64,000 nt of DNA, from NCBI GenBank assembly GCA_032718475.1, contig JAUCBJ010007777.1:1-64000 (forward strand). The letters run 5' to 3'. Every line of letters begins with the position of its first letter. Positions within the stretch are counted from its first letter, which is position 1. Below the pieces are notes generated by a model that made no database searches, was not told the origin of the DNA, and worked only from the letters and a program-made list of their open reading frames with translations. Positions 1 through 64,000 of the stretch are shown here, piece after piece. The position numbers and the translations under genes were made by a program. This DNA comes from Nemertoderma westbladi. Lineage: Eukaryota; Animalia; Xenacoelomorpha.

Positions 1-130
1 GGGGGGGGGACAGGGTGACATTCCCCCATTACAATATCAACAATATACTCGAACAGCAACGAGAACACCGAACCCCCTGGACGAGAACAGGTCGTGCGAC
101 ACGGAAATATGGAGGGGGCCGTTAACCCCA

Positions 131-1069
131 ATGATATATCCGACGCAAAGGTCAACAGATAGGACGAACGGACCGCACCCAACGGCAGAATCTGTACACC
201 ATCCATCGAACCCATTGGAAGCACAGGCGATGGGAATGGCGATGCTAATCGATGCATTAAAGACCAGGATCGAGTTACCATCAGTCGAGCCATTTAAACT
301 CGATGGAAGTAGGCCGGAAGAATATCTGTAGTTTCGGCGCATGTACAGTAACGAGATATTAAGTAAGAACTTGACGCGGGCGGAGTGCCTAAAATATCTA
401 CAGGTGTATACGGGAGGCCCAGCATACGACATTGTGAGGCAGTACCAGGGCATCGAGGGCGGCTTCACGACAGCATGGCGGGCGCTAGACAGGGAATACG
501 GACACCCAGCCAAGATCATCTGGCAAACCCTGAGAGGTATAACATCGGGTGGCCTACAGGACAACCCCGTTAGCATAAAGACCTTTGCAAACAAGGTCGA
601 GAAGGCGTTAATCGTGTTAAAGACGCTAGACGCGCCATACGAACTCAACGCATCTAATAACATCACCACGATAGCGCAGGCACTGCCAATCTGGCTGCGG
701 AGCAAGTGGAGGAAGATTGCCTTCTCCACTCGAGAGAAGAAAGGTGCGGAGCCGGGGCTGGAGGAAATGTCAAACTTCCTCAACTACGAAGCCGAGTTGA
801 TAACAGACCCAGTCTATAGTGAGGATAGTTTGGGGAAGGCGCCAAAGACCGAATACAACGGGCCTGGACCCGAACATAATCCGACAGATCCATTCTCGAG
901 AGTAAGACAGTCGCTACCACACGCGGCCACACAGGGGGCTACAAGCCCACAGTTAGCTGGGAGTAGGGCCACACCGTGGCAGGGACAGAAAGAAAATAAC
1001 ACCATAAATAAAATAATCCCAACATACCCAGTAGGCCGAGTACAGACAACCAAAACACTAAATCGGTAG
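131..1069 (+). pseudogene. BEL/Pao Gag (DUF1759-like) with an in-frame stop at 329-331
   Basis: ORFs 131-331 and 341-1069 share a frame. LPSVEPFKLDGSRPEEY and CLKYLQVYTGGPA..AWRALDREYG..LPIWLRSKW align by eye with the Gag regions of the other two elements in the window. Confidence 0.8.
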
Positions 1070-1164
1070 ATATAAACCTACGCGCGATACGTGAAGGACT
1101 ATATAGGGAACGCTATAATCCAGGATTCGAATGTCAATTACATCGGGACGGAACCCATAAGACC

Positions 1165-2167
1165 ATGAGTTGTAAGCACTGGCAAGCGTTGCCCAAACAA
1201 GATCGTATAGCCTACACAGACGCAAACGGACTATGTCATCGATGTGTGGTAGAAGGACACAGATCCGGAGAGTGTAGAGAAACAAGAGAGTCCGAGACTG
1301 GAGGCCAAACAATGGCTACAAGCATGACAGCAGTGGGAAGAAAGAGGAAAGTACTACTCGGGGTAGTACCAGTAAAGATATCAGGAGAGGGCGGTCGATC
1401 AGTTACGACATTAATGCTGGTCGACAGCAGTCAAACAATATACATTCCTGGACGGTATCGATTTCTCAATACCAGAGGTGGACGTTAGGAAGGTATCCAT
1501 CATAGTAGGAATGGACTGCCCGACGGCCCACGAGAGAACACAGACGGTCTTCGGCGAAGACAGGCAGCGGGACCCGACGGCGATCCTCACGCCGTTCAGA
1601 TGGACGCTTAGCGGCCCAGTTAAAACCAAGATTCCATCCAGGGTGACGGAGACATCAGGGTGCATGTTACCAGGCACTGTAGACACGGAGGTCGAAGAGG
1701 AGAAACAGGAGATAGTAGAGCCAGACAGGGAAGAAACAGTAAGAGAGTGGGCGGAGGAGAATGGATTTCCCAGCAAGTATCGGTATGGAGATGGAGAGGA
1801 GCGGACGGCGAGATGTCCGGAGGAGTGTCCGGTGGAGTGTCAGGAGGAAAATAGTCCAGAGCAGTGTCTAGAGGAGTGTCCAGAGGAGTGTCCGGAAGAG
1901 ATGCCGGTCCGGTTGAGAGGCATACCAACAAGGGCGAGCTCGAGTAGGAAGACAGGATGGAAAGGGATAGGACTATTGTTGTACCTTCTGTTTTGCCTGT
2001 TCTTTCACTTTCTATTCATTCTGCCGCCGGGAGATAACAAGGTGGGAGGTGGCATTTTGATGCCAGGAGACGAGAAAGTTAAGAAGGCGGCGGAGAGACC
2101 CGATTTCAGGGTGGCAGAAGAGAGAGAACCAATTCCTGGTGAGTTGGAATTGATGGAGAGAGTGTAG
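1165..2167 (+). pseudogene. Frameshifted Gag zinc-knuckle/protease remnant followed by a low-complexity, hydrophobic tail
   Basis: CHRC..GH...C knuckle, VVPVKI..LVDS protease core, IIVGMDC..TPFRWTLSGP, then EECP repeats and one hydrophobic stretch. No RT motifs. Confidence 0.65.
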
Positions 2168-2273
2168 CGAAGAATAAGAGGACGTATAAAGGAGGCAGTG
2201 GGAGAGTGCCTACTGGAAAAAGGGGCACTTCAGAGTTAAGTCGTCCAATGTGTTGGACTGAGGGGGGTGGGAA

Positions 2274-3969
2274 TGAGGGCGAGACGCCCTTCCCACTCGA
2301 ATAAGAATAAAATAATTATTTAAATAAAAATAATTAAATAATTAAATAATAAAATAATAAAATAGAAGTAGAAGGTAGAGAGTAAGTAGTTAGAAGATAG
2401 TTAGGTTAGAAGTCGGCGGGTAACGGAGTGTGGCATATTGTCATGCCACGAGTAGTAGTAGGTGGTTGTGGGCACCGGAATCGCCACGTAGAAGTAGTAG
2501 CAGAGAGAGGTTGTGGGCACCGGAAGCGCCACGTAGATGGAGGTAGTAGCAGAGGGGTTGTGGGCACCCTAAGCGCCACGTAGTTAGAAGAGTTGGCAAG
2601 AGTAGCAGAAGGGTTGTGGGCACTCTAAGCACCACGTAGTTAGCGGAGTAGAGGTAGTAGAGTTAGAGGAAGTAGAGGTAGTATCAGAGTAGGTGGAAGT
2701 AGTAAGAGAGTGGTTGTGAGCACCGCAAGCGCCACGAAGATAGAGGTGGTAGCAGAGTTAGAGGTAGCAGTAGAGATAGAGTTAGTAGAGAGTTAGAGAG
2801 TTCTAGTTATTAGAGTTAGTAGAAAGTTAGAGGTTTTTAGTTAGAGCTAGAAGTAGTAAGAGTTAGTAGACTTAGTAGAGTTAGGAGTTAGAGACTTAGA
2901 AGAGTTAGTAGGAGTTAGACTTAGTAGAGCTAGTTAGAGTCGGAGAGTTAGTAGAGAGTAAGATAGTTAGATAGTTAGCAATTTAGATAAGGTAGATAGT
3001 ATGATAGCACAGGGGTAGTATTAGAGATTGGGGCCTTAGGGAGTGGCAGAGAGTAGAGAGGAGTATGGAGAGGTGCTGCTGGCGAGAAAGAGTGCAGGAG
3101 AGTGCGATTCAGGTGTGGGGAGAGAGTAAGAGCGGAGTTCGAGTGGAGGAGTTAGAGCGGAGTTAGAGTGGTGAGAGTGTTGGGGAAACAAAAGTTGTAT
3201 GAAAGAAGCGCACGATCGGCCCGACACGAGACGCCAGAGGGTAGTGACATCATACCCATAGGGAGCGGCCTGGAAAGCCGACTCCAAGAAAAAAAAATAA
3301 CTCCACCCCACACCCGATAGTAGATCGAGTTTCCAGCGGAATTTAAGCGCACTTGAGGTTGATGCTATCTTCTCACCGGGAAGATAGCATGGGGAGAGTG
3401 TGAGCATATTCAATTCCGCCACATCAACCCCTATAAAGTGGGAAAGAGCGCCCTAAGCAATATTGGGAACACGAGGTTGATTGCCAATATCAACCTCGTG
3501 TCACCCCAATAAAATGGGAAGGAGAAACCCCAGAGAACATACACACAATGGGGGTCAGAGGTTAACCTCCAAGAGAAGGAGAGAATGACAGCAGCATGGG
3601 GAGAACACTCCCAGGGAGGTGAGGGTGAGAAGTGAGTTATTAGCCAATGGGGGGAAGGCATCAACTGAGTGACGTAACGCGGCCAACCGTGCAATATATA
3701 TTACCAGTAACCGTGTAATTCATTCACTTGTAGTAAGTCAGTACCGGAACTCTAATCACCATCTCCGTCTACTGTCAGTAATATATCATCATTTACCAGT
3801 AACTTTGCTTTCAATAACATTCACTTCAGTAATTGCTATATTGTACTATTATACCCTTGAAACTATATACACCGATCAATCAATAACTCTTTCCATCTTT
3901 TCACATACACACGGCGGGGACGCGTAGACTAGAAACCGGATAAACCGGGATCCTCGGTGGATCCCGTCA
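2274..3969 (+). repeat. Probable 3' LTR (about 1.7 kb) of the first element, with about 51-bp internal repeats at 2445-2750 and a purine-rich low-complexity tract
   Basis: Starts TGAGGG immediately after the PPT and ends CCCGTCA (imperfect terminal inverted repeat). The partner LTR lies outside the window, so the ends are inferred. Confidence 0.5.
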
Positions 3970-4619
3970 CAATTGTGAAAATCTAATGATTTTTAATGCT
4001 AATGCTAATGATTTAAGGCTTTTTTATAATGAGTATAAGTAGGTTATCGGTGAAAGTAATGTACAAATGCACACATGTCCAACCAGATACTATATAACAT
4101 TGGATGTGTCTCAATGATTCCCCCAAGTTTGACTCTAGAACAAATCATCCTCCGCTTTGTATGACATTGTTTTCGCCGTGAGGACAGCCTGTGCACAATC
4201 GAGTGCTTTGGCAGCCCCATGGAGAAAATAAGTGTGGTGGACATCAGCCCATGACTTTAGTGAGACGCCTCCTAAAGGATACTGGCCTTGAAGATGCGGA
4301 TTATCTCGCGAAAGGCATATGGGTGATAGGGAGTCGTGGCGGAGCAACTTTGTTGAGTTTTTATAAGCAGACATAACAGTAACATTCTTAATGCACGCTG
4401 CATTAGGGTTGTCAATTGTGGATTGCATGGTGGAAAATGATTTTGTTAAGCCGGCATAGCATCTCAATGTTCAGTTTCAATGCAGCAGGTCGATTATACA
4501 GGAGTACTGTAGTATATATGTAGTAGGTGAATGTAACCTGCTCTTTTCCCTTAATGTTTATAACGGTTATGTCGGTTGTCTGATGTCGGCTGTCGACGTA
4601 GCTTTTACACCAAGTAAAG

Positions 4620-4970
4620 GTGGTCGGTATATCTCTGAATCGCATTGGTATAGCTTAGAATAGGTCGGTAAATAATAGGCCGGTGTTAGCTCGGTATAGG
4701 CTGATAGGTCGGTGTAGGCCGGTGTTAGCTCGGTATAGGTCGGTGTAGCTCTGAATTGCATTGTTATAGCTTGGTATAGGACGGTATAACTCTGTATTGT
4801 ATTGTTATAGCTCAGTATGCAGTATCGGTCGCTATACCTTTTTAAGAGTCATTTTATAGGTTGGTACTGTATAACTTTGGTATAGATCGGTAGGTATAAA
4901 CTGTAGTTCGGTAGTAGATCTGTATAGTTCGGTATAAATCGGTATAGCTCGGTATAGGTCGGTAAACCTT
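4620..4970. repeat. Degenerate about 10-bp tandem repeat (CGGTATAGCT-like)
   Basis: Recurrent ggtatagctc/ggtgtagg units visible in the sequence. Confidence 0.6.
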
Positions 4971-5756
4971 TTAGTATAGTAGGTACCGCTCCAGATATAC
5001 AGTACTATAGTAACTGTACTACAGCACAACATGTACAGTAGTTGTGTTGTAGTGTGTTGGAAATTTATGTAGCTGAAATATTGCTAGGCAACGTTATCAA
5101 CTGGGTTCTTACTCTGCTGCATTGTTTGTAATGGTTGCGATTTCGTAATTTATTGGCCTATTACTGTATTACAATATTGCCGGTAGCGGTACCGCGGTAG
5201 GCCTACACTACAATAGTTAAGCAGTCAAGGATGCCAAGGTGTCTCTATACTGCTATGGCTATGCCCATAAAGTATTCTGATATTCCGGGTAGGGTACCGG
5301 TACTGTATTACCTATTACGGGATTGATTACGCCTATTGTATTTACCTGTTACCAAGGACTACTATACTACAGGACTGCATGACTATGACTGGCACACCCC
5401 TTCATCCGACTTCGCTAGCGAAGTCCATTGGTTTGGTATTGCTTTATACTGTTATAGCTTATAGACATTGTTACCAAAGGATTTTCATGAAATTTAGTAC
5501 ACACTCGTAATTATTAATAACATATATATTTTGATGTTAAGAAATAAAGAACGAGTGCAGCGAGGCTTTTAACAAAGGGGACGAGTGTTGTATACTAGAC
5601 GTAGTATAGTAGTCCTTGCCTGTTACTTGATTAGGCCTACCTGCCTACAGGATTACTGTATTCAAATTAGCAGTACCAGTAAGAATACCATTACTGTATT
5701 ACCTGTCGGTAATAGTCTACTAACTTTTAATTTAACAGCTTAAACAATACTGCAAT

Positions 5757-6863
5757 ATGTCCACCACTAAAGCACCTGTCACTAAATCCAAGAAGAGGGC
5801 GCCCCACCCGGTCTCCGGTCGCTTATCCCGCTCCTCTCGCGCTGGTGTTTACTTTCCAGTCTCCAGGGTAATGCGTTATCTGCGGCAGTCTTTTGGACGC
5901 AGGGTCCGTATTAGCGCTGGCACACCGGTATACCTCGCCGCTGTTCTAGAATACGTTTCCGCCGAGGTCCTGGAATTGGCTGGGAACGCAGCGAAGGCCA
6001 ACAAACGCTGGCGGATAACTCCGCGACACATCCTACTAGCGGTAGCGAACGATGTTGAATTGCACGAAATGTTACGCGACGTTACCATACCGCAAGGTGG
6101 CGTTCTACCCCGCATAGCCCCCGAGTTATTATTAACAAAAAAAAGATTACCAGTTAATAAACAAAAAAATATTTCCGCGATACCGGTAGCAGTTAATAAA
6201 AAAGCGACTAAAAAAAGCATTTCAATAAAAAAACCTATTGCTGCTAAGAAAACAGTTGCTGGTGCGACTAGATTAGGACCTTCTAGAACACCGTTTACAG
6301 TACTAGGAGAACGTACCCTAGGCAATGGGCAACGACTAATGGTAGTCCAGGGCGACATAACAGATGTTGTCTGCGACGCTATTGTCCACCCGTCTAGCTC
6401 TTCCCTTAGTCTAGGCGGACAGGTAGGCTGTCGGTTATCAACGGTAGGTGGCGCTGCTTTCCACAAGGGTCTGGATGAGGCGCGGGGGCAGCTGCGTGGT
6501 GGCTCGTTGCCTAGTAACGGGGCGGTTATCTCCCCGGGTTGTAACTTCGGCGCCGGTCACGTGATCCACGCCAACGGGCCCGGGAGTTGGTCTCAGGCGG
6601 CGGGCGGCGCGCTGACCGCCACCGTGGCTAGTTGTCTCGCTGTGGCCGTGGGGAACGGGTTGACTAGCATTGCGTTCCCGTGTATCGGGGCGGGGAACGC
6701 CGGGTTCCCCAAACAGGAAGCGGCTCAGGTAATCCTGAGGAGTTTGAGCGAGTACTTTAAATCGGAAAAAACTCCAGGTTGCCTCCGTAGTATTTACTTT
6801 GTTCTTTACGACCAAGAAACCATCGATATATATATTACTGAGCTGAGAAGATTGATGGATTAA
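5757..6863 (+). CDS. macroH2A: Core histone macro-H2A (H2A fold, basic linker, macrodomain), intronless CDS
   Basis: [66 protein letters not shown] (H2A), a Lys-rich linker, and [41 protein letters not shown] (macrodomain). AATAAA at about 6954; acceptor-like tttaacag at about 5738. Confidence 0.96.
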
Positions 6864-8277
6864 TTAACTCTAATCGTCACTATAAATAGTTTAACTATTA
6901 ATTGAATTTCTCTATTAGAACTTCAAAGAAACTAAATTGTTAGTGTATAGTACAATAAATACAAAATACGAAAAAGTATATTTAATTAATAATTATTCAA
7001 ATTTTAAATGTGGGTAATTATCCTATCTCCTCTCCTCCTAAAATGTTGTAAATGTTATTTGACCCTCAGCTGTTTACCACCTGTAGGTACGGATTTACTA
7101 TCGCGTTGTTTGTTGGTTCTATAGATAACATGATATTTTGAGTAACTCATCTGCTCGAATTAGGAGCCTGGCGTTTTATTTTACATATTTTTTCATAATA
7201 TTCCTAATTTTATACTTCGAGGGGATACAATTTGAATCTAGAATCCAATATGGTAATGGCATTTGAAAGAATAATTACTTATTTCCCTGTTTGGCCTACA
7301 TGGGAAAAAGTAGAACTTTTTTCACTATTCTCGAGGCATTTTATTTACCGAACGTAGGCGAGGTTAATAAAGGGTCGAGAGAATATTGAAAAAAAATGTT
7401 CTACTTTTTTTTCCCATATAATGCGTAATTTTATTCTTAAATTGGTACTTTTTGTTGCTCAATTCTTTAATAAAATATAGAACGATATTAGTGTTGCAAA
7501 ATTAATTGAACTGTAGTATTTTACTATATTGCTTCCATAGTTACTGCGATTCTAATTATTGTACTCTTCAACTCCTAATGCTGCCTCACTCAATGTTAAA
7601 TAATTTAGTGTTCTCGAATATTTATTACGTAACTAGAGAGCCGCTTAACACCAACGAGTTCCTTTTTGGAGTTCGCCTTGTAGACGATAAAGTTGCAATA
7701 ACTATTGAGTGTGCGAATGGATTTTGCTCAAATTACTTGCAAACCTTTTCTACGTCGTTGCTCTTTCAACACGTTTCATGTAATAATATTTAAAAAATTC
7801 TATCAAAAATATTTACTTTTTCGCCGGGAAAAAAAGTAAAATCAATGCAATATTGTGGATTACTTATGGTACTTCTTTATCTCCCGATCTTGGGGATATT
7901 CGATCGAAAATGTAACAATTTAAGAATAAAAATATTTTCGTTTCAGTTGAGAGGTAAATTTTAATTTCATATCTTCTATTATTTTTATCTTAATTTATTT
8001 TTTAATTGTTTACTGTAATCTATAAATTTGCTTTGTTTGTGCTTAGTGTGTGTGTACATGTATTATAGTAAAGGCATATTGCACCGTGCTATTATAGTAA
8101 GTAGACAATACGCAATTATGTGATAGATTTATTAGTTTAGATAGTTTAGATTTAAATTTATATATATTTAATTAAATTTATATATATTTAACTTCGTATC
8201 AATAATATTGTTTATTTATTAAATAATTAATGATTTTTAAGGGAGGGGGTGGGGGGTAAACCATTTTTTTCCCAAAT

Positions 8278-10190
8278 TAAATTGGAGAGATACGCCTATT
8301 CCTACTATCGGAAGAGACGGTAACAATACCTGCAATATCCTACTGTAAAGTTTGTAAATCAAATCATAAATCCGACCTTCTCACCAAAACAGTAAACCCC
8401 AAGTAAGCGAATATATTGCAGTATCGATCTCTTTTAACCGGTGAGGCAGAAAACAGTCTACGAGCAGACAAACTTCGATAAAACAAAATCCCGCGCAGCG
8501 AATCCTAAAATCAGGCTGACTCACTGACGGACTAAAGGGCTCGTATACTTTGCCGCGGTGTGATTTATATGGTTGGGCAAAGGGACGCTAGCTAGGTATA
8601 GAGCAGATTTGGAGATGTCTAACTAGCGAGCAAAGTGCAGTAAGGACGAAAGTTAATTTTATATATTTGAGGTGTAAATAATTTCTAACGCGCGTGTGTT
8701 AATTCTGAACGGTCAAAGCAGTTTTGCTCCTTCACATATATAATTACTGGGTACGGTGTGCATTTTACGAATATTCTAATTTTATAACTTGTAGGTCCAA
8801 TACTCACGAATGATAAGGTTCCTTCCCCTCTTGCGTATTTCCAGGACTCAAATTCAGGCATAAGGTTAATACTACGCCCAGAATTCGGCAATTTTAGGTA
8901 CCAGGTCCCTGATACTAAGAAGAGATGTGTTAGTTTACTACTGTAGGCGTACGGGTACTAATAGCTATCCTGGCTCCTATCTAGAATTTTAGTCACCCAG
9001 GTAGTCCGGGTAACTTCCTATTAGGGCGTTGGCGGGGACACGGTAGATGTTAGTATATCCCTGATAGCCTCAATTTATTTGCGCCTAGCGTAAACTGCCC
9101 TACCGCCTGAACGGTACAATCCCAATTCAGGTGAAAACACAGCAACCCCCTAGCCTACAAGTTCTGATGTAACGGACACCGTTGTACGGCAAATAGTCGC
9201 ACACACACCTGTACTTAGCAAGAGTTAAGCGTACAGTTTGCTGCACCCTAACCAATGTGTATGCCTTGTACCGGTGTGCCTACGTCCTATCTGCGTACTA
9301 GTATCTGCTCTCTCTCCCTCTCCCCCCGTAGGAATATGAAGGTCTACTGCGGTTTTTCCCTGAATCAAGACAGTACAGTCCCTATGATGTAATTTTAGGC
9401 TTGCAGCGTGTCACTACGTCTACCTTTGATCTTTTGGTCTTACACTTAGGTAGCAAGGATCGAACGCTGTCTAACCTTTCAGGCGATGGGCGAATAACAC
9501 TAGATGGTATTGCGGGTTGTCTCTCGTCTACATTCCCGTGATGTTCCCGTTCATTGCTGCGGCCCGATCTCTAGCTGGCCATCCTGTCCCTGAGTTTGTT
9601 CACCGTAGTGAAACCATATTAAAACAGATAGAAAGGCTGAGAGATGTGACTAGTATTTCTGACTTTATTACAAAACATATAATAACTATTATACAATAAA
9701 CAATGTAATCTGAAATAAGACAGAAAGCGAATGATGGAAATTGCAGTGAATAACTAATGAACAAATCGCACCTTTATATACTAAATTTGTGCTGCAATCA
9801 ATCGAGAAAATTCTCGATTGTTCTATGGGTTCTAACAAGGTTTTAAAGATAGCTTATTGGTCCAGCTAATATATAACTTGCACGACATTGGTTACAATCA
9901 AATAACTACAGCCTTATTGGTACAGACAAATGCAATTAATTTGTAGCGGTTAATTTAAATGAGTTGAAATTCTGCACAAAAAATAATTCGCACTTACTAG
10001 GATTCGAACTCGATACCTACTACACATATAATTTCCAACGCTCTACCAACTGAGCTACTGAACCACTTGACCGATAGATGCATAATAGATAGAACCAATA
10101 CTAATGAGAACTCAAAGCAATCTTTACAAAGTTAATTCGAATAAAATAAAATTTTGAAAATCCACGGCATTTAGGGAATATAATTCTATA
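8278..10190 (-). repeat. 3' LTR (1913 bp)
   Basis: Near-identical to 22174-24083. Identity starts at TAAATTGGAGAG and ends at ATAATTCTATA. A short PPT-like GGAGCGG lies directly upstream on the minus strand (10191-10197). Confidence 0.93.
9978..10064 (-). ncRNA. tRNA-like Pol III cassette in the 3' LTR (A box, B box, T6 terminator)
   Basis: Minus strand reads GGTTCAG-TAGCTCAGTTGGTAGAGC (A box, intact D arm)...GAGTTCGAATCC (B box)...CGAATTATTTTTT. The acceptor and anticodon stems do not pair, so it is not a canonical tRNA. Confidence 0.6.
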
Positions 10191-12227
10191 CCGCTCCATG
10201 AAAACAGGATATTATCGTGCATAAAATATACGGTTTTCACCAATAATCAATCAAACTATAGAATACTTAGGGCGTACTTACATATTTACAATCAAATTTC
10301 AAACAATACTTCCTTTCTACGTAATGATTCGATACAAAATAATTACAAATTCAAACTTTACGTATTTAAGGCTTTACTAAGTAAGTACAATATAAATCTA
10401 AATTAAATTCACCAATATAAATCTATTGCATCTCAAATATTGCATAAATTCAAACAATTACAAATACAAATAAATGAAAACAATAAGAAAGGCTCGCGAG
10501 TCTTCCATCTACTATTGCATCTCAAATATTGCATAAATTCAAGTAATTACAAATACTTTCGTACCTAAATGTAGATTGCATAAGTTTGGAATAATTACAA
10601 ATATGAGTCTTTCTGAGCACAAAATTTTCTGTCTATAAAACTTTCTCTTTAGGTACAAATACTGCTTATAAAATATAAATTGCATAATATTCGGAACAAT
10701 ATAAATTGCATAAGTTTGGAATATAAATTGCATAAGTTCGGAATAATTACAAATATAAAATATAAATTCTTACTAAATATAGATCTTACTAAATATAAGT
10801 CTTTACTTAAATATAAATATAGACTGCATAAGTTTAGAATAATATAAACCTTTGCATCTCAAATATGAAACATAAATCTTTCAAATATAAGTTCCTTCTA
10901 AATATAAACTTTCTAAATTTCATAAATTCGGAACAATCACTTGTGTCCTTCTGGGCTCCTCCCCGAGGCGCACCCACGAGGCGGACACCTTTCCACCACC
11001 CCTGGGGCCAGTCCGACTGCTTGTTATTATCAGACCGGGCCGGAGGGTGGCCTGATGCTTCCCGGGTTCAATTTTCAATTCCCCGATCACACCAGCACAG
11101 CTCGTCGAACGTGTAGCCAGATGGGCGGCTACTGTCAACTTACTGTGGCCTGACTGTACATTGAGCCAACTCAAAGTATAACAAAGAGTCAACCGGCAGG
11201 TGGACCAGTCGATAGCGATCGAGCACCAAGGTCGCCCTTGGGCCTAACCGACGGTCTTGTCCCATGTGGGCTTGCGCTACCCAACATGGAATTTTGACTC
11301 GTTTTCACCTGCCTCGCCGGCAGTATTTAAAAAACAATACTGTCTGTAGCTCAAAAGCTACTGAACAAGTAACCACTTACCAGTCACTGTACACGTGTAC
11401 TCAACAGATGTTCACGAAATCAAGTACACAACGGTAAGCACAAAATCGAACACATACCATGCACACACAGAGACAAAATCGGGAAAGACAAAATCGGGGT
11501 CAAATCAGAAAGACAAAATCGGAAGGGACAAATTGTATCGATCGGAGGCAAATCGAGAGTACTTTATTTTACCGACAGGGTAAAATAACTTTGTGTGCAC
11601 AAAGTATGCTGGGGCGCAGTAAAGTATGGTCCTACTAATACCAGCGGCGTCTTGTCCAACTGGCAAGGGTTCCCATACCCACTCGCAGTGGCCACACATA
11701 CAATCACGTGTACTCACGTACCTACAGCAACAGAAAGCTCAAAGACCCGAACAAATCCCAAAGACCAATCAGCTGAACATGGAGACAATAACATATAGTA
11801 TCAAAAAAACGGAACAGCTGATGGCCAAAGGAACCCATCCAAGCCCCAAGCAAACTGCCACTGGTTGCTCACATACAAAACATAGTTCACACCACATGAG
11901 CCACAAATCACGCCATGCCACCACCCCTACTGTGTACAGGACTGGCAGTACGGCAACAGGCCGACTAGACGGTACCACGGCACCATGGCAATTCATGGTT
12001 CGCTAGACACGAGGGCCTTCAGTGACTCCCTAGCACTATATATGCGGATTTAACGTGCCCCCAGACCCTCACGAGTCCACCGCCGCCTGTTATTTGCACC
12101 CCTATAGAGACCTCACCTCTTTAGGTACAAATTACATAAGTTTTCTAAATATAAAACATATAATTCAAAATAAATCACAAATCATAAGAAAGGCCCACGA
12201 GTCTTACGTCCACCCTTGCCCTCCCTT

Positions 12228-14039
12228 TTATCGTTTAGTTGATCGAGCCCTGCCGCGTCCTCGAAAACTGCGCACAGGTGACTTTGCTCGCGATATGGGA
12301 CTAATGGGGCGAGTCACTGGTTTACTTGGGACGTTGAGAGACGGTGCAACTATTTCCTCGCAAATTCGTCTATTTGGCATCCCAAAACCTCGACCAATTC
12401 CTCGTGACCGATCAGTTGTCGCTACAGTTGGTAGAACGTCTGGGAACGCGCGAGGAGTGGACGACGCAGACCCAAGAGTAGCTTGCGCCCCCTGTTGATC
12501 AGCTGGTGTATGTCCCGATCCTCCTACCGGTTCTCTTGGAAGTGATACCGTATCCCGAGTAACTCGAATAGTCGGCTCAACTCCCTTGCGTTCTTCTACA
12601 TTAATAATTTTCTTCAATTGTTGGCCTACTTTCTGGACCCGTATGATCCTACCCTGCCCGTCCTCCCGAGGGTGACGTGCAGACGGCGCAACCGGAGTGG
12701 CTGATATATTCGTCGCCTCTAGGACCTCTTCTTCCTCGAATACGCTCGCTCGTATACGTTTATGGTAAAACGCGGCTCGGTACGCCCATGCGACGGTTAA
12801 CCAAGCTCCTTTATTCCGCTTTTCGGTTCGGAAACGATCAAATTCACCATACGTGATACGATTTACGACTTTCTGAAAATTCCACGTGTTCTTGTTATCC
12901 GGGTGAATCTGTAACAGATACTCGCGCACCACTCGGAATCCGCTGTCGTGGGGCAAAATATCAACAACCTCGATAAGTTCGTCATATTGAGGCATAGCGG
13001 AGATATATCCTTCCGACATCATCGTCTGGGGATTTACCGCCCAAAATCCGAGATGCGCTCTCATCGGAAACCGTCTTCTCTGTGCCGATACATGTTCGTC
13101 GGCTAAATCTTCCCACTCATCAAATAACTTCCTCACAAGTTTTACAGATTCGTGTTCATAAGGTATGTCCCTTAGTTGGCATTCAGATGCTCGATGTCCC
13201 TTTATATTGCAATAAGTACATTGAGCCATAAATCTCCAGCAAGTATAAAAGGTATGAGACCCTTGATCCCCACACCATCCACAGATTAACTGAGTCGTAG
13301 TAATGTGCTTTCCACTGCACTTTGTCATATGATGTCCAGCGACGCCACATTTACTACACATCGTATTGGCAGGGTACCACACTCGTTCGTATATAAGATC
13401 TCCAATCGGTCGAGCGCTTCCTCCCATACTATAATCGTAATCATCTGGGTCTATGGGTTGGTAGGTTTCTGAAGGTTGTATACAAACTATAGCATCTGTT
13501 GCTTCAAGTTGTCGAATCTCCGTCTGAGATTTCTTCGGGAGGTTCCTTTCTTATCTCAAGAAGTTCCTCTAAAGGATCGTCGGCGATCGTAGTAGTTACT
13601 TCGAATTCATCACCAAGGTGACCGATAGGCGCACGCGTCTGCCGTGATTCATCCGTAATCTCCACGATACGTTCTCCTTCATAGGGTAACAATGTAAACA
13701 TAGATGGTCTTTCGATAAGAGATCCCGCACAGCGAAGATACACGTCTCGAAATATACTAAATCCTGCTCGAGTAAAGGCATTGCTGTCTTTGCGAGCTTC
13801 GCTGTACTTTCTGATAATTCCTTTATACCAAATATAGTGTAGTCTTTTGCTCCAAATCGTTCGAATGAAGCTGCCGCCTCCTCTTGGATATCATATCCCC
13901 ATCTCGGCTCTCTTTGTATCCCTTTCTCCATAATTAGAGGTGTAGTTACATAATCATTACTACTAGAGGGAATACAACAGAGTTTGTGGTTAGTTGTGAG
14001 GAGACGTGAGAGTTTCGTCTGCCTTTTGGGCTTCGACAA
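12228..14039 (-). CDS. Accessory ORF of the LTR element with three CCHC-type zinc knuckles; 399-aa open core (12228-13427, frame open back to about 13550) plus frameshifted upstream pieces (13504-13743, 13596-14039)
   Basis: CSKCGVAGHHMTKC, CGWCGDQGSHTFYTC and CTYCNIKGHRASEC, followed by an Arg/Ser/Gly-rich C-terminus. It lies between the integrase stop and the 3' LTR, in the sense orientation. Confidence 0.7.
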
Positions 14040-14590
14040 CGCTCTAACCTCCTACCCATAGCCTAAGATCTAGGGTTTCTTTAATGACACGCTGCTTCTT
14101 ATCTAAAATTTTTTGCCGAAGTAAAACGAATTTGGGCTAAACTGGCCGTGAGTCTAAAATACTCACCTTTTGATCCCAAACTATTATCAGAAAATAAGCA
14201 GTCAAGAATTAGTAATAAATATAGGGGAGTCTATTTTGACGTAACTTATTGAAACAAGACCGTGTAAAATTTAATTAAAATTTTAAGAAAGGCTCGCAAG
14301 TCTTCCTCTCTTGTTTCTCTAATTTTTAAGTTCCACCCGACTGTACCCTGAAATCTATTCACTGGAGAAAATTTTAAAAATTTTCAAATCCAAATGGATT
14401 GTCTAAAATTTCGAAAATGTCTCAATATTGTGAGTTCCAAGTAGAATTCCATTTCTTATACCTACAAATCCCGCTCCTATGTGACACATAAGGGTACTAC
14501 CCTCAATGTTCACATATAAAGACAATGGAATTCTACCGCTGTCCTTACTACGGTGTACAGGTACGTGGAAATCTATTTTTAAACTCCTAA

Positions 14591-17500
14591 TTATTTACTA
14601 GTATTAGGTGGAGATTTGTAATCTCCAGACTCGTTACGAGTCTCTTCAAGGAGTACGAGACGTTGAGTCGGTCTGTCTACTGTACGACCGTCAATTGTTC
14701 GTACCGTCACAGTTCTTGTCACTCCATCCATAGATGGATGTGTGGCTAAAATGACACCTGTTATCCAGAAGCGTCTTTTCAGATTCACTTCTGCCAACAG
14801 CACGTGATCTCCCGGCTTTAATGCGCGGGTGTTATTGTACCAGTTTGTTCTGGCAGAAATAGAGGGCAAATAATGGTTTTGCCATATTTCCCAGAATTTG
14901 TTAGCTAGTAGTTGCGTGATTTTCCACGCTTTTCTACCATAGCTGTCGCTTTCTATTGGAATAGAAATCGGTGTCAAAGTCGTCGGTGCCTGCATTAGCA
15001 GGTGTGCCGGTGTCAAAGCAAACTGAGATTGTTTGTCATCGGGTACTAATACTATTGGTCTAGTATTTAGTATTGCCTCGATTTCAACAAACAATGTTGT
15101 CAGTTGGTCGTCTGTTAATATGTGGTTTACTGGAATGACCTTTGCCATTGCTGTCTTTATAGATCTAATCAGTCTCTCCCAGACTCCGCCTCTCCAAGGA
15201 CTATCTGGAGGATTGAACTTCCAAACAATCTTGTGAGGTTGCAGTTCGTTCGAGATTTGATCATGATCTAATTTCTTAAAGGCTCTAGCAATCTCATTCC
15301 GAGCACCAACGAAGTTTGTCCCTTGGTCTGAGTACAAGCATTTTACTAGTCCGCGTCTAGCGATAAATCGCCGCAGTGCTAGTATAAACGCGTTGGTGGA
15401 AAGATCCATCACACGTTCAATGTGAACTGCCCTACTGGACATACATGTGAAAATCAGTCCCCAGCGTTTTACTAGTATACGTCCACGTTTAGTATGTATG
15501 GGACCAAAGCAATCAATTCCAGTCTCTGTAAAAGGTGGTCTGAATGCTTGAAGTCGTGCTTGTGGTAGTTCACTCATTTCTTGGGTACCTATTCTAGAAT
15601 GTACCTTTTTACAAATAATACACGTACGTGTCACTGAACTTAATGCTTTACTGGGTCTAATTAATACAAATCTAGTACGTAAGTAGGAAAGACAGTGGTG
15701 TCTTCCAGCGTGTTTCAGATGTAAATGTGCGTCCAGTATCATTGCACGTTGTAGTTCGTGATGTTGCGGTATTATTATTGGGTATCTAAAGTTTGTGTTA
15801 AAGTCAATGTTTTGAAGCCGAGATTTATGACAAATTAAGCCATTATAAATTATCGGACTCCAACTCAGTATCGGTGACGACTTGATTGGTTGACCTTGAC
15901 TTATAGATGTGAATTCGCGCGCGAAATATCTCAGTTGGTAATGGCGAATTAATTTAATCTCACACCTTTCAATCTCAGCCAATGTAAGTCGACGTGTAAA
16001 GTCACGTTTGCCTTTAACGTATTGTACAAAACGTACAATCCACGCTAGTTTTCGGCAAGCGTTTGACCAAGAATCTGTTAGGTTTACAATACGGTCGACG
16101 TAAGTATTTGTGACGTCATCAGGTAAGTCAATGGAAATTTTGGAAGGTTTTGAATTACTAGAAGGGCCCACGGGTCCGCCGGTAAGTATTCCCTTGTTGA
16201 CTGTTGATCCGTCCGGGTCTACAAGTAATTTGTCCTTCTTTGTCTTCTTACCTTGATTGTCGGTACTTTGTAAGTCGATCGTTAATGGTGGTTTGAACTC
16301 TATGGGGTCAGCAGGTTTTGGTAAACTTAATTTTCTGCCGACATTAATCCCAGGTCTCACCACAGGTTGTAAGTTCGGTATGTCTCTTGAGCGCAAAGTA
16401 ACACCTGTATTTACATTAGCGTAGGTACTACCCACATCTGCAATACATGAGGTTTCACCATGCTTATGGTTGCTCAAATGTGTCAAAATTGGTAGTTTGT
16501 CAATAGAAGGCCGCTCCAATAGGGAAACTGCGGCTTTACTGTATGTCAGTGTGTTACTAACGTCTGGTGGAACATTTCGTGATATGTCTGGCAAAATGTC
16601 TGGTTGGCTGTCTAGTAACGTGTCTGGTTGACCGTCTGGCGATATGTCTGGTTGACTGTCTAGTAACGTGTCTGGTTGACCGTCTGGCGATATGTCTGGT
16701 GTAGAAAGGCTCGCAAGTCTTCCTCTCTTGACCTTTGAAGTTATATCTTTCCATTTCGCCTTCGGTTTTTTCTTGAGTTTCGCCGCCGTCGTCCTTTTCT
16801 TTGTATCGACGGGCATTGTTGGTGTCGTTGGGGTAGGTAGACTCGCAAGCCTATCATCTGTCGTCGATGGAATCTCTAGCTGACTCGTCTTCTCCCCAAG
16901 TTCTAAACTCACCTTGTGGATTAGCTGCTCCTTGTGACTTATCATACTAGTTACACGTCTGTTATGTTTTGTATGTAAGGTAGTATGGTCCACGTCGTGT
17001 GAAAAGGAATGAATTGAATTTATAGTTAATAAACTACATGTACTCTGTACATCGTCTTCCTCGTCACTTACGTCTAGTGTGCGCACAGGCGCTCGAGTAT
17101 ACCACCCTATCGGCGTTCTGCAGGCGTATGCGTTTCCTGCTACAACTGCCGATGGTCTGGTTTCCCACACCTGATGTAGGTTGAATTGATCCGTCCCGAT
17201 CAGCATTGCTACCGATCTATAATTGGCAGGACATTCGGGTACACCAAGGTGTCTGAAATACTTACGGTCCTCTAGAGATTGTGCCGGCACTGGACCTAGT
17301 AGGTTACTAAAGTCCTTCGTGGCCGCAAAGGTTAGATCTCTAAAGGGCAACAAAGACCTCTCCCTCTCGCTGTGTTGCGATCTTGGAAGAAGAGAGTCTA
17401 AGTCCAACTTAACTCGTGTCACTGGTATTGCACGCTGTCCGTGCATACTACTTACTGTATAACTTACGTGTTTACCTTGTCTAAGATCTGTTACGACGTC

Positions 17501-20500
17501 AGCTATCTTTTCATCTACGTAACTGTGAGATGAGGCTGAGTCTAGAATCGCGTAAATCCTCTTACTCCCTTTTGTGCCAGTAACTTTAATCGGGATTACA
17601 CTGAATCCCTTCAGTTGGTCAGTGGTCAGGAGCGCGATTGACGGTTGTTCGTCTCCATTTGAATATTCGTCGTCTTCTGATTCTTCGTCCGACGATCCGG
17701 ATTGTTCTGAAAAGCAATCCTCTATATGGGTCACGAAAGTCGGAGTCGTTTTCGATTCCCGTTTTCGGTAAGCTGCATCACATCTCGCTGCTGCTTCCGG
17801 GTGTTCCCTGGCGAAGCGTTTCGTCGGCGTGTGGCTGTCTGTGTGGAGCAGACCGTCGTGGTTGCGTCCACAGGATGGACAAGTGTCGGTATTTGGGCAA
17901 TCCTTACGGACGTGTCCGTGTCGCGTACACCGCCAACAAGAGTCCAGTGGCCGTATCTGCAGCCGTCGTTCTTCTGAGTTCAACTCGCGAAATTGTCGAC
18001 AACCTCGTAACTTGTGACCAATATACCGCTTACCCAAATGTTCGCAGTATTGGCACCCGTTGAAGTCGGCGCTGAGTTGCTGTCTCGTCTGTTTCGTTCC
18101 AATGGGCGCAGATACTCTATTGCCGTCTGAGAATTGTCGTGATTCCGTCGGTGTGGCGTAAGTGGCCGTCTTTGTGGATGTTGTCTGGGGTTTTTGTCGG
18201 TTTGAAGAGGATGGCAGTGTGATCCCTTCTGCCACGATGTGCTGGTCGGTATAGTTAGATCGAGTCTCTACTACCGCCTCCCTGGATATTAAAAGGTACA
18301 CATCTTCTAATTTCAGGAATCCTCCTCGCTCCTCTCGCTGATATTCGACCTTCCTCCACTCCCGACGAAGTCGATGGTGGAGTCGTCCTATTATCTTTAA
18401 TAGGACTGTAGGTGTATTCCCGTAATCAAGTTGTCCAATTGATCTTAAGGTAGTGATAGCGTTCTTAATCTCGTCAGCCAGTTTTAGTAAGTCGACGGGT
18501 TTAGTGATAGCCCCTCCCTTACAGAGTTCTTCTATTACTGACCTGGCCATACTCACTGTACCTCCGTATATCGAAGTCAAACGATCGTACGCTAGTTCGA
18601 AAGCGTCCGGTACACCAACGAAAGTCTCCGCCAAACGTTTAGGTTCTCCTGACAACGTTTGGAGCAAGTAATTGAACTTCTCTCGTGACGTAAAGGCGCA
18701 CACGGCGATCTGGGATTCAATATAGTCTACGAAGGTATGCCAGTGTTTTGAGCTACCAGAGAACTTCGGTGGTTGTTGTACCGGCAATCCCTGTCTGGCT
18801 GCGAATTTCGCTATCTCCTCGGCAACGTTCAGAGTTTCGCGTCCTTGGTTGGTAACCTGGTTGATGTTCTCCCTTCTGGGCGCTTTTCCCTGATACGATG
18901 TGGGGTTTGAAGGTACCGGTCTTTGTGGTCCCTTCGGGTGTCTATTGTGTTCGAATTCGGAATTTCTCGAACTGTCGGTTTGAACTTCCTCCAGACGCTC
19001 CTCGATCTGAGCCAACTTGTTGACAACTGGTCGCAGAATGTCGGCGAACTGTTGTGTACTAATTGCGTCCGTTGGTTGTAACGCCTTCTGTGTTGGTGTA
19101 TTCTGTGGAGGATTGTCTGCAAAGGAGTTGTCTGAACGCTCGCGTTTATATTCATCGGCCGCCCCTGTTCTAAATACCTCGCGTTTCGGGTAATCCGATT
19201 CGCTCGAAGTACTACTATCATCCGGATATGGTGGTCGACGTGCTCGCGTCCGTTGCGTCGTATGAATTCTAACATTCCGTTTCGGAACATCGTCCACTGA
19301 TCTCCGTTGTTCGGTAGGCTCACAAGTCTTCCTCGAAGTCGTAGATTGCGATGTAAACTGGTTGAACGGTCGCGTCTCCACTGTTCTCCGTTGTTCGGTA
19401 GGCTCACAAGTCTTCCTCGAAGTCGTAGATTGCGATGTAAACTGAACCGGTCGCGTATCCACTGTTCTCCGTTGTTCGGTAGGCTCACAAGTCTTCCTCG
19501 AAGTCGTAGATTGCGATGTAAACTGGTTGAATGGTCGCGTCTCCACTGTTCTCCGTTGTTCGGTAGGCTCACAAGTCTTCCTCGAAGTCGTAGATTGCGA
19601 TGTAAATTGGTTGAACGGTGGTCGGACGACCGCGTTTGAATCCAAAGGCCTTGTAGGCCGAAATGTCATTGGGTAATCGTAGTGCGTAACGGGTTTAGGT
19701 GTCAAAGGTGGACTCACCTGTTTTGTCGTCAGTAGTGCAGGTCCGACTAATAAACTACTACGATCTGTAATCGGTGGGTTACTTACCTTGACTTTCGGAA
19801 TAGGCGACGACGTTGCCCTTGGCGGGGTAAACTTGTCCGGAATAACAAACCTGTGTTCCGTCACACCATGGATAGGAGAGATATCGCTGCTACCAGCAAT
19901 CGAAATAGGTTCCTTAGTAGTAACCGGTGCAAACATATGAGTTACCTGTGGGAATCGTTGACACACGTCTTTTACTAATTGTCGTTCCCGTCCGGGTGCT
20001 CCTACGCTTCCTTCCTTCTTCCGTTCCTGAATTTGGCGATGTCTTACCTCTAACTGATCCAAATCATGTCCGTCACGAGATCTCATCGATCGATCGCGGG
20101 CCTTTTGATCCAGATCTTCCTCAGCGTTCGCTAATTCTCTCGCCTTCTTCTCAAGTTCGAAATGAAGTTTAGCTGTCTTCTCTCGTTGTTCCGTTTGTCG
20201 TTGTTGCGCCTCAAATTCTGCTTGTCGTATGGCGGATTGAGCTTTTATTTGCCGTGTTTTCATTTCGGCCCGTGCTTCCGAAACTAACCTGTCTCGTTCT
20301 AATTCCGCCGCTGCCGCTGCCGCTTGTCGCTCTGACTCTGCCGCTGCCGCTGCCGCTTGTCGGGCAATGTCTACCTCTAACCTTTCTACTTCAGCTGCTT
20401 CTAATTCAGCTTGTTCCTGTAGATGAGAGATTCTCGCTATATTCGCAACGCGTAGCTTCTCTTCCTCTACTGCTGCCTGCATCACTAGAAGTTGAGCTTG

Positions 20501-21364
20501 TTCCTCCATTTCTCGTCGTTGTCGGCAGAATTCTTGCTGTTGTCGAGCAACTTCTGACGTGACTATACTTCCCTCGCAGATTTCGCTACGAATACTCACC
20601 AGCGATTGATTTAGTATTCCCGGTGCCGATTCGATTTGTGCGAGTGAAGTTTCCCTCGTAGCCTCCGGCACGGTTTCCCAATCCCCGACGTCTTCGCCGC
20701 ACATGCGCAAGTGATCCGTCAGGTGTTTCAATTGTCCATCCAGTCGGTACAGTTCCTGTTCTTCCTCGGGTTGTAATAATTCGTCCGAAACTGACTCACC
20801 TAACAACTGGTCCGCTTGTTCCTGTTGTATCTGTCTAATCGTCGACTTAAACTGAATCAGTTTCTCTCTAGTGATCATTAGTTTCTCTAGGATTCTAAGT
20901 TGAGTATCCATGTCCTGTCTCTGTCTAGCTAGATCTTGTAAGCCAACTAAATTATCTACGGACTTATATACTTTACTCTGTACTCTAACCTGGAGGGTGT
21001 AGAACTCGAATCGAGACATCGGAGCGGTCAACCCGTCTAATATGCGTTGGCCTTCTCCAATACTCCTGGTTATATGCGCCATGTAACCTCCGACGCTTCT
21101 AACCACACTTTCTGTGCTTCCTGCTGAACTTACCAATTCCGTTTCCCTATATCTAGGTTGCGGAACAGCTAGAAAGTCCTCGGTCCTGCCGTCGCCTCGT
21201 ACTACGGCATCCGGTACTCCCGTTGGATGTACTGGTGACGCACACGGTGTAGGTTCGGTAGGCTCGCGAGTCTTCCCCTGTTGTTCTCCCGCTGCTGACT
21301 TATCCGCGTCACATGAGTCATAGTCGGTTTGTGTGTTCTTCGTATAGTCTTGTTTGTCACTCAT
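14591..21364 (-). CDS. BEL/Pao Gag-protease-integrase polyprotein without RT/RNase H (2257 aa)
   Basis: Coiled coil; Gag (PPKFSG..EKFNYLLQTLSGEP); knuckles CWRCTRHGHVRKDC and CPSCGRNHDGLLH; protease AILDSASSHSYV; integrase H2C2 (HLKHAG..CIIC), GIDCFGP, SDQGTNF, GVWERLIRSIK and the C-terminal DGVTRTV..RP. No YxDD RT or RNase H motifs. Confidence 0.92.
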   Translation of the reverse strand: MSDKQDYTKNTQTDYDSCDADKSAAGEQQGKTREPTEPTPCASPVHPTGVPDAVVRGDGRTEDFLAVPQPRYRETELVSSAGSTESVVRSVGGYMAHITRSIGEGQRILDGLTAPMSRFEFYTLQVRVQSKVYKSVDNLVGLQDLARQRQDMDTQLRILEKLMITREKLIQFKSTIRQIQQEQADQLLGESVSDELLQPEEEQELYRLDGQLKHLTDHLRMCGEDVGDWETVPEATRETSLAQIESAPGILNQSLVSIRSEICEGSIVTSEVARQQQEFCRQRREMEEQAQLLVMQAAVEEEKLRVANIARISHLQEQAELEAAEVERLEVDIARQAAAAAAESERQAAAAAAELERDRLVSEARAEMKTRQIKAQSAIRQAEFEAQQRQTEQREKTAKLHFELEKKARELANAEEDLDQKARDRSMRSRDGHDLDQLEVRHRQIQERKKEGSVGAPGRERQLVKDVCQRFPQVTHMFAPVTTKEPISIAGSSDISPIHGVTEHRFVIPDKFTPPRATSSPIPKVKVSNPPITDRSSLLVGPALLTTKQVSPPLTPKPVTHYDYPMTFRPTRPLDSNAVVRPPFNQFTSQSTTSRKTCEPTEQRRTVETRPFNQFTSQSTTSRKTCEPTEQRRTVDTRPVQFTSQSTTSRKTCEPTEQRRTVETRPFNQFTSQSTTSRKTCEPTEQRRSVDDVPKRNVRIHTTQRTRARRPPYPDDSSTSSESDYPKREVFRTGAADEYKRERSDNSFADNPPQNTPTQKALQPTDAISTQQFADILRPVVNKLAQIEERLEEVQTDSSRNSEFEHNRHPKGPQRPVPSNPTSYQGKAPRRENINQVTNQGRETLNVAEEIAKFAARQGLPVQQPPKFSGSSKHWHTFVDYIESQIAVCAFTSREKFNYLLQTLSGEPKRLAETFVGVPDAFELAYDRLTSIYGGTVSMARSVIEELCKGGAITKPVDLLKLADEIKNAITTLRSIGQLDYGNTPTVLLKIIGRLHHRLRREWRKVEYQREERGGFLKLEDVYLLISREAVVETRSNYTDQHIVAEGITLPSSSNRQKPQTTSTKTATYATPTESRQFSDGNRVSAPIGTKQTRQQLSADFNGCQYCEHLGKRYIGHKLRGCRQFRELNSEERRLQIRPLDSCWRCTRHGHVRKDCPNTDTCPSCGRNHDGLLHTDSHTPTKRFAREHPEAAARCDAAYRKRESKTTPTFVTHIEDCFSEQSGSSDEESEDDEYSNGDEQPSIALLTTDQLKGFSVIPIKVTGTKGSKRIYAILDSASSHSYVDEKIADVVTDLRQGKHVSYTVSSMHGQRAIPVTRVKLDLDSLLPRSQHSERERSLLPFRDLTFAATKDFSNLLGPVPAQSLEDRKYFRHLGVPECPANYRSVAMLIGTDQFNLHQVWETRPSAVVAGNAYACRTPIGWYTRAPVRTLDVSDEEDDVQSTCSLLTINSIHSFSHDVDHTTLHTKHNRRVTSMISHKEQLIHKVSLELGEKTSQLEIPSTTDDRLASLPTPTTPTMPVDTKKRTTAAKLKKKPKAKWKDITSKVKRGRLASLSTPDISPDGQPDTLLDSQPDISPDGQPDTLLDSQPDILPDISRNVPPDVSNTLTYSKAAVSLLERPSIDKLPILTHLSNHKHGETSCIADVGSTYANVNTGVTLRSRDIPNLQPVVRPGINVGRKLSLPKPADPIEFKPPLTIDLQSTDNQGKKTKKDKLLVDPDGSTVNKGILTGGPVGPSSNSKPSKISIDLPDDVTNTYVDRIVNLTDSWSNACRKLAWIVRFVQYVKGKRDFTRRLTLAEIERCEIKLIRHYQLRYFAREFTSISQGQPIKSSPILSWSPIIYNGLICHKSRLQNIDFNTNFRYPIIIPQHHELQRAMILDAHLHLKHAGRHHCLSYLRTRFVLIRPSKALSSVTRTCIICKKVHSRIGTQEMSELPQARLQAFRPPFTETGIDCFGPIHTKRGRILVKRWGLIFTCMSSRAVHIERVMDLSTNAFILALRRFIARRGLVKCLYSDQGTNFVGARNEIARAFKKLDHDQISNELQPHKIVWKFNPPDSPWRGGVWERLIRSIKTAMAKVIPVNHILTDDQLTTLFVEIEAILNTRPIVLVPDDKQSQFALTPAHLLMQAPTTLTPISIPIESDSYGRKAWKITQLLANKFWEIWQNHYLPSISARTNWYNNTRALKPGDHVLLAEVNLKRRFWITGVILATHPSMDGVTRTVTVRTIDGRTVDRPTQRLVLLEETRNESGDYKSPPNTSK
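19305..19617 (-). repeat. In-frame 78-84-bp tandem repeat (4 copies) in Gag
   Basis: The peptide (PFN)QFTSQSTTSRKTCEPTEQRRTV is repeated four times. Confidence 0.9.
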
Positions 21365-22162
21365 TTCGGTAGTTGTAAGTCAAGTAAAGTGAGTGTCAAA
21401 GTATCGAGTTTTACCGTATTTATATCTAAACGGTACTAATTACAGTCTTATAAAATTAGCCTACCGGCTGATTTTATAGCAGATGGATAAAATTAGCCTA
21501 AACGGCCAATTTTACAGCAAATAAATGTCACGGAATAAGTATATAATAAAATTAGCCTAGCGGCCAATTTTATAACAAATAAATCGGATAACGATATGCG
21601 TTATCAAAAGGTAAATTAAATACAATAATACGGACTAATTCAGCAATGAACAAAGAAATCATACGGAATGCATAAATACTTGAGACAGTGGAACCCACAA
21701 TAATTTTAACTAATACGGTAATGCCTAACTTATTTATGCAACTTTTCGAACTCACCCACTCCAATAATTCTCCAGAAAAACAGATTCCCAGATACAAACC
21801 GAACGTGAACCTTTCCGTTTTTAACGTTGCGGACGAAACGCGATTTTCCCAACCAAAGTTGTTGAGTTATCTATCTCCCAAACTTGCTAAACACGGTCTT
21901 GCTCCCGTTACAGTCTAGAAATGAGTTCTGAATCCTGAAAAACAAAAGAGTTAGGTTTTACTTTACGAAAATTTTGTACCGGTACAATATGGTATTTTAA
22001 ACCCTTTTAAACACCGGTATTCAATTCCAAAATATTTTACACGCGGTTCAAATCAAATTTTATTTCAAAAAATTAGCACTTAGCTAATCAAATACAAATT
22101 TTTACCTCAAAATACAGAATTTTCAAATAACTTTAGTCCTACCGAACCGTAGTTCAGTAAAA

Positions 22163-22173
22163 CATATTCCTAC
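22163..22173 (-). promoter_or_regulatory. Putative non-tRNA primer-binding site GTAGGAATATG abutting the 5' LTR
   Basis: Directly follows the LTR end and lacks the TGG of tRNA PBSs. It is exactly complementary to the minus-strand 11-mer CATATTCCTAC at 23233-23223. Confidence 0.6.
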
Positions 22174-24083
22174 TAAATTGGAGAGATACGCCTATTCCTA
22201 CTATCGGAAGAAACGGTAACAATACCTGCAATATCCTACTGTAAAGTTTGTAAATCAAATCATAAATCCGACCTTCTCACCAAAACAGTAAACCCCAAGT
22301 AAGCGAATATATTGCAGTATCGATCTCTTTTAACCGGTGAGGCAGAAAACAGTCTACGAGCAGACAAACTTCGATAAAACAAAATCCCGCGCAGCGAATC
22401 CTAAAATCAGGCTGACTCACTGACGGACTAAGAGGCTCGTATACTTTGCCGCGGTGTGATTTATATGGTTGGGCGAAGGGACGCTAGCTAGGTACAGAGC
22501 AGATTTGGAGATGTCTAACTAGCGGGCAAAGTGCAGTAAGGACGAAAGTTAATTTTATATATTTTGAGGTGTAAATAATTTCTAACGCGCGTGTGTTAAT
22601 TCTGAACGGTCAAAGCAGTTTTGCTCCTTCACATATATAATTACTGGGTACGGTGTGCATTTACGAATATTCTAATTTTGTAACTTGTAGGTCCAATACT
22701 CACGAATGGTAAGGTTCCTTCCCCTCTTGCGTATTTCCAGGACTCAAATTCAGGCATAAGGTTAATACTACGCCCAGAATTCGGCAATTTTAGGTACCAG
22801 GTCCCTGATACTAAGAAGAGATGTGTTAGTTTACTACGGTAGGCGTACGGGTACTAATAGCTATCCTGGCTCCTATCTAGAATTTTAGTCACCCAGGTAG
22901 TCCAGGTAACTTCCTATTAGGGCGTTGGCGGGGACACGGTAGATGTTAGTATATCCCTGATAGCCTCAATTTATTTGCGCCTAGTGTAAACTGCCCTACC
23001 GCCTGAACGGTACAATCCCAATTCAGGTGAAAACACAGCAACCCCCTAGCCTACAAGTTCTGATGTAATAGACACCGTTGTACGGTAAATAGTCGCACAC
23101 ACACCTGTACTTAGCAAGAGTTAAGCGTACAGTTTGCTGCACCCTAACCAATGTGTATGCCTTGTACCGGTGTGCCTACGTCCTATCTGCGTACTAGTAT
23201 CTGCTCTCTCTCCCTCTCCCCCGTAGGAATATGAAGGTCTACTGCGGTTTTCCCTGAATCAAGACAGTACAGTCCCTATGATGTAATTTTAGGCTTGCAG
23301 CGTGTCACTACGTCTACCTTTGATCTTTTGGTCTTATACTTAGGTAGCAAGGATCGAACGCTGTCTAACCTTTCAGGCGATGGGCGAATAACACTAGATG
23401 GTATTGCGGGTTGTCTCTCGTCTACATTCCCGTGATGTTCCCGTTCATTGCTGCGGCCCGATCTCTAGCTGGCCATCCTGTCCCTGAGTTTGTTCACCGT
23501 AGTGAAACCATATTAAAACAGATAGAAAGGCTGAGAGATGTGACTAGTATTTCTGACTTTATTACAAAACATATAATAACTATTATACAATAAACAATGT
23601 AATCTGAAATAAGACAGAAAGCGAATGATGGAAATTGCAGTGATAACTAATGAACAAATCGCACCTTTATATACTAAATTTGTGCTGCAATCAATCGAGA
23701 AAATTCTCGATTGTTCTATGGGTTCTAACAAGGTTTTAAAGATAGCTTATTGGTCCAGCTAATATATAACTTGCACGACATTGGTTACAATCAAATAACT
23801 ACAGCCTTATTGGTACAGACAAATGCAATTAATTTGTAGCGGTTAATTTAAATGAGTTGAAATTCTGCACAAAAAATAATTCGCACTCACTAGGATTCGA
23901 ACTCGATACCTACTACACATATAATTTCCAACGCTCTACCAACTGAGCTACTGAACCACTTGACCGATAGATGCATAATAGATAGAACCAATACTAATGA
24001 GAACTCAAAGCAATCTTTACAAAGTTAATTCGAATAAAATAAAATTTTGAAAATCCACGGCATTTAGGGAATATAATTCTATA
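22174..24083 (-). repeat. 5' LTR (1910 bp)
   Basis: Direct repeat of 8278-10190, with several minus-strand CCAAT motifs at about 23745-23815 in the presumed U3. Confidence 0.93.
23871..23957 (-). ncRNA. tRNA-like Pol III cassette in the 5' LTR
   Basis: Same A box, B box and T6 arrangement as 9978-10064, with one substitution. Confidence 0.6.
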
Positions 24084-24385
24084 GTGGAAATAGCTTGATA
24101 ATTATCTTAGAGGTCGTAAATATATCCCCTACATTGTTAATAATAATAATTAATACATGTGTTTGTTTTTTTTATCTATTTTTATATATTTCTGGAACTG
24201 AAGTGCAAATATGAATATTATTATTATGAATAAGAAATGAAGGTGAACGAACAACTACAGTAAATGTGGTATTTTGTTTGGCTGTATTTCCTGTATAACA
24301 GATTCATTGAAAGCGAAAGGTACGTATGTAAGTGGCATCATGGAGTTTGCATATAACTATGCGTACATACATACATACGTCTGAG

Positions 24386-27384
24386 CTAGGTCCACTCACC
24401 CTCAGCTGACTCAGACACCACTGTGTATCTATCTAGGTCCACTCACCCTCAACCGACTCAGACACCACTGTGTATCTAATCTAGGTCCACTCACCCTCAG
24501 CTGACTCAGACACCACTGTGTATCTATCTAGGTCCACTCAGCCTCAACCGACTCAGACACCACTGTGTATCTAATCTAGGTCCACTCACCCTCAGCTGAC
24601 TCAGACACCACTGTGTATCTATCTAGGTCCACTCACCCTCAACCGACTCAGACACCACTGTGTATCTAATCTAGGTCCACTCACCCTCAGCTGACTCAGA
24701 CACCACTGTGTATCTATCTAGGTCCACTCACCCTCAGCCGACTAGACACCACTGTGTATCTAATCTAGGTCCACTCACCCTCAGCTGACTAGACACCACT
24801 GTGTATCTATCTAGGTCCACTCACCCTCAGCCGACTCAGACACCACTGTGTATCTATCTAGGTCCACTCACCCTCAGCCGACTCAGACACCACTGTGTAT
24901 CTATCTAGGTCCACTCACCCTCAGCCGACTAGACACCACTGTGTATCTAATCTAGGTCCACTCACCCTCAGCTGACTAGACACCACTGTGTATCTATCTA
25001 GGTCCACTCACCCTCAGCCGACTCAGACACCACTGTGTATCTAATCTAGGTCCACTCACCCTCAGCCGACTAGACACCACTGTGTATCTATCTAGGTCCA
25101 CTCACCCTCAGCCGACTCAGACACCACTGTGTATCTATCTAGGTCCACTCACCCTCAGCCGACTAGACACCACTGTGTATCTATCTAGGTCCACTCACCC
25201 TCAGCCGACTCAGACACCACTGTGTATCTATCTAGGTCCACTCACCCTCAACCGACTCAGACACCACCGTGTATCTATCTAGGTCCACTCACCCTCAGCT
25301 GACTCAGACACCACTGTGTATCTATCTAGGTCCACTCGCCCTCAGCCGACTAGACACCACTGTGTATCTATCTAGGTCCACTCACCCTCAGCCGACTCAG
25401 ACACCACTGTGTATCTATCTAGGTCCACTCAGCCTCAACCGACTCAGACACTACTGTGTATCTATCTAGGTCCACTCACCCTCAGCCGACTAGACACCAC
25501 TGTGTATCTATCTAGGTCCACTCACCCTCAGCCGACTCAGACACCACTGTGTATCTATCTAGGTCTACTCACCCTCATCCGACTCAGACACCACTGTGTA
25601 TCTATCTAGGTCCTCTCAGCCTCAACCGACTCAGACACTACTGTGTATCTATCTAGGTCCACTCACCCTCAGCCGACTAGACACTACTGTGTATCTATCT
25701 AGGTCCACTCACCCTCAGCCGACTAGACACCACTGTGTATCTATCTAGGTCCACTCACCCTCAGCCGACTCAGACACCACTGTGTATCTATCTAGGTCCA
25801 CTCACCCTCAGCCGACTAGACACCACTGTGTATCTATCTAGGTCCACTCACCCTCAGCCGACTCAGACACCACTGTGTATCTCTCTAGGTCCACTCACCC
25901 TCAGCCGACTCAGACACCACTGTGTATCTATCTAGGTCCACTCACCCTCAGCCGACTCAGACACCACTGTGTATCTATCTAGGTCCACTCACCCTCAGCC
26001 GACTCAGACACCACTGTGTATCTATCTAGGTCCACTCACCCTCAGCCGACTCAGACACCACTGTGTATCTATCTAGGTCCACTCACCCTCAGCCGACTCA
26101 GACACTACTGTGTATCTATCTAGGTCCTCTCAGCCTCAACCGACTCAGACACCACTGTGTATCTATCTAGGTCCTCTCAGCCTCAACCGACTCAGACACC
26201 ACTGTGTATCTATCTAGGTCCACTCACCCTCAGCCGACTCAGACACCACTGTGTATCTATCTAGGTCCTCTCAGCCTCAACCGACTCAGACAACACTGTG
26301 TATCTATCTAGGTCCTCTCAGCCTCAACCGACTCAGACACCACTGTGTATCTATCTAGGTCCACTCACCCTCAGCCGACTAGACACCACTGTGTATCTAT
26401 CTAGGTCCTCTCAGCCTCAACCGACTCAGACACCACTGTGTATCTATCTAGGTCCTCTCAGCCTCAACCGACTCAGACACCACTGTGTATCTATCTAGGT
26501 CCACTCACCCTCAGCCGACTCAGACACCACTGTGTATCTATCTAGGTCCACTCACCCTCAGCCGACTCAGACACCACTGTGTATCTATCTAGGTCCACTC
26601 ACCCTCAGCCGACTCAGACACCACTGTGTATCTATCTAGGTCCACTCACCCTCAGCCGACTCAGACACCACTGTGTATATATCTAGGTCCACTCAGCCTC
26701 AACCGACTCAGACACTACTGTGTATCTCTCTAGGTCCACTCACCCTCAGCCGACTCAGACACCACTGTGTATCTATCTAGGTCCACTCACCCCCAGCCGA
26801 CTCAGACACCACTGTGTATCTATCTAGGTCCACTCACCCTCAGCCGACTCAGACACCACTGTGTATCTATCTAGGTCCACTCACCCTCAGCTGACTCAGA
26901 CACCACTGTGTATCTATCTAGGTCCACTCAACCGACTCTGACACCACTGTGTATCTATCTAGGTCCACTCACCCTCAGCTGATTCAGACACCACTGTGTA
27001 TCTATATCTAGGTCCACTCACCCTCAGCCGACTCAGAAACCACCGTGTATCTATCTAGGTCCACTCACCCTCAGCTGATTCAGACACCACTGTGTATCTA
27101 TATCTAGGTCCACTCACCCTCAGCCGACTCAGACACCACTGTGTATCTATCTAGGTCCACTCACCCTCAGCTGACTCAGACACCACTGTGTATCTATCTA
27201 GGTCCACTCAACCGACTCTGACACCACTGTGTATCTATCTAGGTCCACTCACCCTCAGCTGATTCAGACACCACTGTGTATCTATATCTAGGTCCACTCA
27301 CCCTCAGCTGATTCAGACACCACTGTGTATCTATATCTAGGTCCACTCACCCTCAGCCGACTCAGAAACCACCGTGTATCTAGG
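24386..27384. repeat. 47-bp minisatellite (about 64 copies) derived from a PPIP5K exon end plus splice donor
   Basis: Unit CTAGGTCCACTCACCCTCAGCCGACTCAGACACCACTGTGTATCTAT with 46-49-bp variants. Its reverse complement contains GCTGAGG|GTGAGT. Confidence 0.95.
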
Positions 27385-27504
27385 TAAGGCGATACCTTCT
27401 TCCTGCAGTATTGCGTAGACTTTCCTGCGATCCATTAACACGTACTGCATCTCAAGATCGTTTATAACAAATGGATTCCGCAGTTTCGCGTAATTTATTG
27501 CTTT
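27351..27504 (-). CDS. PPIP5K: PPIP5K/Vip1 inositol hexakisphosphate and diphosphoinositol-pentakisphosphate kinase, exon
   Basis: Hand translation [51 protein letters not shown] matches the PPIP5K N-terminal kinase domain. Acceptor ttccag, donor gtgagt. Confidence 0.9.
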
Positions 27505-27656
27505 CTGGAATCACAATAATGAAATCGTTGTCCTACAGATAGATAATAATAATAATAATATCAGCAATAGTAATAGAATACACTAGTTAATGGACGCGAT
27601 TGCCTATGGCAATTGGTTGTGGTAATAATATAAGTCTGAAACAAGTCTAAGTGAAT

Positions 27657-28020
27657 GAGACCCGTTGTGTGTACAGACTCACCTCTAAGGGAAACCCTTC
27701 ACTGAAGAAACTAACTAAAGTCTAGGAGAAAGAGACCCGTTGTGTGTACAGGCTCACCTCTAAGGGAAACCCTTCACTGAAGAAACTAACTAAAGTCTAG
27801 GAGAAAGAGACCCGTTGTGTGTACAGACTCACCTCTAAGGGAAACCCTTCACTGAAGAAACTAACTAAAGTCTATGAGAAAGAGACCCGTTGTGTGTACT
27901 GACTCACCTCTAAGGGAAACCCTTCACTGAAGAAACTAACTAAAGTCTAGGAGAAAGAGACCCGTTGTGTGTACAGACTCACCTCTAAGGGAAACCCTTC
28001 ACTGAAGAAACTAACTAAAC
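27657..28020. repeat. 75-bp tandem repeat (about 5 copies) of a PPIP5K exon end plus splice donor
   Basis: Units start at 27657, 27732, 27807, 27882 and 27957. The reverse complement contains TTTCCCTTAGAG|GTGAGT. Confidence 0.93.
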
Positions 28021-28139
28021 AGTCACAATGAGGCCAATCTTCTATAGGATGATTTAGAATAACAACTTCTTCGAAAGTGATTATTCTAAAGAAATGCATG
28101 TTCTCCAGTCTACTCAATATTTCCTTCATGGGCTTTGAT
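27983..28139 (-). CDS. PPIP5K: PPIP5K/Vip1 exon
   Basis: [52 protein letters not shown], the hallmark WP.CDCL.SF.S.GFPL motif. AG/GT boundaries are in phase with the neighbouring exons. Confidence 0.93.
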
Positions 28140-28433
28140 CTATTGAGGAAATCAAGGTAAACAAAATACATGATAACTCGTTGTTAAGTAAATTAATAGC
28201 AAAACCAAACTTTGCCTAGTTCATATCGTTTCTAAAATATTTTTCGATTTTTTTTTAAAAGTACAAAACATTTATTAAATAATACACGCATATACGTCTG
28301 AATATCAGACTATTTAAACTGATGTGTGAAGGTTTTCTTTATATAAATATTAGTTTTATTTAGTCAGTTTTTCACTCAATCTATCGCTATTAATACCTCA
28401 CCACCCTCCATGGGGTTATTTTCCATTACTTAC

Positions 28434-28522
28434 CTGGATTTCTTCTCCATCGCACAAATTCCGATAGTAATAACCTCAGATAGACCTTCAAGATCATCCG
28501 TTTCACTTCCAGTATAGAAATC
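28434..28522 (-). CDS. PPIP5K: PPIP5K/Vip1 exon
   Basis: DFYTGSETDDLEGLSEVITIGICAMEKKS(R), matching the conserved GIC.M.KK motif. Acceptor tttag, donor gtaagt. Confidence 0.88.
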
Positions 28523-29099
28523 CTAAATATTAAACAACAATCAAAAGGACGCGGGAAATTCAATTTTTTTATATATTTCAAATAAATACTGAAATTGATT
28601 GAAGCAAAATGTATCTCAGTTAAAATAGAGTACTCATTCATTCAAAATCACATTAAAACTGATTTAACATCATAATATTATAATTTACATAAAATTATAT
28701 TGTAATTTATTGATAATCTGATACTACTAATACAGCCTAGCTTGGTACAGAGTCATCCATCAAAAATGAGAGCTACTTGTAGAAAAAATAAAAAGGTGTC
28801 CATTCAGTATTGCAGAAGTCTCAACTCCCACTGAAGTTATTCCAACCGTAAAACGGTTCGTTGGTACCGAAGCAATGATGACGTTGCATGAATAAGAAAT
28901 ATTAATTTCTTAGCGCAATAGCTGCGTTTATTTGCATTCTAAAGTTCAATGTTTTTCGTTTCCGCTGCAGTTTTGCTATTTAAAAGTAACTTTATATATT
29001 TTTGACGCCCAAATTACTTGATTACTTGTTCACTGCAAGGTATCACCGGGTGCGTTCAGTTCTAAAGCAGACACAGGATTCACGGGGAGAATGAAGCAC

Positions 29100-29290
29100 A
29101 CTGAAGGAGCCGCATACAAAGGGGAGACAGAGTCAACTCGGATATTAAACACAGCCGTTCGTGGCGGCTGCCAGAAGCCCCGCAGCGACAGATCTGGCCG
29201 CAATACCTCACAGTTCTCCTGCCCCGTACGACCCTCACGGATAATGGGCTCCCGCTGAACAGCTGCCCCTGGCCCTGGGCAGGCGAGACT
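29100..29290 (-). mobile_element. Fragment of the restriction-like endonuclease of a CRE/R2-superfamily non-LTR retrotransposon
   Basis: Hand translation VQREPIIREG..LRPDLSLRGFWQPPRTAVFNIRV resembles the R.D...RGFW....A.FDVRV RLE motif. GC-rich island in AT-rich DNA. Confidence 0.55.
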
Positions 29291-29827
29291 AAATAGGTCC
29301 CTCGACAGTCTCGTACCTCATTATCCCTACAGTACTAGTTAAATTTCATGTAATCTCATTTAAGATGCATAGAAATCGATGGCATCGAAAAGAGAATCAT
29401 CAAAAGTACATTGGAAAATTTTTTTGGGCTCCCCCTAGCGGACTGCGTGAGATTTTAAATATTTCACTAAAAAGACTACTCCTTCATTATTTTCCATTTT
29501 TATTTTCCGATACCACATTTTTTCATTTTTTTGCCAATTAACATCATATTTTTCACCCACTTTTCGTATTTTCGTTTTCTATATCTGATATTTGGCAATT
29601 TTGATTTTAAAATTATATTTATGGGGGTTTTCGGGGTCGTTGATTTCTACATTAAAAATTTACAAAAAAGGTCTAGAAAAAATATTTATTCTAGAACATT
29701 TTGTATTTTTTATTAAGCTTAGATTATGCTTTAGAACAATAAATAATCAAAAACTACTAGCTTAGCTACAATTTAAATGAAATAATAAAATAAAATTTCA
29801 CACTACATTGTCAATTATTAGTAGTAC

Positions 29828-30084
29828 TTTATTGCATTGACATTCTCGTTCTCCTTCAAACCTGCAATGATAATGAAACAGTAAATAAGGCCATTGGATT
29901 CTCTATAGAGAAACTATATAAATATAAATACCGATTAACGCGTCGTCTTTTTATGTGTGTTCAAGCGCTTTGTAGAGTGATTTACCCCCCCCCCCCCCCC
30001 CCCCCCCCCATCACAAATAGTTTATTATATAATTAACATAGCCTACCTCTTCCGATTGGCTGAAGAATGAACAGAATCTTTCAT
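29828..30084 (-). CDS. Tentative first two PPIP5K coding exons (30047-30084, 29828-29861)
   Basis: MKDSVHSSANRK(R) and FEGERECQCNK splice in phase into the 28522 exon with GT/AG ends. No conserved motif, so this is inference only. Confidence 0.35.
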
Positions 30085-30561
30085 GCGGATTTTTTGACAT
30101 TTTCAGTAAATTAGTTCTTATAATGTGTAATAAATATTGTATAACGAGGCATTACAAACTAATCATAAGTATTCATTATTGAATACAAGCATTTGTGAAT
30201 ACATTTTGTCATTAAATTTTCGATTTTGCTGGAACTGTTTCTGTGACTATATTTTAGTTATCCGCCCATGTGAAATATACCAGGTTTCCACACTCGGCCA
30301 TGGCCATGACCTACTCTACTATATTATAGATATCGATATCTACAGCAGGTCAAAGGTCATATGCATTGCTAAGAGAGACAGACTCTCATGTCCCAAATCT
30401 GTAAATATCAGATGACCACACAAGTAAATATAATACGTAGACTGTATAGGGAGGGAATATTTTATAAAATTTACTGACCAACTCTATCACATAACATAAA
30501 TAAATAACGAATAGTTACGGTTTATAAATATTTATAATGGTTGGCTAGCAATTAGGTAGAT

Positions 30562-30814
30562 CAGATAGGGGGGGAAACTGGACGCAATAAAAATTCATCC
30601 CTCTCCAGGGGAAATTCGACGCAAATAACAGCTGATTATTCTCAAAAATAAAACTGTAACCTGTTCTATAGTGTTTAGTTTATTGTTTTGGTTAAAATAT
30701 CGTGCCGCTGTAACCTGCTCCTTTCCCTAAATTGAGAATTTAACATTGAGGCGGGATATTAATTCGCCGAGGCGGGTTTTGCGTCCAATTCCCCCCCCCC
30801 CCCCCCCCCGTCTC
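30562..30814. mobile_element. hAT-like MITE
   Basis: 8-bp direct repeat AGGTAGAT at 30554-30561 and 30815-30822; inverted ends G-run-AAACTGGACGCAA / TTGCGTCCAATT-C-run. Confidence 0.7.
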
Positions 30815-31275
30815 AGGTAGATAGACTGAATTTGTATGTAGCATCTCGGAAATTAGAGTGGGGTAATGTAGTTTACAGGAGGGGAAACACAGGACCTAAA
30901 CATAGAGCAATATTGATACAACAATTACCTACACACAGATGTAACAACGATGATAGAGAAACTTATAAATAAAAATCACAATTTCTAAATTTTTTGAAAA
31001 ATCATAGTAGTCTTTGTTAAATGTTAGTTGGTATGTTAGCGTCAGAGCATACCACTTAATCTCATCGCCATAACAACAAATACATTTATTTTGGGCATTC
31101 CGCGCCATCTTTATCGATTCGCGAAGTATTAAGATCGATCTGACTTTGTAATTTGGAAGCTTATTTGTTATTGTGATTTGTCTGTTTCTGCCAGCTGAAC
31201 CTCTAGCCGAAGGCCTAGGTCTACCTGACACCATGATGATAATGGCACAATAGATCTCAGGTTATGTTAGCAATC

Positions 31276-32985
31276 TTACAAATCTGTGTCTACATCGATA
31301 TAGGCATTCAACATTACATCAAAGAATGCGACGGTAGAATGGAATCTATAAAATACAACGAGTGGTACTGTTGTGTACCTAATGATAGATGTGAATTCTG
31401 GGGAAAAGTATACATGTAAGATTTTGTGGTAATATGGCTGCTTCATATCAGTAATGCTGTGCATCCAAAGACAAATATTCAGCCAAAACAGAAACACAAC
31501 CATGTGATTAGCAGAAGTAGTTTTATAGCAGTATCCCCTCGTCATTGCATCCAACAAGAATACAGTTTGAATAAGTATTTGAATAATAGAAAACAAGAAT
31601 ATAATACAGCTGGAAAGATTTTGAACAAATATATAGGGATCTTCTTCTGTGTCTAAATTTATTCCCATTATTACCCCAAATATAGCTATTATCATGCTAA
31701 TTAGTGCAACAACTTCAGCTATTACAAGGAGTGCAGCATCCATAGAATCTTCATAACAATCTTGTTTATAATGGTACCTTACCATGTTTGGAAATATAAA
31801 TAGAGCACATCCAGTCGCCAGAATAAGCAATAGCAAGTAGTAACCATGGTAAATGAATAGCCATGTATTCGGATTACTTTCGAAATTATATACCACAATT
31901 AATAAAATTATAAAATCTGCAAGAAATGTAACCACTCCACATATAAGACCAAAATGGTTGATTTTAATGTATTCTTTGCATCTATTCAAATTGAACTTCC
32001 AAGATAAGTTAGATTTCATTGATTCTGGTTTCTTTCCAACATGAACCCACATCTTATAGCAAAATGATGCAACTATTACATTCAATTCTATAGACATAGC
32101 GATAAGGGAAGGATAGGAATCGTTTATGATGTTAACAGTTGAAGGAATCTAAGAACAATGAAATAGTGAGTTAAAATATTAATGAAAATATAAGAAAATT
32201 AAGTTAAACTTGTTAAACAAGAGACTACACAAGAACTACTATGCTCTCATCCTCATCACAGTTGGCCCACAGTTAGCCCACGAACAATGAAAGAACAAAA
32301 TGATAAAATGCAACTAATGATATATATGTGCAAATAAAGTAGTATAAAGAAAACTAACATGTTCACTATTCTCATTGAGATGCACTACATCTTCATATGC
32401 CTCAATAGCTTCGGCCGTTGCTACCAGAACCCATCTGGCAACATTCAACACACCAAGATGGGATAAAGCTAAGCGAACCCCACCGTGATGTTTCTGAATC
32501 GTCACGTTGGAAAATCCACAAATCAAAATGATTTCTAATAACGCTAGTATAGTTGACTGTAGGTACCAAATATGCAATAAAGTATCACTACCTGTATTGA
32601 ATTTTATTACAGCATGAACCATTTGGCCACATCCAAATACTACCACCCCTAACTTGCTATAAATGTTGCCAGATTGTGCAGAGAACGGAACACTTCGATG
32701 TTTTCTATCCAATATGCATATTATAATGAGATACATCGCTGCTATAACTCCAAGAGAATTTGCCACAATGCTGAATATTTCAAGATGATACCAATTACGA
32801 ACACCATCATAGATACTCAGTATGAGAAGGGACATATAGTAGGAAAAGAATATGAGGGCATACATAGCAGTTAGGCATTTAATCAACCAGGTTGTGAATG
32901 ATTCATCATTTGGAGTTTGAGTTTCAACATCGGGATTATGATTTAGTTGTGGAGTTGCTTGTCCGTTTGAAACAGACTTAATCAT
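31276..32985 (-). CDS. OTOP: Otopetrin-family proton channel, two coding exons join(32359-32985, 31276-32148), about 499 aa
   Basis: Many transmembrane helices; SIELNVIVASFCYKMW, QTVFLLDA, FLFWLNICLW and the diagnostic VFYRFHS. Phase-0 intron with donor gttagt (32358) and acceptor ttcttag (32149). Confidence 0.88.
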
Positions 32986-34200
32986 TTTGAATATCCATCA
33001 GGTGTATTTCTTAGATCAGAAAATACATCAAATAAACTTAAAGATATTGTGATTGTTTTTACACATGATCCAATGTAATGATGTATGTATATACTATACA
33101 TGTTCATATAATGAACAATGGATATGGAATATTGAACAATCATACAATGGATATATTATGTTCCTGTGTTGGTTTCAAGTTGTGTCTAGAATATTTTTCA
33201 CATCTGCATCGAAGTTCCTGTAGCTGTCTAGGATTTAAGTTCGCCAGTTTGACATCACTTTTTTTGAGCTTATCTGACACTGCGTCAGGTTGTATCAGAT
33301 AGTTTTAGGGTGTAAATAAAACACTTGTTAATTGAATTTTTACATTCTCAAGGAATGCTATATAATAGGTCATAATATTTATTTTTGGCAAAATAGACTA
33401 TAACATTTTTGCACAAATGCTGCACATTAACTATAACATTTTTGTCATAACATTAACACACATTAATAACATTTACTCCGAATAATTCGAATAGTTTATA
33501 ATTACTAGTACGAAGAGCATATTCTTATATCCTACAGCCTGGCACTTCTGCTATCTCTACAAATAAATGCCATAGGCTATTTTCTACAACCATTTTGATC
33601 TCAGGAAGTGGGGGCTCTAGGGTGCAATCAAAATATATGGCGTAGTTGGAAAGTACAAAAGGAACAAACACTTTGAGAAAGTTGGAGGGGATAGGTCAAC
33701 CATTAAGTTAGAAACACAGGATGCATAACTAACGGAAACGGCTGCAGTATACGTAACAAAGGAAAGCGATATAATTGGCGTTAATGGCCTGACTTAAGAG
33801 CCATTTTCACGGCCGTGTTGTTCAATGCGTTTTTTGTGGGGGTAAGAAATCGTGCGGTAAAGATACTGATGGCTCTCAAATATTCGGCAAAAAAACACTG
33901 CAAAACAAATATTAACATAAAAATCAGGTGTACGTACGTACGCATACTGTACCAGTACCTATAATTATTATTGTCATCGAAATATTTCTCAAGCTTTCCA
34001 ATTTTTAACTCATGTTTCATAAGTCATGAAACAATAAACAATGATTATATTTGGATTGGCTACATGGTGGAAACCACGGCGTTTTTAAAGGTTGCCTTGG
34101 TCGAAACCCGTTAATTCATTATTTTCAAATGAAAACTTGGTATTCTTCACATGGGTACAGTAACGTGCTGCTACAGTCACAAAAACCACCCCAGAAAAAA

Positions 34201-34623
34201 CGGCACTAGTAAAGGAAAAGGGTCCCTACTTCGCCCTGTAGACAACCCCTGCCATTTTTTCACCATTCATTTTTTTAGTGTTTTCAATGTTTTTTTTGGT
34301 ATTGGTAAATGTTCTAGAAAATTAGTAGATATGTTAATTTATGGTAGCTAGTGTTTTTAATTAGCAAGTATTTATTGAAATTATAAAAAAATGTGAAATC
34401 ATTGATATTTCAGGTTTAATCTACAACAGATTAACCAACAGTTTACAGTTTATATTATATTTTTTTAAATTTCAAAAAATATTCGCTAGTAAAAAAAACA
34501 CTAAGCTACCATTAAAAAAACATATCTACGAATTTTCTAGAACATTCACCAATACCAAAAAAGCATTAAAAAATACTTATATTGGGACCATAATTTTGGG
34601 ACCCTTTTGTTTGACAAGTGCCG
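34201..34623. mobile_element. Foldback/MITE element with about 26-bp TIRs
   Basis: CGGCACTAGTAAAGGAAAAGGGTCCC ... GGGACCCTTTTGTTTGACAAGTGCCG, plus internal inverted arms. A related copy lies at about 48430-48800. Confidence 0.75.
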
Positions 34624-35426
34624 AAAAACAAAGTCCTATAAAAATTAACTGAAACTAAAGCAAAACGTACTAGAAATATCGTTTACTTCTAGTATACAGA
34701 CTTAAGATGTACAGTTGTTGTCAACATTTACAGCTAGCTAAAAAAAGCCAAAGGTAGCTTACCAGAAATAATAATAATTACTCCAATGTAAGTCTCCTAG
34801 GTAACAAACAAAAAGCGACAGGTGAGTAAAAACATTACTTACCCCGAATAGATAAGATAATATTGTTGAACCATTATAGTCCATTTTGGTGAAGAGGGAA
34901 ATTAATAAAGTTACTGTAAATCACTGAAAAAATACAATATGAGTGAGTTTCGAATTCACAGCAAGGTGTTAAATAAAACACAAAACAACATTGTCACTAT
35001 TTATAATGTTGGGTGGCGAATGCCAGGAAGTGGGCGTTTCAACAAATAATAAAAACAAACGGATATCTTGTTCTTGTATTCAATGTTAGTTACATGTTGT
35101 TTCCATAAACAAACCAAACGAATAGTCAATTACACAATATACTTCCGCTCAAACTCACTAATTATTAGTTTTAATAACATTAATATATTTTTAACCGCAA
35201 TCATATCTAATATAATTCACACGTTTTTTTTAAAAACGATAAGTTGCCGTTTGCCATACTTAATTGGCATCATAGAACTGTTGGGATGTGAGAAACCTAT
35301 AAAAATAGGGCGCGGCTAGCAATATAAGTTACAAATCATACATTCTACAAAACGCCATAGAAACCGGGCCATTGACCTAATGTCCTACGTCACTATAGGA
35401 AATTTGCCCACGGATGAAGAAATTTG

Positions 35427-36393
35427 CGCAACTTCACGAGGAAGACACCAGCTAGCCGGTTTATTGGTCGCAACTTCACGAGGAAGACACCAGCTAGCCG
35501 GTTTATTGGTCGCAACTTCACGAGGAAGACACCAGCTAGCCGGTTTATTGGTCGCAACTTCACGAGGAAGACACCAGCTAGCCGGTTTATTGGTCGCAAC
35601 TTCACGAGGAAGACACCAGCTAGCCGGTTTATTGGTCGCAACTTCACGAGGAAGACACCAGCTAGCCGGTTTATTGGTCGCAACTTCACGAGGAAGACAC
35701 CAGCTAGCCGGTTTATTGGTCGCAACTTCACGAGGAAGACACCAGCTAGCCGGTTTATTGGTCGCAACTTCACGAGGAAGACACCAGCTAGCCGGTTTAT
35801 TGGTCGCAACTTCACGAGGAAGACACCAGCTAGCCGGTTTATTGGTCGCAACTTCACGAGGAAGACACCAGCTAGCCGGTTTATTGGTCGCAACTTCACG
35901 AGGAAGACACCAGCTAGCTGGTTTATTGGTCGCAACTTCACGAGGAAGACACCAGCTAGCCGGTTTATTGGTCGCAACTTCACGAGGAAGACACCAGCTA
36001 GCCGGTTTATTGGTCGCAACTTCACGAGGAAGACACCAGCTAGCCGGTTTATTGGTCGCAACTTCACGAGGAAGACACCAGCTAGCCGGTTTATTGGTCG
36101 CAACTTCACGAGGAAGACACCAGCTAGCCGGTTTATTGGTCGCAACTTCACGAGGAAGACACCAGCTAGCCGGTTTATTGGTCGCAACTTCACGAGGAAG
36201 ACACCAGCTAGCCGGTTTATTGGTCGCAACTTCACGAGGAAGACACCAGCTAGCTGGTTTATTGGTCGCAACTTCACGAGGAAGACACCAGCTAGCCGGT
36301 TTATTGGTCGCAACTTCACGAGGAAGACACCAGCTAGCCGGTTTATTGGTCGCAACTTCACGAGGAAGACACCAGCTAGCTGGTGTATTGGTC
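35427..36393. repeat. Highly homogeneous 42-bp tandem repeat, about 23 copies
   Basis: Unit CGCAACTTCACGAGGAAGACACCAGCTAGCCGGTTTATTGGT, with only occasional C/T variants. Confidence 0.97.
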
Positions 36394-36492
36394 CTTCGTT
36401 TTGCTCCAAGCTGGGTAGTGCCGGGTATGATCCCATGCAGCGCGCCAATTAAATTTCGTTTATAATTAGTGGGTCAACTCAAGCCAGCGATA

Positions 36493-38866
36493 CACTGAAA
36501 AAAGTAACTACATCTCGTTTGAAAAAGTGCCACTATCAATTATTAGTGGTATTAATTAATTTTGAAAGTTGCGATTTTACTAAACTGCAATTTTTATCGA
36601 AATATGAAATTATTTATTTTTCCAAATTACAAAAACTCATTTTGTTAAATTTAATTAAATGTACTTCAAGACTATACCAGGTTATGTAAATTACTAAATA
36701 TATTAAAGTTCCACTTTTTTGAATTTCTGTAAAAAGGTGCGCTTTTAAACAAGGTTTATGTGTTGTAAAGTGGTACTTTAAGATAATAAATTAAAACATG
36801 TCCTTTTCTGTAAAAAGATGCGATTTTAAACAATTGATATGTGTTGTAAAGTGCTACTTGAATACAAAAAAAATTAAAAAAGTACCCTAATCAGTAAACA
36901 GTTACGATTTCAAACTTTTGACGCAAACGTGACGCATGAAAATGTGAATATTGTGTAAAAAGATACGATATGCTTTAAAGGAAACAAACCATATCTTAGG
37001 AGGATTGAAGAGCCTCTTTAAATTAAAATTCAATAACATGCACTTTTTAAACTTTTTGTAAAAAGTTACTGCTGGTACAGTTGTTGAGAAGTTGACCGGT
37101 AGGTATACAGAACCTGTATAGGTACATTTAGTTTCGATTTATTGTAAGTCAACATAACAGCTGTGCTAATTGTTCTATATGCTTTCATTGAATCATGCAT
37201 ACTTAGTGGTTATCAGATATATTGCATTATTTTATTAGTACCGGTAGGTGAGTCGGTGACTCGGTCATTCCTTGATGAACAAAAGTTTAGAAAGAATCTG
37301 AAGTTTGGTCAAAAATCAGACAGTCTGTCAGTCGCTACCGGTAGTTTAAGACTTTTTATAAAAACCAAAATAACTCAGTCAATCATTGATGAAATTAAAC
37401 CAAACTTAGCGAATCGCCTTCCGGAAATAAGCAGCTGAGAATCCCAGTAATTCAACTGGAAATAACCGCACAAGATGTAGCCAAGGATACTCCTGAATTT
37501 CGTCGAGCCGTTAGTCAATTTCTATCTGACTTCGAAAGTCGGAATATTTGCAATATTTATCAAATGGCGGAATCAGTGTGTTATGTGTATCCGGAGATGC
37601 AGATTAAACACCACCACCTTCACGATAAAATTGAATTTTTCCGTCATAAGTTATCCGTACACAAGGCGAACAAGTCTTACCGGCACAGGGGTGCCGCAGC
37701 CGATAGGCCTAGGGATACCACCGTTGATCCATCTAAGGCCTACAACAAGGGCGATGACAAAGAAAGTGTTACTACCGGTACCGATACCTCGGTAAAATCG
37801 ACTGCTGTGGTGGATCAAGTGTTGAGTAAGGCTGCAACTAAGAGATTTACTGGGTGCAAACGAATGAAAGTGAACGTGTTGACGGCTAAGAAATAAATTA
37901 AAAAACCAAGAAAGAAAACGGTTCTTATAGACCTACAGGAGGATCTGCGGAGTTCAGATGATCCCGAATCGGATAATTCCGATTCAACAACCGCTTCCAG
38001 TTCGAGCCTCGAGTCAGTGTCTATTTCGGAGTCAGATCTAGGAGATGCTGATTATATTACTGGAGGAAGAGGCGGCGCTCTCATTTGGGCGATAATGAGA
38101 AAAAAGGATATACCCTGGCCTGGTAAGGTTTCTGTTGCACCAGATGGAAATGGAACTGACCCTCCTCCGATGTTCATTGCATTATATGTCATCATGTCTT
38201 ATACCAGTTATTAAACTTTTATGGGGATAAACTTTGGGGTCAATATTCATCATACCTTAAACATATGACTTCATTTAATTTAAAGAAATGTACACTCATT
38301 ATTAAAAAGAATACAAGTTCCCCTTTGATAAGCAAACCAAACTAGTTCTTCTTTACAGTGAAAAGTACCTCTTTTTCACATACTAAGTAATATAAATTGA
38401 TCTTTAATATAGCGGGGAGTGGTATTTTTAAATAGAAAGTAGCACTTTAATTGGAAATCAAGTACCACTTTATATTTTAATAAGTGCTGCTTATTCTAAG
38501 AAGTGCATGTTTTAAATGATTATCCCACAAGTAAAGTACATATTACATTAAAAAAAGCTGAGCTTTATTCCTACTAATGACTATAAAAACGTAAATAATA
38601 TTCAGAAAAGTGTCGTTTTCTAAACAGAAAATCAGTACATACATATAAAAAAAAGTACCACTTTTTAGAGTAATTAAAAGTGATCTTTTCTGCTCCTTGA
38701 AAAAGTGCCATTTTTATATTGTAATAAAAAGTGACTCTTTTTGCTACTTAAAAAAGTGCCGGTTTTTCAAAAAAGCGTATCTCGTTTGAGTACTCAAAAC
38801 CAGATGCACTTTTTTTGGAAAATCGGCACTTTTTTATGAAAAAAGTACAACTTCGTTTTTTCAGTG
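36493..38866. mobile_element. Non-autonomous CACTA/EnSpm (CMC)-type DNA transposon
   Basis: Termini CACTGAAAAAA...TTTTTTCAGTG flanked by TA on both sides (2-bp TSD), many AAAAGTG/AAAAGTAC subterminal repeats, and broken internal ORFs at 37500-38200. Confidence 0.75.
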
Positions 38867-39869
38867 TATACAGTACGAACCTGGCCATTGCTGAGGAAGT
38901 AAAGAAAAGGATTGGAGATAAAGGTGTGTTCAACCTCGGGAGTTAATGTGGCACCTTCGGTGCCATACAGGCAGCAGCCAATAGAGAGGAATCTTCGTGT
39001 TGCCTCCGGAGTTGCGAGTTTCACGATCACCGATATCTTTACTGGTGCGTTGCCCAAAAGTTTTTACTTGTGGGGGTGTTGCTGCATCCATGAATTCTGC
39101 CTTTAAATTACTTATTTTACCAATTTTACCGTAAAAACTTTACTGTACCGACAGGTACACTAGCGCAATCCCGTTTATTGTATCAGACCAGAATCCAAAG
39201 GCCCTCAATGCATGGAATCTCTGCGTAGTTGCAAAAGAGTCAAAATATATGAAATTGAGATTGAAAGAACATGTTTTACTAAAAGCGCTAACAGGGGGTG
39301 CGGTGCGGTGTGGGGGGAGGAATTACACAAACATTTTCCCTTCTTGGAATGCATTCAGAATGGTGCACAAATAATAATGTGAAATATCATGCAAATATTC
39401 AGGTGAATATAGCCGTATTAATATCACCATATTGTAGGGTCAGAGTAAAACGCGGATCCGGATCAGGATTCTATCATTTAACATGTACGTGTAAATAGCA
39501 ACAACGTGTAAATTTTTAGTGTGGCCTGCCTTACAGAGATATGAAACTTCGGGTTGTCTCCGGGGGTTTGTGTCTGACACGTTCATCAAACAATTTACTT
39601 TTCATCTGTTAAACTTCAACTAAAAACTAGCGGCCGATCATGTGATCGATATTATATGTATTGCTCACAAGAAGAATGGATCATTAGTAATTGGTTTGAG
39701 TTATATATTTAAGGTGTATTTTAGCCGATCATCTAAAAAAATAGCTGGCCGATCATGTGATCGATATTATATGTATTGCTCACAAGAAGAATGTATCATT
39801 AGTAATTGGTTTGAGTTATCTATTTAAGGTGTAATTTATCAATCCCCCCACCCCCCAAATAATACTCAC

Positions 39870-40057
39870 GCAGCTCCGTAAAGAACCTTCTTCTTCGTTA
39901 GACATAGTGGACACGCTACTAATACTGGTTGCAGACTCTCTGTATAAGACAGACTCATCGAACTGGTTGATTGGTAGAAGTAATGGTGGAGGTGGACTTT
40001 CGGAACCACTCAATGTGCTACTGTTACTACTCACTGGAGAATTCATACTCTTTTCAT
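39870..40057 (-). other. Possible Ser/Pro-rich exon of an unidentified gene
   Basis: Open frame MNSPVSSNSSTLSGSESPPPP..SLRSC bounded by tttatag and gtgagt. No recognisable domain. Confidence 0.35.
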
Positions 40058-41799
40058 CTATAAATATATTAATTTAATTAATTTAGAAAGGACTGAAAAC
40101 TGAAAAATAGGAGCGATGCCTTAATTTTTTGTTGGGTTTGGAGGGTGTCTGGTGCACTGTGCGGTGGTACCACTTATTCTCATCTCTCACGATCCTGCAT
40201 CCGTACCAGTGATAAACACATCTCCCCTGTCAACATTTTTTATCAAAACGCTTCTAAAATTTTAACAGGCATTATTCAACCTATAGTGACCAACTGGAAA
40301 AAAAAAATTTTCCAATATATTGCTATTTCCGCTTCGCGCATCACGTTATAAACTCTAATTTTAAAATGTGCGACATTTCCTCAATTTTCATTAAAATTAT
40401 CTAAAATTCGATATAGAGGACTACACAACACTTAAATCATACGTACAATGCATGGTGAGTTGGATACAATGCACTAACGCACTTAACAAATGTGGCACCG
40501 CATACCGGTATATTTAAATTTCGTTGAAATATTGTGGCAAATTATTATGACAAATTATTGTGGCATATTATTGTCGAAACCCAATGCTACCCTGCGCCTG
40601 CAGTCACGGCAAACAAATTGCCCCCACCGGCACCGATACGACGACAAAAAATTGCCCCCACCGGTACGACGACAACAAAATTGCCCCCACCTACACGACG
40701 ACAAATTGCCAAAAAATATATAATAAAGATTAGATCTTTAGCCAGTTAGAGTATGTAGACAACTGTGGGAAGGGACACGAGATGTGAGACGCAGAGATGG
40801 GCTGTTAACAGGTGGGGATTGTTTATTATTAGTGTAATAAGAGTTTGTTTGTATCCATATATAGTTAAATTACGAGACACATGACATACATTGAATTTCC
40901 TAACTACAAATGTTATAAATAAAAACAATATGTTATACTTATAATATATGTTATTTGAAATAAGAACTATATATAAAGTACTATTTAATATTTTAACGCC
41001 ACATACTGTATGTTCAAAGTTTTAGTGCGAAAAGTAGAGCATTTTAAAATAAAGGTCAAGTGCAAAAATACGTTAAAATAAATGGAGTAGATTAAAATAG
41101 TAACATCATTAAAATTGAAACATTATAATAATGTACAAGGGTCTAGTGTGATAAATATGTTAAAACGGGTTGTATAAAATGATAACTGCTTGTATATAAC
41201 AGTGTGTAAAAATAATAAATAAAATGTAAGAGCAATATGTACGAAAGCGTGTGTTAAAATAAAATAGTCTGTTCTGGCACAAGTAGAATTTGAAAACAAT
41301 ATGCTCAAAGACGGGTGTTAAATTAGAAATGCATGGTAAAATTTATTGTAACAATATATAAGGCTAGAGTACGAAAAAATATATTATCGGTATACGTTTT
41401 GTTTAAAATACTGTGTTCGTTACAAAATTTATGTAACAATTATGTTATTTGAATAAATCGAATCAGTACAAGTGTAATTAAATTAAATAGGCTTATTATT
41501 ACTTCATTAATTGTATACTGTCATGCGGTGAAGATCTACATTATGCTATTGTCATGGAATGTTTATTTAAATTACTTATGACACCGGGGATAGCCTTTTG
41601 ATGCATAGCCTCATTTCCAAAAGGGTCCCCACAAGGATATTTCTTGGATGTTTAAGCATCAAGCAATAAATAAATAATAAAAATGAAGGCGGATATGAGA
41701 GTTTAAAATCAAATTCAAATTTAAACAGAAGAGGTACTGTAATTAAAACGTGAATGTGTTTTGGCCTCTTGAGTGTCAAACGAGATAAATATAGTGCCT

Positions 41800-43200
41800 T
41801 AACCCGATGTTTGAAGGTTTCGAGAGTCTCTGATTTGGTGACTGAGGCAGGAAGGTCATCCCATAAGCGAGGGCCTTTAGCGGAAAAGGAACTTAGTCCA
41901 TGAACTGAACGTTTAAATGGTACAATGGCCTTGACGTGAAGTCCATCTCTGTGCGAAACGCAATTTTCGCTAAAAGTTTATGTTCCACTTAGATACTTGG
42001 GTGATTGTGAGTACATGATTTTGTACATATTTGTCACGATCCCCTGATTCACCCTGTCCTCTACTGGTAACCAGTTTAATGTTACAAAGTGGTCTGACCC
42101 GATGTGCTGGCGATTGGTGGGATTTAGGCAGAACCTGACGTATTTGCGCAGAAAGTCTTTGAGACGAAATCGCCAGTTCTGTGTGATTGCGAAATACCAC
42201 GTAATCGAAATGTGGCTGCATGAGCGCGCTGCACAGCAGCCGTCTAAGGTGTTTATCGAGAACATCAGCATGCCTGTACAGAAACCGTAGTTTAGAATTC
42301 CCTTTTCTCTTTCTTTCACAGTTCTTGACAGCAATATCATAGTCACCAATAGAGACTCTTAGGTTATCGTTGACTTTTAGTCGCAGGTGGGTGCCAAATA
42401 TAATTGACACAGTGTTCCCTAAATGTAAACTAAGTTGATTATCTATGAGCCAGGTGGAGATGTTCTTCATATTCCTTGTCAGAATGTCTGAGATTACTGA
42501 AACTGATGAACCTCGGGTCATGACTCTCGTGTCGTCTGCTAACCTTGGGGTGGGGCAATCGGTTACCAAATCAATATCGTTGTTCTGACACAGAAAGAGA
42601 GGAGGTCCGAGTAATGATCCTTGAGGAAATCCATCTCTGGTCGAAGAATAGCAGTTGTCAATATATAAAAATTGTTTTCTATTCTTGTGGTATGAAGAAA
42701 ACCAGCTGAGCGCCACTGGATCAAATCCTAAATGTTTGAGTTTCATAAGATGATACCGTGGTCGATGGTATCGAATGCCATTCTTAAGTCTATTATTACC
42801 ATACCGGTCAATTCCATTGTTAATATCAGAACGTCATGTATATATGTGAGTAATGTTTGCGTAGAATACCCAAACCGGTACCGTACCCAGACTGCATATC
42901 CCGATATAGGCTATTAGATATCATATAAAACATCATTTGATCATTAAGTACGTGTTCTAGAACTTTGAAGAGATCATCCTGTCATTGACAGTAAAGCTAG
43001 TGGTCTATAATTCTCCACCATCAGCGTGGTTCGGTTGTTCCAATTTTGAAAGCTGGTATTAGCTTGGCTGTCTTGCTCGAATGCAGTCGGGAACAGGTTG
43101 ATTGAGAGGTTTATAATGTGTGTCATTGGTTTTGCAAGGATATTTGCCCCCTATTTTCGTAATAGAGCTGTGATAACATCCAGTCCGGGACATTTGTCGG
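41800..43200 (-). mobile_element. Degenerate non-LTR (CR1/L2/Crack-like) RT fragment
   Basis: SWFSSY..NRKQ..PQGSLLGPPLFL..LADDT..WLIDNQLSLHLG, with many frameshifts. Confidence 0.8.
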
Positions 43201-44074
43201 TGTCTGGGTGTGGTGGAGATTGTGTAAATTTTTTAATACATTTCCTTCATTAGTTGCTTCAAGTTTGCTTCAAGATAGGCTAACGATTAGCTGATTAGCC
43301 TACCTACTCGCTACTCCTACCGGTACTGTATTCTGGTGTCTGGTATTTAACTGCTGAACTATTTAATGATATCTGGATATCTGCTTCTGCTTCCGCGCAG
43401 TATTTGTAGATTTACAGATTTAGCTAACTACTGACTGACTGAACTAACAATAACCAGGGTGATAACATCTGTACATCGGCAATCACCAGCCAGTAGGTCT
43501 ACCCTACCCAGCTACCGGTCTGGTACCGACTTACCGATTGTTGAAACTGGTTGGCTAGGCTTGTTTACTTCACGAGAAATGTTTTTGGGAATAGAGGAAT
43601 CTTTCAAAGCGCTATCCATATCGGATCCGTGATGAAAGCAGACGAGGAAGGATCACTGGATCACCTTCCAATCTTCTGTAGGCCTGCCATCCCAAAAACA
43701 TGTACCGGTACTGGTACCGGTATTACCTGATTACAGTACGGCAGTATTATTAATCTAAATAATGCAGTTTACCAGTTTTGTCCTTGGTCCTACCACGTTC
43801 ATGATCCATCTTTCCAGTGTCCATGCATCACAGCATCAGCCTGTCAACATCATGCTTTACCAGTTTACAGCTTAAGTCTGTAAGTGAACTAATAATCCGG
43901 TAGTAGGCTACTGCTGTACTGTACAGTTTGCTGTTGTAATGCAGTACCGGTAGTGCATAACGTGCTGCTGCTGCTACTGCTGCACACCCTGTCGGCTATG
44001 CCTGTATGCTGCACAATCAGACACCTAATACTGTAATATGCTGTATACAGTACCTGTCAGCATGTATATATATA

Positions 44075-46750
44075 TTAATTCGCTCGGCCAATGGTTAAAA
44101 TTGCACAATATGCACAAATTAAAAATTACAAGTAGTATGAGGGAGAAGACCAACTAGGCTACAAACAGCACTTACAGGAGGCTCGAAAATATTGTACGCG
44201 AGGCGTTCAACACATAAATAAGGTTTTCCAAATTAAAAAGTATATTGAAGTAAAAAGAGTAAATAAATAATTTAAATAAAAACGTACCTAAAAGAAATTA
44301 CATAAATCTGTTAAAGTTGCACCATTTTAATAGGTCAAATTCACGTAATTTATTTGTAAAAGTTGCTAAGGTACGGGCCTCAACAATATTTACAGGTAAT
44401 GAATTCCATATGGGCACCACACGGTTTGAAAAAGAATACTTTGTTATTTGAAGTCTAGAGTAGTTTCAGTGCCGGATTAACCTTAAGGCATATAAGGCAC
44501 GTGCCTTAGGGCCAGCGGAAAATACGGGCCATTTATTCTCAGAGAGTAATTACTTTGAAAAAAAATATTTTTATCTGAAAAGTCCACATTTTTTCTCACT
44601 AAACTTTGTAGAGAACAGAGCAAGAAAGTGTATCTTTCGACTACTTTCTATCCCTAAATTTGTGATAGAAAGTGCAAAATTCTAGCTCAGTCGACCAACA
44701 GGTGCTGTGTTATTAGTTCGAGACCTGATGGCAGGAAAGTGCTAATTACTGAATTATGAACATTGGAAAATTTTACTTTATTTATTCGTGGGGAATTACT
44801 TGTAGTTATGCTCTTAAACTTTCTAGAACAACCAAATAATAACGTGGTGACATGGAAATACTGTACATAGTAAATGTATGGCGTGGAGATATGGTAGTGC
44901 GAAATTCATTTTATTTACCAGAAATGAGTTTTATAAATATAGGCCCTAATAGATTAAAAAAAGGATCAATTAGTTGTAGATAAAATAGTTGTTGATTAAA
45001 AAAAACGTGTCAGAAATAACTTCTTGTCACAAATTTAATTTAACCGAAATTCAGATGTTCTGCCCTCGTCTATTGAATTTTGCATTCGATGGAATTTTAG
45101 GTGCAATTCGTCGTTAGCATTTGTCATTGAAACCTTAATTAAAATTGAATAATTTAATATTGAAAGATATAAAACCCACAAAACCCAGAGTTCATCATTT
45201 TCAACCAGAAATTTGACCACTAGTGTTCAAAGTTCCTGTCGCTATAATAGCTGATTTTCATAATGTCGGTTGTTTTTAGCAGCTTTTTTTTTGAAAGGGT
45301 CTGCGGAAAAAGATCAATTTTCGGGCCATTTTTGGAAATTACTAAAATGTGCCTTAGGGCCACCAGAGGCTTAATCCGGCACTGAGTAGTTTGTAAACAG
45401 TTTATGGCTGTGACCTCTAAGTCCAGAGCGTGGATCAATTTTAAAGAAACAGTCAAAATCAAGATCGACCAACTGTCTTTCAATTGAATATACCATCTTC
45501 AGATCAAAGATTAATCGTCGGACTTCTAGAGGTTGCAGCTTGAGGTACTCTGAACGTTGCAAGTAACTAGTATTGTGATTACCTAGATGACATCGGGCAA
45601 AAAGTCTTCTTGTGAAGTACCTTTGCACCCGTTCAATGAGGTCAATGCTACCTTTCTGGAACGGAGACCAGATCGGCGTACAATATTCCAGCAAAGGTCT
45701 GACATACGATTTGTATGCAGTTAACAGAGCTTTCTGGTTGGATGTATAAAAACAACGAAAAATCATATTAATTATTTTAAAAGATTTCACGGCTTGTTCT
45801 CGGCAATATTTATCGAACTTGAGATCCGAACAAACTGTATTACCATTTAAAAAATAACTAGTTTTACTATTATTTGCACCAATATATATTTACTGTACAT
45901 TTATGGGCAGCAACCTTTAATTGCCACTCACTAGCCCACCACTCAAGAGACTCAAGAGCCGTCACTAGTAAGTGGCTATCAACGGTTGGTGCATACAATT
46001 TAACATCGTCGGCAAAGAGTTTACTTTTGCAAGTTCCTAGTACCTCCGGTAAATCATTGATAAAAAGTACAAATAATATAGGTCCTAACACGCTCCCCTG
46101 GATAGTTCCAGAACGGACTGAGCACACATCTGAAAAATAATTACCAACAAGTACTCGTTGGGTTCTGTTCGATAAAAAAGCCGTTAGCCAAGCTAAAAGA
46201 TCACCAGTGATACCATAACTAGATAATTTACAAATAAGCTTAGAATGCACCACAGAATCAAACGCCTTTACAAAATCTATGTAAATTATATCAATATTGT
46301 TCCGTTTATCTACTAAATTGTACCATTGTGTTACACATTCCAACAACTGAGTACAGGTTGACCTACGTTTTAAAAATCCGTGTTGTGCCCCTGTAATTAT
46401 TTTATTAGTTAGTAAGTACTCGGTAAGTTCCAGCTTAATGCATGCTTCCATGATTTTGCATGTTACACAAGTAAGGGAAACTGGTCTATAATTGCACGGG
46501 TCGGATGGGTCACCCTTTTTAAATATTGGTATTATGTTGGCTGTTAACCAAATCGAAGGCAGAGCATGTGTTTCGAATGAAACTATAAATAATGCAGCCA
46601 GTGGCGTTGCAAGGCAACGAGCTAGCTTCACAAATAAGATACTGGGTAACCCATCAGGTGTACGCCCAGTTTTACATGGTAAACGCCGTAAAATAGAAAA
46701 CACCTTAGGTGCACTAAAATCCACCGTCGATTTATTTACATTAGTAGGGA
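44075..46750 (-). mobile_element. 5'-truncated CR1-clade LINE (RT and C-terminus) interrupted by a hAT element
   Basis: NYRPVSLT..QHGF..DFVKAFD..QGSVLGP..FADD; YVRPLLEY..IERVQRYFTRR; HSHKLF, continuing after the insertion as SFSNRVVPIWNSLP (hand translation at about 44430). Confidence 0.9.
44467..45384. mobile_element. Non-autonomous hAT DNA transposon (918 bp)
   Basis: TIRs CAGTGCCGGATTAA / TTAATCCGGCACTG with a perfect 8-bp TSD AGTAGTTT (44459-44466 and 45385-45392). Confidence 0.9.
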
Positions 46751-47634
46751 CCTTGCGAGAAAATCAAGTCTCTAAGAAAGTGTTTAGACCTTACACGGAC
46801 AAGTTTAAGAAGTAGAGACATAAGACTAGAACCTACGTTGGTAACCATGCAGCCATGGGGTAACGATGTGGGGCGAGACACGTATGGCGAGCCATCAGCG
46901 AACTGATATAATTACACTAGGGCAGTTTTTCAAAAATCTGTGTGTGTGTGTGTCGGAAGCCATAAATGTCGGAAGCCATAATCGAAGTTAATATCTTCAG
47001 CTAAATTGTATGGTTGAGTCATTTTGAACGGTCTCTCCATGGAAATTAATTGTTTAGCACCATACGATTAAAGTTATTTTGCACAGAAATTAGATATCTG
47101 GAATCCATATGTACCCCATTCCATTATAGTTTTTTATTTTTTCAAGTGATTTGCGTTAATAAATATATTTTTAATAACATATAATAATAATTGATTTAAA
47201 CATAATTAACATTGTAAATTCATACGCTGATTCCATCCTCCCCCATAGAGCCTAAGGCACGGCAAGGGCAGCCGTGCCCAATAATATTTCTTGAAGTATT
47301 ACATTAGTAACATTGCAAGCTAAAGTCTTTGACCAAGCCAGTGCCTAGGTTAGTACATACTGTATAAGGACATAGTAGTCCAGTAGAAGGAATAGTGCTC
47401 CTTCAATACATCTCAACAGACATTAATTCATTTGCCTGTGCCTACCAACGCGTGTTCCTTAACATAACATATATTCTTGATTTCCATCACCTCTCACCAC
47501 AATTATTATTAGTAATTAAAAGTTTCAATTCGGTTTGTCTTTCCGTTATCTGGTTATTCAGTTATTGCATTATTAATAAATAAATGTTTTAAAATATATC
47601 TTACGAAATATGGTTAATCATTAAAACTTGTCGC

Positions 47635-48172
47635 TAACATTCTCGTTATGGGGGTTTTAAAGAGTGTTGATTACATTTCTGATGTCAGTTTTCACGTTTA
47701 CATAAATCTAGTCTGTCTGTCTGTCGGTCTTTCTGTCAGTCAGTCTGTCAAAACATAAAAGATAATTCAAATTAACTAACATTCTCGCTATGGGGGTTTT
47801 AAGGGGTGCTGATTTCATTTCTGATGTCAGTTTTCAGGTTTACATAAATCTAGTCTGTCTGTTTATCGGTCTTTCTGTCAGTCAGTCAGTCTGTCAAAAC
47901 TTAAAAAAGAATACAAACTAACTAACATTCTCGTTATGGGGTTTTAATGGGTGCTAATTTTATTTCAGATGTCAGTTTTCACGTTTAAAAAAAATCTAGT
48001 CTGTCTGGCTGTCGGTCTTTCTGTCAGTCAGTCTGTGAAAACTTAAGAAAGTATACTAACTAACCAACATTCTCGCTATGGGGGTTTTAAGGGTTGCTGA
48101 GTTCATTTTTGATGTCAGTTTACACGTTTACATAAATCTAGTCTGTCTGTCTGTCGGTCTCTCTGTCAGTCT
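47635..48172. repeat. About 140-bp tandem repeat, 4 copies
   Basis: Unit begins AACATTCTCGYTATGGGGGTTTTAA and ends in CTGT/CAGT microsatellites. Confidence 0.85.
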
Positions 48173-48429
48173 GAACTACTGTACTGTGGTTGGCATTACG
48201 CCATATACCTAACACTAATAATACAGTCTACAATACAGCCTATCTACAGTACAGAATGGATTTTTTGCCACGAAGAGCAATAAATGTCATTAATACTATC
48301 CACCAGTATACCTAGACCAAGAGCCTTCCAATAAAACATGTATTCCAGCATGACGTGCACTGCACGTCTTCGTGCTGTCCATTGTGACGTGCAGTGGACG
48401 TCATAGGCTCTAAGGGGTTAAGCAACACA

Positions 48430-48800
48430 GTCCCTACTTCGCCCTGTCGACACCCCAGCCATTTTTCACTAATCCTTTTTTAGAGTTTTTTAATTTTTTC
48501 GGTATTGGTGAAAGTTCTACAACATTAGTAGATATGTTTTTTATGATAGCTAGTGTTTTTTTGCTAGCTAGTATTTTTTTAAATTATAAAAAATGTGAAA
48601 GTCCATGATATTTCAGGTTAAACCTTTGAAGAATATATTAATGACCAAAATAATTTCCAAAAATTACTAGCTAGTAAAAAATACTAGCTATATACCATAA
48701 AAAATCTACTAAGTTTCTAGAACATTCACTAATATAAAAAAGCACTCAAAATCACAAAAAATAAAGGTTAAAAAACTCATTCGGGACTCTTTTGCTTAAG
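48430..48800. mobile_element. Diverged second copy of the 34201-34623 MITE
   Basis: Shares GTCCCTACTTCGCCCTGT.GACA.CCC.GCCATTTTT and the internal inverted arms. Confidence 0.7.
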
Positions 48801-51416
48801 GAGTCAAAATTGTAGAAAAAATTCCCGAAGTTTGCGACGTTTGCGAAATTCGCGAAGAATCCGTCAGTTTCTGTGCCCTAATGGTTTCGTGACGAAACAA
48901 TAAAATCTTACACACTTAACACACACGAACTAATTTAATGTGTGTATTAGTATGCCATGCCTGAATAATTAAATAGAAATTGAATTAATGAACGCTATTT
49001 CAACATGAAATCTACGGAATCAATACACAACACACGCACACTACTGAATTCAAAAATTTATATAGATTGCAACTTATATTTGGCTACCTTTTAATGGGTG
49101 ACTAATTTAATTATTCACCCCTATATATTTGTAGCCTTTTTAATTTGTGCCTCTAATTGAATCAAACATTAAACTATGTCACAATATTGGTCTGTCGGTA
49201 GCTGGTCACTGATTCTCTCATAAATTTGTTAATTAGTCGCTGCTCAGTCATTGAACATTTGAACACGTGCTGCTCGAAGACCCCACAACGTGTAATAAAT
49301 TAAACTTTAGCTAATCACAAACAGAGCTGTTCAGTATTATGAGAATAAAGTAATTATGAATAGGCCTAGTACATTTTCATTCGACGCTTATGCCTTATGG
49401 CTATCATCGCATGAATTTAATATTAGTTTTTTTTTATTGCTAATTAATAATAAATTATTGGGCAAATAGAGCATTATGCCCTATATCCTGCCCTTACAAT
49501 TACATGTTAGAAATATTGATTGACCTTGACTCCATGTTGAGATGATCTGCTACCCACACTGATCGAATACCAACCAGGAACACGCCAACACAGCTCCAAC
49601 TCCATCCACTGGACTTTGCACACTTAGTAAACGCAATAATTTTTATTGTCCGTTTAAATCCTTTTTTTGTCCTTTTTTTTTATTTTTTATGTCCTCCAAA
49701 AGTCTAACGTTAGGTTCCATGCTACCGGTTTCTCTACTCCTGTTCTCTCAGGCTATCAGTACCGGTATTCGTATATATAGTGTAAAAGCTTCTGTGGGAT
49801 CTAGCTGGCCCTTTTGCTTTGCGGTCCGAGTTCCCCCCAGGCGCTGGAATACTCTAAAAGGGCTTTCTAACTATATATATATTCCCCTCGCCCGCAAGGT
49901 ACCGTAATAGGTGTTTTAACGGACATAAAAGTCATTCTTCTAGATACGTGCTTTGGAGGACATGGTAAGGCAAAAAACCCGCAATACGGCAAATACTTTT
50001 ACACAGCCTAGCCGTGATGATTCATATTACGACATCTAACAGCTGGTTGCTGACATGGAAACGGCCATTGGACACATGGTTCTTTGTTTAGCTTGAGCCA
50101 ATCAGAGCGATTTTTTCTGTCGATGTGGAGATATTCGGCCGATCATGCTAGAGTGTTCAGTCTTACTGTTTTTTATGATACTGTTGTGTTGTTGGTATCT
50201 AGGCCAGGAACACCGGCTCTAGAGTTAATTCGTTTCATACTTTTAGAAGAAACATTAGTAGGCTTAAGATTATAGAGCGTATAACTGTTATCAGTTCATA
50301 TCATACCAGTTCAACTCATAGCGACTCAATCGGCACATACTGTTTTGTTATCTTAACCTACCGTCTTAATGCTGTTTACTGTTGTGTTTTAGTTGAATAT
50401 TATTTGGAGAACATTTATAAAGAACCCAAATTTCCCAATTTTCTTGATACACTACAGGTTAGAGAGACGGGTTATATATAGCGATTGCGACTTATATTAT
50501 TGTGTATGTAGTGAATTTAATGCTATTTGATAAGCACTACATTGGTCCGTTGCTGTTCTCTCTATATATGATAAAATTCATTGACGGTCGGCAAATTAGT
50601 GAGCAGTATTGTGTGTTACCGGTAGTGTGCATGATTGTGACTGATAACTAAGCATTTCCTAAAGAATGCGCCTCATACGTGAATCATAAGCCTTACCGAC
50701 TTACCGTTGTGATTAGTATAAGTCATATCTCCGTTTACCTAGATAGAGCGCCACGTCCTAAAGGAACTGTTAATATTTCCCGAAAGTGAATAATATTAGT
50801 CAGAAATTATTTATTAACGATCAATCGAATAATACAGTAGGCTTCACTGCAATAATAATCTAAGCCCTAAGAATCCAGCCCCCCGGGTATATCCAGCGGG
50901 TGAATGGATGCGCACTAGGCTGGCTTCTGCTAATGTTGTGTTTATTGGTATTAAATATTTGTCATCTTCTAAAGTATATTTATAAACCAAAAGACATATA
51001 AATTTTGGCAGGTTAAACTGCTAAAGGTCTTCCAAAAGCGCGTACAATAACAGTTATTGACTTTATTGCAGTAAACAATAAAGTTGAAAGTACCGGCCGA
51101 CCGGTAAACCTGAACCGGTACTTCTGTAGGTCAGTAGGCCCAACTGCCAGAACCGGCACTGCTGTAGGTCCGTAGGTCCAACTGCCAGAACCGGTACTTC
51201 TGTAGGTCCGTAGGCCCAACTGTCCTAACCGGTACTTCCAGTATAAGTACATTAGTATTATTCGATTTGATTATTGCATACCGGTAGGCTGTTTAAGAGA
51301 TTAGGGACTGTACACCCCTTGTTTCTTTTGGAGCTTACTTATTTCTGTCAGTTTTATTTCCTAGTAAGTTAATATTGAGCTGAAGACGTGTAAGTCTGCT
51401 CAGATTGTACAGATAA

Positions 51417-51975
51417 TTGTAGGCCGGACTGTTGTCGGATTGTTGTTGGGTTTGGAGAGATTACGGCGTGTGTAGAGTTTGTCCGATAGAGTGCCGTTAG
51501 TAAGTTGGGGCAGCCATAGCTGTAAGGTCAATCCCCTCTTAAAGAATAAGTCGTACTACCGTGTTAGAACGCATACTAACTAACCGTTTTGGAATCTGCA
51601 CATACTGTAGTTTATTTAGGCTTGACAGTATTCTGCCAGCGTTTTGGCCTGTGTTTGTTTGTGTGGTCTGTTCAGGTACCGTAATAGTTATTACTCAGAT
51701 ATTTGTAGGCTGGATTGTTGTCTAGCTATTATTAGGTCTGAAGAGATTGCTGCGTGTGTAGAGTTTGTCTGATAAAGTGCCGTTAGTAAGTTGGGGCAGC
51801 CATAGCTGTAAGGTCAATCCCCTCTTAAAGAATAAGTCGTACTACCGTGTTAGAACGCATACTAACTAACCATTTCAGAATCTACACGTACGGTAGTTTA
51901 TTTAGGCTTGGTGGTAGTCTGCCAGCGTTTTGGTTTGTATTTGTTTGAGTATTCTGTACGGGTAGCGTAATATTT
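51417..51975 (+). repeat. About 286-bp tandem duplication upstream of gag
   Basis: GTGCCGTTAGTAAGTTGGGGCAGCC...ACTAACTAACC occurs twice (about 51490 and about 51776). Confidence 0.85.
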
Positions 51976-53274
51976 ATTATTCAGAGTTTATGCGATTATT
52001 CGCAACATTCATGTCCCCAAGTTTATTCCTACAGTAATTGTGCTTGTTATACATACCGTTATAGTTAAATTAACCCCGGTACTACACGGGCTGCTTGGCG
52101 TAGGAAAAGACTGGTGACTTTGTGCTTCGGTCACTCCAGCGGATGCCGTGGTTCTTTTAACTGTTCAAGTATATTTAACTACTGATTATTTGTTGTACCA
52201 GTACTTGTACCTAATTTAGGGTTTAGTGTACAGTGCTTTCCGAAAGTAATTAGTGTGTAGGCAGTATATTTGTGTTGTAAAGTGGTTAATAGGCACGCTG
52301 GATCTGGTAGTCCGCGGTAATTAACTTCTAGGTAGGAACACTCCGTGATACATAACGTAGTACCTATAGCGATACGGTTATAGGTCGTCAGGCGGTGGTA
52401 TTTTCCTATCTGGACAGTGCAATATATTTACTACTACTTATTATTTTCAAATACCGTAGTACCCTGTCTGTTGTAATAACCAGAATTCTAACCCTTTGTT
52501 AGACTGGTTTGTAGTTTCCCTGTAAAATTACCCTAAAATTTCGTACGTAATATATTTTTGTTGTGTTTAATTAGAGAATTAATCTCACCCATATCGTAAG
52601 TAATTTGTAGTATTAAGTAACTTAAGTAAATTAGAATTATCAGTTTTAGTGTCAAATAAATAGCACTTCACTGAGAGCGCACAGCTTCTGTGTAGTGACA
52701 CCCCAGAAATAATAACATTTATTTCAAATATTGACAAACCCCTTTTAAACGGGTATATATCTATTATAAATCAACTCAAACGATTTATAAATAGTAGGCC
52801 TGCCATACAATAACTAGGTCTCAATATCAGTTGGACTACTGCTTAAATAACGGTAATAAAGTAAGTTAAAGTAACCAAGTAACCCTAAAATATTCAGAAA
52901 TTCAATTATTCTACAATAATTGACATACCGGTATTTACCATAGGCTTATTATATTTATTTCTATAAATTTGAGCTGAAATTATACCGGTACTCTGTAATT
53001 AATTCTAGTTCATAATTATACTTATATATACTATCAGTGTAATCTATACCGGTATTCACGATAGGCCTATTATATATTTATATATATTTGTGCTAAATTA
53101 TATACCGGTACTCTGTGACAAACCTAGTTTACAATACTTATATATACTATAAGTGTATACCGGTATTCTAATATACTGTAATAAATTAACGGTACTAGGC
53201 CAACGGTCATACTGAATTACTAGACTTGCTTTAACTGAAACTATAGCAGTAGACATTCAACTGTATAGCTAAAC

Positions 53275-56200
53275 ATGTCTGACACTCGGCAAAACCTGTC
53301 AGACAGTCTAATCGATACAACCATCTGTGACACAGATAGGAGTGTGGAGCGATTAAGAAAGGAGTTCAGTTCACCTCCTACTGCAAGAAAGGTTATCCCT
53401 CCAGTAGTATCAGACCCTAGGCTAATCCACCATAGGTCCATCATAGGCACTCGGGCCCAGGTCAAATGGAACCAAGAGGCAGCTGTCTTATCGCAGCAAC
53501 ATCTTGGTCAAGAACCTAGTTCCCAGCGACCCGATAGCTCCAGTAGTTCGGATACTGTAGAGCTGAACCCCGAACGCGGAGTGCAGATGGCGGCTACAGC
53601 ATACTCGGACCCCCTTCTCACCCTTCCTGCCGCAGTGCTAACTACTATATTGATTGCGGTGGAGGAACATCAAGCCAACTGGTCGAGAAATAAGCGAGCG
53701 ACCCAAGATAATTATGCGGGATACGCCAGGGAAGAATTGATGTCTATTGTCGAGTCACAATGGAACTTTCCCGGACCCGGACTCCCGTTAGATCTGTCCG
53801 AAGCTACTTGGGAAGACATACATAGGATGGGAGTGACTAAAGATACGATGGATCCAGCTGTTTGGAAGAGGTCGGCAGCAGGATATGTGCAGGGATTCTT
53901 CGGCTCCTTAGAGCGATTAGAAGAACAACTGTTTCGACAATCCCAAGGACCTCAAGAGCAGGAAGAACTGCTATATCAAGTACGCGAAAGAACCCTACGC
54001 ATTCGACTAATCCTATCAGCTTTTGAGGAAACTTCCAAAAGAAGACAGGACACGTCGCTGCAGGTTGCTGTCAAGACTTGGTTCCAGCGGGTAGGTCTCA
54101 AAGTTCAGGAAACGGCCCAGTGGAAATCCCAGCTGGCTGAGAGACCAACCTATGAAGAACCAACCGATGCCACCCTTTCTCAAGCGGAAAGTGAAGTGAC
54201 AGCAGAGAGACCGCGAACTAGAGACGCTATCGACATTTATCTGTCCGACTATCAGCGATTCCTAGGAGACGAAGAGTTGAGGAGACGGCTGTCTGGACTT
54301 TCCCCTAATAGTGAAGGAACCAAGCTTGTGTTGGATTCAATCGATGCGGAAATGTTAGCTGCAAACCAAGCTGAATTTGATGAAAAACTCCGCCTCGCTA
54401 GAGTCCGAGAAGAACAAATAAAGAAAAAACGGATAGAGGAAAGAAAGGCAGCAGCAGTAACGGCGGCAGAAGCAGAAGCAGAAAGAAAAGAAGCAGAAGC
54501 AGAAAGAAAGGAAGCAGAAGCAGAAAGAAAAGCAGCGGCGGCAGAAGCAGAAGCAGAAAGAAAAGCAGCGGCGGCAGAAGCAGAAGCAGAAAGAAAAGCA
54601 GCAGTGGCAGAAGAAGAACGGAGAGCGTCTGAGGAGACTATCCAACTGGAGTTGGAAAATTTACAAGAGACGCAAGACCACATAAATAAACAGTTAACTG
54701 CTAGTCAAATGCAGATGATGAGAAAATCTACTCCCAAGCGCCAGGGATACACATCCTCAGAGGAAGGCGAGACCACCGATCCTGAAGGCGGAGGAAATAG
54801 ATCTCATCTAAGCAGGCGTAGAAAAACATCTTACCGTCACAAATTGCCTGATTTGCCCCCAGCTGTTAGAAGACAACTAGCTAGCACAGACTTGAGTAGT
54901 ATAGAACCTACAGACCAAATTATTAAGGTCAAAAGACTCCCTACTATAGTTGATGAGCCTGAAATAATTAGGCCTGTCGTTCCCAAAGTCACCCCTGTGT
55001 TAGAGACCCCTGTACTTCCAGAGCTTAACTCTAAATTCCCTTTACATAGTACTACACTGCCTGTACCCGGTAGAACAGTCAATGAGAATATCCCTGTCCT
55101 GATAGCTGAGAGAGAAATCAAAGATTTGTCTCCCGTCGTCCCACGTCAGGTCGTCAGCCCGCTACAATGTTGGCGACTCCCGCTTCGGCGGTCGAGTGGG
55201 TAGAGGAGGGACGGCGGGGGATGAATCTCCTGCTCGGACAGATGCAGGAGACTGTCCACCAACTTAAGGGAACAGTAAGGGAAGGTAGAGCAGAGTTGCA
55301 AGAAGTGCAGCAAAGTATCGCACTAGAACGCGACAAATTAGTCAACATACAAAAGGGCATACCAATACCCCCAGTAACATTGTGTCAACCTGTTAGGTCT
55401 GAAGTATTACATGCGCAAGGTGTGGAGCCTACACGCATCTATACTGCTAGTGAAGTAGAAACTCCTATAGCAAACCCTATTAAGGGTGATTATGGACCTG
55501 TTGTCAATGATATTCCCTATAGACCTGATAATGATCCGAGAAATTTATATACCGATAATTCGATATTAAATAACACGATGGCCCAAGAAAGCTTTACGCG
55601 TCAGATGGCTAGAACAGAAGCCCGCCAAGCGGTCAAAGTGGGAGAGATCGTCAAATTCAATGGAGATGAGATGAAGTGGTTACCTTTCAACGAATATTAC
55701 AAAGACAGCATACAGAACTCTGTGCTATCTAACGGAGAGAAACTTAGGTTCCTCATCAAGTGTTTGGAAGGACCTCCCAAGTTAATGGCATTAAAGTTTA
55801 TTGGACATCCAGAAGGATTAAGACAAGTTTGGGATACATTAAACATCAGGTATGGTAACAAGGATAACATAGCTAAGTATTTGTATGCAAAATTAGTAGC
55901 CCCCCGACACTTCCTTAGTAGCGGGATTATAGAGTTTTCCGATGAGATTCAAGAGATCTGTATACAACTGGACTGGTTAGGTAAGTCGCATGAATATCAG
56001 AGTTCCATGGTTATTGGAGCCGTAGTCTCTACTTTACCAAAGGATGGCGTATGTACACGCTGGGACAAGAAAGTGTTGTACATGAATGAACAACAACGAC
56101 GAAGTCCTACCATGGCTGATCTCATGTCCTTCTTAGATGGTGAAGTAAAACTACAACTCATCAAGCAGTCCAGAGAGAAAACATCGGAAAATAAGGTAAG

Positions 56201-59200
56201 TGAAAAACCCGCTTCTAGGAGAAGGGTAACACCGGTGTGTTACACTGACGACGGCGAAAGCCAAGCTTCTCAAGAAGAGGACAGCGGGAAAGACACCGAG
56301 CGATCTTACTATATTGACAAAACCTCAAAAGATGTAAGTAAATACAAAGCTCGAAACAACGATAGGAGAGAACAGGTTGCCAAGACCCCTCCTCAGTCTC
56401 CTAACAGAATGCACCGAAGAAAACCCGAAGAAAAAACGAGAGTGCATCAAGTTACCCAAGGTAAAGTGAGTAACATAAAACCTAACTGTGCGCTGTGCGA
56501 CGGGACCCACCGTTTGAGTGCGTGTGCTGAATTTCTAAAGAAATCCCTTATAGACAGACGTACAGTCGTGTGGGACAAGCGGTTATGCTATAATTGCCTC
56601 AGACCAGGACACCAACGGCGAACCTGTTACTCCGACATAAAGTGTGCAAAGTGTAGCGCGAAACATCACATCTTGTTACACAGTGAGTTCGAACGAGACA
56701 AACAGAGTCAGGTAAGTGAGCCCGAACTACATGTCCAATTCAGTGATGTGAACGACACTGATCAAGAATCTGAGATGGAAGGATTCTATACTGACGAATT
56801 CTCCGACGCCAATGAATCCTGTTATCTAATCAATACCGCAGTGTATCGAGCACTTACTTATGAAAAGGACACCAACAATGAGTTTTCCCCAACTACTTTT
56901 GCCAAACAACCCTCTTGGAAAGCTCCAACTTCCAATGTAGGAATCAGAGAATTTCCTGTAGTGCAGGTAAGAGTTCACGGTCTTAACAAAAGTTACATAG
57001 TGAACGCCCTCCTTGACTCCGGCAGCACAGGAACATTCATCGATCAAGAATTAGCCGAGGATATCTTTGCTGGACAACCCAAATTCCGGACTAAATTGAA
57101 TATGTCAGGAATTATGCAGGTTTGGAAATCTACCCTAACGGCAGATTACTATGTAGGTGTGTTGTCCACCCCCCAGGATAAGTTAGGAACACAAGGTATA
57201 AGGTCGGTAAAAATGGTGGCTATAAAGAACTTCGCCACTACTCAAGCAGACCTTTATAATTGGGACGAGGATGAGAGCATCCAACATCTTAAGATACCTC
57301 GATTCCAGACAGATTATCCTGGAGTGCAAATACTCATCGGCCAAAACGCGCACGAGGCGCTCGAGACATTGGAGAAACGGCCTGCTCAACCACAGCCACT
57401 GCAAACCTATGCGGTAAGAACTAGAGTAGGTTGGTACTTTACTGGCCCTTCCCGCAGGACTCTCGCAGAGAGAATGCCACAAGAACAAACATACCAGGTA
57501 AACGATTGGGAAGTAGAGAGCAGTGAGGTGGACGAACAAACTGAGGGAACACCATACTCCTCAGATAATGACGACATCTACCAACTCTTCGATGAAGAGA
57601 ACACAATCGACCTACTTACAGAAAACCAAACCTGGAAAAATCAGGTGAACCTATGTCAACTGATTCGCCCATCGGAACCCATCGCTTACAATGACGAACT
57701 AAACGATGAGATAGAGCGTTACAACGCTAGAACTCGGGACGAACTAGCTGTACGGTTCTTTACTCAGGAACTAGTGGAGCCCAATTCATATGATAAGGCT
57801 CTATCGATAGAAGAAGAGAGAGCCAAGCAAATCCAGGAAACCACTACACGTTTTTTAAAAGAACAAGGTCGATATGAAATCGGCCTACCATTTCGAAAAC
57901 GAGAACCTAGATTTATAAATAACAGACCCTTGGCAGAGAAAAGAATCGATCAATTACATTGACGCCTTACAGCTAATGCTTCAGCGAAAGAAATGTACCA
58001 AACTCAGCTGAAGAAATTTATAACAAAGGGATACGCGGAGAGAGTACCGGAAGGAACACCAGTGACTGAGAGAACGTATTACTTAACACATCATTACGTT
58101 CCCAAACCCGGTAAACCACACGAAGTACGAGTCGTATTCGATGGCTCCGCACTATATATGGGCCAATCCCTCAATTCAGAGTTGTTATCAGGACCCAACT
58201 TACTCCAATCTTTGTTGGGAATACTTTTAAGATTAAGACAATATTCCATCGCATTCGCCTCCGATATAGAAGGAATGTTCTTACAAGTCAAGGTGCTGGA
58301 TAGAGATAGAGACAGCCTGAGATTTCTGTGGTGGCCTGAAGGAGACCTCAACCAGAAACCGGTAGAGTACTGGATGACCATCCAGGCTTTCGGGATCATA
58401 TCAAGCCCTTCCAACGCCTGCTCCGTGGTTCGGACCACTGCGAATGACAACCGGGACGCCTTCTCAAAAGAGGTGATAGACAACATAAAACGTAATATAT
58501 ACATGGACGACAATTTAAGGTCCCTTCCATCAGTAGAAGAAGCCATAGCTGTCGCGAAAGGAACGGTAGAGTGTTTAAAAAGAGGTGGATTTCGACTGAC
58601 GAAATTCACTAGCAACTCCCGTGAGTTTCTGGAAGCCATACCGGTAGAAGACCGAGGAGCGAAAGACCTAGACTTAATAAAGGACGAGCTTCCTGAAACC
58701 AAGACACTAGGCTTGAAGTGGGACACTGAAAGAGACATCCTGTTTTTTCAGTTAAAACAGCGAGATAATCCAGTCCGGACCAAACGGATTTGTTTAAGTA
58801 TCCTGAGCACTTATTTCGACCCATTGGGATTTATTAGCCCGGTTATATTGATTGCTCGGAGTTTAGTACAACAAATGTGGCTTGAAAACCACTCATGGGA
58901 CGATCCGCTTAAGGGAGAATTGTTAAAGAAATGGATGAAATGGGAAGATTCTCTACCTGCCATCGAGAACTTTATAATTTCCCGTGCATATTTTGGCCAT
59001 GTTCTTCCTACGTATTCCTATCAACTCCATGTGTTTGGAGACGCTAGCGACATGGGAATAGGTATAGTTGCATATCTGCGAGTCGAAACTCCGGATGGAA
59101 TCAAAGTCGCCTTGGTTACATCTAAGGCATTGATTAACAACAAGTTAAAGGTTCCTCGAGCGGAGTTAAAGGCGGCTTTATACGCTACAGCCATCGGCCG

Positions 59201-61385
59201 GAACGTAACGGAACAAATCGACTATCCACTGGAGAAAACGGTTTATTGGACCGACGCTTTACTCGTGTTGGAGTATCTAACCAATGAAGTCTGTCAGTTC
59301 AGTGTTTTTGTTACTAACAGAGTAGCTATTATTCTTAGTCGCACAAAGATAGATCAATGGAGACATTGCCCTGGTACGATTAATCCAGCCGATATCGCCT
59401 CCAGGGGAGCAACTCCACAGGAACTGATAGATACTCCAGATTGGTTGGGTGGACCCGACTTCCTGAGCAAGGAAGAGGATGAATGGCCCCCTCACCTTAC
59501 TACGGCGGAAATTAGACAAGCCAAGGGAGCGGAGACAGTTAAACCTAAAACCCGGGCGAGTAAATCGAAGTTATTTAAACCGACTATCGATCTATCTGTA
59601 TTACATGCTTCCGGAAACGATGCTTCGGATCCACAATCCCTCGCCACAAATAAATCTGTTGTGGAAATTAGAGATAGAGATTGGAAATCTGGAATACCAG
59701 ACGTCTCGCAAGGAATCTCACCCCTGCTGCAGAGAGCAATGCATCACTACAGTTCCTGGAATCGGCTCTGTAAAGCCGTCACATATTTAAGGAGATGTTT
59801 TCATCATCACTACTCCAGGATGAAGACCATTAGTGATACCGCTCCATTGACATCTGCGCAAGTTCATGTTATTAAAGATCTACCAAAGTATAAGATATCC
59901 GACCGGTTTCTAAAGGAGAAACTTAGCTACCAGGAGCATGAAGAAACTAATAAGCAGATACTGAGACTCCTGCAATGCTATGAGGATTCCGAAAAGTATT
60001 TCCTGTTGTTGAGAAATCCGCAGATGCGCTTAAGGGATCGATTCTCGAGCACAATGATAGATGGGTTAATACGTGTTGGAGGAAGACTCACCAATGCGCC
60101 ATTATCCTTTGACACTAAATTCCCCATACTCATTAGAAATCTTGAAGTACAAATCAAGATGATTGTAGATGTTCACAGTAAACTTTATCATGCTGGTAGA
60201 GAACGAGTTCTTAGCGAAATTCGAACTCGCTATTACTTTCATAAACCTCGTAGAGCTCTGAACCAAGTTCTTAGAAACTGCATACCCTGTAGGAAAGCAT
60301 TCAGTAGGCCTTTAACACAGCGAGAGGCAGAATTACCTAGGGAACGAGTAAGCTTCTATGAACCACCTTTTACTAATACTGGTGTAGATTTATTTGGCCC
60401 TATTGAAGTATATCGTGCTAGGACTATAGTCAAGAGATGGTGTGTCATCTTCGTGTGCATGACTTGTAGAGCCATCCATCTCGATATGGTGAACGATCTA
60501 TCTACCAACAGCTTCGTCTTAAGTTTACGACGACAGATCGCTCGCTTCGGGACGAGTAATACCATGAGATCGGATAAGGGAACGAACTTCATTGGTGCCA
60601 ACAACGAAATACAGGCTTACGTGAAGGACTGGAACCAAAGACAGGTGGACGACCAGCTAAGGATAACAGCGTCTAGCTGGACCTTCAACGCCGCCGACGC
60701 CCCTTGGTGGGGAGGAAGTTGGGAGAGATTAATTCGAAGTGTCAAAACCGCATTTCACTTTATAGTGCCATGCCGCGCGTATCTCACCGACGAACTTTTG
60801 CGGACATTAATGGAGGAAATCGCTGCCTATCTCAACGAGAGACCGCTTATGCCAGTCTCATCGAGTCCCGATTCCCTGGAAGCGCTAACACCCGCGCACT
60901 TCCTACTGAAGAAACCTGTAGCCATGCTCCCACGATCGGAGATTGCCGACGGAGACGAATACTGCCGTCGAACTTGGCAACTTATGCAGTTGCTATCCCG
61001 TCGTTTCGCTGACCATTTCGAGAAACATTATCTGCCCACGCTACAACTTCGAACTAAGTGGTTTGCGCAGCAAGAAAACGTCAGCGCCGGAGATATGGTG
61101 CTTATTGTAGATCCAGACCTCCCACGTAAACGGTGGCAGACAGGTCGTATCATCGAGACCCACATCTCGGATGATGGTTTAGTACGCTCGGTAGAACTCG
61201 TCGTCATGCGGCGTAACTTCAAGAAGCCAGGCATAATCTTTGAGACGCAACAACTCAATCGCCCAGTTGGTCGTTTATGTTTACTGGAAAGAGACAGAGA
61301 ACTCTCCGGAAACTATGGAAGGCAAGACACTCTTCCCACGACCACCTCCCTAATTCCTCAAACATCTAGGGACTCCCTCACGTGA
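53275..61385 (+). pseudogene. BEL/Pao gag-pol with one frameshift (about 55160) and one in-frame TGA (57960-57962)
   Basis: Gag knuckles CYNCLRPGH and CAKCSAKHHILLH; PR LLDSGS; RT RVVFD..DIEGMFLQV..YMDD; RH VFGDAS..PRAEL..WTD..NPAD; IN GVDLFGP..SDKGTNF..WERL. ORFs 55167 and 57993 share a frame. Confidence 0.93.
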
Positions 61386-63120
61386 TACGTCTGGAGTGGG
61401 TGTATGACTATATTGTTTTATCTATTTTATTATATTTTTATATGCGAACTTTATTATGTATTTTATTATAATCGTTTTTATTCAATTTTATTTAGTAGAA
61501 TGATATTTTAGTGATTATTTAGTAGATTAGTGCAATATATTAGTGTTTATTACGTACGTAATTACCTATAATATATATTTAGTGCGACGGCGAGAAATAA
61601 TTTTTTCTCTTTCCTTACTGTCCGTATCATATTGTAAATACGTGGCTACAGTAAGATGAAATGTCCGTACTTCTTAAAGTACAATAAAGCCACTACTATA
61701 TTCAAGTATTATTGGTAGGCAGAGTATTAGGAATGCAAAGTTCAGATCCTCGTGTCTCGGCTAAACCAAGCTCTGGGTAGACCTTGGAAACGACTTGCCT
61801 CTTCACACTGACATTGCTTCGTGTGATATTGCTCTTCTACCTTATATTAAATAATACATATAGTAGCGTGATGTCCATATAACAGTAGCGTAAAACGCAA
61901 ATAAATCTGTTAAACTTTTTGACCATCTGTAATTCTAGTCGATTAAGATATCGCGGCACCCACCGATATACTTGAAAGACAAATTCTAGAATCAGTGGTT
62001 AACGTCCCCAGACAAGCTCTGGAATAAATCGGTGCCCATCTTAAATATTAATTAATATTTATTAAAATTTGTAAAATTCAGATCCTTTAAAATTTCTAGT
62101 CAATTAAGATATCGCAGCACTTACCGATACTCTTAAAAGACAAATTTCATAGAATTAAGGATCATATGTCCCCAGACCTGCTCTGGAATCAAATTGTGTC
62201 AATTTTAACATCAAATAATAAAAATTCACGGGAATAAATTTAAATTCATATTTTTGAATTTCATAAATTGTCATTTTGTACAATTTATAACATTCCCAAA
62301 ATTCCATTAATTAATAGATCATGGGAGCGGAGATTCATCCTATTGAGTGTATTAGAGTGCGAGAATCTCCAACATATAGTCAATAGCCGATAAAATAATA
62401 AAATCATGCATAAAGAGAATATTGACAATTAAAGAATTATTATTAAATAGCATCCCAGATCTGTATGCATGAGAATTACCCTAATTCTACCGCTAGCATT
62501 CCATAATGTCACCATAGCAACACCCACGCTAGAATTAGAAGCAAGTTAAAAGAACAATAGAAAGCTTGTCCCCTTGCCTAGCATAGAGAACACATAGCAC
62601 ACTGTTAGTATCCAAGGATACACAGTAATAACGTGACATTCTGGAAGGCACTGACTAACGGACAAATGGCCTGTATGTGTGCTGTTAGCGACAGTTGTGT
62701 GGAATTTGTGCGTTTATAGGTGAATGTTACTGCTAAAGTATGTTTACAGTAGCTAGTCGCAATTGTAAAAATAGCCTAACTCTCCTATAGAAAGAACCTA
62801 AGTGGATCCAAGCCTTTGGGACGGACAGTGGAGTGACTTGTGCCGGTTATCGTTGTCGTGCTGTTGCTACATGTTGGCGTAAACACCGCGACGACGGTAC
62901 ATCGGCGCTGAGAATCCCACTGTCCGGGGGCAAAGAAAGGTAGGCAGCGACGCCCGCTCGCCTAAATATAAACTTATTTGATATTAATAAACTCAGATAG
63001 CAGATATGACGGAGTTGATCGAAGATGATCTTGGTATTAGGGAGCAATATACCCTACCTTTACAAGCATTTGTGGATAGCTTGATACGCGGTGAAGCCGA
63101 TCCAACCATTACGGAGGACG

Positions 63121-64000
63121 ATGGTCGTTATATCGAACCGTTATATCGTTATATTCGAGCGAAACCTGTTCGATGTATCACCTAAGATCGCTCGTCTTAA
63201 ACGATCACTGAATAAACCCATGATCAGAGTTCCGGAATACTCGGTCAGGCCTCCTCATAACCTAGTGAGACCTCAAACTCTCGATCCTAACAGTATCACT
63301 GATCCTCCCGAACTATATTCCCTGTTCAAAGACTTAGTGTTACCCGAACAACTAATCGGTGGTGCTCCGGTAGTGGGTTCGTTAGACATCCGCCCATCCT
63401 ACTTAGCCGGATTGGGACGCGGGCAGCTAATATCGCCCTTTGATCCTTACAATCGTCCAGGATTAAACCCGATTCAACCCGCCACAGAAGTCGAGGAGAG
63501 CGTTATAAGAAACGCTTTAGACGCCATTCGACAGAAAATCGGAAAGGGAACACAAGATTGTTTAGAGAAACGTAAACTACACCAACAAGTCCAATCGGTG
63601 AAGGAGTTAGCCTTGCCACAGTTCGATAGGGAAATCCAAAACCTCGAGGAAGACATAGAGCTTGGACGCACGTATTCTCTACAAGAATTTTTAGAAGAAC
63701 GCTTACAAAGACAAGCGGAAGAAAATCTAATCGAAGAGAAACACACGAAACTGGAAGAAAGAGAAGAAGCCGCTTTAGCCCAACCTGAAGCTCAAATCCT
63801 CATGACCGACCTCTACTCTAAAACCGTTCGTCATCCCTCGATGATTCCACATTTCGGGGACAAGCTCTTCGCGACGATACAGCCTCAACCGGTTGATATC
63901 AGTACAGGATCGCAAAATCTTATCGCTGATGCCCCTATGTTACAGCATCCGCCGATCGAGGCTGCTCGTGTTGACGGTATCCTCGTTGAACCTCCGGACA
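63121..64000 (+). CDS. Uncharacterised accessory ORF downstream of integrase, open to the window edge (over 290 aa, not in the ORF track)
   Basis: Hand translation shows no stop from ATG 63121 (MVVISNRY..PMIRVPEYSVRPP..LQEFLEERLQRQAEE..) to 64000. An overlapping short frame at 63006-63185 may be its frameshifted N-terminus. Confidence 0.6.
   Translation, partial: MVVISNRYIVIFERNLFDVSPKIARLKRSLNKPMIRVPEYSVRPPHNLVRPQTLDPNSITDPPELYSLFKDLVLPEQLIGGAPVVGSLDIRPSYLAGLGRGQLISPFDPYNRPGLNPIQPATEVEESVIRNALDAIRQKIGKGTQDCLEKRKLHQQVQSVKELALPQFDREIQNLEEDIELGRTYSLQEFLEERLQRQAEENLIEEKHTKLEEREEAALAQPEAQILMTDLYSKTVRHPSMIPHFGDKLFATIQPQPVDISTGSQNLIADAPMLQHPPIEAARVDGILVEPPD

Follow-up and report, generated by a model that had tools for sequence, protein, structure and literature searches.

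ICTV describes BEL/Pao elements as primed by a host tRNA at an 18-nt tRNA-Arg or tRNA-Gly site, with LTRs of 0.2-1.2 kb and genomes of 4.2-10 kb (PMC8742986). A different way of starting reverse transcription is used by Tf1, in which, according to passages of PMC7175516, the RNA's first 11 bases become the primer after a cut by RNase H. Excerpts of PMC4600332 report self-priming of the Tf1 kind for Tj1, and passages of PMC6317226 contain predictions of self-priming in plants, for Tcn1 and TAR. A self-priming BEL/Pao element is not mentioned in the available passages of PMC3118150, PMC554778, PMC6238403, PMC2774666, PMC3601003, PMC5443660 and PMC3286476. We found no report of one in the literature on priming and on RT-less elements, of which most subscription papers and the Repbase notes were beyond reach.

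We analysed a stretch of 64,000 nucleotides from Nemertoderma westbladi (contig JAUCBJ010007777.1), here called the window, which contains a BEL/Pao element on the minus strand (element 1) and another on the plus strand (element 2; Table 1). The two LTRs of element 1 (24083-22174 and 10190-8278) are 98.9% identical by blastn. A Pfam scan identified DUF1759 and three Cys-His knuckles in the Gag part of its long open frame, and these features, together with a protease, an integrase with DUF5641 and the domain order PR-(RT-RH)-IN, place the element within BEL/Pao. The scan found no chromodomain in element 1, and the domains are of the BEL/Pao type rather than those of a Ty3/gypsy-type pol. We collected 1197 relatives of the integrase region, and DUF5641 was present in all of the 120 listed. 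The RT and RNase H expected in the pol of a BEL/Pao element are absent from element 1: a profile built from 43 natural relatives gave no match in any of the six frames at E≤10, and the same profile scored 543 bits on element 2. Element 1 is a non-autonomous BEL/Pao derivative, and since it has no RT or RNase H, it must borrow RT. The first-pass annotation of this DNA did not mention this loss.

BEL/Pao LTRs have TG..CA ends and the elements are flanked by a target-site duplication. Element 1 has TA..TA ends instead, and comparison of its two flanks, which are unlike, revealed no target-site duplication around this copy; element 2 begins with TG. At the 5' edge of element 1 the contig depth drops from about 10^5 to under 100 past 24094, with loose ends at 24083. 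The family is abundant, as the summed contig depth of element 1 in runs X1 and X3 is near 10^5 compared with under 100 in the flank, although this depth is not a copy number. Within 24083-24330, one X1 contig agrees with the 5' flank from 24083 onwards and then runs into 85 other letters; it is possibly an empty-site allele. The 3' half of element 1 contains a short repeat three times (10448-10506, 12149-12207 and 14248-14306), once behind each frame. Elsewhere, the window has a third, broken BEL/Pao gag-like element at 1-3500 (DUF1759, no RT-RNase H match), 47-nt and 42-nt satellite arrays (24386-27382 and 35259-36524) and, 1.4 kb from the 3' end of element 1, an intronless, strongly diverged macroH2A gene (5757-6863) with at most 49% identity over its length to any listed relative.

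Table 1. Features of elements 1 and 2 in the window.
Feature	Position	Strand	Basis and remarks
Element 1, 5' LTR	22174..24083	-	1910 nt, termini TA..TA; blastn pair with 3' LTR
Element 1, 3' LTR	8278..10190	-	1913 nt; primer-site complement at 9338-9328
Three CCAAT boxes (23813, 23784, 23753) and TATA box (23673)	23667..23813	-	motif scan
5' extension arm; beyond a 4x1 loop, it pairs with 22161-22155	23238..23244	-	duplex fold; q=0.04 against random LTR segments
11-nt complement, predicted primer core; predicted cut after 23223	23223..23233	-	exact match
Purine arm, pairs with U5 end 22180-22186 (Tf1-like extension)	23213..23219	-	MFE fold from 23233; 0/300 random segments as good
AATAAA, 247 nt past primer end	22970..22975	-	poly(A) signal needed under self-priming
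Predicted primer-binding site, no TGG, adjoining 5' LTR	22163..22173	-	sequence
12-bp hairpin with UACG loop, behind primer site	22136..22163	-	z -4.07; 0/200 shuffles
GT-AG intron, 1435 nt, spans primer core and primer-binding site	21935..23369	-	joint 23370->21934; donor and acceptor contexts
Open frame of 2262 codons, element 1	14591..21379	-	Gag, protease, low-complexity linker, integrase, DUF5641
Extra frame of 440 codons, env position of element 1	12228..13550	-	three Cys-His knuckle-like motifs, no Pfam match
Polypurine tract before 3' LTR of element 1	10191..10200	-	same junction in one X5 contig
Predicted 5' LTR of element 2, TGTA..TACA	49781..51251	+	start from polypurine-tract junction contig at 49780; end inferred
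13-nt complement of element 2 primer site	50823..50835	+	0/300 null positions
Predicted primer-binding site of element 2, no TGG, 3 nt past TACA	51255..51267	+	diverged X4 contig stops matching at 51267
Element 2 gag-pol, three frames, with RT and RNase H	53269..61385	+	overlap 55110-55203; in-frame stop 57960-57962

The first-pass annotation had claimed that the 11 nt following the 5' LTR of element 1 contain no TGG and have an exact complement in both LTRs that stops at 11 nt. We confirmed this: the complement of 22173-22163 lies at 23233-23223 and at 9338-9328, the strict match ends at 11, and the TGG of a site for a host tRNA 3' end is absent. Of 5000 dinucleotide-shuffled LTRs, 3 gave a match of at least 11 nt, as did a fraction of 0.00086 of all other window positions, giving an overall chance of about 0.001 for the match in element 1. 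ARAGORN found no tRNA gene in the window, and there was no Rfam tRNA match within 21800-24200 at E≤5. Among the 40 contig differences listed out of 254, none was a variant at either 11-mer. The pairing also appears to run on past the 11 nt on both sides. The claim that the bases next to the 11-mer pair with the U5 end held in the MFE fold from 23233 (23219-23213 with 22180-22186), and on the other side a 5' extension arm can pair behind the site, where the hairpin at 22136..22163 competes with it.

The integrase tree makes elements 1 and 2 sisters (support 1.0), and their LTRs have no detectable nucleotide similarity (best E 0.35). Element 2 nevertheless has its own primer-site complement, with other letters, and its AATAAA is 241 nt past the primer end compared with 247 nt in element 1. 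In folding predictions the duplex probability of element 2 was about 0.5 from 50823 and 0.15 from 50825, and no pairing 5' of the core was found (q 0.77). An LTR start at about 49872 was ruled out by the junction contig at 49780, about 90 nt away; the predicted 3' end of this LTR is unconfirmed by contig breakpoints, and the 3' LTR lies outside the window. A very abundant separate repeat (49631-49770) adjoins the LTR start. At the other end, the polypurine-tract motif of element 2 is followed by unrelated sequence and not by an LTR (62320-64000), and a further open frame runs off the window.

One metagenome scan yielded 80 BEL/Pao loci, among which a repeat pair was present in 32 and both LTR 3' ends were readable in 10; L042 (ragged end) and L072 (pair stopping inside the LTR; near-copy of L071) were left out. 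Eight of the 10 anchored relatives had a complement of 10-15 nt to a site at offset 0-3 past the LTR, each a result that no more than 1 in 400 null positions could match. This complement was contiguous in L017, L050 and L054 and split by a GTAAG..YAG intron of 71-164 nt in the other five (L008, L038, L039, L044 and L071, with L008 and L038 related to each other). The other two are L004, which has a TGG site, and L051, which was negative with a score of 7 (56/400 null positions); in L051 a TGG-type site follows after about another 390 nt. The letters of the primer site differ in every family and the LTR complement follows them, always ending at the LTR-proximal base, and all 10 anchored primers (8 relatives and both window elements) end in A-pyrimidine. 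Co-variation of the primer site and the LTR 11-mer across families, which the first-pass annotation had proposed as a test, was thus borne out by element 2 and by 8 of the 10 anchored relatives. Because of this co-variation, tRNA-independent self-priming in the lineage of element 1 is likely as judged from sequence; this part of the earlier proposal of Tf1-style self-priming is supported, while its other part, a primer made of the first 11 nt, is doubtful.

An unanchored scan of 36 further loci returned 11 at the 5% level, of which 8 were primer-site-like and L001, L068 and L074 look like chance or unrelated matches; the other 25 loci fell short of significance at that level, many of them lacking an LTR part. 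Pairing 5' of the core was present in 11 of 19 families at q≤0.1, and in 6/10 among the anchored ones, with a Fisher p of 4e-8 that overstates independence, as the families are related and 9 of the 19 were hand-picked from the unanchored scan. U5 extension pairing occurred in 2 of the 19, element 1 included. Four relatives have a TATA 124-144 nt upstream of the primer, and 13 of the 19 LTRs lack a TATA by the pattern used. L054 has a splice acceptor before the primer 3' half in its 5' LTR (145-326) and a contiguous primer in its 3' LTR (6924-7103), a difference that possibly stems from intron loss by reverse transcription or from a chimeric contig. An RT-RNase H tree with 28 rows unites 17 self-complementary loci in one clade (98/99), within which contiguous and split forms are mixed; element 2 sits apart from this clade on a long branch, near rows that are unlabelled or of the tRNA type. 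In this tree and the integrase tree, which have no labelled clade references, elements 1 and 2 are both outside the 17-member clade and unresolved among tRNA-type elements. This position counts against self-priming in element 1, and it is compatible with one origin of self-complementarity or with two. Two scans found no relatives among viral contigs.

Where the RNA of element 1 starts decides how closely its primer resembles that of Tf1. The first-pass annotation had placed the 11-mer in an initiator-like context downstream of CCAAT motifs. Both are present, but the CCAAT boxes are 520-580 nt upstream of 23233, with the TATA box at 23673 (about 440 nt upstream) in between, and the initiator-like pattern has 16 matches across the LTR, one of them at 23234. 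From the CCAAT and TATA motifs, transcription is predicted to start probably at about 23643. The AATAAA said to lie about 260 nt downstream is indeed found, at 22975 and 258 nt from 23233. If a second AATAAA, at 23563, were used, no repeat would remain for strand transfer once the cut is made. We also considered the primer end as a poly(A) site and rejected this, the hexamer being 11-247 nt past the primer end where present. U3 contains a degenerate tRNA-like stretch (23870-23970, and the matching place of the 3' LTR) that has a run of T and motifs resembling an A-box and a B-box. As an encoded primer it was rejected, as it is not complementary, received no ARAGORN or Rfam call and has a fold z of -1.29.

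The intron that spans the primer core and the primer-binding site was seen as a joint 23370->21934 in one X4 contig, with 27 letters on the short side, and was absent from X1, X3 and X5. X4 is labelled 'DNA?' and X1 and X3 are DNA runs, all used as contigs, which give no starts, ends or levels. We infer from 130 T>C places that X4 is RNA; whether it is RNA or DNA copied from spliced RNA, the start of some RNA lay upstream of 23370. In X4 the 23370 donor is also joined to a second splice partner, which could not be located within the window. Two low-depth X4 contigs (22345-23044 and 23045-23410) carry 90 and 54 differences, mostly T>C on the plus strand (A>G on the element strand), which look like A-to-I hyper-editing of LTR RNA. 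X4 contig depth, which is no measure of RNA level, is high in the U3 of element 1 and rises after 50590 in element 2. Because of the joint from 23370, the promoter motifs, the pairing 5' of the core and the intron-split primers of relatives, which need an upstream exon, the primer is probably internal to the RNA, unlike that of Tf1. For the same reasons (a spliced form from upstream of 23370, motifs pointing to about 23643, pairing 5' of the core and split complements in 5/8) the start at 23233 claimed in the first-pass annotation is doubtful, although folding favours 23233-23245. The predicted probability of the primer duplex was 0.92 from 23233 and 0.92-0.93 for starts at 23233/23245, 0.64 from 23370, 0.08 from 23300 and 0.00 from 23450, 23550 and 23643, where forming it would cost 6-10 kcal/mol. 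The packaged RNA may have a second start, which the folding models would place near 23233.

On balance, we favour the view that element 1 is a high-copy, RT-less BEL/Pao element with a site complementary to its own LTR, that it is likely self-primed, and that its primer is probably a longer leader's 3' end and not the RNA's first 11 bases. The strict geometry of Tf1 could be kept if there were two promoters, one at the TATA giving the spliced mRNA and a start at about 23233-23245 giving the packaged RNA, with its first 11-22 bases as the primer. The high duplex probability (0.92-0.93), confined to starts at 23233-23245, the initiator-like match at 23234 and the U5 extension as in Tf1 are in line with this arrangement, as is a passage of PMC5341516 according to which the Tf2 primer is governed by start-site choice. 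We consider it unlikely all the same, since the LTR contains the initiator-like pattern at 16 places, the pairing runs on 5' of the core, and the intron-split primers and upstream TATA of relatives indicate that internal primers work in the superfamily.

A primer supplied in trans is improbable. Here, any LTR, whether solo or 3', could yield a separate short RNA that, once spliced if needed and trimmed to A-pyrimidine, would anneal to the genome like an element-encoded substitute for a tRNA, which would remove both the folding cost and the problem of the upstream poly(A) signal. In its favour, the family is highly abundant and X4 covers parts of the LTR far more deeply than the unique leader, but contig depth is no measure of RNA level, and the U5 extension involves bases 3' of the cut, as would be expected if pairing preceded cleavage. 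We give a similarly low standing to the idea that the pairing has been conserved as a structural or regulatory switch, with a host RNA, such as a tRNA fragment, as the primer. Against it, the site differs per family with the LTR complement following it to the LTR-proximal base, and by the rules for tRNAs the complement has no purine at the place of position 37 for a cut at 39 or 40. This idea would agree with the tRNA priming that ICTV states for the family (PMC8742986), with the half-tRNA priming of Ty1/copia mentioned in passages of PMC6317226, and with the competing hairpin behind the site. A chance match is very improbable and largely refuted, as the position is fixed at the LTR end (P about 0.001) and the pairing recurs with other letters in element 2 and 8/10 anchored relatives, even though many windows were screened and the 2.7-kb 5' region contains five other or equal 11-nt inverted pairs (4 of 11 nt including the primer pair; 10 of 10 nt).

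Self-priming from an internal leader could proceed as follows. Transcription would start in U3, probably at about 23643 behind the CCAAT and TATA boxes. Splicing from 23370 to 21934 would give an mRNA without primer or site, the unspliced RNA would be packaged, and splicing would in this way choose between mRNA and genome. The leader would then fold over the binding site with the aid of nucleocapsid and of the 5' and U5 extensions; in many relatives this step would require prior splicing of the LTR intron. A nuclease would cut after the conserved A-pyrimidine at 23223 and, by analogy with Tf1, this might be RNase H belonging to an RT that element 1 borrows from another family, for example that of element 2. 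The new 3' end of the leader would prime, and RT would copy both U5 and the 250-nt repeat as far as the cut before jumping to a 3' end polyadenylated after a signal of the 22975 type, so that the 250 nt from cut to poly(A) would serve as the strand-transfer repeat. A broader model, on which our belief and doubt are evenly divided, extends this to a widespread BEL/Pao branch and, perhaps independently, to the window lineage. These elements would use an internal leader primer cut after a conserved A-pyrimidine, with host splicing as a switch that builds the primer in some families and in element 1 deletes primer and site, turning genome into mRNA; element 1 would moreover have discarded its own RT and RNase H.

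BEL/Pao is a whole virus family defined as tRNA-primed, and descriptions of self-priming are otherwise limited to Tf1-like gypsy elements, with predictions for some plant lineages. If our reading is true, it adds a second case, large and metazoan, in which the primer is internal and sometimes spliced, and it changes the view of how priming evolved. It would also explain primer sites that are missing in LTR annotation, and such elements would be freed from tRNA supply and from silencing by tRNA fragments.

Non-autonomous LTR elements that keep some of their genes include BARE-2, Dasheng and TR-GAG. By description rather than by sequence, element 1 resembles them in being young, abundant and in need of a partner in trans, and it differs in keeping an open Gag-protease-integrase frame from which only RT-RNase H is missing. 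With the Belpaoviridae it shares the DUF1759 Gag, the triple Cys-His knuckle, the protease, the integrase, DUF5641, the LTRs and the polypurine tract, whereas the absence of a tRNA site and of RT/RNase H, the 1.9-kb LTRs, the length of 15.8 kb and the TA..TA ends set it apart from the family as described by ICTV (PMC8742986). As in Tf1 and Tf2 of S. pombe, Tj1 and the Tf1/sushi chromoviruses, as far as the available passages describe them, there is no tRNA site and about 11 nt past the 5' LTR pair with a segment of the LTR. As in the passages on Tf1, the 3' end of the primer would point into U5 and cleavage would be needed, and the bases after the primer pair with U5 in element 1, though in only 2/19 families. 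Element 1 differs from Tf1 in belonging to another superfamily and in having no RNase H of its own. Finally, where those passages make the Tf1 RNA's first 11 bases the primer, the primer described here appears to be internal, paired also 5' of the core, and split by an intron in many relatives.
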